Assembly (NCBI GenBank): GCA_042408215.1
Contig: JAYFMW010000020.1
Span: 96,001 to 160,000 of the forward strand
DNA length: 64,000 bases
Origin: Microcoleus sp.
GTDB taxonomy: Bacteria; Cyanobacteriota; Cyanobacteriia; Cyanobacteriales; Microcoleaceae
Direction of reading: 5' to 3'
Shown: positions 1 to 64,000 of the stretch, in pieces
How positions within the stretch are numbered: position 1 is the first letter of the stretch
Layout of the letters: each line of letters begins with the position of its first letter
Position numbers and translations under genes: made by a program
Notes under the pieces: model-generated
Database searches by the model: none
What the model was told of the DNA's origin: nothing
The model's input: the letters and a program-made list of their open reading frames with translations, nothing else

Positions 1-428
1 CTCTCCGCGTCGGGTTCTGAACTGGGATTGGGATTTTCGGCTCGCACTGGTGTTGGCAAATCCACTGTCCACTCGCTGGGAGAAATACCCCGGAATTTTA
101 CTTGAGCAGGGTCGATCGTAAACCCGTCTTTCAACTCAACTACAATTCTGGTTGTATCGTCGTCAAACTGCCCTAAACGCACTGATTCGATCGCCCCTGA
201 GAAGGGCTGATTTACGGACTGACGGTCCAGACTCGTCCCCGGTAAATCGATCACCAACCGCGTCGGGTTGAAGATCAGTTGAGCCTTGGGTTGCACTCCC
301 CCGTCCGTTCTAATGTACAGCCGGTTCTGTGAAGCATCAAACCGCCAAGATTGCAGTCTCGCTGCTTCGGCGGCTCCGGTGAGCAAAAATACACCGAAGA
401 AACTGGATAGTAGCCAGTGGAATTTCAC
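1..428 (-). CDS. AMIN-domain protein, probably N-acetylmuramoyl-L-alanine amidase (5' part only, runs off the window)
   Basis: Manual translation from GTG at 428: MKFHWLLSSFFGVFLLTGAAEAARLQSWRFD...NPTRLVIDLPG...VRLGQFDDDTTRIVVEL, a signal peptide plus AMIN motifs. The catalytic domain is not in the window. Confidence 0.8.
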   Translation of the reverse strand, partial: MKFHWLLSSFFGVFLLTGAAEAARLQSWRFDASQNRLYIRTDGGVQPKAQLIFNPTRLVIDLPGTSLDRQSVNQPFSGAIESVRLGQFDDDTTRIVVELKDGFTIDPAQVKFRGISPSEWTVDLPTPVRAENPNPSSEPDAE

Positions 429-959
429 GACAGTTTTTCCTCGTTTGCGTTGCTACCAAAAGCCTCGGTTGGCGGTTTTTTGTGCCCTTCTGCCCTCAGC
501 AGTTAGCCGAAAGACTAAAGGGCGATCGCCGACCTCAGTTTTTGGCTAAATTGACTTTTTTATACCTCAACAGACTCACAAATGCCAGAATCTGGCGAAT
601 ATTCGCTCTCTCAAAGGAGCGCCGCCGATCGGCCCAAAGTTGATTGAAAGATTGCCGGTACAAGGGAACATATTTATTTTTGGCTGCAAGAAACCAACTG
701 TTTCTTGCAGCTCGAAGGTAGAAGTTAGAAGGTAGAATTTTACTGTTATTCAAGGGAGCAGTTTCAGGCATCGGACGAGATCGAGATACTTGACTCAGTG
801 AAATAGAATACCACCGGCTGGGATCGAGTTTTCAGAACTTTTGACGATCGCTCTTGAGATGATATCGCCTGTAAGCTGATTTTACTGCCAGTGTCTTGCC
901 ATTGAACAGGGAGAGGAGCCGAGACAGAGAGTGGGAGAATAGCTCGCTGAGCTCGCTGA

Positions 960-1245
960 GTTGGGGAGAGGGGGAGAGTGGGGGAGCGGGAGATGGGGAG
1001 ATAGGGAGAGCGGGAAAATATTCCTTGTTCCTTGTTCCTTCTTCCTTGTTCCTTGTTCCTTGTTCCTTCTTCCTTCTTCCTTCTTCCTTCAATCCGTAAC
1101 ACATCCGTTACATCCGTGGAGCGAATCCGTTGCTCTTCTTCCTTCTTCCTTCAATCCGTTACATCCGTTACATCCGTTACATCCGTGGAGCGAATCCGTT
1201 GCTCTTCTTCCTTCTTCCTTCAACATCTGACTACTGACTAATGAC
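960..1245. repeat. Heptamer tandem repeats (CTTGTTC, CTTCTTC), 9-mer ACATCCGTT repeats and a duplicated ~65 bp unit
   Basis: Read directly. The unit CTTCTTCCTTCTTCCTTCAATCCGT...GGAGCGAATCCGTTGCT occurs at about 1071-1134 and 1135-1204. Confidence 0.85.
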
Positions 1246-2235
1246 TAATGCCCTGATTGCAAACTTCCGGGCTATCCAGTTCAAAATTTCTTGATTTACT
1301 TGTTCGGGGCATTCATCCTGGGGACAGTGACCCGCATCATCTAGCTCAACTAACTCTACATAATTGGGGTTGCATTCGACAAATTGGTGAGGTCGGGCGA
1401 ACCGAGGGGGAATCATCCGGTCTTGGCGACCCCAAATTAACAGCATCGGAATTGTTAAATTTCGTAACACAGTCTTGACACCGGGACTGAATTGTGAACT
1501 ACCCACAGCTTTAAATAAAGCGCAGAAGGCTCTGGCCGCACCTCGATCGCCCGCCGGGCCGGAGAGAATGTCCACTAATTCGTCGGTAACGGCTTCGGGG
1601 CTGGAGTAGGCAAAAGCAGCCCAACGGCGGACAAAAGAGGGTTTGCGGACAAGGTAGAACAGAGGCCTCAGTATTAGGGGCGAAACAAAGATGCTTTCAA
1701 CAGCTTCGATCGCGGGTAACAGCCACCCCGGCACCGCCTCGGCTCGCACAGAGGGGTCTGGGAGGCTAATCATGACTATACCTGCTACCATGTCCGGGTG
1801 AGCGGCGGCGGCGGCCAGACAAATCAGGGAGCCGATCGAGTTTCCAGCCAAAACCACAGGCTTTCTGATAAAAGTCAGCCAAAAGTCATAAACTTGAGCG
1901 ACCCACACAGACACATCGTAGTTAAGCGGAGCTTTTTGGGAAGCTCCAAAGCCCAACAAATCCAGCGCGTAAACAGTGTGGAACTCGGCGAGGACAGGGA
2001 GATTTTGTCGCCAATGGCCGATCGAAGCCCCAAACCCGTGCAGTAAAATTATCGGCGTTGTCGGTTGTGGAGAGTCAATTTCTTGGGTGGCGGAATCCTC
2101 AATTGCGATCGAGCCTTGATTGTGTGGCTCTTGGGAACCAGAGGGACGCAAATAAGTGTAGCGAGTTTGCCAACCCCGCCAAACCCAGTCTCGTTGAGTA
2201 CCAATCCGTTGATGCCAGTGAAGAGAATTTGTCAA
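1231..2235 (-). CDS. Alpha/beta fold hydrolase
   Basis: HGFGAS, DLLGFGAS, GNSIG nucleophile elbow and AGHCPQDE motifs. Confidence 0.93.
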   Translation of the reverse strand: MTNSLHWHQRIGTQRDWVWRGWQTRYTYLRPSGSQEPHNQGSIAIEDSATQEIDSPQPTTPIILLHGFGASIGHWRQNLPVLAEFHTVYALDLLGFGASQKAPLNYDVSVWVAQVYDFWLTFIRKPVVLAGNSIGSLICLAAAAAHPDMVAGIVMISLPDPSVRAEAVPGWLLPAIEAVESIFVSPLILRPLFYLVRKPSFVRRWAAFAYSSPEAVTDELVDILSGPAGDRGAARAFCALFKAVGSSQFSPGVKTVLRNLTIPMLLIWGRQDRMIPPRFARPHQFVECNPNYVELVELDDAGHCPQDECPEQVNQEILNWIARKFAIRALVISQ

Positions 2236-2484
2236 TTTTGTCTACTCTCGCAACATAAATTTACAATCAACAATACTCATTGTACATGGCAGTAAAATAA
2301 AACTAAGCAGAAACTGAGCCTGACTAAATGCTTTTGCATAGTAAGCGAATTCTTGTAAAGTCGGGGAATATAGGGGTAGAAATTGGTACTATGTAATAGG
2401 ATAGGCTACCGTTTAAACCCACCGCGGTCGCATCGAACTTCTCAAAAAGTTTCTTCGTCAAGCGTAACGGCTGTGCCCCCAACA

Positions 2485-2566
2485 CTTCGACACTTCGACT
2501 ACGCGAGCGTGCGATGGTTGGTGAGCGTAGTCGAACACTTCGACTACGCGAGCGTGCGACGCCGCG
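2485..2566. repeat. Small dispersed repeats (21-nt CACTTCGACTACGCGAGCGTG x2 plus an inverted TGAGCGTAGTCGAA)
   Basis: The same 21-mer recurs at about 22096-22116. Related CTGAGCGTAGTCGAAG copies occur at about 47044 and 47083. Confidence 0.8.
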
Positions 2567-2830
2567 CTTCGCTCTGTTACCGTCTTACGCGCTTTCAATA
2601 TTTTGTTGAAAGCTTTGAGAGATACCTCCCTATCGGTCAAGCTAAAAGCGATGCCCGATCTGCCATACACAGTAAATTTGGGTAAATTCCTAGATTTGCC
2701 CCTTTAAATGTATCTGAGTAGAATGGCAAGTATAATGTTAACCCCTAGCCTGCTTCGTAACATCCTTTAAGAATCCCCGCGCGTTCACGCCGAGGAGTAC
2801 GTCAATAAACTACTGCTTACACAACAATTC

Positions 2831-3367
2831 ATGCCTGTGATTGAAAGAAGACAAAATCGTAACCTCCCCCAGATTAATGAAAATATTCGATACCCCAAAA
2901 TCCGGGTCATCGATACCGACGGCGCACAACTGGGGATATTGACACCATCAGAAGCACTGCGCCTCGCTGAGGAAAAAGAACTAGACTTGGTACTTGTCAG
3001 CGACAAAGCTGACCCGCCCGTATGTCGGGTGATGGACTACGGGAAGTATAAATTCGAGCAAGAGAAAAAAGCGCGAGAAGCAAAGCGGAAGCAGCACACT
3101 GCTGACGTGAAGGAAGTGAAGATGCGCTACAAAATTGAAGAACACGACTATCAAGTGCGCCTCAAACTAGCAGACCGCTTTATCAAGTCTGGGGACAAAG
3201 TAAAAGCTACGATCATGTTCAGAGGTCGGGAAATCCAACACAGCAACCTAGCAGAGGACTTGCTCAAGCGCATGGCCACGGATTTGCAGGAAATAGCAGA
3301 AGTGCAGCAAGCTCCGAAAAAAGAGGGACGGAGTATGATGATGCTGCTGTCGCCGAAGAAAGTATAG
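2831..3367 (+). CDS. infC: Translation initiation factor IF-3
   Basis: [36 protein letters not shown] and [11 protein letters not shown] motifs. Confidence 0.98.
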
Positions 3368-3766
3368 ATCGATAGTCATTGGCGATCGGTCATCAGTAAT
3401 TAGTCATACACTGGTGACTGATGGCTGATGGCTTCCGCACGGAAGTGGCGTTAAAAGCAATCAAGCGCCACCTCCCAGAGGCTAGGCTTAATCTTAAAAG
3501 CCTAGAACAGTAATGCTTTAGGTGTGCAATCAAACTAGAACGGTGTTTAGTTACTACCACGAAAGATTGTACGAGGCTTGGGTAAACTGCCTAAAAATTC
3601 CTACCTGACTACGCTCTATTTGGCCGTGGCTCGTCCCACAAACTGAAGGAAGCGACTACAGAGGAGTTGAAAAAGTGAACTTTAGGTGGAATGTTGTGAT
3701 TTATTCCAATTCACTCCGACTATAGGTTACTCAGGAATAAGCTACCACACAGGAAATCAACGCTGC

Positions 3767-6700
3767 ATGGAAAATTTTCAAATCAGCGGTTCAGCGGGAG
3801 TAAGACAAGGGATGCTCCGATCGCTCAACCTGCGATCGGAAGAAGTAGAACGAACCGTACTGATGTTCCTCGTCTACACTCTAACCTCCGTAGGGCTGAT
3901 CTGGCTGGAGCTCAGCACAGTAGGTCTGTTTCTAGACGAATACGGTGCCGAAAAAATGCCCTGGATTTACATCGCCAGCGCCTTCATCGGTTCCGGTTTA
4001 GGCTTTGTCTACTCCTGGCTGCAAAAAATCCTGCCATTGCGGCGCGTCATCGTCGTTGTTCTGGCCATGATGTCGGTACCGCTATTCCTGTTTCGATTCG
4101 GCATCGGCTACGAGGATACCAAGATAGCTGGCATCAGCATCGCCTTCATTACGATATTCATGATGTGGCTGTGGGTGGAAGCTTGCTATGTGCTCAATGA
4201 CCTCAACACTTCCATCACTTCCAACCAACTTTTCAACATCAGAGAAATCAAGCGCACCTATCCCCTAGTCAGCAGCGGCTATTTGGTGGCTGGAGTAGTC
4301 AGCGGATTTTCTCTGCCGATATTGCTACACGTAGTCGGACTCAAAAACGTGACCCTGATATCGGGGTTAATGGTTGCTACAGGCTCGGTATTGCTGTACT
4401 ACCTCACGGAAAAATACCGCCAAGCATTCCCGGAAACAGCCCACTGGACTGATGATGAGGATGACGACAATCAAGAATTTACCGCCCGCAAAGTTACAGG
4501 CCCGCTGCAAAAATACGCCGTACCTCTAGTCAGCTTCTTCGTCCTCGCAGAAGTCCTCTACGTCCTAATAGATTTCCAATTCTACAGCCAGCTAGAATAC
4601 CAAAACGCGGGGGAGGGAGTGAGCGTAGCTAGTAAGATTGCTAGCTTTCTGGGCATTTACGAAGGCATTCAAGGCTTGTTTCAAGTTGGTACTCAGTGGT
4701 TCGCCTCCAGCCGCTTGGTAGAAAGAATCGGAGTATTTGTGACAGCGATGATTCTGCCGGCGGGGATAGCGATACTCGGAGTGCTGACGCTGGGATCGTC
4801 TCTGGGCCAGTTAGTACCAGTTTTCATCGGACTGGTATTTCTGAGATTTTTAGACGAACTGCTGCACTACACGCTGTTGGAAACTGTGAGCCCGGTTTTG
4901 TTCCAACCTATCCCGGACAATATTCGATCGGGAATCCAAACACTCGTTAACGGTGTGGGGGAACCTTTGTCCTGCGGAGTGACAGGAGTCGGTATCCTGA
5001 TTCTGCTGTGGGTGACAAACTACATACTCCCTCATGAAAGCGAAAGTCAATTTCATGACCAGCAAAGCTTGGTATTCATCGGCATCATCGTTCTGTTGTC
5101 GCTGGTGTGGCTGTTCGTGGTCTGGCTGATCAGATCGCAATACGTGGGTTTGTTGGTCAAAAGTGCCGAACGCGGCCGCTTGGGTGTCAGTGATGTAGAC
5201 CTGAAGGCCTTGAAACGGGCGGTAGTCGAAACTCTGGAACAGCCGGGAGGGGAAGATGATAAGCGCTCTTGTATAGAATTGCTGACCCAAATTGACCCCA
5301 AAAATGTGGGAGAAGTTTTGGCTCCCATCCTGGAAGGGTTGCCCCCAGCCTTGCAGCGCCAAAGCCTGGAAACTATGCTCCAACACCCGAACCCTGCTTA
5401 TTTGGCAACTGTTCGTAAGCTGAGCGAGCAATCCCTGCCCCCTGAAGTGCTGGCTTTGGCCCTGCGCTATATCTGGCTGACAGATTCAGAACCGGCGGTA
5501 GACAATCTGCGGCCTTATTTGCAGCCGACTGTAGACCCGGTAGTGCGTGGCACGGCGGCTGCTTTAATTATGAGAAGGGGCGATCGCCTGCAAAAGGCAG
5601 AAGCTACTAACACCCTGCGACAAATGCTGACCCACAAGCAAGAGCGGGAACGAGTCATGGGTACGCGGGCTCTGGGAGAGGCTGACTACCTCCAAGGACT
5701 GCGGCTGCATATACCCAATCTGTTGCAAGATGAGTCTCTGCGTGTGCGGTGCGCTCTGTTGGACGTGATTTCTTCTACTCATTCGGAAGAATATTACCCT
5801 TCCCTGGTGCGCGGACTTGGTTACAAATCGACGAGAGAATCTGCTTTGGGGGCGATCGTCAAACTTCACAACGACGCGATTCCCCTGCTCGTCCACTTAG
5901 CAGAGGATATCCACAAATCGGATTTAGTCAGGTTGCAGGCCTGGATAGCTTTGGGTCAAATCGGTACTGTAGAGGCGATCGACATTCTGGTAGGTAATTT
6001 AATCACTGCTTGGGGAACTACCAGGCGCAATATCCTCCGCATCCTCTTGAAAATGCCCTCAGAAGTGGGCATAGAAGGCGTTCTAGACCGTATTGGTCGC
6101 AGCGGGGTCGAAACTCTCATCGAACAGGAGTTAATGTTTATCGGTCAAATTTACGCAGGTATGGTGGATTTGTCTCCGGTAACAACCTACGGCAATTTTC
6201 AAGCGGTCGATTCAATCAGCCCTGGGGAACCTGCTTCGGATACGGCTCAATTGTTACAGCGGGCACTGGCGGGGTTAGAATCTGACGCTACAGATCGGTG
6301 TTTCTTGCTGATGAAGTTTCTTTACCCGCTGGACACTGTGCAAGCGGCGGCTTTTAATATCGCTTCGGGTCAACCTTCTTTGGTTGCTAGGGGATTGGAA
6401 ATTTTAGACAATACTGTTGATATCGCGAGTAAGCGATCGCTCATCAACCTATTGGATCAGCACTCGGAAAGAGAAAAACTGAGTAACCTCTCGGAATTGA
6501 TGGTGTACAAACCTCTAGCCCCTAGCGATCGTTTGCGCCGTTTGCTAGAATTGCGCCACTTCCTGTCAGATTGGGCATTGGCGTGCTGCTTTCATCTGGC
6601 TAGGGAAGCCCGCTGGAGTCTCACGGCTCAACAAACTCTCGTCTGTCTGCGACACCCGATGGGTTTTGTCCGCGAAGCAGTGTTAGCCTATTTGAAAATA

Positions 6701-6817
6701 GCCTCGCCTCGGGCTTTGGTCGAATTGCTGCCCAGGTTGCAAAATGACCCGGATCACTTGGTATCAGCTCAAGTTGAACAGATGATGGCAGAGTTGGGTA
6801 CTGGGGGAAGAAGGTAA
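3767..6817 (+). CDS. MFS/nucleotide-translocase-like membrane protein with C-terminal HEAT repeats
   Basis: About 12 hydrophobic helices with the FNIREIKRTYPL motif, followed by helical HEAT-like repeats. ATG at 3767 preferred over GTG at 3686. Confidence 0.8.
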   Translation: MENFQISGSAGVRQGMLRSLNLRSEEVERTVLMFLVYTLTSVGLIWLELSTVGLFLDEYGAEKMPWIYIASAFIGSGLGFVYSWLQKILPLRRVIVVVLAMMSVPLFLFRFGIGYEDTKIAGISIAFITIFMMWLWVEACYVLNDLNTSITSNQLFNIREIKRTYPLVSSGYLVAGVVSGFSLPILLHVVGLKNVTLISGLMVATGSVLLYYLTEKYRQAFPETAHWTDDEDDDNQEFTARKVTGPLQKYAVPLVSFFVLAEVLYVLIDFQFYSQLEYQNAGEGVSVASKIASFLGIYEGIQGLFQVGTQWFASSRLVERIGVFVTAMILPAGIAILGVLTLGSSLGQLVPVFIGLVFLRFLDELLHYTLLETVSPVLFQPIPDNIRSGIQTLVNGVGEPLSCGVTGVGILILLWVTNYILPHESESQFHDQQSLVFIGIIVLLSLVWLFVVWLIRSQYVGLLVKSAERGRLGVSDVDLKALKRAVVETLEQPGGEDDKRSCIELLTQIDPKNVGEVLAPILEGLPPALQRQSLETMLQHPNPAYLATVRKLSEQSLPPEVLALALRYIWLTDSEPAVDNLRPYLQPTVDPVVRGTAAALIMRRGDRLQKAEATNTLRQMLTHKQERERVMGTRALGEADYLQGLRLHIPNLLQDESLRVRCALLDVISSTHSEEYYPSLVRGLGYKSTRESALGAIVKLHNDAIPLLVHLAEDIHKSDLVRLQAWIALGQIGTVEAIDILVGNLITAWGTTRRNILRILLKMPSEVGIEGVLDRIGRSGVETLIEQELMFIGQIYAGMVDLSPVTTYGNFQAVDSISPGEPASDTAQLLQRALAGLESDATDRCFLLMKFLYPLDTVQAAAFNIASGQPSLVARGLEILDNTVDIASKRSLINLLDQHSEREKLSNLSELMVYKPLAPSDRLRRLLELRHFLSDWALACCFHLAREARWSLTAQQTLVCLRHPMGFVREAVLAYLKIASPRALVELLPRLQNDPDHLVSAQVEQMMAELGTGGRR

Positions 6818-6819
6818 TA

Positions 6820-6990
6820 TTAGTCATTAGTCATTAGTCATTAGTCATTAGTCATTAGTTAGTTGTTAATTGTTAGTTGGCAGTTGTTAGTTGGCAGTTG
6901 TTAGTTGTCAGTTGTTAGTTGTCAGTCAACAGTTAACAGTTAACGGTCAACAGTTAACAGTCACACAGTCAACAGTCAACAGTCAACAGT
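6820..6990. repeat. Heptamer tandem repeat arrays (TTAGTCA, AGTTGTY, GTCAACA)
   Basis: Read directly. Typical cyanobacterial STRR-like intergenic arrays. Confidence 0.85.
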
Positions 6991-7047
6991 TTCTATTCCC
7001 CTTCCCCTTCCCATTTTTCAGTTTAAATTAATCACTGCACGCTTATT

Positions 7048-7524
7048 ATGTTAACCAGCGTCGAACGCCTATTATTTGTCAGGGCGGTTCCGATTTTTAA
7101 GGAACTGCGGGATGATTTTCTCGTGCGTCTAGCATCGGTAATGGATGAACTTTCGTTTCCTTCTAAACATACAATTTTTACGGAAGGACAGGAAGGTCGA
7201 TCGCTCTATATTTTGGTATCGGGAACGGTGCGGGTTCATATTGGCGATCGGGATTTGGCGCAGTTGAAAGCGGGTGCTTGTTTTGGCGAAATGTCGCTGT
7301 TTGATGCGGAACCTCGCTCGGCTTCTATTACTACTCTTGAACAATGCGAGTGTTTGATGCTGACTCAAATGCAACTCTACGATGCTATTGATGAAACACC
7401 GGGAATTGCTGTTAATATTATTCGCTTGCTGTCACGGCGCATTCGCGAATTAAATCAAAAGTTGAATGCTAAAGAAGCGGTTCAGTTGCTGCCAGATGCT
7501 GCTAAAGTTGTTGAAATGCGATGA
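7048..7524 (+). CDS. Stand-alone cyclic nucleotide-binding domain protein
   Basis: IFTEGQEGRSLYILVSG and FGEMSLFDAEPRSAS phosphate-binding cassette. No HTH domain. Confidence 0.92.
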   Translation: MLTSVERLLFVRAVPIFKELRDDFLVRLASVMDELSFPSKHTIFTEGQEGRSLYILVSGTVRVHIGDRDLAQLKAGACFGEMSLFDAEPRSASITTLEQCECLMLTQMQLYDAIDETPGIAVNIIRLLSRRIRELNQKLNAKEAVQLLPDAAKVVEMR

Positions 7525-7730
7525 AAAGTGGGAATGGGGCATTGGGCATTGGGCATTGGGCCTTGGGCCTTGTGTCTCAAGAGATAGGAACTTACGCACA
7601 ACTTTTAAATGTAAGGTCGCAGTGCTCACCTTACTACTATTGGTTTCGTAAGTCCTAAAACAATGAAAAACCCGGTTTATTATTGAATAAACCGGGTTTT
7701 GGAAATCGATGATGAAGAGCGATTTACTGT

Positions 7731-8075
7731 CTAGAACAGGCGGAAAATAAAAGGGTAGCGGTAAGGTTGGTTGGGTTCTTTTAAAATGTGGAGAATCGCA
7801 AAAATTGTCAGTCCCCAATGTAGCAGATAACCTATTGGTGCTAGGATAAAGCCAGCCAAGCCGAAAGTCACGACAGTTAAGACTAGAATAATGGTGCTGT
7901 ACAGCCAGACATTAAAGTGAAAATTGATGGCTTCTGTGGCATTATCTTTGACAACGGGGTCATCGGATACTAATAATACGGCGATCGGCACGCCGATGGA
8001 CAACCCTAATGTACTCAAAAAAATAGCCCCGTGGCACAGGAGTGATAGCAGCTTCCGCTTGTCTGAGTCGTACAT
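7731..8075 (-). CDS. DUF4870-like small membrane protein
   Basis: LLCH...DPVVKDNATEAINFH...YRYPF pattern with three TM segments. Confidence 0.85.
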   Translation of the reverse strand: MYDSDKRKLLSLLCHGAIFLSTLGLSIGVPIAVLLVSDDPVVKDNATEAINFHFNVWLYSTIILVLTVVTFGLAGFILAPIGYLLHWGLTIFAILHILKEPNQPYRYPFIFRLF

Positions 8076-8263
8076 ATTACTTTTCTCTTGACTTTATGAT
8101 AACTTTACCTTTAATAACTAATTTAGCACAGGCTATAATGGCGATCGGGTGATGATTCCCCTACCTGATTTGCGATCGCCTCGATCAATTTGGTCACAAC
8201 CCCCGGACTGAGCCGTGGGAACAATCTAAAATCTAAAATCTAAAATCTAAAATCTAAAATCGG

Positions 8264-9892
8264 ATGACCACAGAACTTGAAACTGAACTGCAAACTGCTG
8301 TTGAGCGCCGACGCAACTTTGCCATTATCTCACACCCCGACGCGGGTAAAACTACTCTGACAGAAAAGTTGCTGCTTTACGGAGGTGCTATTCATGAAGC
8401 AGGTTCTGTGAAAGCGCGGCGAGCTCAGCGACACGCTACATCCGACTGGATGGAAATGGAACAGCAGCGGGGAATTTCTATTACTTCTACTGTATTGCAG
8501 TTTGAGTATAAAAAATATCACATTAATTTGCTCGATACTCCGGGACACCAAGATTTTAGCGAAGATACTTATCGGACTCTGGCGGCGGCTGATAATGCGG
8601 TGATGTTGGAGGATGCTGCTAAGGGGTTGGAACCGCAAACTCGGAAGTTGTTTGAAGTTTGTAAGCTGCGAAGTTTGCCGATATTTACGTTCTTTAATAA
8701 GCTCGATCGCCCTAGCAGAGAACCTTTGGATTTGTTGGACGAAATTGAGCGGGAATTGGGGTTGCAGACTTATCCGGTAAATTGGCCCATCGGTACGGGC
8801 GATCGCTTTAAAGGTGTTTTCGATCGCCGTCAACGTAAAATTCACTTATTCGAGCGCAGTCAACATGGTTCCCGCGCTGCTGTCGATACGGCGATCGAAT
8901 TGGGCGATCCGCGCCTTGAGAAACTTTTGGAGCCCGATCTTTACGATCAATTTAAAGATGATTTGGAACTGCTAGATGAATTAGGGGATGAACTAGATTT
9001 AGACTTAGTTGCTGCTGGGAAAATGACGCCTGTTTTCTTTGGTAGCGCCATGAGTAATTTTGGGGTTGAGCTGTTTTTAGATGCGTTTTTAGACTATGCT
9101 CTTAAACCGATCGCCCGCAAAAGCAGTGTTGGAGAACTTCCGCCAACCTATGAAGATTTTACCGGGTTTGTGTTTAAGTTGCAAGCGAATATGGACCCAA
9201 GACATCGCGATCGGGTTGCCTTTATTCGGGTTTGTACGGGTAAGTTTGAAAAGGACATGAATGTGACTCACGCTCGCACGGGTAAAACGGTGCGTTTGTC
9301 AAGACCTCAAAAATTATTTGCTCAGGATCGAGAGTCGATCGAGGTTGCTTATCCGGGTGATGTGATTGGTTTGAATAATCCGGGAGTTTTTGCGATCGGC
9401 GATACGATTTATACTGGTCAAAAACTGGAATATGAAGGGATTCCCTGTTTTTCGCCGGAACTTTTTGCTTATTTGAGAAATCCCAATCCTTCTAAATTTA
9501 AGCAGTTCCGCAAAGGTGTTTCTGAGTTGCAGGAAGAAGGCGCTGTGCAAATTATGTATTCGGTGGATGAGTCGAAACGGGAGCCAATTTTGGCGGCTGT
9601 GGGACAGTTGCAATTTGAGGTGGTGCAGTTTAGAATGCAGTCAGAATATAATGTGGAAACCCTGATTGATATGTTACCTTATAGTGTAGCTCGCTGGGTT
9701 GATGGCGGTTGGGATGCGCTGGTAAAAGTTGGGCGGCTGTTTAATACGGTGACGGTTAAAGATAGTTGGGGAAGACCAGTTTTGCTGTTTAGAAATGAGT
9801 GGAATTGTCACCAGGTGGAAGGTGAACATCCTGTGTTGAAACTTAACTCGATCGCCCCGGTGGTTTCTGGTTTGGAAATTAGCGCTAATTGA
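8264..9892 (+). CDS. prfC: Peptide chain release factor 3
   Basis: [53 protein letters not shown]. Confidence 0.99.
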
Positions 9893-9901
9893 GGTAAAGC
9901 T

Positions 9902-10196
9902 ATGACTTTTGCTCCTGATATCACAACCGAAATTACTCATCTCCCGGAGCATACTGAACTCCCAGAAACAGATGGTTCTTTTGTGAAAAATTTTCAGGAG
10001 CATCCTCAAAGTTTTCTATTAACTGATTCCCTCGAACCAGTCCTGCAAAAGCTCCATCCAGAATGCGATCTTGTTTACGGTTGTTTCTGAATGATTGAAC
10101 CGCAGAGAGCGCCAGAGGGCGCTGAGTCAGATCCGAGAGAGATGAAGAATTCTGCTCCCAACAGATTTGCTCTGATTATGCTATTGGTCAGGATTA
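9902..10196 (+). pseudogene. Truncated, interrupted duplicate of the adjacent Uma2 gene
   Basis: The first 54 codons are near-identical to 10254-10415. A ~109 bp foreign segment follows, then ~23 bp of resumed homology (TGATTATGCTATTGGTCAGGATT). Confidence 0.88.
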
Positions 10197-10253
10197 TTGA
10201 ACCTGAAGTATAATTGTTGAAAAAGTAGGGTAGGCACCAATTGAGGTAGAGCT

Positions 10254-11027
10254 ATGACTTTTGCTCCTGATATCACAACCGAAATTATCCGTCTACCGGA
10301 TCATACTGAACTCCCAGAAACAGATGGTACTTTTGTGAAAAATTTTCAGGAGCATCCTCAAAGCGTTCTATTAACTGATTCCCTCGAACCAGTCCTGCAA
10401 AACCTTCATCCAGAAGGTGATTATGCTATAGGTCAGGATTGTGGCATTTATTGGCGTTTGACAGAGCCTTTAGAACGTGGTGCTGAATGCCCAGATTGGT
10501 TTTATGTGCCTAATGTGCCGCCCACTATTGATGGTAAAGTGCGACGTTCTTATGTGTTGTGGCAAGAATTTATAGCGCCGCTAATTGTCTTAGAATTTGT
10601 ATCGGGAGATGGTTCGGAGGAAAGAGATAAAACTCCTGTATTTGTTTCTGAACAAGAGGGGAGAGCAAAGCCTGGTAAATTTTGGATTTATGAAAATGCG
10701 ATCCGCACTCCTTTTTATGGAATTTATGAAGTGAGTAAAGCTAGTATTGAGCTTTATCATTTAGTGGATGGACAATATCAGTTATTACCGGCTAATGAGC
10801 GTGGTCATTATCCAATTCCAGCTTTGGGAGTGGAGTTGGGAATTTGGCCAGGAGTTTATCAGAATGCGGAATTGGCTTGGTTGCGCTGGTGGGATTCTGA
10901 TGGTAATTTGTTGTTGACTGGTTGGGAAATGACAAAGTTATCAGAAGTGCGTTTAGAACAGGAACGTGCAAAATCTGAGCGGTTGGCTGAGCAATTACGA
11001 GCGGCAGGAATTGAACCCGATCTATAA
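10254..11027 (+). CDS. Uma2 (DUF820) family PD-(D/E)XK endonuclease-like protein
   Basis: LPDHTELPETDG, CPDWFYVP, PLIVLEFVS and LRWWD motifs with a coiled-coil tail. Confidence 0.93.
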   Translation: MTFAPDITTEIIRLPDHTELPETDGTFVKNFQEHPQSVLLTDSLEPVLQNLHPEGDYAIGQDCGIYWRLTEPLERGAECPDWFYVPNVPPTIDGKVRRSYVLWQEFIAPLIVLEFVSGDGSEERDKTPVFVSEQEGRAKPGKFWIYENAIRTPFYGIYEVSKASIELYHLVDGQYQLLPANERGHYPIPALGVELGIWPGVYQNAELAWLRWWDSDGNLLLTGWEMTKLSEVRLEQERAKSERLAEQLRAAGIEPDL

Positions 11028-11159
11028 ATTAAGAGGGACTATGGCAAAAAAAGGCTTTGAGATTCTTCGCTTTGCTGAGAATGACGTAATTACATTGAAA
11101 TCCGTAAGTCATATTAAGGCTTAGGCTAAGTTAGACAAGATGCGATCGCCAGAAAAGTC

Positions 11160-13823
11160 ATGGTATCACCACCTAATCCAAATCAATCGGGTTTATCTGT
11201 GAAACAGTCTCTAGAGGCTGGAATAGCCGCTTTGAAAGGGCGGGATTACGATCGGGCGATCGCCCTTTTAGAATCTGTCGCTGAAACCGCCGCCCAGCCA
11301 CTGAGTACGCGGGCGCAGATGGGATTGGTGGCTGCATACAAAGCAACTGGTAATCTTAAAGGGTCGATCGCCCTGTGCACTTCCCTCACCAAACATCCCA
11401 ACACACAAGTCAAAACTTGGGCCGATCGCACATTAACAGAATTGAGCGATCGTCGTCCCCCAAAACCACCGGAGAATCAAGGAAAAATCCCAGAAATTCC
11501 CCCAGAAACCGGCTTAGTCGCCCCTTTGGAGCGCATAATTGTTGGCACTGAACCGCCTAAAATACCGCCCTCAGTCGATAAACCCTCAGTAGACCATAAA
11601 ACAGAATTTTTGGCTTTTGAACCGACTGTAGGGCAAATAAAGGCTAAATCGAAAGATGTTTTGCCACCACCTCCACCCCCCAAACCGCCAACTTTTAAGA
11701 CTTCCGAACCGGAAAAATCAACAGCAACCACGCCCGACACAGCAATTAGCACAGAAATTAGCGACGCAAAAAGAGCCGATTCCCCAACAGATATCCCTCC
11801 ATTGAGCAGTGCAGATTCCTACCAACTGACTTGGCGCAATCAGGGGCGCGCTCAGAATTGGCGATCGCTCAAACCGCTGAAGTTGGCGGGTTTTCGGCTA
11901 GAAGCGATCGCCTGTACGATCGCCCTATTTTTGGTAGCGCGGTTTATTTGGCAATTCCTGCTCACAACCGCTAATTCTGTGTTGCTTCAGTTTTACATCT
12001 TCACGAGACTGCCTTTTTTCGCACCAATTCAGCTTTTTTACCAGGATCAGACTCAGTTTCTCCAAATTGTGTTTGTGTTGCTGTTGGCTTTCTCTCCGTG
12101 GCTGACAGACTTACTGCTGAAACTGTTTTGCGGTATCGAACCGCTGAAGGCGACGGTTTTATTGACTCACAGCAAAGAAGCTAGTCGGGTAGTGCGAAGT
12201 TTTTGTCACAAACAAGGTATACCCGCGCCGATTCTGAAAGTTTTGCCGATCGATGTACCTGTAGCTTTAAGTTACGGCTGTTTACCACGATTTGCTCGGA
12301 TTGTGGTGAGTCAGGGGCTGTTGGATCAATTGACGGAAGATGAAATTGCGACTATTTTGGCGCGGGAATTGGGGCACATCGCCCACTGGGATTTTGCGCC
12401 GATGTCGCTGGCGGTTTTGGTAATTCAGATTCCTTACCTGATTTATTCCCAGGTGGCGCACTGGGAGGAGCGGATTTCTGGTTTAATTAAGATCGAGTTT
12501 TTCCGTCATGTGGTGAATTTTTTGGCGGCTGGGATTTCGGCCTTTTGTTACGGGATTTATAAGTTGCTGAGATGGCCGATGTTGTGGCTGTCGCGCCGCC
12601 GCGCATATTTTAGCGATCGCGCCGCTGCGGAAATTACGGGGAATCCGAATGGTTTGACGCGGGCTCTGGCTAAAATTGCGATCGGAATAGCGAGCAATAT
12701 CGAGCAACAGCAACAAACTAGCTTTTTCCTCGAAGGTTTCGATCTGCTGCTACCTGTGGGTGTCGCGCAAGCTGTAACCCTTGGTTCTGCTGCTTTACAC
12801 GCGCCTCTGGAACAGATTTTGCTGTGGGATGTCAGCAATCCTTACCGCAATTGGTTGACGGTTAACAGCACACATCCTTTAATGGGTGAGCGTTTGAAGT
12901 TGTTGGCTCTTTACGCTCAATTCTGGAAACTCGAAACTGAGCTAGATTTGGCGAGTCTGGGAACGCAGGAGCCCAGTAAGGGTAAATTCCTCATTTCTCA
13001 CCTTTTTAACTCAAAATTTTGGGCGGACAGGAAATTCTGGGCGGATCGGAAATTTTGGGCGGATCGGAAATTCTGGGCTGACAGGAAATTCTGGGCTGAC
13101 AGGAAATTCTGGGCTGACAGGAAATTCTGGGCGGGTAGAAAATTCTGGGCGGGCACGGGGGCACCGCCCCTACTGTTACAAGGTGCGCCTTTTTTTGGGA
13201 TTCCGATGAGTTTGGCGATGGTGGGGGTGCTGTGGCTGATTGGGGGGATGTTTTCGATGACGAATATCTGGCGACTGGATTGGCTTTGGGGCGATCGATC
13301 TATTGTTTGGGGCTGTTTGCCGATCGGGTTTAGTATTGGTACTTTGATGCGGATTAATTATTTCTTCCCTGACCTTAAACCTGGAAAGCTTGCTGAACCG
13401 AGTTTACCTCAAATTTTGTCAAATCTCCCGACAATACCGCTGGATGCTCAACCGGTGCGGCTCTCAGGGCAACTTTTGGGTCGATCGGGTATGGCTAATT
13501 GGCTGGGACAGGATTTGATTTTGCAGACGGCGACGGGCTTAGTGAAGTTACATTATGTTTCAAGGTTTGGCCCGATCGGCTCTTTGTGGCCGTTTTTGAT
13601 CCAAGAGACTACTCGCCCTAGCGATTTGGTGGGTAGCTGTTTTCCAAGAGGGGTGGTGGCGACGGGCTGGCTGCGACGGGGTGCTACTGTGGCGATCGAT
13701 CTTGAAACCCTCCGCAGTCAAGGCGGCATTGTCAGCAACAGCGGACATCCCATCTGGTCTGCAATTTTAGCTTTTGCTGCCGCCTTTTGGGGAGCATACA
13801 TCATTTTCCTGGGCGGGAGGTAA
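11160..13823 (+). CDS. TPR + M48/HtpX-like membrane metallopeptidase homologue (degenerate HEXXH)
   Basis: N-terminal TPR-like helix pair, GLLDQLTEDEIATILARELGHI, SRRRAYFSDRAAAEITGNP and THPLMGERL. Confidence 0.85.
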   Translation: MVSPPNPNQSGLSVKQSLEAGIAALKGRDYDRAIALLESVAETAAQPLSTRAQMGLVAAYKATGNLKGSIALCTSLTKHPNTQVKTWADRTLTELSDRRPPKPPENQGKIPEIPPETGLVAPLERIIVGTEPPKIPPSVDKPSVDHKTEFLAFEPTVGQIKAKSKDVLPPPPPPKPPTFKTSEPEKSTATTPDTAISTEISDAKRADSPTDIPPLSSADSYQLTWRNQGRAQNWRSLKPLKLAGFRLEAIACTIALFLVARFIWQFLLTTANSVLLQFYIFTRLPFFAPIQLFYQDQTQFLQIVFVLLLAFSPWLTDLLLKLFCGIEPLKATVLLTHSKEASRVVRSFCHKQGIPAPILKVLPIDVPVALSYGCLPRFARIVVSQGLLDQLTEDEIATILARELGHIAHWDFAPMSLAVLVIQIPYLIYSQVAHWEERISGLIKIEFFRHVVNFLAAGISAFCYGIYKLLRWPMLWLSRRRAYFSDRAAAEITGNPNGLTRALAKIAIGIASNIEQQQQTSFFLEGFDLLLPVGVAQAVTLGSAALHAPLEQILLWDVSNPYRNWLTVNSTHPLMGERLKLLALYAQFWKLETELDLASLGTQEPSKGKFLISHLFNSKFWADRKFWADRKFWADRKFWADRKFWADRKFWADRKFWAGRKFWAGTGAPPLLLQGAPFFGIPMSLAMVGVLWLIGGMFSMTNIWRLDWLWGDRSIVWGCLPIGFSIGTLMRINYFFPDLKPGKLAEPSLPQILSNLPTIPLDAQPVRLSGQLLGRSGMANWLGQDLILQTATGLVKLHYVSRFGPIGSLWPFLIQETTRPSDLVGSCFPRGVVATGWLRRGATVAIDLETLRSQGGIVSNSGHPIWSAILAFAAAFWGAYIIFLGGR
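13014..13157 (+). repeat. In-frame 18-bp tandem repeat x8 encoding KFWADR/KFWAGx
   Basis: Six KFWADR units, then KFWAGR and KFWAGT. Confidence 0.95.
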
Positions 13824-14439
13824 GGAAGAAGTCATTAGTCAGTAGTCAGTAGTCATTAGTTAGAAGGATGAAAGATGAAATCATATTCTCCCCAACTCAC
13901 GCACTCTCACCCAGGCTGTGATACCTTTAAACAATGGTCGAACGCGGACTGGCCCGATTCTTGGGATATGAGGGTAAGTAAATAGTCCTCAGCATTAGGA
14001 GCGAGGTAAAGTTACTGGCTAAAAAATGTTTTAGAAGAGGTTAGCGATTTTATCCCTTGTTGTATTAAACTGAATACTGGTATCCGATCGCCTGAAATTG
14101 ACATCCTTGGAAATAAATTTCTACATTGCTGGCTATAAACATTCTGAATCAAAACCGGAAGCAAGTAACACAGAATAGCCAATAGCCTCAACATTTGAGT
14201 GATGACTAAAAGTTTACACAACAACTTGAGATTTAACAGCTCTCTGCATAGGCGGTTAAGTTCCGGCATTGCGAGAGTAAATCATCTTTTGTGCAAAGGT
14301 GAGGGGATCTGTCAAGGTTGGTCGGAGGAACGCGGAATTTCTGCGGTTGTGTTGTCTTGACCTGCGGTCAATATTCAGTTGACTTCAGGTAATGCTGTTC
14401 GATCGAACTAATTAGAATTCAAGTCTGGAGGAATCTTTC

Positions 14440-14982
14440 ATGTCTATTCGTTTATATGTGGGTAATCTACCGAAGGAACTCGATCGCCAAGAATTGCAAG
14501 AAGTTTTTGCACCGGAGGGCGAATCGGTAACAACAAAGGTAATTACCGATCGCAAAACTGGTAAATGTAGAGGATTTGGTTTCGTGACGGTGCTCACGGA
14601 CGAACAAGCCGATCAAGTTATTGAGAAATATAATGGCTTGATGTTCAAAGAAAACCCCCTAAAGATAGAGAAGGCGCTACCTCGCTCTAAGGGTAAATCG
14701 GAGAAGGGTGAAGGCGAAGAGCAGCATTCACCTGCGGCACCGCAGTTGGCTTCGGCGTCGCCGTCGCAGCCTGCGCCGCAGCCGCGCTCGGCTCCCCCTA
14801 CCCAAGGTGGAGGCGGCTCTGGTAAAAGCAATCGTCGTCGCGACAACAACAAGTCTCGTCGCAATCCAGCAGCAGCAACTTCGTCGAGCACTGATTCTGG
14901 CTCGGTACAGCCAGATCCGCGCTGGGCGAGCGCTCTGGAAGAGCTCAAGCAAAGGTTACAGGAAGCTCAGGCTACTAACTAG
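14440..14982 (+). CDS. RRM RNA-binding protein with long C-terminal extension (Rbp3-like)
   Basis: RNP2 LYVGNL, RNP1 RGFGFV and the QPDPRWA C-terminal motif. Confidence 0.93.
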   Translation: MSIRLYVGNLPKELDRQELQEVFAPEGESVTTKVITDRKTGKCRGFGFVTVLTDEQADQVIEKYNGLMFKENPLKIEKALPRSKGKSEKGEGEEQHSPAAPQLASASPSQPAPQPRSAPPTQGGGGSGKSNRRRDNNKSRRNPAAATSSSTDSGSVQPDPRWASALEELKQRLQEAQATN

Positions 14983-15020
14983 GAATGTCGATCGAGTTTG
15001 GTTGACTGAATATATCTGGA

Positions 15021-15070
15021 AGTGCGATCGAAAAGGGGGAAAAATCTCTTTTTCGATCGCACTATTTTTC
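15021..15070 (+). terminator. Intrinsic terminator after the RRM gene
   Basis: Hairpin AGTGCGATCGAAAAGGGGGA-loop-TCTCTTTTTCGATCGCACT followed by ATTTTTC. Confidence 0.7.
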
Positions 15071-15207
15071 TGTAAGTATGTTAGTTACCTTAAGAGGTTT
15101 TCTCCGGGGCGGGTTTAACAATAAATCGAAAGATTGAAGTCAAATGTTTCAGAATTAGGAATCGGTAAACTCGCAGGTTGAAAAATAATTTTCGGCGGAG
15201 TTGATGC

Positions 15208-15630
15208 TCATACAACAGTTAAATTGTCAGCCGATGGCTGTCGAGAAATAAGGTGATCTGCTTCGGCTCCGGCTAGGGTGTTAACTGACAGGCTGTAAGG
15301 AACTTCTAGGGAGATAATTGTTTCGTTGTTACGCAGCCAATTTAATTGGGTATCTCCCGTTGTAGCAGTTGGGCTAATAGAGGTTTTAGCTCCCAATAAA
15401 TCGCCAATTAAAAAAGATAAATCCTGTTGGGGATTTGGGCTGACAGCAGGTGCGGGTACGATCGCACTTGCAGGCGCAGGAACGATCGCGATCGAACTTG
15501 CAGGTGCTGGCTGAATTTGAGCTACAGGCAGGGTTTCAGAGGCTTGAGGGGCTGTCAAAGCAGGATTTGGCGCGATCCGAAGGTTGGGGGCGATCGCAGG
15601 TTGAGAGGCGAGGAAGGAGGTGCGGGGGCA
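15208..15630 (-). pseudogene. Possible remnant of a Pro/Ala-rich secreted protein
   Basis: Open frame with protein-like PAPA repeats. The ORF's 5' end lies in a repeat tract and has no convincing start. Confidence 0.3.
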
Positions 15631-15717
15631 GGAATATAAATGAACGCAGATGAAATTCCATCTGCTTTCATCTGCGTTTATCTGCTTAATATCTGCGGTA
15701 AAAAACTCCCAATCCAA

Positions 15718-17787
15718 CTACTTCGCCGCAGGTAAAGACAACTGAGGCGAAGCTTTAGGATACTTTCCATTCCCGGAAATCACAGCCGGTTCCTGGGAAA
15801 GCAAAAACTCACGAATTAGTCGAGTTACTGCTCTTTGAGCTAAACCGCCGACTACTTGCTGGCCCATATTCTGCACTTCTGGTTTCACCAACAACTGCGG
15901 AAGTAGCTGTAATACTTTCATCCCGTCAAAACCGGGAGTTGATTGCAAAATATCCCAAATCCGTTTGATGTGTTCTAAGTTTTTTTGTTCAGTTGGTGAA
16001 ACCACAGGTTGATTTGCTTTGACTCCAAACCATTCGCCCACGACTGCTTTGGCGTTAGCAAAGGCATTGTTGGAAAGTGTGTCGAGACTTTTGACTAATT
16101 CAGTGACAATGCGATCGCGAATAAAATCTCCTCTTTCAGAAAATAAATACTCTAACGCTTGGTTCAGGATTTTGCTGACATCGTAATCGTCGCTATCGCG
16201 GGCATTGTTGAGCAAGTTTTCTAAGCGGTTCCAGCGGAATTCTCCCTGTTTGAACAACAACTCTTGCAGGGATGCTCTCAATTCTGGTGCGGGGTCGCTC
16301 AACAGCCGTTTTGCAACGTAAGGATAGGCTTTGCTCAACACTTTAAATTCGGGGTCAACGTTAATTGCAATCCCTTCTAAGGTGACGAGCGATCGAATAA
16401 TCAAAGCATAGTAGGCTGGAACTCGGAAAGGATATTCGTACATCACCGCCGAGAGTTCGTCAGTAATGCTTTTGAAATTGAGTTCGGCAACGCTAGCACC
16501 CAAAGCATTGTTAAACACTCCAGCCAAGGCCGGAATAATTGGTGTCAAATCGGTGTCTGGTGTTAAAAATTCCAACTTGACATAATCTTTTGCTAAACCT
16601 TCAAAGTCGCGGTTCACCAAATGCACTACAGCTTCTAATAAGCCGTATCGCTGATAAGGTTTCACTTCGCTCATCATTCCGAAATCGAGATAAGCTAATT
16701 GACCGTCAGGAGTTGCCAAAAGATTGCCTGGATGGGGGTCTGCGTGAAAAAAACCATGTTCTAGGAGTTGTCTGAGAGAACACTGCACCCCCACTTCAAT
16801 TAAGTAAGGAGCGTCTATTCCTTGAGCCTTGACAGCTTCTAAATTAGTGAGTTTGACGCCGGTGATCCACTCCATTGTTAAGACGCGGCGGCGGGTATAT
16901 TCCCAGTAGATGCTGGGAACGTAAATGTCTTTGATGTAGCCGTATAGTTCGGCAAACCGTTCGGCATTTTGACCTTCGTGGGTGTAGTCCATTTCTTCGT
17001 AAATTCGCTCGCCCAATTCGTCCATAATTCCTGCGAGGTCGCTGCGAATTATTTTGAAGGTGTTTTGTGCCCAAAGTGCGACGCGCCGCAGGATGTAGAT
17101 GTCTAAACCAATGTTTTCGGCTAAGCCTGGTCGCTGGACTTTGATTGCGACTGTTTCTCCGGTTTTGAGTTTGCCTTTGTAGACTTGTCCGAGAGATGCT
17201 GCTGCGATCGGATCTGGGCTAATTTCTGCGTAGATTTCGTGAGGATGGGCACCCAATTCTTCTTGGATAAATTGATAGGCTACTTCGTTGGGAAAGGCTG
17301 GCAATTGGTCTTGCAGCGTTGTTAGTTCTTCTAAATATACTGGCGGTACTAAGTCGGGCCTGGTTGAGAGTGCTTGTCCGATTTTGATGAAAGCGGGGCC
17401 GAGTTCGCTGAGAATTTCTCGCAGTCGGGCGGCGCGACGCTTTTCGTTGGTGGCGGTGCGGCCTGTTTTGCCGTCGAACCACAAACTGAAGGCAAAGCCG
17501 AAAAATGTCCAAACAACGCTCAGCAGCCTTCCCCAGACTTGTAGAGGCCGATTTCGGTACTGGGCTGCGATCGCCACTGGATCGTACCGAACAGCATCTC
17601 CAGCCAACTCGAAAGCTATGTCTTTGGCTGATTTGAGGACTTCGGAAGTTACGGCTTCTGTCTCTACGGCTATTGGTACTGCTTGCAGGGGAATTGTGTT
17701 TGCATCTTTGAGATTGCCGAGTACAGCCTGAGTCCCTGAATTTGCATAAGTTTGCGGGGAGGCTGGCGATACAGTCTTGACATTCAT
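15718..17787 (-). CDS. AarF/ABC1/UbiB family atypical kinase
   Basis: LGPAFIKIGQALSTRPD, AAASLGQVY, VAIKVQRP, FFHADPHPGN and LDFGMM. Confidence 0.97.
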   Translation of the reverse strand: MNVKTVSPASPQTYANSGTQAVLGNLKDANTIPLQAVPIAVETEAVTSEVLKSAKDIAFELAGDAVRYDPVAIAAQYRNRPLQVWGRLLSVVWTFFGFAFSLWFDGKTGRTATNEKRRAARLREILSELGPAFIKIGQALSTRPDLVPPVYLEELTTLQDQLPAFPNEVAYQFIQEELGAHPHEIYAEISPDPIAAASLGQVYKGKLKTGETVAIKVQRPGLAENIGLDIYILRRVALWAQNTFKIIRSDLAGIMDELGERIYEEMDYTHEGQNAERFAELYGYIKDIYVPSIYWEYTRRRVLTMEWITGVKLTNLEAVKAQGIDAPYLIEVGVQCSLRQLLEHGFFHADPHPGNLLATPDGQLAYLDFGMMSEVKPYQRYGLLEAVVHLVNRDFEGLAKDYVKLEFLTPDTDLTPIIPALAGVFNNALGASVAELNFKSITDELSAVMYEYPFRVPAYYALIIRSLVTLEGIAINVDPEFKVLSKAYPYVAKRLLSDPAPELRASLQELLFKQGEFRWNRLENLLNNARDSDDYDVSKILNQALEYLFSERGDFIRDRIVTELVKSLDTLSNNAFANAKAVVGEWFGVKANQPVVSPTEQKNLEHIKRIWDILQSTPGFDGMKVLQLLPQLLVKPEVQNMGQQVVGGLAQRAVTRLIREFLLSQEPAVISGNGKYPKASPQLSLPAAK

Positions 17788-17968
17788 AAATCAGACCTAG
17801 TGGGAAGCATTGTAAATATATTGTAACAATTTAGGGAAGAAGGGGCACAACACTGATTCGGACACGGATACACGGATGGATTTAGATCGTTCGGCGGTTG
17901 AAACCGCTTCTTGTCAAACAAAGTCCGCCTCCGCGGACTAAGAAATAGAAGTTTCAGGCGTTGCTAAT

Positions 17969-18391
17969 TTACTCGTCGCTGGAAAACAGGAGTCGATCGC
18001 AAATCTGTGACAATTGCAATTTGGTACTGACGGGCGATCGAGGTTGGGGCATTTCGGTATCGGGCCAGTGGGCTAAGTCGTTACAGGGACAGAACTCCGG
18101 GGGCATTCCCAAATCGCGGAACGGTACCGGCATCGCACAGCGGGCGCAGGGACTGATGTCCCAAGCTGGTGTCAGTAGTTGGGCTATGGTTTCGTTTGTG
18201 CCTTCCAGGTAACAGTCTCCGCTTTCGGGAGAGAGCATTTTTTGCCAGCTTTCTTCAAATTCGCTGCTGTAGCGATCGCCCGCAATTACTGGTTTGGGCA
18301 GCAGTGCTTCGGCACCGTTGCTAATTAATACTTTTTTACCTAGTTGAAACCAGTAAGCAATATATTTTCTCACTTGATGCTCAGATGCCAT
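17969..18391 (-). CDS. Conserved cyanobacterial hypothetical protein
   Basis: YIAYWFQLGKKV, CYLEGT and CARC motifs with a normal ATG start. Confidence 0.8.
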   Translation of the reverse strand: MASEHQVRKYIAYWFQLGKKVLISNGAEALLPKPVIAGDRYSSEFEESWQKMLSPESGDCYLEGTNETIAQLLTPAWDISPCARCAMPVPFRDLGMPPEFCPCNDLAHWPDTEMPQPRSPVSTKLQLSQICDRLLFSSDE

Positions 18392-18793
18392 AACTTTTCT
18401 TCAACCCTTCAACCATTTTTTTATTTGAGACTTTCAAGCTTGAATTTTTACCTAGTCAATCTCGGATACAAACTCCTCCTTAAGAGGGATGTATCGAAAC
18501 AAAATATCGATTCTGCACCGGAATTTAGAGAGATAAAATTCTGGATTCTGGAGCAGTGTCTGATGATGAAAGGATGACTCTTTCTCAGGAGAGATTTGAT
18601 TGTTTACATTCTTTCACGATCGGGCTATTTACCCTCTCAAATTGTGGTGTTGGCTGCCCGATCGATATTTTTAAAAGGGCAAATTATGTACTGTTGAGTT
18701 TTCTGTCACTGCTTAGATTATACCTGATTTTGAGATCATTTTTTAGAGTTGCCAACTTAGATTTTCTTTCTTGTCGATCGCCCAGCAGGGCTA

Positions 18794-19339
18794 TTATTTT
18801 TTAGCTGGGAGCGGTGTACCCAGAGCCGTGAGATTCAAGGCGTAGCCCCCGGTGGCGAGATAAACACGATCGGCGATCGCCCCGATGTGGCGGACAAGAG
18901 TGCCGAGGCGATCGCGAAACAGCCGTCCCGCCGGATAAGCAGGCACTACTCCCCATCCGGTTTCCTCTCCTACCAAAATTACATCGGCCATCGCCACCTT
19001 CAAACTAGCGAGCAAATCTTGCTGTGTCTGTTCCCAAACAGCCGCTTCTTGTTCCAAAAGATTTGCCGTCCAAGTTCCCACCGAATCAATTAACAAGCAA
19101 TTTGAGCGATCGGCCGATCGCACAACTGCTGACAAGTCGATCGGCACTTCCAGAGTTTTCCAATCAGCCGGACGGCGATTTTTGTGAAGTTCGAGGCGAC
19201 TTTGCCATTCCAAATCGCTTGGGTCAACCTCGCCTGTAGCCACATAAATTACTGGTTTTCCCGAATCAGCAGCCATAGTTTCGGCCAATTCACTTTTGCC
19301 AGACCTGGCCGGCCCGGTCACTAAGATTATTTTAGTCAT
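18794..19339 (-). CDS. cobU: Adenosylcobinamide kinase / adenosylcobinamide-phosphate guanylyltransferase
   Basis: ILVTGPARSGKS, YVAT, H..RRP..W, EETGWGVVP and RLFRD motifs. Confidence 0.96.
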   Translation of the reverse strand: MTKIILVTGPARSGKSELAETMAADSGKPVIYVATGEVDPSDLEWQSRLELHKNRRPADWKTLEVPIDLSAVVRSADRSNCLLIDSVGTWTANLLEQEAAVWEQTQQDLLASLKVAMADVILVGEETGWGVVPAYPAGRLFRDRLGTLVRHIGAIADRVYLATGGYALNLTALGTPLPAKK

Positions 19340-19683
19340 TTGTTGTGGGTTATTTGTTGTGGGTTATGTTGTTGGATTGGCGTTATTGGTTATTCGTTAT
19401 TTGAAAAACGAAAAACTCCCTATCCGTGTAAATGATTTTTCAGGGATAATAGCATTGATGGGACAATATCAGAGTCAGTCGATCGAGCTTCCCAGCATAG
19501 CCGTTTTCCAGCACATGAGGTGCGCCCTTACTAATTCGCAATTCAGGGAGAAGAAGGAAGAAACAGAAACTATTCCCGATGCTCGATGCTATAAAGGCCC
19601 GATGCCCGATGCCCAATGCCCGATGCCCAATGCCCGATGCCCAGGATCGATCGAACTCCCCAGTATTTCCCAAGCTGTCAATT

Positions 19684-20652
19684 ATGCCAAAACCCCAGAT
19701 ATCAGCAATAATTTGTACCCACAATCGTCACAGCTATCTAGGCGCTGCGATCGACAGCTTGCTAGTACAGGATTTTCCCGACAACTTTGAAGTAGTCGTA
19801 GTGGATAACGCTTCTAGCGATTATGCCAGCCCCGACAGCTCAAAAACGCGCACCCGCCAAGTAGTAGAAGCAAGACTCTCCAACCCCCGCCTCAAATACA
19901 TCTGGGAACCCGAACTCGGTTTGTCAGTAGCCCGGAACACCGGCGCGAGAGTTGCAGAAAGCGAAATTTTAGCCTATCTCGATGACGATGCTGTGGCTGA
20001 GTCCAATTGGCTCAGGGTGCTGCACAGCGCCTATCAAAGCCATCAAAAACTGGCCGTAGCCGGTGGTAAAGTCAATTTGCTCTGGCCTTCTGGAGGGGGC
20101 CCTCCCGACTGGCTTTCCCCCGGATTGGCCGAGAATTTGGGCGCCTACGATTTAGGGGAAAGTTGGGTGTACATAACCACTGCTGGATTGACTCCCAGAG
20201 GTGTAAACTACTCAATCCGGCGCACTTTTCTTGAACAAATTGGCGGTTTCGATGTCAAACTCGGTAGAGTCGGCAAAAAATTGTTGTCCAATGAAGAGTT
20301 GCATACCACAGAATTAGCTTTAGAGCTAGGTTGGCAAGTAGTTTATCTGCCCGAAGCCCTGGTGCTTCACAATGTCGCTCCCGAACGCCTTAACAAAGGG
20401 TGGTTTGTAGAGCGCGGGTGGTGGCAAGGTATCAGTGAGTGTTACCGGGAACAATTGTGCGATCGAGCCGGTATTGTTCAGCTTTGGCATGGGGGTGAAA
20501 GAATGTTTAGGGGTGTCTACAAATCTTTTAAATACATTAGAGATCCAGCGCTGCGCTTTGAAAACTTGGTTTTTGCTTGGGGTCAAATTGGTTATTTGAG
20601 TGCAGCCGTCCGCGGCCTGATTTTTCCACCGAAATCAACCCGCAGGCATTAG
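19684..20652 (+). CDS. Family 2 glycosyltransferase
   Basis: ISAIICTHNR, VVDNAS, GLSVARNTG and YLDDDA. ATG 19684 chosen because the upstream ORF extension is a (TGCCCRA)n repeat. Confidence 0.93.
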   Translation: MPKPQISAIICTHNRHSYLGAAIDSLLVQDFPDNFEVVVVDNASSDYASPDSSKTRTRQVVEARLSNPRLKYIWEPELGLSVARNTGARVAESEILAYLDDDAVAESNWLRVLHSAYQSHQKLAVAGGKVNLLWPSGGGPPDWLSPGLAENLGAYDLGESWVYITTAGLTPRGVNYSIRRTFLEQIGGFDVKLGRVGKKLLSNEELHTTELALELGWQVVYLPEALVLHNVAPERLNKGWFVERGWWQGISECYREQLCDRAGIVQLWHGGERMFRGVYKSFKYIRDPALRFENLVFAWGQIGYLSAAVRGLIFPPKSTRRH

Positions 20653-20662
20653 GCTATAGGCG

Positions 20663-20891
20663 CATTGGTGTTAACTTAACGTCAAACTCAGTCACAGAAT
20701 ACTTGTTTGACTATTAAGCCCAGATCCCCCCCATTCTTGCCCCCTAGTCAACCCTACTCCCCTTCAGAAGGGGAGTAGGGGGTGAGAGAGGAAGCCTCTT
20801 TAAGTCCCCCTTCTTAAGGGGGATTTAGGGGGATCTAGACTTAGGTAAAAGCGAGATTTATCAAGGGTTTCAGTCTTAAGTTGACACTACG
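20663..20891 (+). mobile_element. MITE-like element, family A, copy 1 (TIR consensus CATTGGTGTCAACTTAA)
   Basis: Terminal inverted repeats. Homologous to 28746-28982 (inverted) and 50750-50980. Confidence 0.85.
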
Positions 20892-20978
20892 AAAGGCAGT
20901 ACCGTGTCCCTACCGGACATCTATCGTACATACTTCATCCAAAACAACTCGACCGCATTCAGGTTCAAGCACTCGATT

Positions 20979-21935
20979 ATGACCTCTAGTTCATCCAAGA
21001 TTCCAGTTTCAGTTCTCATTCCGGCCAAAGACGAAGAACTTAATCTACCTGCGTGTCTGGCGAGCATTACCAGGGCGGATGAAATTTTTCTGGTAGATTC
21101 CCAAAGTAGCGATCGCACAGTAGAAATCGCCCTAAATAGTGGCGCAAAAGTAGTGCAATTCTACTTCAATAACCGCTGGCCAAAAAAGAAAAATTGGTCA
21201 TTGGATAACCTGCCATTTCGTAACGAATGGGTGTTAATTGTCGATTGCGACGAGCGGATTCCCCCAGAACTTTGGGACGAAATTGCCCAAGTCATCCAAA
21301 ACCCCAATTTTGAGGGCTACTACCTCAACCGCAAAGTCTTCTTTTTAGGTAAGTGGCTGCGTTACGGAGGCAGATATCCCGACTGGAACTTGCGTTTATT
21401 CAAGCATCAAAAAGGTCGTTACGAAAATCTCGGAACTGAATCCGTCCCCAATACCGGTGACAACGAAGTACACGAACACGTCATTTTAGCCGGTCAAGTT
21501 GGATACTTAAAAAATGACATGATCCACGAGGATTACCGCGATTTATTTCATTGGATAGAGCGCCACAACCGCTATTCTAATTGGGACGCTCGCGTTTATT
21601 ACAATATTATTGAAGGGCGCGACGACAGCGGCACTATTGGTGCAAACTTATTTGGAGATGCAGTGCAGCGTAAGCGATTTCTCAAAAAAGTTTGGGTGCG
21701 GCTGCCTTTTAAACCACTGCTCAGATTTATTTTATTTTACTTCATTCAGCTCGGCTTTTTGGATGGAAAAGCTGGCTATATTTATGCAAGGCTATTGAGT
21801 CAGTACGAGTATCAAATTAATGCAAAACTTTACGAATTGCGCTGTTGTGGCGGTCAGTTGAATGTGGCAGAATCTGAGCCTACTTTGTCGCCACCAGTAG
21901 TTAGAACTCAGGAGAGTGAAGTTAAATCGCCGTGA
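20979..21935 (+). CDS. Family 2 glycosyltransferase
   Basis: VSVLIPAKDEE, VDSQSSDRT, WVLIVDCDE, YPDWNLRLF and EVHEH. Confidence 0.94.
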   Translation: MTSSSSKIPVSVLIPAKDEELNLPACLASITRADEIFLVDSQSSDRTVEIALNSGAKVVQFYFNNRWPKKKNWSLDNLPFRNEWVLIVDCDERIPPELWDEIAQVIQNPNFEGYYLNRKVFFLGKWLRYGGRYPDWNLRLFKHQKGRYENLGTESVPNTGDNEVHEHVILAGQVGYLKNDMIHEDYRDLFHWIERHNRYSNWDARVYYNIIEGRDDSGTIGANLFGDAVQRKRFLKKVWVRLPFKPLLRFILFYFIQLGFLDGKAGYIYARLLSQYEYQINAKLYELRCCGGQLNVAESEPTLSPPVVRTQESEVKSP

Positions 21936-21983
21936 GATTTTGCACGGAGAACATACTTTTTTATAATTAATAATCCCAAATCC

Positions 21984-22245
21984 TGTACGGGCGGGTTCAC
22001 CAGTAATATCATGTCCGGTGAATTGACCATAATTCCTGTAGGGGCGGGTTTCACCAACAATCTCGGCCTAATACCCATAATATAGTAGACTTCGACACTT
22101 CGACTACGCGAGCGTGCAACGCTACGCTCAGTAACCCGCCCCCACCCAACGGTCAATCACAATCTACCTCTTTCTAGATACAAGGGGCGGGTTTCATCAA
22201 AAATATTTGAAGCTAGCCCAGGGATAAATAAACCCGCCCCGCCTT
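21984..22245. repeat. Cluster of REP-like GTAGGGGCGGGTTTCAC / AAACCCGCCCC repeats
   Basis: Three forward and two reverse copies read directly, with the 21-nt dispersed repeat nested inside. Confidence 0.75.
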
Positions 22246-22257
22246 TTCTTGATTTCC

Positions 22258-22458
22258 TTAAATCAGCCGGAAATTAGCAGATATTATCAAATTTGCACTC
22301 ACTCCAACCATAACACATAACTGCTCCCATGTCAAGAGGTTTTTGATAATTGTTCCCTGAGTATTTTGAGTTATTTCTAACTGGCTAAAGCTCAAACCTC
22401 CGGTTAGTGCGATCAAATCTTGACCGATCGCAAAATCAGCGATAACATCAAATCCTTT
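22258..22458 (-). pseudogene. Orphan C-terminus of an RTX/hemolysin-type calcium-binding protein
   Basis: GFDVIADFAIGQDLIALTGGLSFSQLEI...SANF resembles the T1SS-type C-terminal domain. Its 5' side is cut by a TIR element. Confidence 0.7.
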
Positions 22459-22625
22459 ATACCAGTTTTTTATGAGGCCCCGTAGAATCTGATCCCCCCT
22501 AACCCCCCTTAATAAGGGGGGAACAAGATTCTGCTCTTTCGTCACCCCCTACTCACACCCTACTCCCTTATTAAGGGGGATGCGAGGGGGATCGAGATAT
22601 ATGCAACGACCCATTAAATTGGTAT
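22459..22625. mobile_element. Short TIR element, family B, copy 1 (ATACCAGTTT...AAATTGGTAT)
   Basis: Imperfect 10-bp terminal inverted repeat with internal C/G-rich hairpins. Near-identical copy at 35737-35902. Confidence 0.65.
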
Positions 22626-22652
22626 TAGCGTATAGTGTCTTCCCCAGCAATC

Positions 22653-25600
22653 TTACAAGAAAGAGCTACTATTAAGAGCAGTTTGATTCACATTATAAAC
22701 CACTCCCAAGTAGTCATTCCCCGATTTAATCGCCGTTGAAGCTACAGCCGTCGCACCATCTAAGATGATATTAACTGACTCAAAAGTTAGTTGACTGAAA
22801 GTGGCACCAATCAACTTGATTTGATCGTCGGAAGTGAAGTCAGTAATCACATCAGCTCGATCGGGATTATTGGCGATATATTCTAAGACAAAGTTATCAT
22901 TCCCTGCGCCACCTGTGAGCAGATCGAAACCTCGATCGCCATTCAGGATATCATTGCCCGCGCCACCTAATAAGACATCATCTTGCTTACCACCGCGCAG
23001 GGTATCATTACCATCGCCACCAGTGAGACTATCATTGTCATTATTTCCAGTTAAAAAGTCGTTATCAATACCGCCATCGATCGAGTCGGAACCTTTGCCG
23101 CCAAATAGTTGATCGTCGCCACCTAAGCCTACCAAATAATCTTCTCCTTGATTACCAAAATAGGTATTTGGTAATTCTGAACCTGTTAAGGAGTCGTTAC
23201 CAGAAAGAGCAAATATGGTTAAACCTAATGCTTCTGGTGGGATGCTGGTATCTATGCTATCTGTTAGTAAGTAAACATCACCTAATAGGGTATTTTCTGG
23301 TAAACCCGATGGAATGTTACTTGATACCGATGGTTTTGGTATAGCGATCGCTATTTTTACATCTGTTGGCGTTGGCGTTGGCGTTGGCGTTGGCGTTGGC
23401 GTTGGCGTTGGTGTCGGTATTACCAATGGAATTGGTATCGGCTTCGGTGTTACAGATGTTGGTGTTACAGGCGTTGGTGTTACAGGTGTTGGTGTTACAG
23501 GTGTTGGTGTTACAGGTGTTGGTGTTACAGGTGTTGGTGTTACAGGTGTTGGTGTTACAGGTGTTGGTGTCAGTATGACTGGGGTATTAGCAGCAGTCAA
23601 AATTTGTCGATCTAACGCAGTACCTGTGTTTTCTGCAACTAGAGAATCAAGGGTTTTTTGACCGGCACCAAAGGCCTTAAAGTCTTGAGTTGTTTCACCT
23701 AAAGCAACTTTTTGAATTACTGCTACTTGTTTTTGCAGTTGTGTAGGATCGGTATTAGTAGCGATCGCCTCTACAATACGTTGATTAGATGCTGCTATTA
23801 CCTGCGCTATGGCGGGTGCGGCCACTAATACCTCTTGGGTGTTAAAATTAGGATCGATCGCCTTCACCCGATCTGCTACCTTTTCCACTAAGGCCGCTAC
23901 TTGTTCAGATTTGGTTAAATCTAATGATACTCCGGTTTGGATGACATCTGCGATCGCACTCACTATTTGCTTAACAGCATCACCCACAGAAATATTACTT
24001 GCGCCTTCAATTAATCCCGCAGTTTGAGCGATCAAGTTTTGGGTTTCAGTCATCGCGCTTAATACCGATTTACCACCGGGTTGTTCGCCTTTAGTCGCCG
24101 CGATCGGATCGACATAATTAATCGCGATATCGCTAGGAATACCAAAAGTGCTAGTGACTTTGCTATTAGCTTCATCAACAGTTAAACCGCGATCGACCAT
24201 TTCCGCCAAGATAGTAGTCAGTAAAGTAATTACTTGTCCATCTGGTGTCGCTTTTAGCGGAGTTTCTAGGGGTAAACCCGTACCGATATCGACCCCGCCA
24301 AAAGCGACTAAATTACCTTCACTGGGATCGAGTTTGCCATTACTATTAGTGTCAAAAGTGCTAAAATCAACATCAAAAGCAAATGCGCCTTTACTGTCAG
24401 TTATCCCTTTGGGTTCGTTCGGATCGATGATGCCATTTTTGTTAGCATCAAAGAAGACATTAGCACCGGCAATATAGTCGTCAATCACGAAACCCGTGCA
24501 GTTCCAGCCTACAAGATTCAATAACTCACTGACACTCTTGCCATTATTATCAGTACCTTTCACTTCTACCCATTGGGGTAAAGATAAATTACTTCCTGGT
24601 ACTTGACTGAGAGTGCGAGTAATGGGGTCAAATTTTAGGGAAGCATTAGGTCCGTCAAATATTTCTGGAATAGTAGTTACGGAAGCATTGTCTGTTTTCC
24701 GCTTGTATTGACCCCCATTTCCGCCTTGCGTCCAGATATAATCTTGTCCATAGTCAACAGAATTATTGTCTAGGGCGGTGACTGTATAGGTAATAGTATC
24801 GCCTGGATTTGGATCGATAAATGTGTCAGGCGCAAACTTAAAAGCGGTATTGCTAGAAAATCCACTAGCAGCACTTTGAGTCCATACTGGGTTATAGACG
24901 ATCGGCGCTTGATTGTTAAGAGTTGGTGTAGGCGTTGGAGTTGGAGTTGTTGGTGTTGGCTCTACAGGCGTTGGCGTTGGCGTTACGGGTGTTGGTGTTG
25001 GCGTTACGGGTGTTGGTGTTGGAGTTACGGGTGTTGGCGTTGGCGTTACGGGTGTTGGCGTTGGCGTTGGTGTTGGAGTTACGGGCGTTGGCGTGGGTGC
25101 AGGAATATTAACCACAATATTCCCTAAACTGCCAGCGGCCACAAAATTCCCTAATGTATTCTTAACTTCAGTACCTTGTAAATCTACTGTGTAAGTCCCA
25201 TTATCCGTATTATCCCAAGTTCCACCAGGCGGCGTAAATGAATAAGTTACAAGACGCGGTGTACCATTACTATTATCAACACTGACTTTTGTGACGGGAA
25301 TATTGCCATTAATTTTGATATCGCGATCGTCAATGGTAGTAACATCAATTCCCGTATTATCAGTATAATTTACGAACAATTGTTGAACTGTGTCGCCTGC
25401 TGTAGTAATATTACCAACTTGCGTTAAACCAGCAGTTGGTAACGTAACATCATAAGTCCGTGTGAGTTGAGTCGCCGCGGTATTATTATTACCCGCAGTA
25501 TCAGTTGCTTTAGCCGCCGGAATATCAACTGTGACATTACCATTCGCAGTGGGAGTCACATCAAAAGTGTAGGTTTTCGCATCAACTGTGACCAAGTTAC

Positions 25601-28040
25601 CGACAGCAGCATTGGCTACGGTGATATCAGTATTATCAAAGCCGATGACATTTTCATTAAAGGTAGCAGTGACGCTAAATAAACCGTTAACTGTTGCTGC
25701 TGAAGTGGATGTTAAAGTAACAGTTGGTGCAACGGTATCAATAACTATGGCTTTGCTACCGCCGAGGGAGTTAGCTGAGGCTAAGGCGGGAAGAGTTAAA
25801 ACAGCATCCACAGCCAAATTATCTTGAATTGTGCCGCCGTTAAGGGTGAGGGCAGTTGTGGTGAGGTATTCTAAGTCAGCAGATGTGTCTCCTGCTTGCA
25901 CTACATAGTTGAAAGTGAGTGCAGTACCGCCACTACCACTGGTATATGTGGCAAATTTGTCAGTTGTGCCTGTTTCTAATTGCAGTTGGGGTGTGCCACC
26001 TGTGGTATCTACGGTGACAGCAGCATCAAAGGTGACGGTGATGGCGATGGTGGAACCTACACCGTAGCTGCCGTCAGGGGTGGTGGCGGTGACAGCAGTA
26101 ACTTTGGGGATAGTACCATTGAGGAGGATGGAGGCTGTACTGTCGCTCATATTTGCCACAGCTAAGTCGGGTTTCCCGTCGCCGTTGATGTCCCCGATGC
26201 TGACGGATTGGGGCTGAGTGCCAGTTGTGAAGTCAACTTTGGGGGCGAAAGTGGGGGTAGCGGCGTTGGTGGCGGTGGTGTTCAGCAGGATGGAAGCGCT
26301 GTTGCTGCCTGCGTTCACCACAGCTAAGTCAGGTTTCCCGTCGCCGTTGATGTCCCCGATGCTGACGAATTTGGGGCTACTGCCAGTAGTGAAGTCTATA
26401 TTGGTGGCGAAAGTGGGGGTGGTGGCTCCGGTGGCGGTGGTGTTCAGCAGAATGGAAGCGCTATTTCTGATGGGGCTCGCCACAGCTAAGTCAGGTTTGC
26501 CGTCGCCGTTGATGTCCCCAATGCTGACGGAGTTGGGGATATCGCCAGTATTGAAGTCAACTTTGGGGGCGAAAGTGGGGGTGGCGGCTTGGTGGCGGTG
26601 GTGTTGAGCAGGATGGAGGCGCTGTTGCTGACGAGTTCGCCACAGCTAAGTCAGGTTTGCCGTCGCCGTTGATGTCCCCGATGCTGACGGATTGGGGGCT
26701 AGTGCCAGTTGTGAAGTCAACTTTGGTGGCGAAAGTGGGGGTGGTGGCTCCGGTGGCGGTGGTGTTCAGCAGAATGGAGGCGCTGTTGCTGCCGATGTTC
26801 GCCACAGCTAAGTCAGGTTTGCCGTCGCCGTTGATGTCCCCAATGCTGACGGAGTTGGGGATATCGCCAGTAGTGAAGTCAACTTTGGTGGCGAAAGTGG
26901 GGGTGGTGGCATTGGTGGCGGTGGTGTTCAGCAGGATGGAAGCGCTGATGCTGACGTTCGCCACAGCTAAGTCAGGTTTGCCGTCGCCGTTGATGTCCCC
27001 GATGCTGACGGAGTTGGGGCTAATGCCAGTAGGGAAGTCAACTTTGGTGGCGAAAGTGGGGGTGGTGGCGTTGGATGCGGTGGTGTTCAGCAGGATGGAG
27101 GCGGTGTCGCTGCTGCTGTTTGCCACAGCTAAGTCAGGTTTTCCGTCGCCGTTGAAGTCGCCGATACTGACGAAGTTGGGGGTAAGGCCAGTAGGGAAGT
27201 CAACCTTGGTGGCGAAAGTGGGAGTGGTGGCTCCGGTGGCTGTGGTGTTCAGCAGGATGGAGGCGCTGGTGCTGCCCTGGTTCGCCACTGCTAAGTCCGG
27301 TTTTCCGTCGCCGTTGATGTCGCCGATGCTGACGGAGTAGGGGTTACTGCCAGTTGCGAAGTCAACTTTGGGGGCGAAAGTGGGGGTGGTGGCGACCGTG
27401 GCGGTAGTGTTGAGCAGGATGGAGGCGGTGCTGCCGTAGTTCGCCACAGCTAAGTCCGGTTTGCCGTCGCCGTTGATGTCCCCGATGCTGACGGATTGGG
27501 GGTAGTGCCAGTTGTGAAGTCAACTTTAGGGGCGAAGCCTAGTACGCCACTGTAGGTTTTGAGGGCCTTGGCGTTAAATGGTACTGTTGCTTCTATCGGA
27601 CCTGTTTTTACTTCTAAGTTCCAGTCTCCTCCTAATTCAGCGCTGCCGGTGAGGTTAGCTGAGGCGGCGATGTCTGCACCAGTGATTTCACTTAGTCGCT
27701 TGAGGAAGTTTTGGCCGGTTTCTCCTGCGGCTACTTCGCATCCATATAATAGGATGTCGGCGTTTTGGGTGAGGGCTTTTCCCCACTGTTTTAGCTTGGT
27801 GTTAAAATTTTCTAGGTTATTACTATTGAGTGCTTCTGTGCCGAGTGTTACACTGCCTGGGCTGCCGTGAGAAAGGATATGAATTGCTTTAATATCTTTT
27901 TGATTAGCCAAGGCGTTAGTAATTTGTTCGATCGCGCTCAAATTTTCATTTAAAATGAAAATTTGAGCGCGATCGGCGTTATAAATTAGACTTTGATAGT
28001 CCTGTACAGAGGAGTCTACGAAAATTATTTGCTTTTTCAC
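22653..28040 (-). CDS. Large secreted DUF4347 / FG-GAP(VCBS) x9 / Ig-like / Pro-Thr linker / RTX protein (~1796 aa), broken by three 1-nt deletions
   Basis: Three ORF-track pieces join once single missing bases are restored at about 27500 (G5), 26633 and 26588, judged against sister repeats. HILSHGSPG and DILLYGC (DUF4347), GDINGDGKPD x9, GGxGxD nonapeptides. Confidence 0.9.
23365..23570 (-). repeat. Coding (VTPTP)n and (TP)n repeats; a second tract lies at ~24920-25100
   Basis: 15-bp GGTGTTACAGGTGTT and 6-bp GTTGGC arrays. Confidence 0.9.
26120..27540 (-). repeat. Nine ~160-bp FG-GAP/VCBS coding repeats
   Basis: GD(I/F)NGDGKPDLAVA recurs every ~53-54 codons. Confidence 0.9.
27929..27975. 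repeat. Perfect 23+1+23 bp palindrome centred on codon 30 (TTA)
   Basis: CGATCGCGCTCAAATTTTCATTT-A-AAATGAAAATTTGAGCGCGATCG. Confidence 0.95.
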
Positions 28041-28095
28041 GGTATATCACCTGGTAGTTTTGGTTGAGTCTTGGATATGAATACCCGTCAAAAAT

Positions 28096-28425
28096 CTATG
28101 CTTCTTTTGATTTCGCTACGATCGCACTAGGGCGGCTATTTGTTGGCTATATCCCAAAAAAACGGCGCTCAAATCGAAGATGATTTCTTTGTCAACTTGC
28201 GGGTGGTAATAGGCAGAAAATATACTCAGAATTAGCGATCGTTTTTGTGCAGGGGAAATAAACACGGAACACTCATTGTCTTCGCTCATAGCTGACAATA
28301 TTCCATCGACTTGCGCCCCGCACTGGGAGCGTCATAGCCGCGTGAAAACGGGGGTTTTGGCGCAATAAAGCGGCCAGTAAAGTAGAGCCTGAGCGTGGTA
28401 GTCCTGAGATGAAGTGGGCTTTCAC
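28096..28425 (-). pseudogene. Internally deleted, frameshifted sulfotransferase (paralog of 44919-45740)
   Basis: Same start (VKAHFISGLPRSGSTLLAALL) and same 3' end as the intact copy, but about 0.5 kb is missing after DKEIIFD and the frame breaks near 28300. Confidence 0.9.
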
Positions 28426-28572
28426 TGGCCTCGCGTTACAATGCGTTTGTATAAATTGTATGCGATTTAAATGTATCATACTAAGGGCAGATTTTTTGAG
28501 ATTATATGTTTATTTAATATTTCTTAACACAACCTCAAGGTTTACGATATCTTTATAATCTAGACATGGTGA

Positions 28573-28601
28573 GTAGGGACACGGCACTGCCGTGTCCCTA
28601 C
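28573..28601. repeat. REP-like palindrome GTAGGGACACGGCANTGCCGTGTCCCTAC
   Basis: Further copies at 29071-29099, 45888-45916 and 51432-51487 (compound). Partial copies at about 20895, 44795, 44872 and 51040. Confidence 0.9.
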
Positions 28602-28745
28602 TTGCGATTTCTAGATTGTGTAACACAGTTTTGGATGCACTGCGACTAAAGAAACCGGGTTTTTCATCGAATCTACGGGCTGCAACGAAGTCTTTTCGTA
28701 AAAAACCCGGTTTCTGGACCCCCATCCTAGGGACACGGCAGTGCC

Positions 28746-28982
28746 CATTAGTGTCAACTCCTGAGACCCTTGAGAAATCTGGGTTTTACGCCAAGTCTAG
28801 ATCCCCCTAAATCCCCCTTAAGAAGGGGGACTTTGAGAAGACTCCTGTCCCACACCCCCTACTCCCCTACTCCCCTTCTTAAGGGGAGTAGGGGTTGAGT
28901 AGGGGGCAAGAAGACGGGGGATCTGGCCTGAATAGTCAAACAGCAGTCTCTGACTGGGTTTAACGTTAAGTTGACACCAATG
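28746..28982 (-). mobile_element. MITE-like element, family A, copy 2, with 9-bp target duplication GGCAGTGCC inside a REP
   Basis: CATTAGTGTCAAC...GTTGACACCAATG flanked by GGCAGTGCC at 28737-28745 and 28983-28991. Confidence 0.88.
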
Positions 28983-29159
28983 GGCAGTGCCGTTTCCCTA
29001 CTTGGGAATTTTTACCGCAGATGATAGCGGATGTACGCGGATTAACGCGGATGAAATACAGCAGACGGCTGTAGGGACACGGCATTGCCGTGTCCCTACT
29101 TGGGAATTTTTACCGCAGATATCGGCGGATGTACGCAGATGTACGCAGATGAAGAGATG

Positions 29160-29978
29160 TTATTTGATGAGTTCTTCTAGGGATGGAAAAAGCAATTTTT
29201 CGGCGCTCACTTTTTGGCAGTCGCAAGGTTGTTGAGTTGCGGATATTTCTGATACTTTTCCTAGCAGCAATTGGATGCTTTCTATTAGCAATGGTAGGGT
29301 TAATAAAATTATTGATGCTGATACTAGCAAGCTAATTAAGCCGTCAGCCCAATTCCAGTGCAGCCACGCTACGGCGATCGCAGCTAAAATTACTCCAACT
29401 GACGAAAATATGTCGGCAACTGCGTGCAGAAAGGCGCTTTTGAGATTTAAGTCGCCGTGACAGCAGGAATGCAAGCAAAAAGCATTGATTGAGTTGATGC
29501 TTAAACCAGCAATTGCGGTAATTAACATCGGGAACCCTTCTACTTCGGGGGTTGGGGATTGCAAACGGGCGATCGACTCGGCGGCTATCCAAAGGGCGAT
29601 CGCTACTAAACTGATACTATTAACTAAAGCGGCAATGATTTCTGGGCGGGCGGGAATTGGCGATTGTGCGATCGCACAATCTACGGGTTTACTTCTTTTT
29701 CGTGATGAGTACCAAGTGGCTGTCAAAGTTATTGCTAAAGCTGCTACATCTGAAAAAACGTGACCCGCATCTGCTAAGAGGGACAAACTATGAGAAGTCA
29801 TTGCAGCGATTAACTCTGCTACAAAAAAGCTGCTAAGCAGTACCAAAGCTGTTTGTAAAAGTCGCACTTTGGGAATTCTGGGATTGGGATTCTCGCATTG
29901 TACGCGCGGCGAAGCTATCCCGTAGGGAATCGCCTTGGCGTTTTCAGAGTTGAAATTGTCCCTAACTGGAAATGTCAT
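29160..29978 (-). CDS. Cation diffusion facilitator (CzcD/ZitB-like), lacking the usual C-terminal cytosolic domain
   Basis: SLSLLADAGHVFSD and NLKSAFLHAVAD metal-site motifs. Start uncertain (29978 or 30011). Confidence 0.9.
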   Translation of the reverse strand: MTFPVRDNFNSENAKAIPYGIASPRVQCENPNPRIPKVRLLQTALVLLSSFFVAELIAAMTSHSLSLLADAGHVFSDVAALAITLTATWYSSRKRSKPVDCAIAQSPIPARPEIIAALVNSISLVAIALWIAAESIARLQSPTPEVEGFPMLITAIAGLSINSINAFCLHSCCHGDLNLKSAFLHAVADIFSSVGVILAAIAVAWLHWNWADGLISLLVSASIILLTLPLLIESIQLLLGKVSEISATQQPCDCQKVSAEKLLFPSLEELIK

Positions 29979-30033
29979 GCAGCAGTCCTTAAGGTTAAAC
30001 TCGATTTTCAATTAAACATTAAATCAACTATCA

Positions 30034-30711
30034 ATGACCGATTATATACCAACTCCGAATCAGGAACCGCAAAAGCCGATCGCCAATTCCCCAAATCCTG
30101 AAATCAATTATCATCCCATTGGCGACAACCAGGCAAATACTTTAACAGGGGAATCTTTGGTTGATTTGCGCCGGTACGATCGATCAAAGTTCGATCGGGG
30201 AAGGCCTGGTTGGCTAATTTTGCTTTGGTGGTTGGTACAGGCGATCGCATTTCCTCTCACTCCACACCCTGTTAACGGCATCAGAAGGTGGCTGTTGCGC
30301 CTATTTGGAGCAAAAATAGGTTTTGGTGTGATTATTCGCCCTACGGCTCGTTTTACCTATCCTTGGAAAATTGAAATCGGCGATTATAGTTGGATCGGAG
30401 ATGATGTGGTTTTGTACAGTCTCGATCGAATTGCGATCGGCAAAAACTGTGTAATTTCTCAAAAAAGTTATCTCTGCACCGGCACTCACGATCCTCAAGA
30501 CTCAGCCTTTGGCTTAATCACAGCATCTGTTACTATTAATAATGGGGTTTGGATTGCGGCCGATTGTTTCATTGGCCCTGGTGTCGAAATCGGTGCTAAC
30601 GCTTTAATTGGAGCTCGTAGCAGCGTCTTTAAAAATATGCCAGCTAGCTTTGTTTGCATGGGAAATCCCTGTCGTGCGCGCTATCCCAGAGAAATCCATA
30701 AAAGTTTGTAG
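30034..30711 (+). CDS. hpsU: WcaF/HpsU-like polysaccharide acetyltransferase (hexapeptide repeat)
   Basis: DRGRPGWLILLWWLVQ, FTYPWKIEIGDYSWIGD and SQKSYLCTGTHD. The symbol is from family recollection. Confidence 0.8.
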   Translation: MTDYIPTPNQEPQKPIANSPNPEINYHPIGDNQANTLTGESLVDLRRYDRSKFDRGRPGWLILLWWLVQAIAFPLTPHPVNGIRRWLLRLFGAKIGFGVIIRPTARFTYPWKIEIGDYSWIGDDVVLYSLDRIAIGKNCVISQKSYLCTGTHDPQDSAFGLITASVTINNGVWIAADCFIGPGVEIGANALIGARSSVFKNMPASFVCMGNPCRARYPREIHKSL

Positions 30712-30795
30712 TACAGAATAACCAGAACTTTTTTAACCTAATAAATGTCGCGCAAGTATGCTATAATTAACTTATAAAAAATTAGCTTAATTTCT

Positions 30796-31957
30796 ATGAC
30801 GCGATTTATTCACGATCGCTTTGCCAAAGAATTTCTGGAAGAACTACTGTCCCCGATCGGCCAGGTTAATATCGGTCGCGATGTGACTTCCGAAGTCCGA
30901 GAAATTGATGTTTACTTCACTCCAAGCACCGCAATTCCCTCCTACTCAGCCAGCCTGGGATTGTTGGGAAAAATGGCAAGCACAACTGCAATTTTTGAAC
31001 CGTTTCGCAATCCGGCTAACGTCAGCGAAATTTGTAGCTGTCTGGGTAAGTTATTGGATGTGCGAGGTGAATTGGAGCGACAATCTAGAAGAGAAAATAC
31101 TCGCTATGATGACGCTCAGTTCCCCAGACTGTGGATTTTGATGCCCACAGCATCGAAAGCATTGGTAGATAGCTTTAATGCGATACCAGATACCCAGAAT
31201 TGGATGCAGGGAATTTATTTTTTGGGGGAATCTTTGCGAACTGCGATCGTCGCGATTCACCAATTGCCAGAAACTCCAGAAACCCTGTGGTTGAGGATTT
31301 TGGGCAAAGGGGGCGTGCAGCAAAGGGCGATCGCCCAATTGAGCGCTTTAGCAACGGATGATCCGTTGCGGATAATTGCGCTAGAATTGTTGTATCGCCT
31401 ACAGTCACATTTAGTAGCCGATACCCCACAGGAAATTGAGCCAGAAGAGCGGGAGTTAATTATGGCGATCGCACCACTTTTTCAACAACAAATACAAGCT
31501 GCACAGCAACAAGCTAGAGAAGAAGGACTAGAACAAGGGCTAGAACGAGGACTAGAACGAGGACTAGAACAAGGACTAGAACAGGGACTAGAACGAGGTA
31601 GACAAGAACAACAGCGCTTAATTTTAGAAAATTTTCTGCGAGTTCGCTTTGGAGAATTAACCCCAAAAATGACAGTTTTTCTTGGCTCGAATATCCAAGT
31701 TGCTTGCGGCGGAATTTACCGTTTTGTTGCTGGCAATATCCATGCTAAATGTCGATGAAGCTGGGCGGGAACAAGCGGTGAAGTTGTTAGCTGAAAGTGT
31801 CTGGAAAATGTCCGTTACTAACTTGGAGGATCTTCGGCCGCTGGCCATGACTAATTTATTGGCATTGCCTGTGGCAGAATTGACTTTGTTTGTGGAACAA
31901 CTGCCGCACTTATCGGATGCTGAATTGAGGGAAAGGTTAGGGAAAATCCCTGAATAA
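30796..31957 (+). CDS. Cyanobacterial PD-(D/E)XK/Rpn-like hypothetical protein with (GLEQ/GLER)n, one +1 frameshift
   Basis: HDRFAKEFL, EIDVYF, FEPFRN and TLWLRILG. An extra T in the T-run at 31676-31680 joins the two ORFs. Confidence 0.75.
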
Positions 31958-31993
31958 AAGCTGTTTGATTAGCTAATAAAAAACAGAAAACTC

Positions 31994-32026
31994 AGATACC
32001 CGACTTTTTGAATAAGTCGGGTATCT
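31994..32026. terminator. Hairpin between convergent genes
   Basis: AGATACCCGACTT-TTTGAAT-AAGTCGGGTATCT. Confidence 0.65.
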
Positions 32027-32050
32027 AGGGGAGTTCACAGAAAACCGAAG

Positions 32051-32677
32051 TTAGCGAATTCGATAGGAATTTGACTCCGAAGGCAAAATCAAGTGCATCA
32101 AGCCCTCGATCAGTCGATCGCGCTCCATTGGTATAATTTCTTGGCCGTGCATCATATCCTGCGTTAACTGGAAATATACCAAAGATCCAATAAAAATTCG
32201 CGCCGTTGCTTCTGGATCGGCTAATTGCAACTCCGGGCAAGATGCCAAATATTGAGTGAGTCGCTCAATCCCTGGTTTAGCTAAGTTTTTGACAAATATC
32301 TGGGCTAGCTGAGGAAAACGCCCTGATTCAGCAATCACTAACCTCACGAAGGTGAGAAAATGAGGTTCGTGACTCGCCTGATCCATTATAGTCGTGGCAA
32401 TGAATCGCAGCGCGATCGCCGGTTCGGTTTCTGGCACCGGAAAATACACTAATTTTTCTGCCGCTAGCCGTTGAATCAAAGCCACAAACAATCCCTCTTT
32501 ATCTTGAAAATAGCTGTAAACCGTAGCTTTGGAAACTCCCCCCGTCTTCGCTACCTTGTCCATACTCGTGCCCGCATAGCCGTGGGTTAAAAATTCTTGC
32601 ATCGCACCTTGGAGAATTTGCTCGCTCTTGTCACATCCTGTGGCTGCGTCTGGTTCCATCGGTTTTGTCCTTGTCAT
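32051..32677 (-). CDS. TetR/AcrR family transcriptional regulator
   Basis: FLTHGYAGTSMDKVAKTGGVSKATVYSYFQDKEGLF HTH. Confidence 0.96.
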   Translation of the reverse strand: MTRTKPMEPDAATGCDKSEQILQGAMQEFLTHGYAGTSMDKVAKTGGVSKATVYSYFQDKEGLFVALIQRLAAEKLVYFPVPETEPAIALRFIATTIMDQASHEPHFLTFVRLVIAESGRFPQLAQIFVKNLAKPGIERLTQYLASCPELQLADPEATARIFIGSLVYFQLTQDMMHGQEIIPMERDRLIEGLMHLILPSESNSYRIR

Positions 32678-32707
32678 TGCTTGTTTCTGTAATTTTTGCT
32701 TGGGGTC

Positions 32708-32764
32708 TTGACATTATTATACTAAACGGTTTAGTTTAAATATATCAGAACTAAACCGTTTAGT
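32708..32764. promoter_or_regulatory. Divergent promoter with two palindromic TetR-type operator candidates
   Basis: ACTAAACGGTTTAGT (32721-32735) and ACTAAACCGTTTAGT (32750-32764). TTGACA at 32708. Confidence 0.8.
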
Positions 32765-32793
32765 TTTTAGTCCTCAAATCAGAGGTGCTCGTT

Positions 32794-34215
32794 ATGGTAC
32801 ATCCCTCGACAGCAGAAGGCTTAGCCTCCAATCCATCCTTAGTTAAGCAACTCCTAGTTGTGGCAGCAGTAGCAACCCTGGCGGCTGGGGGAACTACAGG
32901 CTACGCGGTGTGGCGATCGCACATTCCCGATCCCAATGCAGCAACGATAGCAGCAGCGGCCACAGCATCGCAATTAACCACAGTGACAGCCTTGGGGAGA
33001 CTGGAACCCAAGGGAGAAGTCATCAAAGTATCGGCCTCTGGTTCCGCCGAAGGAAGCCGGATCGATCGGCTTTTGGTGAAAGAAGGAGATCGGGTAAACA
33101 CAGGCCAAGCGATCGCAATTCTCGACAGTCGCGATCGCCTCTCGGCGGCCTTCGACCAAGCTCAAGAACAAGTGCGCGTCGCCCAGGCGAATCTAGCCAA
33201 AGTTAAAGCTGGAGCCAAAAATGGCGAAATTCAAGCCCAGAAAGCCACCATTGGCCGTTTAGAAGCCGATCGCAGTCACGAAATCGCAGCGCAACAGGCG
33301 ATCGTTGCTCGCTTATCTGTCGATCGCAGTACCGAAATTGCAGCGCAACAAGCGACAATTGCTCGCATCAGGGCCGAACAGCTTGGGGAAATTCAAACCC
33401 AACAAGCCACAATTGCTCGTCTACAAGCTGAACTTCGCAACGCTAGCAGTGAGTATCAGCGGTACTCGCAACTGTATCAAGAAGGAGCAATCTCTGCTTC
33501 CACCAGCGACAGCAAAAAACTAGCCGCAGAAACAGCCCAACAACAACTCAACGAAGGAAAGGCCAAACTCAATCAAATTCAGCAATCTCGCCAACAACAG
33601 ATTAATGAAGCCCAAGCCAAACTGAATCAAATTCAGCAATCTCGACACCAGCAGATTAATGAAGCCCAAGCTAAACTCAGCCAAATTCAGGAATCTCGAT
33701 ACCAGCAAATCGACGAAGCCAAAGCAAATCTCGATCGCATTTCCGAAGTGCGCCCCGTTGATGTGGAAGCCGCCAGCGCCGAAGTCGGTTCCGCCGCTTC
33801 CGCCGCCAAACAAGCCAAAGCCAATCTGGATTTAGCATACATCCGCGCACCGAGAGACGCGCAAGTTCTGAAAATTCACACCTATCCGGGGGAACGGGTG
33901 GGGAATGATGGCATTATTGAACTGGGACAAACTCGCGAGATGTTGGCTGTTGCTGAAATTTACCAAAGTGATGTGGACAAGGTACGCCTTGGACAGCAGG
34001 CCAAAATTACTAGCGATTCTTTCCAGGGGGAATTGCTGGGAAATGTCGAATACATTGGCTTACAAGTGCTGCGGCAAAACATTGTTAATACTGATCCTTC
34101 TGCTAATATTGACGCTCGAGTTGTGGAGGTGAAGGTGCGTTTGGATGCTGTTTCTAGTCGGAAAGTCGCGGGTTTGACTAATTTGCAAGTGAAGGTGGCG
34201 ATCGGCGGAAGTTAA
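32794..34215 (+). CDS. devB: ABC exporter membrane fusion protein, DevB family
   Basis: VTALGRLEP, LLVKEGD, AEIYQSD, DARVVEVKVRL and LTNLQV, with long coiled-coil repeats. Confidence 0.92.
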   Translation: MVHPSTAEGLASNPSLVKQLLVVAAVATLAAGGTTGYAVWRSHIPDPNAATIAAAATASQLTTVTALGRLEPKGEVIKVSASGSAEGSRIDRLLVKEGDRVNTGQAIAILDSRDRLSAAFDQAQEQVRVAQANLAKVKAGAKNGEIQAQKATIGRLEADRSHEIAAQQAIVARLSVDRSTEIAAQQATIARIRAEQLGEIQTQQATIARLQAELRNASSEYQRYSQLYQEGAISASTSDSKKLAAETAQQQLNEGKAKLNQIQQSRQQQINEAQAKLNQIQQSRHQQINEAQAKLSQIQESRYQQIDEAKANLDRISEVRPVDVEAASAEVGSAASAAKQAKANLDLAYIRAPRDAQVLKIHTYPGERVGNDGIIELGQTREMLAVAEIYQSDVDKVRLGQQAKITSDSFQGELLGNVEYIGLQVLRQNIVNTDPSANIDARVVEVKVRLDAVSSRKVAGLTNLQVKVAIGGS

Positions 34216-34371
34216 GGATTAAGATTTTTTTAACCACAGAGAGCGCAGAGGACGCAGAGGAAGAGAATGGAGAGATGTATCATTCTGATTTAATTATTAA
34301 AGATTAAGAATTGTTCCCACATCAGGTTGCTGTCTTTAATCCAAAATCTCAAATCTAAAATCTAAAATAGT

Positions 34372-35556
34372 ATGCTCGGACTTATCAAACCATTACAACA
34401 GTTAAGGCGCAGAACTCCTCTCGGATGGCTGCAACTTAGTCACGACAAAGGGCGAATGGCCGTAGCTATAGCGGGAATTGCTTTTGCTGATGTTTTGATG
34501 TTCATGCAGTTGGGCTTCCAAAATGCGCTTTACACCAGCAATACGCGGCTGCACCAAACTTTGCAAGCTGACTTAGTTTTAATCAGCCCCCAAGGCCGGA
34601 ATTTGCTAAATTTGTCTTCTTTCCCTAGGCGCAGATTGTATCAGGCTATGAATGTACCGGGTGTGAAATCTGCCGAGCCGCTTTATGTCAAACTTGCTAA
34701 CTGGAAAGTTCCCGAAACTCGCCGCGAAACGTCCATTATGGTGGTGGGTTTTAATCCCGATCGCCCGGCGTTTGATCTCCCAGAAGTTAACCAAAATTTG
34801 AGCGCTATTAAATTGCCCGATACTGTGTTATTTGACCGAGCTGCAAGGGGAGATTATCAAAGAGCGATCGCCCAAATCAATCAGGGAAAATCTGTTAAAA
34901 CTGAGCTCGATCGACGCACCATTACGATCGGCGGCTTGTTTACAATTGGAGCATCTTTTGCCGCCGATGGAGCTTTAATTACCAGCGATCAAAATTACCT
35001 GCGCTTGTTTCCCAAACAAAATGCCGGGAGTGTTAATGCCGGATTAATTCAATTGCAAGCTGGTGCCGATCCTGTACAAGTCCAACAAGTTTTAAAAGCA
35101 TATTTGCCGCCGGATGTCAAGGTACTTACCAAACAAGAATTTATCGAGTTCGAGAAAAATTATTGGGCTACTAATACTGCGGTCGGCTTTGTGTTTAACT
35201 TAGGCGTAGCGATGGGTTTCGTTGTAGGAGTAATTATCGTTTACCAAGTCCTCTCAACCGATGTCAGCGACCACATGGCAGAATATGCTACTTTTAAAGC
35301 AATGGGCTACCGCAATATTTACTTGCTAGGCATCGTTTTTGAAGAAGCTTTAATTTTGTCAATTCTCGGTTTTCTGCCTGGAGTGGGAGTGTCTGTAGCA
35401 CTTTACACCTTAACTCGCAGAGCTACAAATCTGCCCATATACATGACACTAATGCGAGCAATTGTTGTGTTAACTTTGACTCTAATTATGTGCGGTATTT
35501 CGGGAACTATTGCTACTCGCAAACTTCAAGCAGCCGACCCCGCAGACATTTTTTAA
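34372..35556 (+). CDS. devC: ABC exporter permease, DevC family
   Basis: TPLGWLQL, GIAFADVLMFMQLGF, EYATFKAMGY and ADPADIF. Confidence 0.95.
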   Translation: MLGLIKPLQQLRRRTPLGWLQLSHDKGRMAVAIAGIAFADVLMFMQLGFQNALYTSNTRLHQTLQADLVLISPQGRNLLNLSSFPRRRLYQAMNVPGVKSAEPLYVKLANWKVPETRRETSIMVVGFNPDRPAFDLPEVNQNLSAIKLPDTVLFDRAARGDYQRAIAQINQGKSVKTELDRRTITIGGLFTIGASFAADGALITSDQNYLRLFPKQNAGSVNAGLIQLQAGADPVQVQQVLKAYLPPDVKVLTKQEFIEFEKNYWATNTAVGFVFNLGVAMGFVVGVIIVYQVLSTDVSDHMAEYATFKAMGYRNIYLLGIVFEEALILSILGFLPGVGVSVALYTLTRRATNLPIYMTLMRAIVVLTLTLIMCGISGTIATRKLQAADPADIF

Positions 35557-35567
35557 TCGGGTTCCTA

Positions 35568-35720
35568 AAGCCGAAAATTCGCCTATATGTGCAGATTTGT
35601 ACTCACTCCAATCATAACACCTAACTCCTCCCCTGTCAAGAGGTTTTTGAGAATTGTTCCATGATTATTTTGAGTGATTGCTAACTGGCTAAAGCTCAAA
35701 CCTCCGGTTAGTGCGATCGC
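35568..35720 (-). pseudogene. Degenerate orphan RTX C-terminus (paralog of 22258-22458)
   Basis: Aligns by eye with about 22261-22413 (CTAACTGGCTAAAGCTCAAACCTCCGGTTAGTGCGATC). Confidence 0.7.
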
Positions 35721-35736
35721 CTCCATTTTCGGGCTT

Positions 35737-35902
35737 ATACCAGTTTTTTATGAGGCCCCGTAGAATCTGATCCCCCCTAACCCCCCTTAATAAGGGGGGA
35801 ACAAGATTCTGCTCTTTCGTCACCCCCTACTCACACCCTACTCCCTTATTAAGGGGGATTTAGGGGGATCAGATTCTATGCAACGACCCATTAAATTGGT
35901 AT
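35737..35902. mobile_element. Short TIR element, family B, copy 2
   Basis: Near-identical to 22459-22625 and in the same flanking context, so it was copied with the cassette. Confidence 0.65.
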
Positions 35903-35929
35903 TAGCGTATAGTCTCTTCCCCAGCAATC

Positions 35930-38900
35930 TTACAAGAAAGAGCCACTATTAAGAGCTGTTTGATTCACATTATAAACCACTCCCAAGTAGTTATTCCCAG
36001 ACTTAATCGCCGTTGATGCTACAGCAGTTGCACCATCTAAGATGACATTAACTGACTCAAAGGTTAGTTGACTGAAAGTGACACCAATCAACTTGATTTT
36101 ATCGTCGGAAGTGAAGTCAGCGATCGCATCAGCTTGAGATGGGTTAGTAGCCGTATATTGTAACACAAAGGTATCCTTTCCTGCACCACCGGTGAGCACA
36201 TCGAAACCTCGATCGCCCCACAATTCATCATCGCCATTCCCACCTATCAAAACATCATTTTCCTTACCCCCGCGTAAGAGATCGTTACCCTCGCCACCAG
36301 TGACAGTATCGTTGTCATTATTTCCACTCAAGAAGTCATTCCCATTACCACCAGACAATTGATCCGATTTTTTCCCCCCAAACAAGTTGTCGTTACCATC
36401 ACCGCCATCAATGGTATCAGCGCCTTCGTTACCATAGATGATGTCATTCTCGGCACTTCCCGTCAATTTATCATTACCTGATAAGCCGAATATAGGTTTA
36501 CCAAATGCTGATTGTGGGATACTGGTGTCATCATTATCACTCAGTAGATATTGGTTATCTACCACTTGATTTTGTGGGAAATTAGTTGGTTCACCGCGAT
36601 CGATATTACCGACTGATGGTGTGTTAATTGCGATCGCCGTGGGTGTTACCGATGGTGTCGGTGTTACCAATGGAATTGGTGTCGGTTGCGGTGTTACCGA
36701 TGGAGTTGGTGTTACCGATGGTGTTGGTGTTACCGATGGTGTTGGTGTTACCGATGGTGTTGGTGTTACCGGTGGTGTTGGTGTAGTATTTGTATTGACT
36801 ACCCCCACATCCGTCACATCAAAGCCACTGTATTTAGCATCGGTAGAAGTCGCACTCCCTGTGATAATTTGATAAGCAATATCACCATCAAATACGGTAT
36901 CATCTACTCCTGTTACTGTGACTGTTTGTGCTACATTCCAGTCGATCGGTGTGAAAGTAACAGTTGATTTATCTACAATACCTTCGGTAGTTTTGCTGCT
37001 AGTTAATGGAATGGTGACATCGGCTGTTGGCTGAGTGTTTAGCTTGACAGTAAATGTGGCTGTTCCACCCGCTTCTGTGGTGGTTAATCCGGTGGTTGGG
37101 CTGACTGTGATTCCAGCAGTTTCGTTGTCGGTGTTGGTGACAGCTACATCGGCTGGTTTGAGATTTTTGTAGTTGGTATCTGTCGTAGTTGTGTCAGCCG
37201 TCGTCAGAATTTGATAGGCTTGATTTCCGTCAGCAATTGAGTCATCTACTCCTGTTACTGTGACTGTTTGTGCTACATTCCAGTCGGTCGGTGTGAAAGT
37301 AACAGTTGATTTATCTACAGTACCTTCAGCGGTGTTACTGCTAGTTAATGGAATGGTGACATCGGCTGTGGGTTGCGTGTTTAACTTGACAGTAAATGTA
37401 GCTGTTCCGCCTGCTTCAGTTGTGGTTAATCCGGTGGTTGGGCTGACTGTGATTCCAGCAGTTTCGTTGTCGGTGTTGGTGACAGCTACATCGGCTGGTT
37501 TGAGATTTTTGTAGTTGGTATCTGTGGTAGTTGTATCAGCCGTCGTGAGAATTTGATAGGCTTGATTTCCGTCAGCAATTGAGTCATCTACTCCTGTTAC
37601 TGTGACTGTTTGGGGAGTATTCCAGTTAGCATTCGTGAAGGTGACACTGTTTTTATCTACAATACCTTCGGTAGTTTTGCTGCTAGTTAATGGAATGGTG
37701 ACATCGGCTGTTGGTTGCGTGTTTAGCTTGACAGTAAATGTGGCTGTTCCGCCTGCTTCTGTGGTGGTTAATCCGGTGGTTGGGCTGACTGTGATTCCAG
37801 CAGTTTCGTTGTCGGTGTTGGTGACAGCTACATCGGCTGGTTTGAGATTTTTGTAGTTGGTATCTGTGGTAGTTGTGTCAGCCGTCGTCAGAATTTGATA
37901 GGCTTGATTTCCGTCAGCAATTGAGTCATCTACTCCTGTTACTGTGACTGTTTGTGCTACATTCCAGTTATTAGGTGTGAAAGTAACAGTTGATTTATCT
38001 ACAGTTCCTTCGGTAGTTTTGCTGCTAGTTAATGGAATGGTGACATCGGCTGTTGGTTGCGTGTTTAGCTTGACAGTAAATGTAGCTGTTCCACCCGCTT
38101 CAGTTGTGGTTAATCCGGTGGTTGGGCTGACTGTGATTCCAGCAGTTTCGTTGTCGGTGTTGGTGACAGCTACATCGGCTGGTTTGAGATTTTTGTAGTT
38201 GGTATCTGTGGTAGTTGTGTCAGCCGTCGTCAGAATTTGATAGGCTTGATTTCCGTCAGCAATTGAGTCATCTACTCCTGTTACTGTGACTGTTTGTGCT
38301 ACATTCCAGTCGGTCGGTGTGAAAGTAACAGTTGATTTATCTACAGTTCCTTCGGTAGTTTTGCTGCTAGTTAATGGAATGGTGACATCGGCTGTTGGCT
38401 GAGTGTTTAACTTGACAGTAAATGTAGCTGTTCCACCCGCTTCAGTTGTGGTTAATCCGGTGGTTGGGCTGACTGTGATTCCAGCAGTTTCGTTGTCGGT
38501 GTTGGTGACAGCTACATCGGCTGGTTTGAGATTTTTGTAGTTGGTATCTGTGGTAGTTGTGTCAGCCGTCGTCAGAATTTGATAGGCTTGATTTCCGTCA
38601 GCAATTGAGTCATCTACTCCTGTTACTGTGACTGTTTGTGCTACATTCCAGTTATTAGGTGTGAAAGTAACAGTTGATTTATCTACAGTTCCTTCGGTAG
38701 TTTTGCTGCTAGTTAATGGAATGGTGACATCGGCTGTTGGTTGCGTGTTTAGCTTGACAGTAAATGTAGCTGTTCCACCCGCTTCAGTTGTGGTTAATCC
38801 GGTGGTTGGGCTGACTGTGATTCCAGCAGTTTCGTTGTCGGTGTTGGTGACAGCTACATCGGCTGGTTTGAGATTTTTGTAGTTGGTATCTGTGGTAGTT

Positions 38901-41900
38901 GTGTCAGCCGTCGTCAGAATTTGATAGGCTTGATTTCCGTCAGCAATTGAGTCATCTACTCCTGTTACTGTGACTGTTTGTGCTACATTCCAGTTAGTCG
39001 GTGTGAAAGTAACAGTTGATTTATCTACAGTTCCTTCGGTAGTTTTGCTGCTAGTTAATGGAATGGTGACATCGGCTGTTGGTTGCGTGTTTAGCTTGAC
39101 AGTAAATGTAGCTGTTCCACCCGCTTCAGTTGTGGTTAATCCGGTGGTTGGGCTGACTGTGATTCCAGCAGTTTCGTTGTCGGTGTTGGTGACAGCTACA
39201 TCGGCTGGTTTGAGATTTTTGTAGTTGGTATCTGTGGTAGTTGTGTCAGCCGTCGTCAGAATTTGATAGGCTTGATTTCCGTCAGCAATTGAGTCATCTA
39301 CTCCTGTTACTGTGACTGTTTGTGCTACATTCCAGTTAGCATTGGTGAAGGTGACAGTTGATTTATCTACAATACCTTCGGTAGTTTTGCTGCTAGTTAA
39401 TGGAATGGTGACATCGGCTGTTGGTTGCGTGTTTAGCTTGACAGTAAATGTGGCTGTTCCACCCGCTTCAGTTGTGGTTAATCCGGTGGTTGGGCTGACT
39501 GTGATTCCAGCAGTTTCGTTGTCGGTGTTGGTGACAGCTACATCGGCTGGTTTGAGATTTTTGTAGTTGGTATCTGTGGTAGTTGTGTCAGCCGTCGTCA
39601 GAATTTGATAGGCTTGATTTCCGTCAGCAATTGAGTCATCTACTCCTGTTACTGTGACTGTTTGTGCTACATTCCAGTTATTAGGTGTGAAAGTAACAGT
39701 TGATTTATCTACAGTTCCTTCGGTAGTTTTGCTGCTAGTTAATGGAATGGTGACATCGGCTGTTGGTTGCGTGTTTAGCTTGACAGTAAATGTAGCTGTT
39801 CCACCCGCTTCAGTTGTGGTTAATCCGGTGGTTGGGCTGACTGTGATTCCAGCAGTTTCGTTGTCGGTGTTGGTGACAGCTACATCGGCTGGTTTGAGAT
39901 TTTTGTAGTTGGTATCTGTGGTAGTTGTGTCAGCCGTCGTCAGAATTTGATAGGCTTGATTTCCGTCAGCAATTGAGTCATCTACTCCTGTTACTGTGAC
40001 TGTTTGTGCTACATTCCAGTCGGTCGGTGTGAAAGTAACAGTTGATTTATCTACAGTTCCTTCGCGTAGTTTTGCTGCTAGTTAATGGAATGGTGACATC
40101 GGCTGTTGGTTGCGTGTTTAACTTGACAGTAAATGTAGCTGTTCCGCCCGCTTCAGTTGTGGTTAATCCGGTGGTTGGGCTGACTGTGATTCCAGCAGTT
40201 TCGTTGTCGGTGTTGGTGACAGCTACATCGGCTGGTTTGAGATTTTTGTAGTTGGTATCTGTGGTAGTTGTGTCAGCCGTCGTCAGAATTTGATAGGCTT
40301 GATTTCCGTCAGCAATTGAGTCATCTACTCCTGTTACTGTGACTGTTTGTGCTACATTCCAGTTAGTCGGTGTGAAAGTAACAGTTGATTTATCTACAGT
40401 TCCTTCGGTAGTTTTGCTGCTAGTTAATGGAATGGTGACATCGGCTGTTGGTTGCGTGTTTAGCTTGACAGTAAATGTAGCTGTTCCACCCGCTTCAGTT
40501 GTGGTTAATCCGGTGGTTGGGCTGACTGTGATTCCAGCAGTTTCGTTGTCGGTGTTGGTGACAGCTACATCGGCTGGTTTGAGATTTTTGTAGTTGGTAT
40601 CTGTGGTAGTTGTGTCAGCCGTCGTCAGAATTTGATAGGCTTGATTTCCGTCAGCAATTGAGTCATCTACTCCTGTTACTGTGACTGTTTGTGCTACATT
40701 CCAGTCGGTCGGTGTGAAAGTAACAGTTGATTTATCTACAATACCTTCGGTAGTTTTGCTGCTAGTTAATGGAATGGTGACATCGGCTGTTGGTTGCGTG
40801 TTTAACTTGACAGTAAATGTAGCTGTTCCACCCGCTTCAGTTGTGGTTAATCCGGTGGTTGGGCTGACTGTGATTCCAGCAGTTTCGTTGTCGGTGTTGG
40901 TGACAGCTACATCGGCTGGTTTGAGATTTTTGTAGTTGGTATCTGTGGTAGTTGTGTCAGCCGTCGTCAGAATTTGATAGGCTTGATTTCCGTCAGCAAT
41001 TGAGTCATCTACTCCTGTTACTGTGACTGTTTGTGCTACATTCCAGTTATTAGGTGTGAAAGTAACAGTTGATTTATCTACAATACCTTCGGTAGTTTTG
41101 CTGCTAGTTAATGGAATGGTGACATCGGCTGTTGGTTGCGTGTTTAGCTTGACAGTAAATGTAGCTGTTCCACCCGCTTCAGTTGTGGTTAATCCGGTGG
41201 TTGGGCTGACTGTGATTCCAGCAGTTTCGTTGTCGGTGTTGGTGACAGCTACATCGGCTGGTTTGAGATTTTTGTAGTTGGTATCTGTGGTAGTTGTGTC
41301 AGCCGTCGTCAGAATTTGATAGGCTTGATTTCCGTCAGCAATTGAGTCATCTACTCCTGTTACTGTGACTGTTTGTGCTACATTCCAGTTAGCATTGGTG
41401 AAGGTGACAGTTGATTTATCTACAATACCTTCGGTAGTTTTGCTGCTAGTTAATGGAATGGTGACATCGGCTGTTGGTTGCGTGTTTAGCTTGACAGTAA
41501 ATGTGGCTGTTCCACCCGCTTCAGTTGTGGTTAATCCGGTGGTTGGGCTGACTGTGATTCCAGCAGTTTCGTTGTCGCTAATTATTACACTTTGGTTTAG
41601 GGTATTTCCTAATGCGATTCCTGTGGACTGGTTGCTAATTATTAAAGTAGCGGTTTCCGTACCTTCGGCAAGTAAATCATCATTAACTGTAATGGTTACT
41701 TGTCCTGTATTACTACCATTTGGGATGGTTATTTGAGTGGTAATAGCACCAGTAAAATCAGCCGCATTCGCAGTACCAGTTAATGCTAAATCAATGGTTT
41801 GATTGCCGACGACATTACCTTCAGCAGTGGCGGTAAAGGTAATAGCTGTTGTCCCGGCTTCACTAGCAGTAGTTGTGCTGGCACTGAGGTTAACTTTCGG

Positions 41901-44663
41901 TGCGGGAACGGTGATATTAAAGGTAGCTGTGTTGGAAAGGTCAACACCAGTATTGGCTATACCACCGTCATCTTGCAGTTGCACGCTAACGGTGGCAGTA
42001 CCGGGTTTACCACTGGGAGTGTAAGTCAGCGTGCCATTGGTTGCTACACTGGGTTGAGCGGTAAATAAGGTATTGTCGGTGTTAGTAACGGTGTAGTTGC
42101 TAACTGTTTGAGTTGATTCATTCGCTGGGCCGAAGATAACAGTATTTGCCCAGCCGCTAACTGTTTGAATTGTGTTTGTCCATGATGTTAGGGTTTGATT
42201 GCTTAAGTTACTGAAACTGGGTTTGTCGTTGACTGGATTGACAGTGATGGTGAGGGTTTGGGTGGCGGAGGTATCAACACCTGGAGTGCCGCCACTGTCT
42301 TTTACTGTCACATCAAAGGTGGAGGTGCCGTTAGCATCAGCCGCAGGAGTGTAGGTGAGTTGACCGTTAGCATCTACGGCCGGCCCTGTCGCAAATAAGC
42401 TGGGGTTGCCGATATTGGTAACAGTGTATGTCGCTGTTTGCGTGGCTTCATCCGTACCCCCTCCTCGATTAAAGGTCGCCCAACCCGCTACTGTTTGTAC
42501 CCCAGCGTCTTCGTTGACTGTTGGGTTGGTGGCGGTGAAACTGGGAATGTCGTTGACGGGGGTAACGGTGATGGCGGCGGTGTCGGTGGCGACGCTGAAA
42601 GCCGTATTACCGCCGTTGGTAGTGGTGTCTGCGGTGCTGCCGTTAGTGCCTGTCATTTGATCCCAGGCGCGGAAGGTGATGCCGTTGGTGATAGCACCGT
42701 TGTAGTTGGCGTTGGGTTGGAAGTAAATGCGGGTACTGCCATTAGCCGCAAGTAAGCGGGCACTGGTAGTGGATACTGCGCCCAATGCGTTCCAGTTAGT
42801 ACCGCCATCCGTGGTATAAAACCAACTGCCATTAGTTGTGTTGGCGGCGGTGATGGCGAGGCCTGCTACTGGGCCGATGTCGGGATCTGTGATGTTATTT
42901 TGACCTGTACCGATGGCCGTAATGGCAGAGATCAGGGTGCCGACAGCGCCGATGGGAGTACCGGAGTCTTCGAGGATATTGCTGAGAGTGACAACGGTAT
43001 CGGCGAGGACGGGAGCGGTGTTGATGCTGCCGTAGACATCTTCATTGTCCTGAGTTCGTCCTTGACCGTTGGTAGGGGTGTTGCCAGTAGCGTTAGCGCT
43101 GTTGTTGCCGATGAAAGTTGCTCCTAATGATGTGACCAAGGGTACGGTGGTTGGCATTTGAAGGTTGTTGCCATTGGTGTTAGTAGTGGAGGCCATAACA
43201 AATATTGCGCCACCCTTGCCTTGGCCAGGATTGAGACCCGTGCCACCTGTGGTTGAGTTATTAGTAAGGGCGGTATTATTCAGAATTAAAGAGCCACTGC
43301 GGATGAATATGGCACCCCCTAAGCCAGCACCACCGCCACCCAGTTGGCTAGCCCCACCGCCAGCCCCACCGCCAAAGCCAGCAGCACCAGCCCCGAAAGT
43401 GCCTGATCCTCCACCGCCACCATAACCGCCCTTACCTGCGGAAGCGTTTCTTGCGCCACCGCCGCCACCACCAAAACCCCCAGCGCCGGCACTACCACCG
43501 CCGTACTTACCACCACCACCACCACCAAAACCCCCAGCGCCGGCACTACCACCGCCACCACCACCTGTCCCACTAGCACCAGCGGCTCCGCCAGCGCCAC
43601 CGAATGCCCCGCCAGAGCCACCGACAGAGCCAATACCGTTGCCGCCGAAGCCACCGCCGCCTCCGTTGTTGACGGAGACACCGGCACCGAACATCCCGCC
43701 ACCGCCTCCGCCAGAGTAGGTCCCGACACCATTCCCACCGATCGCCTGATTGTTGGAGAAGGTCACATTATTCAGGCTCACCGTACCGTTATAGATAAAG
43801 AGTCCGCCCCCCATACCAGCACCACCGGCAGCCCGATTGCCCCCATTACCACCTTGGGCGCGGCCTCCAGCTATAGTCATGTTGGAGAAACTAACGGTTC
43901 CCGACTTCACAAAGAAGGGGCGAACATCACCCGCGTTATTTGTAGCGCTATTATCCGCATCCCCGCTCAGGCTAAAACCGCCACCGATAAAGCTGATATT
44001 GCTGTCAATTAGAACCTGGGGAGCGGCTGTAAATCGGACATTAGTAGTAAGGGTAATAGTGTCATCACCGGCTGCGGCATTCGCATCTAAAATGGCTTTG
44101 CTCAATGTGCCGGCTACAGTGCCGGTGCCATCATCGGTGGCAACCGTTACATCGTAATTCGCCAGTGTATAGTCATAATCTGCCATCGCCTCCTGATTAA
44201 AGGGCACGGCGGCTTCTATTTGGCCAGTTGCTATTTCTAAATCCCAGTCGCCACCCTTAGCTTGATTCCCGGTTTTATTAGTAGAGGAGGCAATATCAGC
44301 ACCCGTTAATTGATGCAGATTTTGGATAAATTGTGGTCCCGTTTGTCCCGCGCCGACATCGCAACCATAGAGGAGGATATCCCCATTTTTAGTTAAGGCT
44401 TTACCCCACTGTTGAATTTTATTACTAAATTGCGCTAAATCCTGATTATTAAGGGTATCTGAACCTAGTTTTAAACTACCTTCGCTCCCGTGAGAAAGGA
44501 TATGAATTGCTTCAATATCTTTTTCTCCTGCCAAGGCTTTTGTAATTTGATCGATGGCGCTAAAATTTTCATTTTAAATGAAAATTTTAGCGCCATCGGC
44601 GTTTTTGATAAGGCTTTGATAATCTTGTACTGAGGAGTCTACGAAAATAATTTGCTTGTTCAT
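35930..44663 (-). CDS. Giant secreted DUF4347 / Gly-rich / cadherin-like / 14x114-aa repeat / RTX adhesin-like protein (~2910 aa), with TAA at codon 30 and a +1 insertion at ~40065
   Basis: ATG 44663 (MNKQIIFVDSSVQDY) is in frame with ORF 40047-44534. An extra C in one repeat (TTCGCGTAG vs TTCGGTAG) joins it to 35930-36817. Confidence 0.9.
36790..41578 (-). repeat. About 14 tandem 342-bp coding repeats (Calx-beta/Ig-like, Thr-rich)
   Basis: Antisense ORFs recur with an exact 342-bp period (343 across the insertion). The last copy is divergent. Confidence 0.95.
44552..44598. repeat. Perfect 23+1+23 bp palindrome centred on codon 30 (TAA)
   Basis: CGATGGCGCTAAAATTTTCATTT-T-AAATGAAAATTTTAGCGCCATCG. 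Confidence 0.95.
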
Positions 44664-44918
44664 GTTGGGTACGTTCATAATTGCTGAAATTCTTGATATC
44701 TATCGTTTACATTCAAGTCCGGCTCTTGTTGAAACCCCCGCCTCAAAGCTTAATATCAAATCCGGTGGTATTGGAATTGATATTGCCCACAGTCAGGAAA
44801 CGGCAATGCCGTGTCCCTACAATTAATCGGGCGATGGTTACATCCGAAGGAGGACTAATGATTATTTGGGGGTAGGGAAACGGCATTGCCGTGTCCGATA
44901 TTGCTCAGGTTTTACGGT

Positions 44919-45740
44919 TTATTTAGCTTTCGCTACAATCGCACTAGCGCGGCTATTTGTTGCCTCTGTCCAAAAAGATAAGCCATCAAATCGCTCAAAC
45001 AAATCGGGAGGTAAAATCGTTGTTCTCGGTTTAAACTCTACTTGAGAACGCACTTGATGTAACCCTTTTGTTTGCAGTCTATTATCAAATTCTGGCTCTT
45101 CATATTGAACATTCTCGAAATCATGCTCGAAAGGCTCTTCGCCCAGAAATTGATAAATTAATGACATAGTTTTAGCCGGCCCTTTGGTTAATAGATCGTA
45201 ATCTACCAGTAGAAGAGATGCACTCTGTTCGCTGTAGAATGCTTCTTTCAGGGCGTTATAGGCATAACCCACTAAACGCGAACCTTGACTTAATGCTTCG
45301 GTACGGCTATAAACTGTAGCCCGTTCTGCTGGATTATTAAATAACCTGGAAACATCAAAGGCGTTGCGCCGAATTAGTAGCTCGATGCTATCCATAATCC
45401 AAGCGATATTTCTGACACAACAGATAATTTTAGCTTCAGGAAATAGTTCCCGAATTAATGGCAGTTTGCTGCACCACAGGCGATTGGTGTCGAAGATTAT
45501 TTCTTTGTCAACTTGCGGGTGGTAATAGGCAGAAAAAATGCTCAGAATCAGCGCTCTTTTTTGTTCCTGTGAAATAAATACGGAAAACTCATTGTCTTCG
45601 CTCATGGCTTCTAACATTCGCTCTACTAAACCCCCCACTGGGCTAGTCATGGCCGCGTGAAACCGGGGATTTTGGCGCAATAAAGCGGCCAGTAAAGTAG
45701 AGCCTGAGCGTGGTAGTCCTGAGATGAAATGGGCTTTCAC
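44919..45740 (-). CDS. PAPS-dependent sulfotransferase family protein
   Basis: FISGLPRSGSTLL 5'-PSB loop and KIICCVRN...S 3'-PB motif. Confidence 0.92.
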   Translation of the reverse strand: MKAHFISGLPRSGSTLLAALLRQNPRFHAAMTSPVGGLVERMLEAMSEDNEFSVFISQEQKRALILSIFSAYYHPQVDKEIIFDTNRLWCSKLPLIRELFPEAKIICCVRNIAWIMDSIELLIRRNAFDVSRLFNNPAERATVYSRTEALSQGSRLVGYAYNALKEAFYSEQSASLLLVDYDLLTKGPAKTMSLIYQFLGEEPFEHDFENVQYEEPEFDNRLQTKGLHQVRSQVEFKPRTTILPPDLFERFDGLSFWTEATNSRASAIVAKAK

Positions 45741-45989
45741 TGACCTTGCGTTGCAATGGGGTTGTATAAATCATATGCGAGGTAAATATATCATAGTAAG
45801 GGCATATTTTTTGAGATTATATGTTTATTTAATATTTCTTAACACAACCTCAAGGTTTACGATATCTTTATAATCTAGACATGGTGAGTAGGGACACGGC
45901 ACTGCCGTGTCCCTACTTGGGATTTCTAGATTGTGTAACAGTTAAAAAAGCCAAAGTTCGCAAAAATTAAGGATGAAAAGATCATTTCG

Positions 45990-46275
45990 CGATTGAAATC
46001 GGGGCAACCACGGCTGGGCTGTTTCATTCTTTGTAGGGGCAATCCCTCGTGAAGAGCCCCGACCGCTGAAACAGCAGATTGTGGATGGGGAGGGACGGGG
46101 TACGACAAGAGTCAAAATCCTGATTTCCCTGAGAATGAAACAGCCCTGGGGCAACCACGGGGGATTGCCCCTACACAAACTTTCGTCCCTCTCTGCGGAG
46201 ACTAAGAAATAAGGGGGTATTTAAGCCGGATTTGGGATCGGTCATTTTGAGGACTTTAGTCCTCACTACAAACCT
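45990..46275. repeat. REP-like cluster (GTAGGGGCAATCCCCCGTGGTTGCCCC and GTAGTGAGGACTAAAGTCCTC types)
   Basis: Inverted copies at about 46033 and 46147-46174, and a further type at 46248-46269. Confidence 0.7.
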
Positions 46276-46287
46276 CACTTTTAACTT

Positions 46288-47004
46288 ATGAAATCCACTA
46301 ATATCAACCCAACAACTAACAAATTACCGATTTCTGAGCCGGTAATTTCTCTGCACAAACTCGACCACTACTTCGGTCAAGGTCAACTGCGAAAACAGGT
46401 ACTTTCTGACATAAACATAGAAATTAATGCAGGTGAGATTGTGCTGATGACCGGGCCTTCTGGTTCAGGAAAAACAACGCTTTTGACTTTGATTGGCGGA
46501 CTGCGATCGGGTCAATCTGGAAGTCTCAAAATTCTTGGTCAAGAGATGTGTCATGCGAGTTCAGATAAATTGGTAAAGACGCGGCGCAACATTGGCTATA
46601 TTTTTCAGGCGCACAACTTGCACCGCAGTTTAACAGCACTACAAAACGTGCAAATGGGTTTGGAAGTTCACGGCAATTTGTCGCGTTCCGAAATGGGCGA
46701 TCGCTCTGCAAAAATGCTAGAATTAGTAGGACTGGAAGAGCGGATTAACTATTATCCAGATGACTTGTCAGGGGGACAGAAACAAAGAGTTGCGATCGCC
46801 CGCGCTTTGGTTAGTCATCCGCAAATTGTTTTAGCTGACGAACCAACAGCGGCCCTGGACAGCAAATCCGGTCGCGAAGTGGTGAATTTGATGCAGAAAC
46901 TTGCCAAAGAGCAAGGTTGTACTATTCTGTTAGTAACCCACGACAATCGAATTTTGGATATTGCCGATCGCATTATTCATCTGGAAGATGGCAAATTAGC
47001 ATAA
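46288..47004 (+). CDS. devA: ABC exporter ATP-binding subunit, DevA family
   Basis: GPSGSGKTTLLTLIGGLRS, IFQAHNL, LSGGQKQRVAIARAL and VTHDNRILD. Confidence 0.95.
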   Translation: MKSTNINPTTNKLPISEPVISLHKLDHYFGQGQLRKQVLSDINIEINAGEIVLMTGPSGSGKTTLLTLIGGLRSGQSGSLKILGQEMCHASSDKLVKTRRNIGYIFQAHNLHRSLTALQNVQMGLEVHGNLSRSEMGDRSAKMLELVGLEERINYYPDDLSGGQKQRVAIARALVSHPQIVLADEPTAALDSKSGREVVNLMQKLAKEQGCTILLVTHDNRILDIADRIIHLEDGKLA

Positions 47005-47005
47005 A

Positions 47006-47153
47006 TAGTTATTTGTTAGTTGTTAGTTGTTATTTGCGGTGCCCTGAGCGTAGTCGAAGGGTTATTGGTTATTTGCGGTGCCCTGAGCGTAGTCGAAGGG
47101 CACCGCAACTAACCAATAACAACTAACCAATAACAACTAACCCATAACTCATA
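47006..47153. repeat. Inverted heptamer arrays around a duplicated TTGCGGTGCCCTGAGCGTAGTCGAAGGG; probable bidirectional hairpin
   Basis: GTTATTG-type and CAATAAC-type arrays face each other between convergent genes. Confidence 0.7.
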
Positions 47154-47154
47154 A

Positions 47155-48192
47155 CTAATGGGTAACAACCAATCCTTGGCGGTAAATCCCCAAATTCTTC
47201 TGATACATTGCTTCGAGTTTGGGCATCGAGGATTCCACAGAACCGCCAAAACGCCGAAAAGAAGGCCAGATGTCAGCGAGTTTTTTCACTGCTGACGACC
47301 ATCGACCCGCTTCTATATCTCCTAAGGCACCTTGTTCTCGGATTAATTCTATAGCTACAAGGTCTTGATTTTGCGGGCTGAAATCGTTGACACCAAATTT
47401 TTGGGCGAACCTGTCCCAGGTGGTGCTGAGAAACTGATATCGCCCCGCTGCGTCGGAACAGAGTTTTTTGCCGTAGCGGCGGCCGCACTTCATTTCCCTG
47501 GGATGGTCACTGAAACTGGCAAATTTGGTGCCGGTGTACTGAGTGCGGTAGCCATCGGGTGTAGCGGTGCCTTCGGCGGCGGCGATGGTGTCGAGAAAGG
47601 CTTTGACTCGATCGCGCTCGATGTTATGCTCTCCTTTGTCTGGTGACTTCAGCGTTGGAGTTTCCGGCTGTCGATCGCCCTCAATGTTATGCTCTCCTTT
47701 GTCTGGTGCATCGATGGCTGCAACGGACGGCCGGCGTTTCGGGGCGGGCGAGCTTTCTGCCGAGACTGATTGTCCCCACAGTCTGGGGGTGATTCGACTT
47801 AAGAAAAAACAAAAACAGATGCACAAACTCCAGGAGAGTTTAAAACCGAGGCGTTTGGGGCGTTTAGTGCTCACCACCGGCCACCCGTACATGGGGATTG
47901 CTGCGGGCAAAATTCCCGTTTGCTGACCGAAGGCGAACAGCGATTTCAGCGCTAGCAAAGTTTGCTTGCAGAGACTGGGTGCAAGTTTGTGAGCTCTCAT
48001 CTGCGCGGCGAAAGTCTCGACATCTGCCAGAGTAACTTGTGCTAACGGTTTTTCTACAAACAGCAGAAACTGGTTTGCCACCAGCCTGCTAAAGCCCTGG
48101 CTGCGGGGGGCTTGGCGCTTTACCCACAGACGAATTAGCTCGATGTCGTCCATAGGGTAAAGATGGTTTTCCAGATGTTCTTGTGCGTACAA
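47155..48192 (-). CDS. Fusion: integrase N-terminal SAM/core-binding-like domain + hydrophobic segment + lambda-lysozyme-like (GH104) domain
   Basis: C-terminal VKAFLDTIAAAEGT, SDAAGRYQFLSTTWD and FSPQNQD. N-terminal KPLAQVTLADV...LKSLFAFG. AGGAGG precedes the TTG start. Confidence 0.85.
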   Translation of the reverse strand: MYAQEHLENHLYPMDDIELIRLWVKRQAPRSQGFSRLVANQFLLFVEKPLAQVTLADVETFAAQMRAHKLAPSLCKQTLLALKSLFAFGQQTGILPAAIPMYGWPVVSTKRPKRLGFKLSWSLCICFCFFLSRITPRLWGQSVSAESSPAPKRRPSVAAIDAPDKGEHNIEGDRQPETPTLKSPDKGEHNIERDRVKAFLDTIAAAEGTATPDGYRTQYTGTKFASFSDHPREMKCGRRYGKKLCSDAAGRYQFLSTTWDRFAQKFGVNDFSPQNQDLVAIELIREQGALGDIEAGRWSSAVKKLADIWPSFRRFGGSVESSMPKLEAMYQKNLGIYRQGLVVTH

Positions 48193-48553
48193 GAGTACCT
48201 CCTGATATCACTTCCGGTTGAAATTTCCCTGTTTGTGGATTTGTGATTTTTGATTGGTTCCGCAGTGGAAATTCAGGTGTTGTACGGAACCAAATTGCCA
48301 ACGGGCGATCGCAAATCTCAAATTTCTCCGTATAAACCGAGGGGTAGGGACAGGGATCAAGACAAACTTGCTTCAACCATATTCAGTGATACTACTAAGT
48401 GTTCGCGGGGTCAAGTTGATTGGCCGATTTGGCGATGGGCTGAGTCTAAAATTTGGCGATGACCGAGGCACCGCCGTCCCAATTGACATAGGTTTCAAGG
48501 TGCGGGCGGCCGACTAGCTCAAAAGCGATCGCGCATTTTTTTGCGATCTAATA

Positions 48554-49471
48554 TTAAGAACTCTTCCGCTGTTTGGGTGCGGAGGATTGCAACTGTTGCT
48601 GATGGAGGAGATTCTTTCGTTTAGCCAGCATCAGGGAACCGTAGCGGTTAGCCCAAACTTGAGTAAACTCAGCACCTAAGAACAGAATCTGAGCCGAATA
48701 ATTGATCCAAAGTAAGATAATCACGAAGGAACCAGCAGCACCGTAGGTAGAGGCGATACCGCTACCTCCGAGGTAAATTCCAATTAGGGATTTGCCGATC
48801 GTAAACAACACGGAGGTGATAGCTGCGCCGATCCAAACATCGTTCCAAGCCAGATTAACATCGGGCAATAGTTTGTAAATTAAGGCAAACAGCAGCGTGA
48901 CTACACCAAAAGAAATGGCAAAGTCTACAATCTGCCAAATGCCGACGGGTAAGTGCAGCCAGCCGTTCAACCAATAGCTAACGGCTGCTAAAAGGGCGCT
49001 AATTACCAAAGAAACTAGCAGTAAAAAGCCTATGCCTAAAATCATGGCAAAAGACAGTACCCGGTCTTGCAAAAAGCCCCAGACGCCTCGTCCGGGGGCT
49101 GGTTTAACATTCCAAATAGTATTGAGGGCTTCTTTAAGATTAGTAAAAACGTTGGAAGCGCCCCACAAAAGTGTAGCAACCCCGACTAAGGTAGCAATCA
49201 TTCCCGATTTAGGTTCGGAGGCTTTGACGATCAAGTCTTGGACTGTTTGGGCGCCATCTTTGCCGATTAAACTTTGGAGTTGGGCGACGATTTGGCCTTG
49301 GGCTGCGTCGGCACCAAAGACTAAACCGGCGATCGCAATCACGATAATTAGCAGCGGGGCGAGAGAAAATACTGTGTAATACGCCAGGGCTGCTGCTAGG
49401 GTTGGCGCTTTATCTTCTTGCCATTCACTAAAAGTTTGTTTTAATAGCGATAAGACTGTTTTTAAGTTCAC
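48554..49471 (-). CDS. YihY/virulence factor BrkB family membrane protein
   Basis: LAAALAYYTVFSLAPLL and YGAAGSFVIILLWINYSAQILFLGAEF. Confidence 0.95.
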   Translation of the reverse strand: MNLKTVLSLLKQTFSEWQEDKAPTLAAALAYYTVFSLAPLLIIVIAIAGLVFGADAAQGQIVAQLQSLIGKDGAQTVQDLIVKASEPKSGMIATLVGVATLLWGASNVFTNLKEALNTIWNVKPAPGRGVWGFLQDRVLSFAMILGIGFLLLVSLVISALLAAVSYWLNGWLHLPVGIWQIVDFAISFGVVTLLFALIYKLLPDVNLAWNDVWIGAAITSVLFTIGKSLIGIYLGGSGIASTYGAAGSFVIILLWINYSAQILFLGAEFTQVWANRYGSLMLAKRKNLLHQQQLQSSAPKQRKSS

Positions 49472-49812
49472 GGCATTTAGTCGGATTTACTTATTGTTCA
49501 CAAGCAGATTTTACGAAGTCAAGAGTTTTTTAGCGTCAGCCACAAGATAGATTTATGGATCGGCAAATTACCTTTTTTATCTGTTTTGAACGAACCGCGA
49601 AGACGCTCATAGCGCGTTCGGCGAAGCCGTTCCCGAAGGGTAGGAAGAAAAGAGAAGGGAAGAGAAAGAGTTTACAAGTTTTACGGGTGTGCAGTAGGCA
49701 CTTACGAATACGGGTAGTGCGGATATCCGAAATGTGTGGCGATAAACCTATCTAAATCGCAAGCTAAAATAAAAGAATTAACCGAAAACATCTATAATAT
49801 TAGATATCTATC

Positions 49813-50709
49813 TTGAACAGCATTACTTCCCTAGAAATAGAAGTCGCCGAAACACTGCTGAGGTTGGCGATGTTGCTCGGCTTAACACTCTTAATCGCCT
49901 TTTTCGTGGCATCAGAATTGGCTTTAGTATCAGCAGACAGGCATCAAATCCGCCAACTCGCGCAGTTGTCCGACTCTCCAAAAACCGCCGCATCCGCCCA
50001 ACTCGTCCACCAAGCTCAAAACGACATCCCCCATTACCTATCCGTCACCCAAACGGGTACAACAGCAGGGAGTTTGCTCTTAGGTTGGCTGGGCGAAGGA
50101 GCGACGGTGCATTGGATCGAACCGTGGATTGACAAATTGCCTCTAGGTGATTTTCCCGCGATGCTGACTGCTCATGCGATCGCAGTTCCAGTAGCTTTCG
50201 TCTTAGTAACCTACGTGGAGATAGTCTTAGGAGAACTCATCCCCAAAGTATTAGCAAACCACGCCCCAGAACGCACCGCTTTACTGCTGATACGTCCCCT
50301 GAAAATCTGCTCTAATTTGCTGTGGCCATTGCTAGCAATTCTCAACGGTACTGTGCGGCTGATGACTGGTTGGATTACCCGCAATGAATCTCCACCTTTA
50401 CTATCATCTTCGGAGGCAACTATCGTTCAAAACGACGCACATTCTGTACTGCTTTCTGGGGGATGGGAAGTGACAGTAGTCAACGAAAAACTGGGATTAA
50501 AACTACCAACTAACGAGGCTTATAAAACAATAGCTGGATTTATGATTCACCATTTGGGTAAACTGCCAAATCAAGGGGAGCGATTGTTGTGGGGTGAGTT
50601 GGAAATAGAAGCAGCAAATGTAGTAGAAGGCAGTTTAGAAACAGTGCTGCTGCGTCAGGTAACTCGTCCTTTGTTTGAGACTCAACAGCCAGAACTTGTG
50701 TTGAATTGA
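49813..50709 (+). CDS. CNNM/DUF21 + CorC/HlyC domain protein without CBS pair
   Basis: FFVASELALV, QTGTT..SLLLGWLGE and VLGELIPK, then directly YKTIAGFMIHHLGKLP. Confidence 0.85.
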   Translation: MNSITSLEIEVAETLLRLAMLLGLTLLIAFFVASELALVSADRHQIRQLAQLSDSPKTAASAQLVHQAQNDIPHYLSVTQTGTTAGSLLLGWLGEGATVHWIEPWIDKLPLGDFPAMLTAHAIAVPVAFVLVTYVEIVLGELIPKVLANHAPERTALLLIRPLKICSNLLWPLLAILNGTVRLMTGWITRNESPPLLSSSEATIVQNDAHSVLLSGGWEVTVVNEKLGLKLPTNEAYKTIAGFMIHHLGKLPNQGERLLWGELEIEAANVVEGSLETVLLRQVTRPLFETQQPELVLN

Positions 50710-50749
50710 ATAGCCGTTTTTAATAGGAGTAGGGACACTCAAGCGTGCC

Positions 50750-50980
50750 CATTGGTGTCAACTTAACGTCAAACCCAGTCAGAGAATGCTGTTTGACTAT
50801 TAAGCCTAGATCCCCCCGCATTCTTGCCCCCTACTCCCCCTTCTTAAGGGGGGGACAAGAGTCTTCTCAAAGTCAACCCCTACTCACACCCTACTCCCTT
50901 TTTAAGGGGGATTTAGGGGGATCTGGACTCAGGTAAAAACGAGATTTATCAAGGCTTTCAGGCTTAAGTTGACACCTATG
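50750..50980 (+). mobile_element. MITE-like element, family A, copy 3, inside a degenerate REP
   Basis: CATTGGTGTCAACTTAA...TTAAGTTGACACCTATG, flanked by GTAGGGACAC and GGCACTGCCGT. Confidence 0.85.
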
Positions 50981-51161
50981 GGCACTGCCGTCTCCTCTTA
51001 CGGACACGACAATTAGGAGGACACGACAATTAGGAGGACACGACAATGCCGTGTCCCTACTGGCGATCGGGTTAAAACAATGTTAGGTTGTAATTGGTCG
51101 CTCAGTGCGACCACCTACCAGAAATCTGCAAATTGCATAAAGCAAAGTTTATGAGGTGGAT

Positions 51162-51356
51162 ATGCTGAAAACACTTTGGGCTACTGTTCGACAAGGGAAA
51201 ATTGAACTGCTGGAGTTATCAGAGTTACCCGAAGGGGCCAAAGTATTAGTAACACTCTTACCTGATGAAGAAGCTGAGTTTTGGCTTCAATCCAGTCAAA
51301 CATCACTAGACACAGTTTGGGATAATACTGAGGATTCAGATATTCGCTTAATTTAA
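51162..51356 (+). CDS. Small antitoxin-like protein (DUF104/AF2212-like); no toxin follows
   Basis: GKIELLE...LPEGAKVLVTL and FWLQSSQTSL..VWDN.ED pattern, recalled from cyanobacterial antitoxin-like proteins. Confidence 0.55.
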   Translation: MLKTLWATVRQGKIELLELSELPEGAKVLVTLLPDEEAEFWLQSSQTSLDTVWDNTEDSDIRLI

Positions 51357-51511
51357 CCGTTCCCAGATATATTCATAATATTTGAAGCATTTCTTTTGCC
51401 CTTAAAAATCAAGCATATTTCAGTTTGTGAAGTAGGGACACGGCACTGCCGTCTCCTCTTACGGACACGGCAGTGCCGTGTCCCTACAGATATCCTCTAC
51501 TCCGCCTTTCA

Positions 51512-54500
51512 TCACCCAACAGCCACCTTAACCCCACCCCCAACAAACTGCTCGTAATCCGTCAACAACCACTCCGGCAAACAAGTATTAGCATCCTCCA
51601 CCCGCAACTGTCCAGCGCGACAAAACAGCATCGCAGCTAACAAATAATTCACAGCTTTCGGCCTTCCAAACCCTAGACTTAACTCAGCAACTAACGAATT
51701 AAAAACAGCACGTTCCGTTTCATTCAACGGCTCGTTAATAAACCCACTAGCGAGCATTGCTTTGTAACCTTTACCGAAATCGCTCCGGTACAAAACTTCT
51801 AGTTGTTCCTCGGAAACACTCACCCACAAATCAGAAATTTGCTGGCGAATTTGCCGCAAATCTGCTATCACCAATTCCGCCGTCGGGTCGATCTTATAAA
51901 GATTGATACCAGCAGTTAATTGATTGATAAATTGCGGCAGATAATCTTGTTTAACCAAGGTTTGTTCTGTTTGAGCCAATGCACTTTCAAACACCTTTTC
52001 GTAATCGTCAATCAACCACTTTGGCAAACGAGTGTTAGCATCGGGAACCCGCATTTTACCAGGCACAAAATACAACATCGCACCCAACAAAGAATTGATA
52101 GCTTGCGGATGCACTAAGCCTTTGCTAATTTCAGTCAACTGCTCCAAAAACTTCTGTTCGGCGTCAGTCATTGATTCTGCTTGCAAGCCAGATTTAAGTA
52201 TTGCTTGATATCCTTTGCGAACTTCGCCTTGATAAAAAGTTTCCAGTTTTTCTGGCGGAACAGTTAGCCAAAAATCCGCCAGTTGTTTTCTGATTTGGCG
52301 GAGTTCCAAAACAACTGATGCGTCAGATGAATCAATGCGATAGAGATTAACGCATCCTAATAATTGATTGACAAACTGCGGGGATTGAATGTATTGAGCT
52401 AGCAAGTCAGAACTCGATTGGTAATTGACAGCATTCTCTGGCTCAAAAACTTGTTCGTAATCGCCGATTAACCATTGCGGCAAACGGTTGCGAGCATCGG
52501 GAATTCGCATGGTTTCCGGTGGGAAATATAGCATCGCTGCGAGCAGGGCATTGAGAGCTTTGGGATGTACTAATCCTTTGCTAATCTGGGTTAATTGCTG
52601 CAAAAATCTTTGTTCGTCTTCCATCATTGGTTGATGTTGAAAGCCGGAAGCTAGCAGAATTTGGTAGCTTTTTCCTGAATCGCCTTTGTAGGCATTTTCT
52701 AGATTCTCAACGGAAACGTTTAGCCAGAAATCGGCTATTTGTTTGCGGATTTGACGTAATTGTGAGATGGCTGATATATTGGAGGAATTGGTTTGGTAGA
52801 GTTTGACGGTATTCAATAGGCGATCGCCCAAAGTGGCCGGTTTGGGAATGCTATCCTGTAGGATGCGGGATGTTGCTTGGTGGCTGGTTTGCCATTTGTG
52901 AAAGAGTTGTTGAAATAATTTTGCGATCGCCCCTGAATATGCAACACTATCAAAACAAGCGGGATTGGCTTGCATTTTCTGCTGAATTTCCTGGCGATAG
53001 CGCTGCCGCAATTCAGGATTAGTAGCGAGAGTAACGGCTAGCTGAATATAAGATGCTTCGCTATGGGTAATTAAATCTGGCATTTGTAATTCCCGCAGCA
53101 TCGCCGAACCTTGCCGAAACCGCAAAGCATTTCCTTCCACAACCACCGTCGGTAATCCTACTTGCAAAGGATCGATTAACGATGTCGCCCCAGCGTAAGG
53201 ATAGGAATCGAGATAAACATCTGCTAGCTGCAAAAATTCTTTCACATCTGCGCGACTAGGCAGTTGTTTTACGAACCGCAAACGGTTGTTATTCACGCCG
53301 TATTTAGCGCATACAGCATTCAGATTGTTGACAAAAGGTGTGATTGGATAACTGCGAGTCCAAGCGGGGCCAAAGGGATATAAAATCAAGATTGAATTAG
53401 GTACTGACGCTAAAATCTTTACCCAAGTTTCTCTCAATTCCGGTAGAATTTTATAGAAGTTTGCGCCGGAGATAAAAACTGTTGTTTTGTCGTCTATTCC
53501 CAGACTTTTGCGGGTAGGTTTAACTGTAGCAACTTCCGATTCCGTTGCATATTTGAAACAAAAACCACTGCCTTCAAGAGTAGCTAATTGTTCCCGATAT
53601 TGTTCTTGATATGTAGCATCAGGAACCGTAAAGTTTCCCGCAATGTAGTAATCCATGTGCCTGATTCCCGTGGTAGTCGGGGAACAGAAAGATGTCGTTT
53701 GTACCCGCGCCAAACGGTGCATTGCTAGTGAAACCAACGGTTTGTTAACAGCAGTTAAATTAGTACCAAAAAACAGGATATCTAAGTCATCGGCGCGAAT
53801 TGTTTGGACTTGAGTTGCAAAGTCTGTGGGGAGTGTCACTAGCTTATCGGCGCGACTTTGGCAATACTGTTCTAATTGGTGTCCGTTGGTGTTGAGCGCA
53901 TAGAGAATAATCTCGAATTGGTTGCGGTTTAAATGCTCGAAAACCGGGATGGTGGCGAAGGTTTCGGTTTGGGGTGTGAAATGGTCGTTGATGATGCCGA
54001 GGCGGATTTTTGTCCGATTTGGCGATCGCCCTGGGAAGATACAATCAATGGAACTACCGCGACTTTTGAGTGCAAACTCGATAATATCTGCCCGTTTGGT
54101 GTAAAGATCGCGCAGGTTTGCAGTTGTGAAGTACAGCGGGATAAAGTTAGCAACTTGGGAGAAAAAGAAAGCAATGTTTTGCCAAAGTTGGGCATCGGGA
54201 TTTTTGAAGATATTACTATGAATGTAATTCACCCATCCTTGGATATATTGATAGTAATTGTCTGCTTCTCCGATGTTTTGAAATAAGTTCGGAGAGGCAA
54301 ACATAAATTTGAGATAGTCGTTGGCAAACCAGTTGGGAATTTGAGCGCGATCGTACTTAAGTGGCAATTGATCGGCGCGTCGGTACAACATGGCTGCTAG
54401 CAGGTAATTGATGGCTTTGGGGTCATTAAATCCTTTGGCAATATATGCTGTTAGTTCATTGACAAAAGTCTCTTCTGTATCCGTTAGCGGTTCATATTTA

Positions 54501-57500
54501 ATTTCGCTATTTAGCAATAATTGGTGAAGTTTTCCTGTATCACCTGCATAGGCTGATCGCAAGTTGTGCAGGGGGCAAATTGAGCCAGGTATCGGCAATT
54601 TGTTTGCGAGCTTGGCGGACATTTCCTAGTGCAGATAAATCAGCAGAATTTTTATGATATTGCTCAATAATGCTTAACAAAGAAGCTTGACTCTGAGTCG
54701 AAATAGCAGGTAATTGCTGTTTGCTACCACAGGCTTGTATCAAAGCATCACTAACTATTTTTGCCATTTTTGACCAAGAGAAGTTTTTAGCTTGTTCCAA
54801 ACCAGCAGAAATTAATGATTGGCGAATCTCAGGCTTTTGAACTTCAATTAGTGCCTGTTTCAATCCTTCAACATCTTCTGAGTTCACATACAAAGCTGCT
54901 TGACCAGCCACTTCAGGAATTGAACTATTTTTACAGGCAATCACTGGACATCCGCAGGCGATCGCTTCCAGTATTGGCAATCCAAAACCTTCATATTTTG
55001 ATGTTTGAACTAATGCTACAGCACCGGAATAAGCGCTTTTTAACTCGTTGTCGTTTAATTTTAGTAGGTGAAAGTTGATGTCAGAAGTGTATGCTTTTAA
55101 CTCTGTTTCTAATACGGAGTTACCGCCTACGCATACCATTTCAAAGTCATGTTTACTGTCTAATTGAGCAAAGGCTTTGAAAAACAATATAGCATTTTTA
55201 TAACCGTTAAATCCGATGCGATCGCCCACCCACAAAAAGTATGGTTTTGAGATGCCGTATTTCATCTTAAATTGATTAACTTCGACAAAGGTTAAGGGCG
55301 AAAATCCTTTGTCAATGCCACAATGGGCTACTGTTACCGACTCACGATAAATTTCAGGAAAGCATTTTACTAAATCGCGGGCAGTATTTTCAGAAATCGC
55401 TATGTATGCAGAAGCGTGACGAATACCATGATATTTTTCTGTCCACATTGGGTTAGCTAGATTAGCTCCCATGACTTCTGGAATCATGTCATAAGCCATG
55501 AATACAGATGGTGTCGAGCGCGGTGTGGTATAGTAAGTGGAAATAAACAAATCCGCTTGTTCTTCATCGCAGATTTGCTGCAACATTTCGCGATCGCCTT
55601 CCGTATTACTATAGTCATAGGCTGGGACTTGCCGATAATTGATCCCGGCAATTTTGGGAAAAGTTCCATTGCGATCGAGTACGAGGATGTGCTGGCTGAA
55701 ACTCTGAGTTGCCCATTCTGTAATTAATGATTGCCAGACACGGGTAATTCCAGACTTGTGAATCTGAAACATTACGCCGTCAATGATAATTTTTATCGCA
55801 GGTTTCGCTTCTGTATTACTCGGTTTTTGTGCAGTTTCATTAGACAAGAATACAGCCGGAAGTAAGTTAATTACTTTGGCAGAGGTGCTGCATTTCAATC
55901 CTTCTTTAATTTGGGCGATCGCTGAATTTCCCTCTCCTTTAGCAATCATGGAATGCGCCATTTTCAAAGCTTCTATCGCATAATGTTCTCTCGCCTGATT
56001 TGATAATTCCTCAGCACTCTCTTTTGGTAAATAGGATTGGGAAATTTCGATCGCCTTTCTAGCCTCTGCAATATTTTCACCCGCTTGAAATAAGCGAGAT
56101 GTCCATGATGAAGAGTTCATCCGCGTACAAGCAAAAGTTTGAGGCTCATACCACATCGGATAATACACTGAAATTCGTTTCCACATTTCCCAATCAGCCG
56201 CAGCACCAGCCTGGGGGCAAAATCCACCCAACTCCTCATAAACGCTACGCTTAACTACCATAGAAGCCGCCGCAATCCAAGAATACACAGCCAGTTTTTT
56301 GATCCAGTCAGTTAAAATCCCAGGAGTTTCCCTTTCCAAAGGTGATAACCATAAAGGCGCATTTTCTTCATTAACATGGAGACAGCGACAGAAAGCAGCA
56401 CCAATTGTTAATTGTTTTTCTATTGATTCCCGAAGGCTGCGATAAAATCCAGGCTTGACAAAATCATCATCGTGCAGAATGTGCACCCATTGACCGCGTG
56501 CTTGCTGAATGCAAATATTAAAAATGGCAGTTTGACCAACATTAGTTTCAGAATGCCGATAAAACTTTATGCGATCGCCAGCCACTTTTTTGATAATTGC
56601 TGCTATCTCAGCTTGAACTGACTGACTCGGATGATCGTTGACAACTTCAATCTGCATTTCATCGGGAAATGGAGCTTGTTCAATAACACTCCTGAGCGTT
56701 TGTTCTAGATATTTTTCCTTCAGATTATAGGTCGGTATCATCACCGACCAAAAAGGTCTTTTATTGCTTGACGAGACAGGCGAAATTGTCGGAAATTCAA
56801 ATTCAGAAGATGTTTTCATGGTCAAGTTTTGATGTGATAAAGCCAATTGGCGCGAATCCGAGCCTGAAATCAACTGTTGTAATAACTGAGTATAATTTTC
56901 ATCAGTAATTAACATAATATTTTGAGGCTGGTCTGTTTTGGTCAACAACTCAGTTTTGACAAAGGTTTTGAGCTGTTCGTGCCAGCCGTATCGCTCGGCG
57001 GTATATAATAGCGATCGCGCAGCTTTCAGATACTCACCTTTTTGCAAGAGAGCCTGACGAATCAAGGTAAAATAGAAGTCAAAATGAAGCGGCATTTTTT
57101 GGTTAAATCGGCTTCGCGCTGCGGAAAATCCTTGAATCAGAGCAGTATAAGCACATTCTACTACCTGTTCTATTGGGCAAGCCGTCATTTCTAAAACTTG
57201 CTCCGATGACTGTTGCGAATATTCCAAATCGTGGGCGATCGAAGCATATACTGATGTAGATGCTAGCAACAACTGAATCATCGGTAACGGTTTAGCCCAA
57301 TCTGTTAATGCTATTTGCGTTACGCCACTCGAACAGCCAATTAAAAGAGAGCAATACTTAGTTAACTCCGCATTTTCGCGTAGCGTCAATACACTACCAT
57401 CAATAATACGTGTATCTCCTGTGGTAATTTTAATGTGAGATGACAGAATAATAGTGCAATCGGGTAAGCGAGACAGTAGCCCTTGAGCAACAGACAAAGC

Positions 57501-58325
57501 GTATTCTGGCTTCACAAAAGACTGACTGCTACTACTCGTATACTCAAATAAAATTACATGACTGCGTTTCAGCAAATTGTGCTGTTCAGCAAAATTGCGA
57601 ACTCTTTCAATCTCATCACTTCGGAGACGCAGAATATTCTGAATCGGAACCGTAATCGGCTTTGGATATCCTCTAAAAAGAGAGCCTTTAGTGGTTCCAT
57701 CATAATTTTGATAGTTGTTCGGGCTTACCTGCGTCAAAAATACTTCATCAAATTCACCGCGACTGAGACGCGCCTGCACCTCTTTTTCCAGCCCATACCA
57801 AGCAGCCACAATTTCCTGCCAATTCCTAGCAGCAACTTCCCAAATTTCATCAACAAATGGATTACCTTCAATCATACTTCGACACATTGATGAAATTGCC
57901 CAAGTCAAATGACAATTCGGATAATCATGCTTAATTTGTCTCGCCAAGGTAGTTGCATGAAGACAATCTCCATTTGAGCCAAGTTGTGCCAACAAAATGC
58001 GCTGACCGGAATTATTTTGTGGGAATTCAGCAGTGAAAAAACCTGACCAAGAACGTTCTGTTTGCCAACGTGGTATCTGAGCTTCCAGAGATTTCGCGCT
58101 GCCCTCCATAACCACAACTTGGTCAATATCAGGATTATTTTGCAGCAACATCTCACCTTCCCCAGTAGTGAACCATGTAATTATGCAGTTTGGTTCGCTA
58201 TTTTTGAGATTTTTTGCTGTGGGCAGATAGGACAATATTTGCTGTGGATTAAAAAATGCAAAACCGTAATGCTTGTGCATCGGTTTATAGGGGTAAGAAG
58301 CTGGCTGAGATAATTGTTTCATCAT
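51512..58325 (-). CDS. Giant multi-domain glycosyltransferase (~2270 aa; GT9-like + GT2 + GT4 + GT41/SPINDLY-like + four helical repeats), one +1 frameshift near 54554
   Basis: LGSNGDCLH, WSVMIPTYN/LHDDD, EGFGLPILEA, ARVQ...PTTTG..MDY and DVYLDSYPY. The two ORFs break in the middle of a helical repeat. Confidence 0.88.
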
Positions 58326-58352
58326 GGAAATCTCTAAATTTAGACGGTAATT

Positions 58353-59225
58353 TTATAGGGTTTCTAGCATCATAGTTGCGAGTTGGCGCAGGTCAATCTT
58401 GGGATGCCAATCTAGGCTGTGCATTAGCGCCGGATTGGATACTAATCGCTGATATTCAGGCTGAAAATTTTTAGCCTCCTCTAAGTAGCGTGTCCAATCC
58501 AAGCCAAGGTGTGAAAAGCAGACTTCTATCCAATCTTTTATAGAATGAGTTTTGCCGGCACCGATTACAGCTTCAAAAACATTTTCCTGTTCTACTAGCG
58601 TCATGATTCCCTGTGCTACATCCCCTGCAAATGTCCATTCTTTCTCTACATTAACATCGCCAATTTGGAGTTTTTCTTCCGATCCCTGAGCAATGCGTTT
58701 AGCCGCGAGTACAATTTTCTGGCTAACATGATTTGGCTTTCTGAGAGGACTTTCATGATGGAATAAATATCCAACATAGGCTTTGATACCGAGAATTCTG
58801 TAATATCGAGCAGCATAAACTGATTGGATTCGAGCAACGGCATAAGCACTACTTGCTTCAAAAGCAGTATCCTCAGAAATGGGATTACCATCATTATAGA
58901 ATTGAACGCCGCTACCTGTAATAAAAACTTTAGAATTGGGGCTATGCTTGTAAACCGATTCTAAAATATTTAGTGTACCTGTCGAAATTGCTGCATGATT
59001 TTCAAACAGCGCATCGTGTCGCGTTGTTGATGTAGCTGCTAAGTGAAATATGTAGGTTGGTTTGTATTCTTTTACGAACCCCTCAACCTGTTTGTAATCA
59101 GACACATCGCCACGAATCCCATCTCCCGATCGCGATACAGCTACAGGTTTAATTCCTTTAGCTTTGCACAACTGATGGAGATAGTATCCATCTTGTCCGT
59201 TAGCACCAAAAATAAGAGCGTTCAC
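58353..59225 (-). CDS. GDP-mannose 4,6-dehydratase-like extended SDR
   Basis: ALIFGANGQDGYYL, FHLAA, YAVAR (YxxxK variant) and LFHHESPLR. Confidence 0.88.
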   Translation of the reverse strand: MNALIFGANGQDGYYLHQLCKAKGIKPVAVSRSGDGIRGDVSDYKQVEGFVKEYKPTYIFHLAATSTTRHDALFENHAAISTGTLNILESVYKHSPNSKVFITGSGVQFYNDGNPISEDTAFEASSAYAVARIQSVYAARYYRILGIKAYVGYLFHHESPLRKPNHVSQKIVLAAKRIAQGSEEKLQIGDVNVEKEWTFAGDVAQGIMTLVEQENVFEAVIGAGKTHSIKDWIEVCFSHLGLDWTRYLEEAKNFQPEYQRLVSNPALMHSLDWHPKIDLRQLATMMLETL

Positions 59226-61756
59226 AGTTTATTTTTCTGAAAAACAAAGGTGGCAAATGTATAACGACATCCTTCATAGATAAAATCGGGGTTCGGACAA
59301 TCCCACTGCGGAACATCAGGGAGAACACAATTTTTCAATAAAGGAAGCAGTCGTTGTTTGAAGTCTTTTTGAGTGTAAAGACGAAAGTCTACGCCGGGAA
59401 TGCGATCGCCCGGTTTATACTGGTCATTATAATCGCACGTTAAAATAGCAACACCTCCCGGTGCAAGAAGTTCAGCAATTTGCATCAAAAACAACTCGTC
59501 ATTTTCAACGTGTTCAATCACAGATGTTGAAAAAATAATATCATAGCTCCCTTTGATAGTAGACGGCTTTTGGAAATACATATTCAGATCGCAGTTGATC
59601 GCCGGATCGATTTCTTCCAGGTGGTAGCCGATTTGTTTCAACGCAGCAGCAGCACTATCTTCATAACTGCCAACGCATAAAATTTTAGGGGTGACGAATT
59701 GGGAGGCAAATTTTTGCACTGTATCCAATATAAAGGCTTGCTGAATATTCGCTGCTGGTATTTTACGCACCATCATCTCAGGAACTAGTGCAAATAACCG
59801 ATCGATGATAGGTTGGTACTGCGATCGCGCCGCATCGTCCAAGATCCGATTGAATGATGTTACATTAGGAATCCCAACATCTAAATACCTCTGGCTGTGC
59901 GACTTCTGTGGATTTTCTAATACTTGAGCAAGTATACGCTCATAATCCCAAATGAAATTAGCTTCGCTCCATTCATTGTAAAATGGCACCAGCGGTGCAA
60001 TACCGTTATCAACAATTTGTTTCAAGCTGGAATCTTCTATACAAATTGAAGGCTGTGCTGAAACAATATGTCTGAACATATTGCTTTTTGTAATGGCGAT
60101 CGGTCTTTTTACAGCCAGGGCATGATCGATGGTGCTAGAGATACCACGATTATCATATCTTTCATAAAAAAATGCGTTGAGCGTATTTTGTGCCAGAAAA
60201 TCCAGTAATTGCTCTTGAGTGAGAAAATCGTGACTTAAACTCAGTTTTATACCAGGCTTGACGATCGCCTGCTGACATCTTTTTGCTATGGCTACTGCTT
60301 GACTTCCATCAGCATCCGCAAAAGTTGCAAAGGGAATATGCAGCCTAATCAATGCCTCATCATACTCTTGCTGTACAGTAGCAATGACCTTCTCAAATCC
60401 TTTTCCTTCCAGTCCAAATCCAAAACTACCAATAGTTACGATCTCTGGTAATTTGTGATTATTCCTGTAGGGCAATACAATTCTTCCCGTTTTAAATACA
60501 ATTGGATTCTTCAGTTCTAAAGTCGGATCTGGAGCTATATGGTATTGAAAAAGTGAATCATTTGATACATCGGCGATGCGCTGAGTAACTTCATGAATAA
60601 TGCCTATATGTGGCACATTGATAGATTGAAGAATAGTGGGATTGACCCAACTTAAAGTCAAGGGATGATAGTTGTAAATAATTGCTACTGGCTTGAGCTT
60701 TTTCACGCTCTCCAACAACTCTTCGGAACTGGAACATTCGGCATATACGAAACAGTATTTAGTTGATTTTTCCAGGGTTTTTGCTATGTTTAAACCATAC
60801 TGCTGCACGCCGCATTGTTTTTCTTTGTGGGAGACAATCAAAATTTTATCCTGCAAGTTATCGTTCTCTTTACTTGCTGATGGTGTCTGAAATTTTGATT
60901 CCCTAGTAACCCAAATATTTGCTGTTTTAGCTTCTCCTGTAGATAAGCTAATCTCTTCAACTATCTTGCCCAGCCATTGTTGGAGTTCGGCATAATTCTT
61001 GGCATAAATCACCGGATTTTCCAAGTTGTCCCAAAGTTTCTCTGCTAAGTCCCAGCCCACAATGCAACGAGGTTTATATCGATTAATCTCCGTTTGGCAA
61101 GCGGCGTTGATAGCGCTTCCTTTCATCAACAAACCAATACATTTGTCTCCCATTTGCGACAATTGCTTCAGATTCATGCCACTGCAATCTACAAGATTTG
61201 CCGCCTGGGATTTAGGTGGAGCCGAACAGTAAAAATTGAGTTGAGGAAAATCCGCTGCTATTTGTTTGAGGTGTTCGTTTAAATAAAAATAGCTTTGATT
61301 CGAGAAAACTTCCCCGTTTTCTACCAAAATACTGTTGGCTCTAACTTCTATTTCCGGCTCTCTCTGCCCAAAGAAGTTAATCGTGGGGGTGTGAATCGGT
61401 ATCGGCAGGAGATATTTATGATTCAGTCTGTGCTGATACATCTGGCGATTAAAGGTATGAACGTTATTTTGGTACGTCATACCGTAGAGGTTCAAAATGT
61501 CATCAAAAACCCCAAACCACATATTGACAAATATGGCATCATCCGGGCAGTTTGGCGTGGGTTCTGTGCCTTTGTATTCGCAGCCTTGATAGAGCGCGAT
61601 CGCCAAATCTAAATCCTGCCAAAGATAAGCAGAGACTTCATCGCACTCTAGGGTAATTTTTGCCCCCGTAAACTTAATTCTAATCGCCTGAATTACGGCT
61701 CTTGTCAAAATCACATCGCCGCTGTGAAAACTGTTATGAATGAAGAAATGTGTCAT
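59222..61756 (-). CDS. Three-domain protein: two glycosyltransferase-like regions + class I SAM methyltransferase
   Basis: N-terminal HSGDVILTR, central CGVQQYG...IGSFGFG...GISS, C-terminal YDIIFSTSVIEHV...LLAPGG. Confidence 0.75.
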   Translation of the reverse strand: MTHFFIHNSFHSGDVILTRAVIQAIRIKFTGAKITLECDEVSAYLWQDLDLAIALYQGCEYKGTEPTPNCPDDAIFVNMWFGVFDDILNLYGMTYQNNVHTFNRQMYQHRLNHKYLLPIPIHTPTINFFGQREPEIEVRANSILVENGEVFSNQSYFYLNEHLKQIAADFPQLNFYCSAPPKSQAANLVDCSGMNLKQLSQMGDKCIGLLMKGSAINAACQTEINRYKPRCIVGWDLAEKLWDNLENPVIYAKNYAELQQWLGKIVEEISLSTGEAKTANIWVTRESKFQTPSASKENDNLQDKILIVSHKEKQCGVQQYGLNIAKTLEKSTKYCFVYAECSSSEELLESVKKLKPVAIIYNYHPLTLSWVNPTILQSINVPHIGIIHEVTQRIADVSNDSLFQYHIAPDPTLELKNPIVFKTGRIVLPYRNNHKLPEIVTIGSFGFGLEGKGFEKVIATVQQEYDEALIRLHIPFATFADADGSQAVAIAKRCQQAIVKPGIKLSLSHDFLTQEQLLDFLAQNTLNAFFYERYDNRGISSTIDHALAVKRPIAITKSNMFRHIVSAQPSICIEDSSLKQIVDNGIAPLVPFYNEWSEANFIWDYERILAQVLENPQKSHSQRYLDVGIPNVTSFNRILDDAARSQYQPIIDRLFALVPEMMVRKIPAANIQQAFILDTVQKFASQFVTPKILCVGSYEDSAAAALKQIGYHLEEIDPAINCDLNMYFQKPSTIKGSYDIIFSTSVIEHVENDELFLMQIAELLAPGGVAILTCDYNDQYKPGDRIPGVDFRLYTQKDFKQRLLPLLKNCVLPDVPQWDCPNPDFIYEGCRYTFATFVFQKNKL

Positions 61757-61792
61757 ATTTTTATCCTGTTGTGGGCTGTATTGAGTCTTGGT

Positions 61793-63052
61793 TTAGTGTT
61801 TGATAATTTCCAGGTTAGGCAAAGGGAAGATTAAACCAACACCGCTGTTTAGTGTTTCTTGCTCGCGCTTGAGAAATTCTTCCTTGAAATGCCACGGCAA
61901 CACTAAATAATAATCCGGCTTCATGGCTCTTGAATCGGCTTCGCTGACAATAGGAATGTCACTACCTAGCGTATAAGCACCATATTTATCTGGGTTTCTT
62001 TCCGCCGCTACATCTATAATCCGATTGTCAATTCCGCACCACTGTAAAATTGTATTACCTTTGGTCGATGCACCGTAGATATGAATGCTTTTACCTTCTT
62101 TTTTAAGCATTTTTAGCAGCGAAACTAACTGCTCTTTATGCACGTTAATCCTGTCTTGAAAATTTTTGTATGGTTTGTCGGTATCCAGCTCCATGTCAAA
62201 TTCTGTCTGACGTAATAGCTTGATGCGCGTCACAGCTTCTTGTTTCTTAAAACGAAAGTTATTAAGATGCGTTGCGTAACAGCGAATGCTACCACCATTG
62301 ATGTCATTCAGGACAGCATCTACTATTTTTAAGTCGGCTTGTTTTAGGATATATTCCAGCACTGCCAAACTGTAATACTCCAAGTGTTCATGACAAATTG
62401 TGTCATAAGAATTCATTTTTAGCATGGATGGCATATAGGACATTTCAAAGACCCATAAGCCATCAGGAGTTAGCGATTTTTTGATTTCCTTGCAGAAGCT
62501 TACCGGATCTTCGAGGTCATAAAACATGGCGATAGATGTAATAATATCAAATTTTTCGCCTTGTAAAATCTTGGTCAGTTCTTCGGAAGGGAAAATGTCT
62601 TGAATTGCAGTAATGTCCCCGGTTATTTCTTGAGCGACGTCAGACGGATCGACACCAAATTTAATAAATTCTTGGGGATAGCACTTGAGTAAAGTGCCGT
62701 CATTACAGCCAATATCTAAAACACGAGCATTACTTTTGTCAATCAGCGATGCTGCTTCTTCCGTAATTTCCTGCAAGTGATTTCGCATAGTTTGGTTCGT
62801 ACCGGAACGATACCAGTATGCAGAATATAAAACTTCTGGCGGTACGGTATGTTCCATTTGCAATAAACCGCAAGCTTTTTCATCTTTGGTGGGATCGCAC
62901 CGCAGGAGAGAAAGCGCAATTTTTCTGAGGGGCGGTTCTTCTTTCCCAGGCTTGACAAATGAACCTTGCAAATGCTGTTCGCCTAAATTAATGACTGGAG
63001 TCAGTGCTGAAGAACCGCATACCCGACAAGTTTTACGATGACCTAAGTGCAT
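61793..63052 (-). CDS. NDP-sugar C-methyltransferase family (Zn-binding N-terminus)
   Basis: CRVCGS, VLDIGCNDGTLL, YDTICHEHLEYYS, YGASTKGNTILQ and PDYYLVLPWHF. Confidence 0.92.
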   Translation of the reverse strand: MHLGHRKTCRVCGSSALTPVINLGEQHLQGSFVKPGKEEPPLRKIALSLLRCDPTKDEKACGLLQMEHTVPPEVLYSAYWYRSGTNQTMRNHLQEITEEAASLIDKSNARVLDIGCNDGTLLKCYPQEFIKFGVDPSDVAQEITGDITAIQDIFPSEELTKILQGEKFDIITSIAMFYDLEDPVSFCKEIKKSLTPDGLWVFEMSYMPSMLKMNSYDTICHEHLEYYSLAVLEYILKQADLKIVDAVLNDINGGSIRCYATHLNNFRFKKQEAVTRIKLLRQTEFDMELDTDKPYKNFQDRINVHKEQLVSLLKMLKKEGKSIHIYGASTKGNTILQWCGIDNRIIDVAAERNPDKYGAYTLGSDIPIVSEADSRAMKPDYYLVLPWHFKEEFLKREQETLNSGVGLIFPLPNLEIIKH

Positions 63053-63072
63053 TTATTTACCTTTAAAAATAT

Positions 63073-63525
63073 TTATTTTTGATGAGAGCCGAGCTTTTCT
63101 ACAAGTGCTTGGAAATTTTTGTCTATTCCATCTATACACTTATTCCGCTGCAAGTTCAGGATGGCTAGCTGTTTGACCACTTGATCTTTTTTTGTTACAA
63201 CTACTTTGTCAAATTCATAGACTTTTTCTTGTTCGTGCCACAAGTTGCAGTTAACTTGGGCGAGTTCCGAGAAGATTTCGCCGATACTACCACCGACATC
63301 TGCCACATAATTGCCCTCTTTTTTATAAACTTTATTGGAGGCAAAAGTTAGGCGATCGCTCGGAATTTGCCCAGCTATAGCAGCACTAATAAATTCGTTG
63401 ATTTCCTCCTGAAGCTGTTTCTCTTGAACAGTAAGGCTCTTGAGTCTGATTTCGTCTTCGGAATGCCACTGTTTCAATTTGACAATTGTCAATTTATCGC
63501 AGAGAGAGCCAAGTGTTTCTGCCAT
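63073..63525 (-). CDS. DUF4254-like helical hypothetical protein
   Basis: ETLGSLCDKLTI..LK.WH and N..LWHEQE...LN..RN..I..ID motifs. First gene of the operon. Confidence 0.7.
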   Translation of the reverse strand: MAETLGSLCDKLTIVKLKQWHSEDEIRLKSLTVQEKQLQEEINEFISAAIAGQIPSDRLTFASNKVYKKEGNYVADVGGSIGEIFSELAQVNCNLWHEQEKVYEFDKVVVTKKDQVVKQLAILNLQRNKCIDGIDKNFQALVEKLGSHQK

Positions 63526-64000
63526 AGGTCAAATGTGATTGATTTGAAAGAATTTGAATCTGGATGCTGGCGATAGTGAGTATAGATCGTTTGCTATCAG
63601 ACGAATACCCATTTTGGGTGTTCCCATAATGATCCATTGTATTTGATACAACGTTTTTGAGCATACACAGGATTATCTTACACAGAAGGCACTTTTGATT
63701 GAGATATCCGATCGCCAGTGAGCACAATTACCACAACTCTGGAGACTATTGACAAATTAAAACTCCAAAGCGTGCTCATTTAGCCATTGACAAAAACAAA
63801 CAATTGTGGTATTTCAAAAAGAAATTGTATAGAAACCCGCTCTTAGAATGAGCCAGAAGCGATCGACGTTCGGTTTCCACCACCTCAGAGGGTCGATCGC
63901 CCTTACGCCGGATTCCTCACCAACCAAAAACAAGTTACAATTACGTTAAGATTGATGAACATAAATAAAAATTCCCAAATCACAGGGACTAAATAATAGG

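Follow-up and report, generated by a model that had tools for sequence, protein, structure and literature searches.

The window analysed here, a stretch of 64,000 nucleotides from a contig of Microcoleus sp. (JAYFMW010000020.1, positions 96,001 to 160,000, assembly GCA_042408215.1), carries two giant genes, gene 1 and gene 2, each of which contains a perfect palindrome within the region coding for its N-terminal DUF4347 domain (Table 1). Both genes follow an architecture of N-terminal DUF4347, Ig-like or FG-GAP repeats and C-terminal RTX nonapeptide repeats, from which a surface or secreted product is predicted. Pfam searches matched DUF4347 (PF14252; gathering cut-off 24.6) at 3.3e-63 and 212.8 bits in gene 1 and at 6.7e-51 and 172.7 bits in gene 2, the C-terminal nonapeptide repeats (HemolysinCabind) at 2.1e-16 and 3e-26, respectively, and FG-GAP in gene 1 at 6.4e-52; GGxGxD motifs were found in orthologues. 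Judged by these domains, the gene products are giant putative secreted RTX-type proteins. A total of 17 DUF4347 matches were identified across the source genome (G000). A search of PDB sequences with the DUF4347 domain gave 0 matches, and a search of the ESM Atlas returned DUF4347 clusters only, with scores of 0.81-0.85. The nearby HlyD_3, FtsX and ABC_tran genes look like MacB/DevBCA components, and their relation to the giant proteins is putative. In addition, an ORF at 47158-48192 was considered as a linked recombinase and rejected: its Phage_int_SAM_4 match (E 3.5e-4) is sub-threshold, it has neither a catalytic domain nor an NCBIfam match, and it is single-copy with a lysozyme-like tail.

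Table 1. Positions of the two DUF4347 genes, their palindromes and related features in the window
Feature	Position	Strand	Remarks
Gene 1, DUF4347 / FG-GAP repeat / Big_12 / RTX gene	22653..28040	-	
FG-GAP-type 162-bp tandem repeats, gene 1	26155..27536	-	both gene 1 frameshifts inside
DUF4347 domain, gene 1	27540..28028	-	212.9 bits at 123540-124028 of the contig, no stop; palindrome inside
Gene 1 palindrome, perfect 23+1+23	27929..27975		arms 27929-27951 / 27953-27975, 100% complementary, 1 nt between
HlyD_3 gene	32785-34212		Pfam; near palindrome genes
FtsX gene	34372-35553		Pfam; near palindrome genes
Gene 2, giant DUF4347 / Ig-like tandem-repeat / RTX gene	35930..44663	-	about 2910 codons
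Best RTX nonapeptide stretch, gene 2, near C-terminus	36383..36490	-	residues 1198-1233 of protein 2; 5 stretches in total
Tandem array, gene 2, passenger region	36900..41577	-	342-bp (114-aa) units, 13.7 copies, 96% alike
DUF4347 domain, gene 2	44163..44651	-	204.2 bits at 140163-140651 of the contig, 1 TAA inside; palindrome inside
Gene 2 palindrome, perfect 23+1+23	44552..44598		arms 44552-44574 / 44576-44598, 100% complementary, 1 nt between
ABC_tran gene	46288-47001		Pfam

The initial annotation had described both DUF4347 genes as containing a perfect 23+1+23 inverted repeat in which the base left unpaired is the second one of codon 30, and the coordinates and the complementarity of the arms agree with this description. 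Its reading of the codon as TTA in gene 1 and TAA in gene 2 was borne out by both translations. Gene 1 starts with GTG at 28040 and reads I29-L30(TTA)-N31, with A on the plus strand at the centre (27952) and T on the coding strand, hence it is ON at this codon; gene 2 starts with ATG at 44663 and reads I29-TAA(30)-N31, with T on the plus strand at the centre (44575) and A on the coding strand, hence it is OFF. The accompanying caveat, that the change is also a T4A3/T3A4 boundary shift, holds as well, the same base being concerned. The two genes differ at 2 positions of their arm sequences, both compensated in the opposite arm. As single-stranded DNA the gene 2 palindrome was computed to form a stem of 22 bp closed by a 3-nt loop at -25.1 kcal/mol (z -8.9), and that of gene 1 to fold at -26.5 kcal/mol (z -9.3). 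In the subfamily as a whole the palindrome measures approximately 47 bp and spans codons 22-38, and its sole unpaired base is the middle of a conserved Leu codon. Frameshifting or hopping past the TAA was considered and rejected on inspection of the -1 and +1 frames, as the DUF4347 domain continues in the zero frame only.

Besides the TAA at codon 30 (44574-44576), gene 2 has a second lesion, a frameshift through insertion of 1 nt near 40060, where one unit has ACGCGAAGG and the sister 342-bp units have ACCGAAGG. The length of about 2900 aa claimed earlier for its product therefore holds only with read-through of both a stop and a frameshift (29 + 1508 + 1383 aa). The frame of gene 1 is broken twice, near 27450-27519 and near 26557-26645, while codon 30 itself is TTA.

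The perfect palindromes of the window genes far exceed chance expectation. In the whole 7.36-Mb source genome, perfect palindromes with a 1-nt spacer and arms of at least 22 were found at 7 loci, comprising 5 DUF4347 paralogues, one heptamer-repeat palindrome and one intergenic site (C7:69200). When the arm threshold was set at 11 or more outside the codon and the centre at TTA/TAA, TCA/TGA or CTA/TAG, 51 perfect palindromes were detected in this genome, and the only ones among them located in a long frame were those of the DUF4347 paralogues. Two other sites were examined as similar switches and rejected: the palindrome at C12:46357 belongs to a hairpin element that is intergenic and precedes the real start, and C7:69200-69244 (arm 22) lies within no ORF longer than 94 aa.

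To place the two genes in a wider context, DUF4347 N-termini were collected, most of them from 79 genomes of Microcoleus (in the GTDB sense): 147 loci gave 143 N-termini (tblastn query start at 12 or less, at least 200 nt), and 141 were non-redundant; L057, L061 and L063 are examples of matches lost as partial or N-containing. The search of the genus revealed a single in-frame stop in 23 of 118 subfamily matches (79 genomes), every one of them TAA. The question raised earlier was whether independent cases of TAA at this codon exceed the background rate of nonsense codons, and they do: 23 of the 141 non-redundant N-termini carry TAA at exactly codon 30, against one other stop, a TAG at codon 78, within the first 120 codons. 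Among metagenome contigs, 9 of 13 matches have the TAA.

TAA is confined to copies with a long uninterrupted palindrome. When copies were grouped by their uninterrupted inner arm, TAA and TTA or another sense codon were counted 20 and 10 times at 21 bp or more, 3 and 3 times at 10-20 bp, and 0 and 7 times at 5-9 bp, and TAA was absent among the 98 copies with 0-4 bp. Thus TAA occurs in 23 of 36 copies with an inner arm of at least 10 bp and in 0 of 105 below this length, Fisher figures on such copy counts ignoring the relatedness of the copies, and approximately two thirds of the switchable copies (inner arm of at least 10 bp) are OFF. A similar gradient was observed over all arm pairs, with 19 TAA and 10 TTA where 23 of 23 pairs matched, 3 and 10 where 20-22 matched, 1 and 34 where 15-19 matched, and no TAA among 64 copies with fewer than 15.

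The centre state has changed many times. On a tree of the 77 of 141 N-termini with at least 15 of 23 arm matches, built from 294 columns with the palindrome columns removed, parsimony counted 20 changes, at least 12 of which are forced by well-supported branches; the state shows no clustering, the mean after shuffling being 20.2 changes. At the closest range, L048 and L072, from two assemblies, share 1891 bp that are identical apart from the centre base, T in one and A in the other, and the centre differs in 2 of the 6 pairs that are at least 95% identical with both palindromes perfect. A two-state Mk2 model fitted to the 36 tips with an inner arm of at least 10 bp, ignoring rate heterogeneity, gave lnL -23.5 when reversible and -44.2 when irreversible. 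Reversal from OFF to ON is thereby indirectly supported, together with the intactness of OFF genes and the purifying selection described below.

The arms evolve in a coupled manner. Nine perfect arm variants were found, all of them compensated, and 5 occur with both centres. Changes on both sides were seen in 8 of 23 arm pairs, and the number of double-changed cells (69) was reached by none of 500 shuffles (38.2+-3.6). Compensation comes at a cost in amino-acid changes, a silent change on one side being accompanied by a replacement on the other, for example GTT/AAC versus GTC/GAC and CAA..TTG versus AAA..TTT. This homogenisation could be due purely to mutational drive.

Taken together, we consider it likely that the centre is inverted, in either direction, by template switching during replication, so that the giant RTX-type proteins have ON and OFF states that are inherited. 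In a perfect palindrome both strands read alike except at the centre, so that a nascent strand which has copied one arm could anneal to that arm on the other template. The nascent strand would pair across the replication fork, copy the centre from the wrong strand and then switch back, a process known as intermolecular template switching or 'spacer inversion'. Its sole product would be an exchange of T and A at the centre, that is, of TTA (Leu, full-length) and TAA (stop after 29 residues) in either direction. The same process would copy one arm onto the other and so keep the palindrome perfect; flip and arm copying together would make a self-maintaining, recombinase-free toggle, heritable and reversible, and copies gaining mismatches near the centre would be locked ON. 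Template-switch chemistry and reversal within a lineage are what we infer here. Switching may also be fast enough to yield mixed clonal populations, the organism may benefit from it as from a contingency locus, and the system may amount to phase variation in the strict sense. That this 'hairpin flip-flop' of Microcoleus is an evolved, recombinase-free contingency switch, by which filament lineages randomly toggle members of a giant RTX adhesin-like repertoire, is plausible but somewhat doubtful, and we propose it tentatively.

A non-adaptive reading would treat the palindrome as a mutational hotspot at which template switching is a hazard, the TAA copies being redundant, decaying pseudogenes with nothing programmed, and lineages that need the protein keeping palindrome-breaking mutations. 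Several observations speak for it. The palindrome is broken in 48 of 77 subfamily genes, about 44-47 of which have TTA; in 10 of 51 genomes all subfamily copies are OFF, so that these organisms can do without the proteins at least at times; and, as far as the available text of the yeast study goes, arm homogenisation needs no selection (PMC8604942). In G000, 1-3 frameshifts were found in all 5 perfect-palindrome paralogues, and the imperfect-palindrome paralogue is intact (3612 aa), so that, if the frameshifts are real, the five are decaying pseudogenes. They may, however, be assembly errors, since another long gene of the window is also split relative to its orthologues of about 2250 aa. The condition of TAA genes elsewhere also argues against decay: five of the six fully sequenced ones on long contigs have no further lesion and stay open in one frame between the stop and the RTX-bearing C-terminus (2084, 1934, 1542, 1516 and 1357 aa), whereas the sixth, G058:C224, has a second in-frame stop in keeping with the hotspot. 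Over the first 600 codons in the close cluster, dN/dS was 0.19-0.30 between TAA genes and 0.24-0.33 between TTA genes at dS around 1 (0.6-1.4), and OFF genes are thus under purifying selection like ON genes. Moreover, with about two thirds of switchable copies OFF, one-way loss would have erased the subfamily, and the irreversible model fits far worse. On balance, a hotspot with nothing programmed seems unlikely, if still worth serious attention.

The remaining explanations are far less probable. If the centre were an artefact of sequencing or assembly, the palindrome would confuse k-mer graphs or strand-specific base calling and leave an arbitrary base in the consensus, as canonical k-mers of small k carry no information on the orientation of the centre. 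Such an artefact would likewise be expected at perfect or near-perfect palindromes only; G000 has probable indel errors; and Logan contigs of 42000-46500 (k=31; runs X1, X4, X3 and X8) break off near 44516 and resume near 44637, beside the gene 2 palindrome, the only two that span it being divergent (10 and 18 differences). Yet k of 27 or more should hold the centre with a flank and fix its orientation, and TAA was found in assemblies whose contig names suggest k141- and SPAdes-style (NODE_) origin. It is also present in G051, whose chromosome is complete on one contig, in another MAG (L172) on a contig of 1.36 Mb, and in G000, an assembly of 30 contigs in which 342-bp tandem arrays were assembled through. 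An artefact would hardly spare all 105 short-arm copies and at the same time match a phylogeny-free 2:1 ratio across contig names of different pipelines, and we regard this explanation as very improbable. A role of the palindrome in RNA or protein binding (an mRNA hairpin, an RNase III site or an operator), with the centre polymorphism incidental and TAA copies perhaps still expressed by read-through or re-initiation, would fit the predicted fold of the mRNA over the palindrome (22-bp stem, -32.5 to -34.2 kcal/mol), the excess of arm covariation over shuffles, and the report, in the accessible text, that template switching creates and maintains RNA hairpins (PMC8794818). What makes it scarcely credible is the nature of the arm differences: G.U mismatches in the mRNA sense (45) and the antisense-compatible A.C mismatches (37) show no RNA-wobble bias or mRNA-sense preference, most mismatches are of transversion types, and wobble pairs are absent from perfect copies. 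Furthermore, none of 50 tRNAs has a stop-reading anticodon and could act as a suppressor, and arm sequences vary among paralogues within one genome, which is unfit for a single DNA-binding protein. The flip could instead be the work of a site-specific invertase, or of gene conversion over short patches between paralogues with opposite centres, a reading that could draw on the 26 resolvase-type (PF00239) and 5 tyrosine-recombinase (PF00589) matches encoded by G000 and on identical-arm, opposite-centre paralogues within several genomes, e.g. G009 (L048, L052). It is nevertheless most improbable: none of the six G000 paralogues has a match to either recombinase family within 50 kb, one enzyme would have to accept nine arm variants, and TAA also occurs in genomes with a single subfamily match, such as G051, and hence no donor. 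An invertible segment between separated repeats is absent, the arms abutting on 1 nt, and we know of no kind of synaptic crossover for which a 1-nt segment between abutting 23-bp repeats would leave room.

Reversible template switching at the palindrome, if true, would add an enzyme-free, self-repairing process to the mechanisms of phase variation. A flip looks like one more SNP, or the gene is annotated as a 'pseudogene', and read-pair inverton finders and SSR scans are blind to it; the corresponding genome-wide signature would be a perfect palindrome of considerable length with T[T/A]A, T[C/G]A or CTA/TAG in frame at its centre. The genes concerned encode predicted extracellular RTX-type proteins of 1400-3600 aa in benthic, mat-forming river cyanobacteria; the genus also includes M. 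anatoxicus. If these proteins are heritably ON or OFF, this could affect adhesion, the formation of mats and detachment. Should the switch moreover prove to be evolved, it would provide combinatorial surface variation, for instance between mat attachment and detachment or in the escape from phages and grazers, and might represent a general bacterial mechanism of phase variation that is routinely mis-annotated as pseudogenes.

Recognised phase variation comprises repeats, site-specific inversions, reversible insertions or deletions and methylation, and the available text of the review concerned does not contain the words palindrome, hairpin or template (PMC13742949). Among open-access papers and bioRxiv preprints, the DUF4347 literature included, we found no published account of such a switch and no paper combining quasipalindromes, template switching and phase variation. 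The recurrent centre flip appears to be a new kind of genetic on/off switch, one that works without an enzyme. Its relation to known systems can be drawn from several sides. Simple-sequence-repeat contingency loci share with it a hypermutable 5' motif in a surface or secreted gene, heritable ON/OFF states without an enzyme, and several paralogues per genome in mixed states, but they rely on a repeat tract and on indels with frameshift, whereas Microcoleus has a palindrome and a transversion. In E. coli, thyA is a hotspot of template switching at a quasipalindrome. According to the portion of that literature available to us, E. coli quasipalindrome hotspots resemble the Microcoleus palindrome in their replication-linked template switches, hairpin-forming repeats and specific recurrent substitutions; such events make an imperfect palindrome perfect and then stop, whereas the Microcoleus palindrome is already perfect and would toggle (PMC7202029). 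Premature-stop intragenic invertons likewise toggle between full-length and stop by an inversion within the gene and often hit surface-related functions; as far as the accessible text describes them, they invert tens of bp (e.g. 57 bp) between separated repeats with an invertase presumed, and are detected through read pairs in both orientations, in contrast to the one base and the lack of a linked invertase in Microcoleus (Chanin et al., bioRxiv 10.1101/2023.03.11.532203). A further precedent comes from yeast coding DNA, in which, by the available text, the arms of perfect inverted repeats are homogenised and their spacers flip reversibly, as in a flip between K and L in SPO75 via a 2-bp spacer (Abraham & Hazkani-Covo 2021, PMC8604942). 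Yeast and Microcoleus have in common that the arms are perfect in both states, that the change is the reverse complement of the spacer, that it recurs in parallel on the tree, that longer arms favour inversion, and that the arms are homogenised. The yeast cases, as set out there, have 9-16-bp arms and 2-5-bp spacers, lead to amino-acid replacements in a few events each and are treated as mutations (PMC8604942), whereas in Microcoleus arms of 23-25 bp around a 1-base spacer separate sense and stop states, with at least 12-20 flips in a multi-copy family of giant proteins.

Gene 1 and gene 2, the two giant DUF4347 (PF14252) genes of the window, each carry at the 5' end a perfect palindrome in which the one base left unpaired is the second position of codon 30. 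This codon reads TTA in gene 1 (start GTG 28040; ...AQIFI-L(TTA)-NENLSAIEQIT) and TAA in gene 2 (start ATG 44663; ...AKIFI-*(TAA)-NENFSAIDQIT). Between the two genes the palindrome varies at two arm positions, both compensated, and as single strands both copies form a hairpin of 22-bp stem and 3-nt loop (DNA -25 to -26.5 kcal/mol; RNA -32.5 to -34.2; z about -9). The initial annotation, which proposed that a one-base micro-inversion at this centre toggles leucine and stop, was borne out regarding the perfect palindromes and their codon-30 centres, and the case is much stronger than the sequence alone could reveal. Perfect one-base-spacer palindromes with arms of at least 22 occur at seven loci in the 7.36-Mb source genome (G000, where the window is C20:96001-160000), five of which are DUF4347 paralogues. 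Judging by domain make-up, the products of both genes are giant RTX-type proteins, predicted to be extracellular and probably exported by type-I secretion.

Features of the window around the two DUF4347 genes
Feature	Position	Strand	Description
Gene 1	22653-28040	minus	DUF4347, FG-GAP repeats, Big_12, RTX
Gene 1 palindrome	27929-27951 / 27953-27975	gene on minus	23-nt arms, 100% complementary, 1-base spacer
Gene 2	35930-44663	minus	DUF4347, 13.7 copies of 342-bp Ig-like unit, C-terminal RTX repeats
Gene 2 palindrome	44552-44574 / 44576-44598	gene on minus	23-nt arms, 100% complementary, 1-base spacer
Gene 2 tandem array	36900-41577		342-bp (114-aa) units, 96% alike
Palindromic element	28557-28617; 45872-45932		same imperfect 30+1+30 element upstream of both DUF4347 genes; core GTAGGGACACGGCA / TGCCGTGTCCCTAC
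Related element	51432-51487		
Genes between gene 1 and gene 2	32051-35556		TetR regulator, HlyD-like membrane-fusion protein, FtsX-type permease
ABC ATPase gene	46288-47004		upstream of gene 2
Sulfotransferase gene	44919-45740		flanked by multi-copy repeats
Split long gene	51512-58325	minus	two ORFs (1036 + 1261 aa) overlapping by 83 nt

A search of Microcoleus in the broad GTDB sense (Microcoleus, Kamptonema, Tychonema and Oscillatoria/Phormidium-type names) with the first 120 residues of gene 1 (E<=1e-37) returned 118 matches across all 79 genomes, and 23 of them contained a single in-frame stop, which was TAA every time. Recurrence of TAA at codon 30 in homologues had been named beforehand as a test of the switch, and it was confirmed in the aligned DNA of 141 non-redundant N-termini: all 23 TAA fell at the homologous codon, and the only other stop within the first 120 codons was a single TAG at codon 78. 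Additional loci on genome contigs with arms of at least 21 comprised four TAA, one of them on a 1.36-Mb MAG contig, and one TTA. Among 13 metagenome contigs with the palindrome core, nine had TAA and four TTA (5 of 8 TAA when counted by lineage), in a pattern search that by construction recovers perfect cores only. The 16 same-order genomes searched outside the genus held only distant DUF4347 domains (identity at most 51%), and the palindrome was absent from the five of these loci whose DNA was compared. The palindrome centre is a Leu/stop toggle that recurs and is apparently reversible, specific to one Microcoleus subfamily of giant RTX proteins.

The stop was confined to copies with good palindromes. 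Counts of TAA and of TTA or other codons were 19 and 10 with 23 of 23 arm pairs matched, 3 and 10 with 20-22, 1 and 34 with 15-19, and 0 and 64 with fewer than 15. By inner arm, the uninterrupted pairing outward from the centre, they were 20 and 10 at 21 bp or more, 3 and 3 at 10-20 bp, 0 and 7 at 5-9 bp, and 0 and 98 at 0-4 bp (Fisher test 1.5e-17, which ignores the relatedness of copies). "Locked" TTA genes typically had mismatches 4-7 bp from the centre.

On a maximum-likelihood tree of 77 subfamily N-termini (294 columns, palindrome columns excluded), 20 changes between TAA and TTA were needed, at least 12 of them forced by starred branches, and the states showed no clustering beyond that of randomised labels (shuffled mean 20.2, with 282-287 of 500 shuffles needing as few changes). 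L048 (TTA, a Microcoleus anatoxicus PTRS2 contig) and L072 (TAA, an Oscillatoriales river MAG) were identical over 1891 bp except at the centre base, which differed in two of the six distinct pairs at least 95% identical with both palindromes perfect. In a two-state model of the 36 switchable tips (inner arm at least 10 bp), the reversible form reached lnL -23.5, its rates saturating, versus -44.2 for the irreversible form, on a short alignment and with the rate held constant though palindromes break or form.

The OFF (TAA) genes are not dead genes. In five of the six on contigs spanning the whole gene, a single frame ran from the stop to the RTX-bearing end (G051, 2084 aa; G089, 1934; G061, 1542; G001, 1516; G053, 1357). 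The sixth, L191 (G058:C224), had one more in-frame stop at gene nt 4717, ahead of the RTX region, and may be an OFF copy starting to decay. Over the first 600 codons (dS 0.6-1.4), dN/dS was 0.19-0.30 for TAA-TAA pairs within the close cluster, 0.24-0.33 for TTA-TTA pairs and 0.19-0.33 for mixed pairs. A 4-6-kb gene without selection would soon gather further lesions. Since about two thirds of switchable copies were OFF at sampling and the family is intact over a dS of about 1, we infer that OFF copies return to ON (TTA).

In G000 itself, 17 PF14252 matches were found, four of them with one TAA each. The subfamily (MNKQIIFVDSSVQDYQSLI...) has six paralogues there, of which five have perfect palindromes (four TAA, one TTA), all with one to three frameshifts; the remaining paralogue carries TTA in a broken palindrome, and its 3612-aa frame is intact. 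Two 1-nt deletions fall within the repeats of gene 1, and the TAA of gene 2 is joined by a 1-nt insertion near 40060. This insertion falls inside one 342-bp unit; gain or loss of units would give gene 2 a further way to vary. The ORF pair at 51512-58325 looks like a single gene broken by a frameshift, as the frame is open over 2243-2252 aa in orthologues from relatives, which suggests indel errors in the assembly or else a pseudogene. Taken with the frameshifted paralogues, this split means that G000 may carry indel errors, as the initial annotation had suspected, or the perfect-palindrome copies may truly be decaying.

Perfection of the arms could be upheld by selection for an RNA helix or by one arm serving as template for its partner. 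Nine perfect arm variants were observed, five of them with both centres. Of the 23 pairs in the 51-column alignment, 8 had changed on both sides, double-changed cells numbered 69 versus 38.2±3.6 after shuffling (69 was reached in 0 of 500 shuffles), and pairing was 90% in the true register versus 31-48% in slid controls. Arm compensation overrides protein conservation: a silent left-arm change, GTT/GTC, accompanies Asn/Asp (AAC/GAC) in the right, CAA/AAA (Gln/Lys) accompanies TTG/TTT (Leu/Phe) in the opposite arm, and CGC/GCC/GGC/ACC likewise accompanies GCG/GGC/GCC/GGT. One tight clade (L025, L026, L075, L081, L082, L083) contained two distinct perfect palindromes together with mixed intermediates. 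Arm mismatches did not favour G.U in the mRNA sense (45 G.U vs 37 A.C, the remainder transversion types), perfect copies contained no wobble pairs, and arm matching was bimodal (23/23 in 29 copies, 22/23 in only three). Because changes are compensated, unbiased toward G.U and bimodally matched, upkeep at the DNA level by arm-onto-arm copying fits better than RNA-helix selection.

An assembly or sequencing artefact at the centre base appears very improbable. By reasoning, canonical k-mers would be blind to centre orientation at k<=24, but any k>=27 should resolve it. The assemblies are of mixed contig naming (SPAdes-style NODE_ and k141-style), and among them are a complete single-contig chromosome and the 1.36-Mb MAG contig. 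Logan contigs break beside the gene 2 palindrome, at about 44516 and about 44637. Of the 26 resolvase and 5 tyrosine-recombinase matches in the genome, none lay closer than 50 kb to one of the six G000 paralogues, and no stop-reading tRNA was present among the 50 G000 tRNAs. The ORF at 47158-48192 was rejected as a linked recombinase, having only a sub-threshold SAM-like match. As for how the base might flip, a perfect palindrome reads alike on both strands apart from its centre. After copying one arm, a nascent strand could pair with that arm on the opposite template, take the centre base from there and switch back, and the result would be restricted to T<->A.

Other repeats were observed as well. 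G000 contains dozens of copies of a short intergenic hairpin, CCCGACTTCTT-N-AAGAAGTCGGG (arms 14-16; for example C17:39930, C5:90350, C6:252760 and C12:46357), whose single centre base varies between A and T from copy to copy; this family could be a neutral yardstick for centre flipping. A perfect 22+1+22 palindrome at C7:69200-69244 is unrelated to DUF4347 and lies in no ORF >94 aa, and the longest perfect palindromes (arms up to 30) are head-to-head heptamer repeats of ACTGTTA / AGTTAAC type (C1:62471-62531, C30:289369-289419, C17:635139-635186, C6:738232-738274). Three segments (44718-45019, 45775-45925 and 46077-46227) had 10-40x higher Logan contig depth, with contigs joining 44817-44832 to 45888; these segments are therefore the multi-copy repeats around the sulfotransferase gene. 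The genes between gene 1 and gene 2 and the ABC ATPase gene may form a putative MacB/DevBCA-like exporter.

The abstract of a 2026 review (PMC13742949) names repeats, site-specific inversion, insertions/deletions and methylation as phase-variation mechanisms, and its text nowhere refers to palindromes, hairpins or templates. No published account of such a palindrome-centre Leu/stop switch was found in open-access papers and bioRxiv. The closest phase-variation kin, along with simple-sequence contingency loci, are "premature-stop" intragenic invertons (bioRxiv 10.1101/2023.03.11.532203), which flip tens of bp with an invertase presumed, whereas the Microcoleus toggle changes one base. By analogy, the toggle pattern matches intermolecular template switching in yeast coding DNA (PMC8604942), where 2-5 bp spacers of perfect inverted repeats flip, sometimes repeatedly and reversibly, as in SPO75 (K/L). 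Both share arms that are perfect in either state and homogenised, a change that is the exact complement of the centre, and dependence on arm length.
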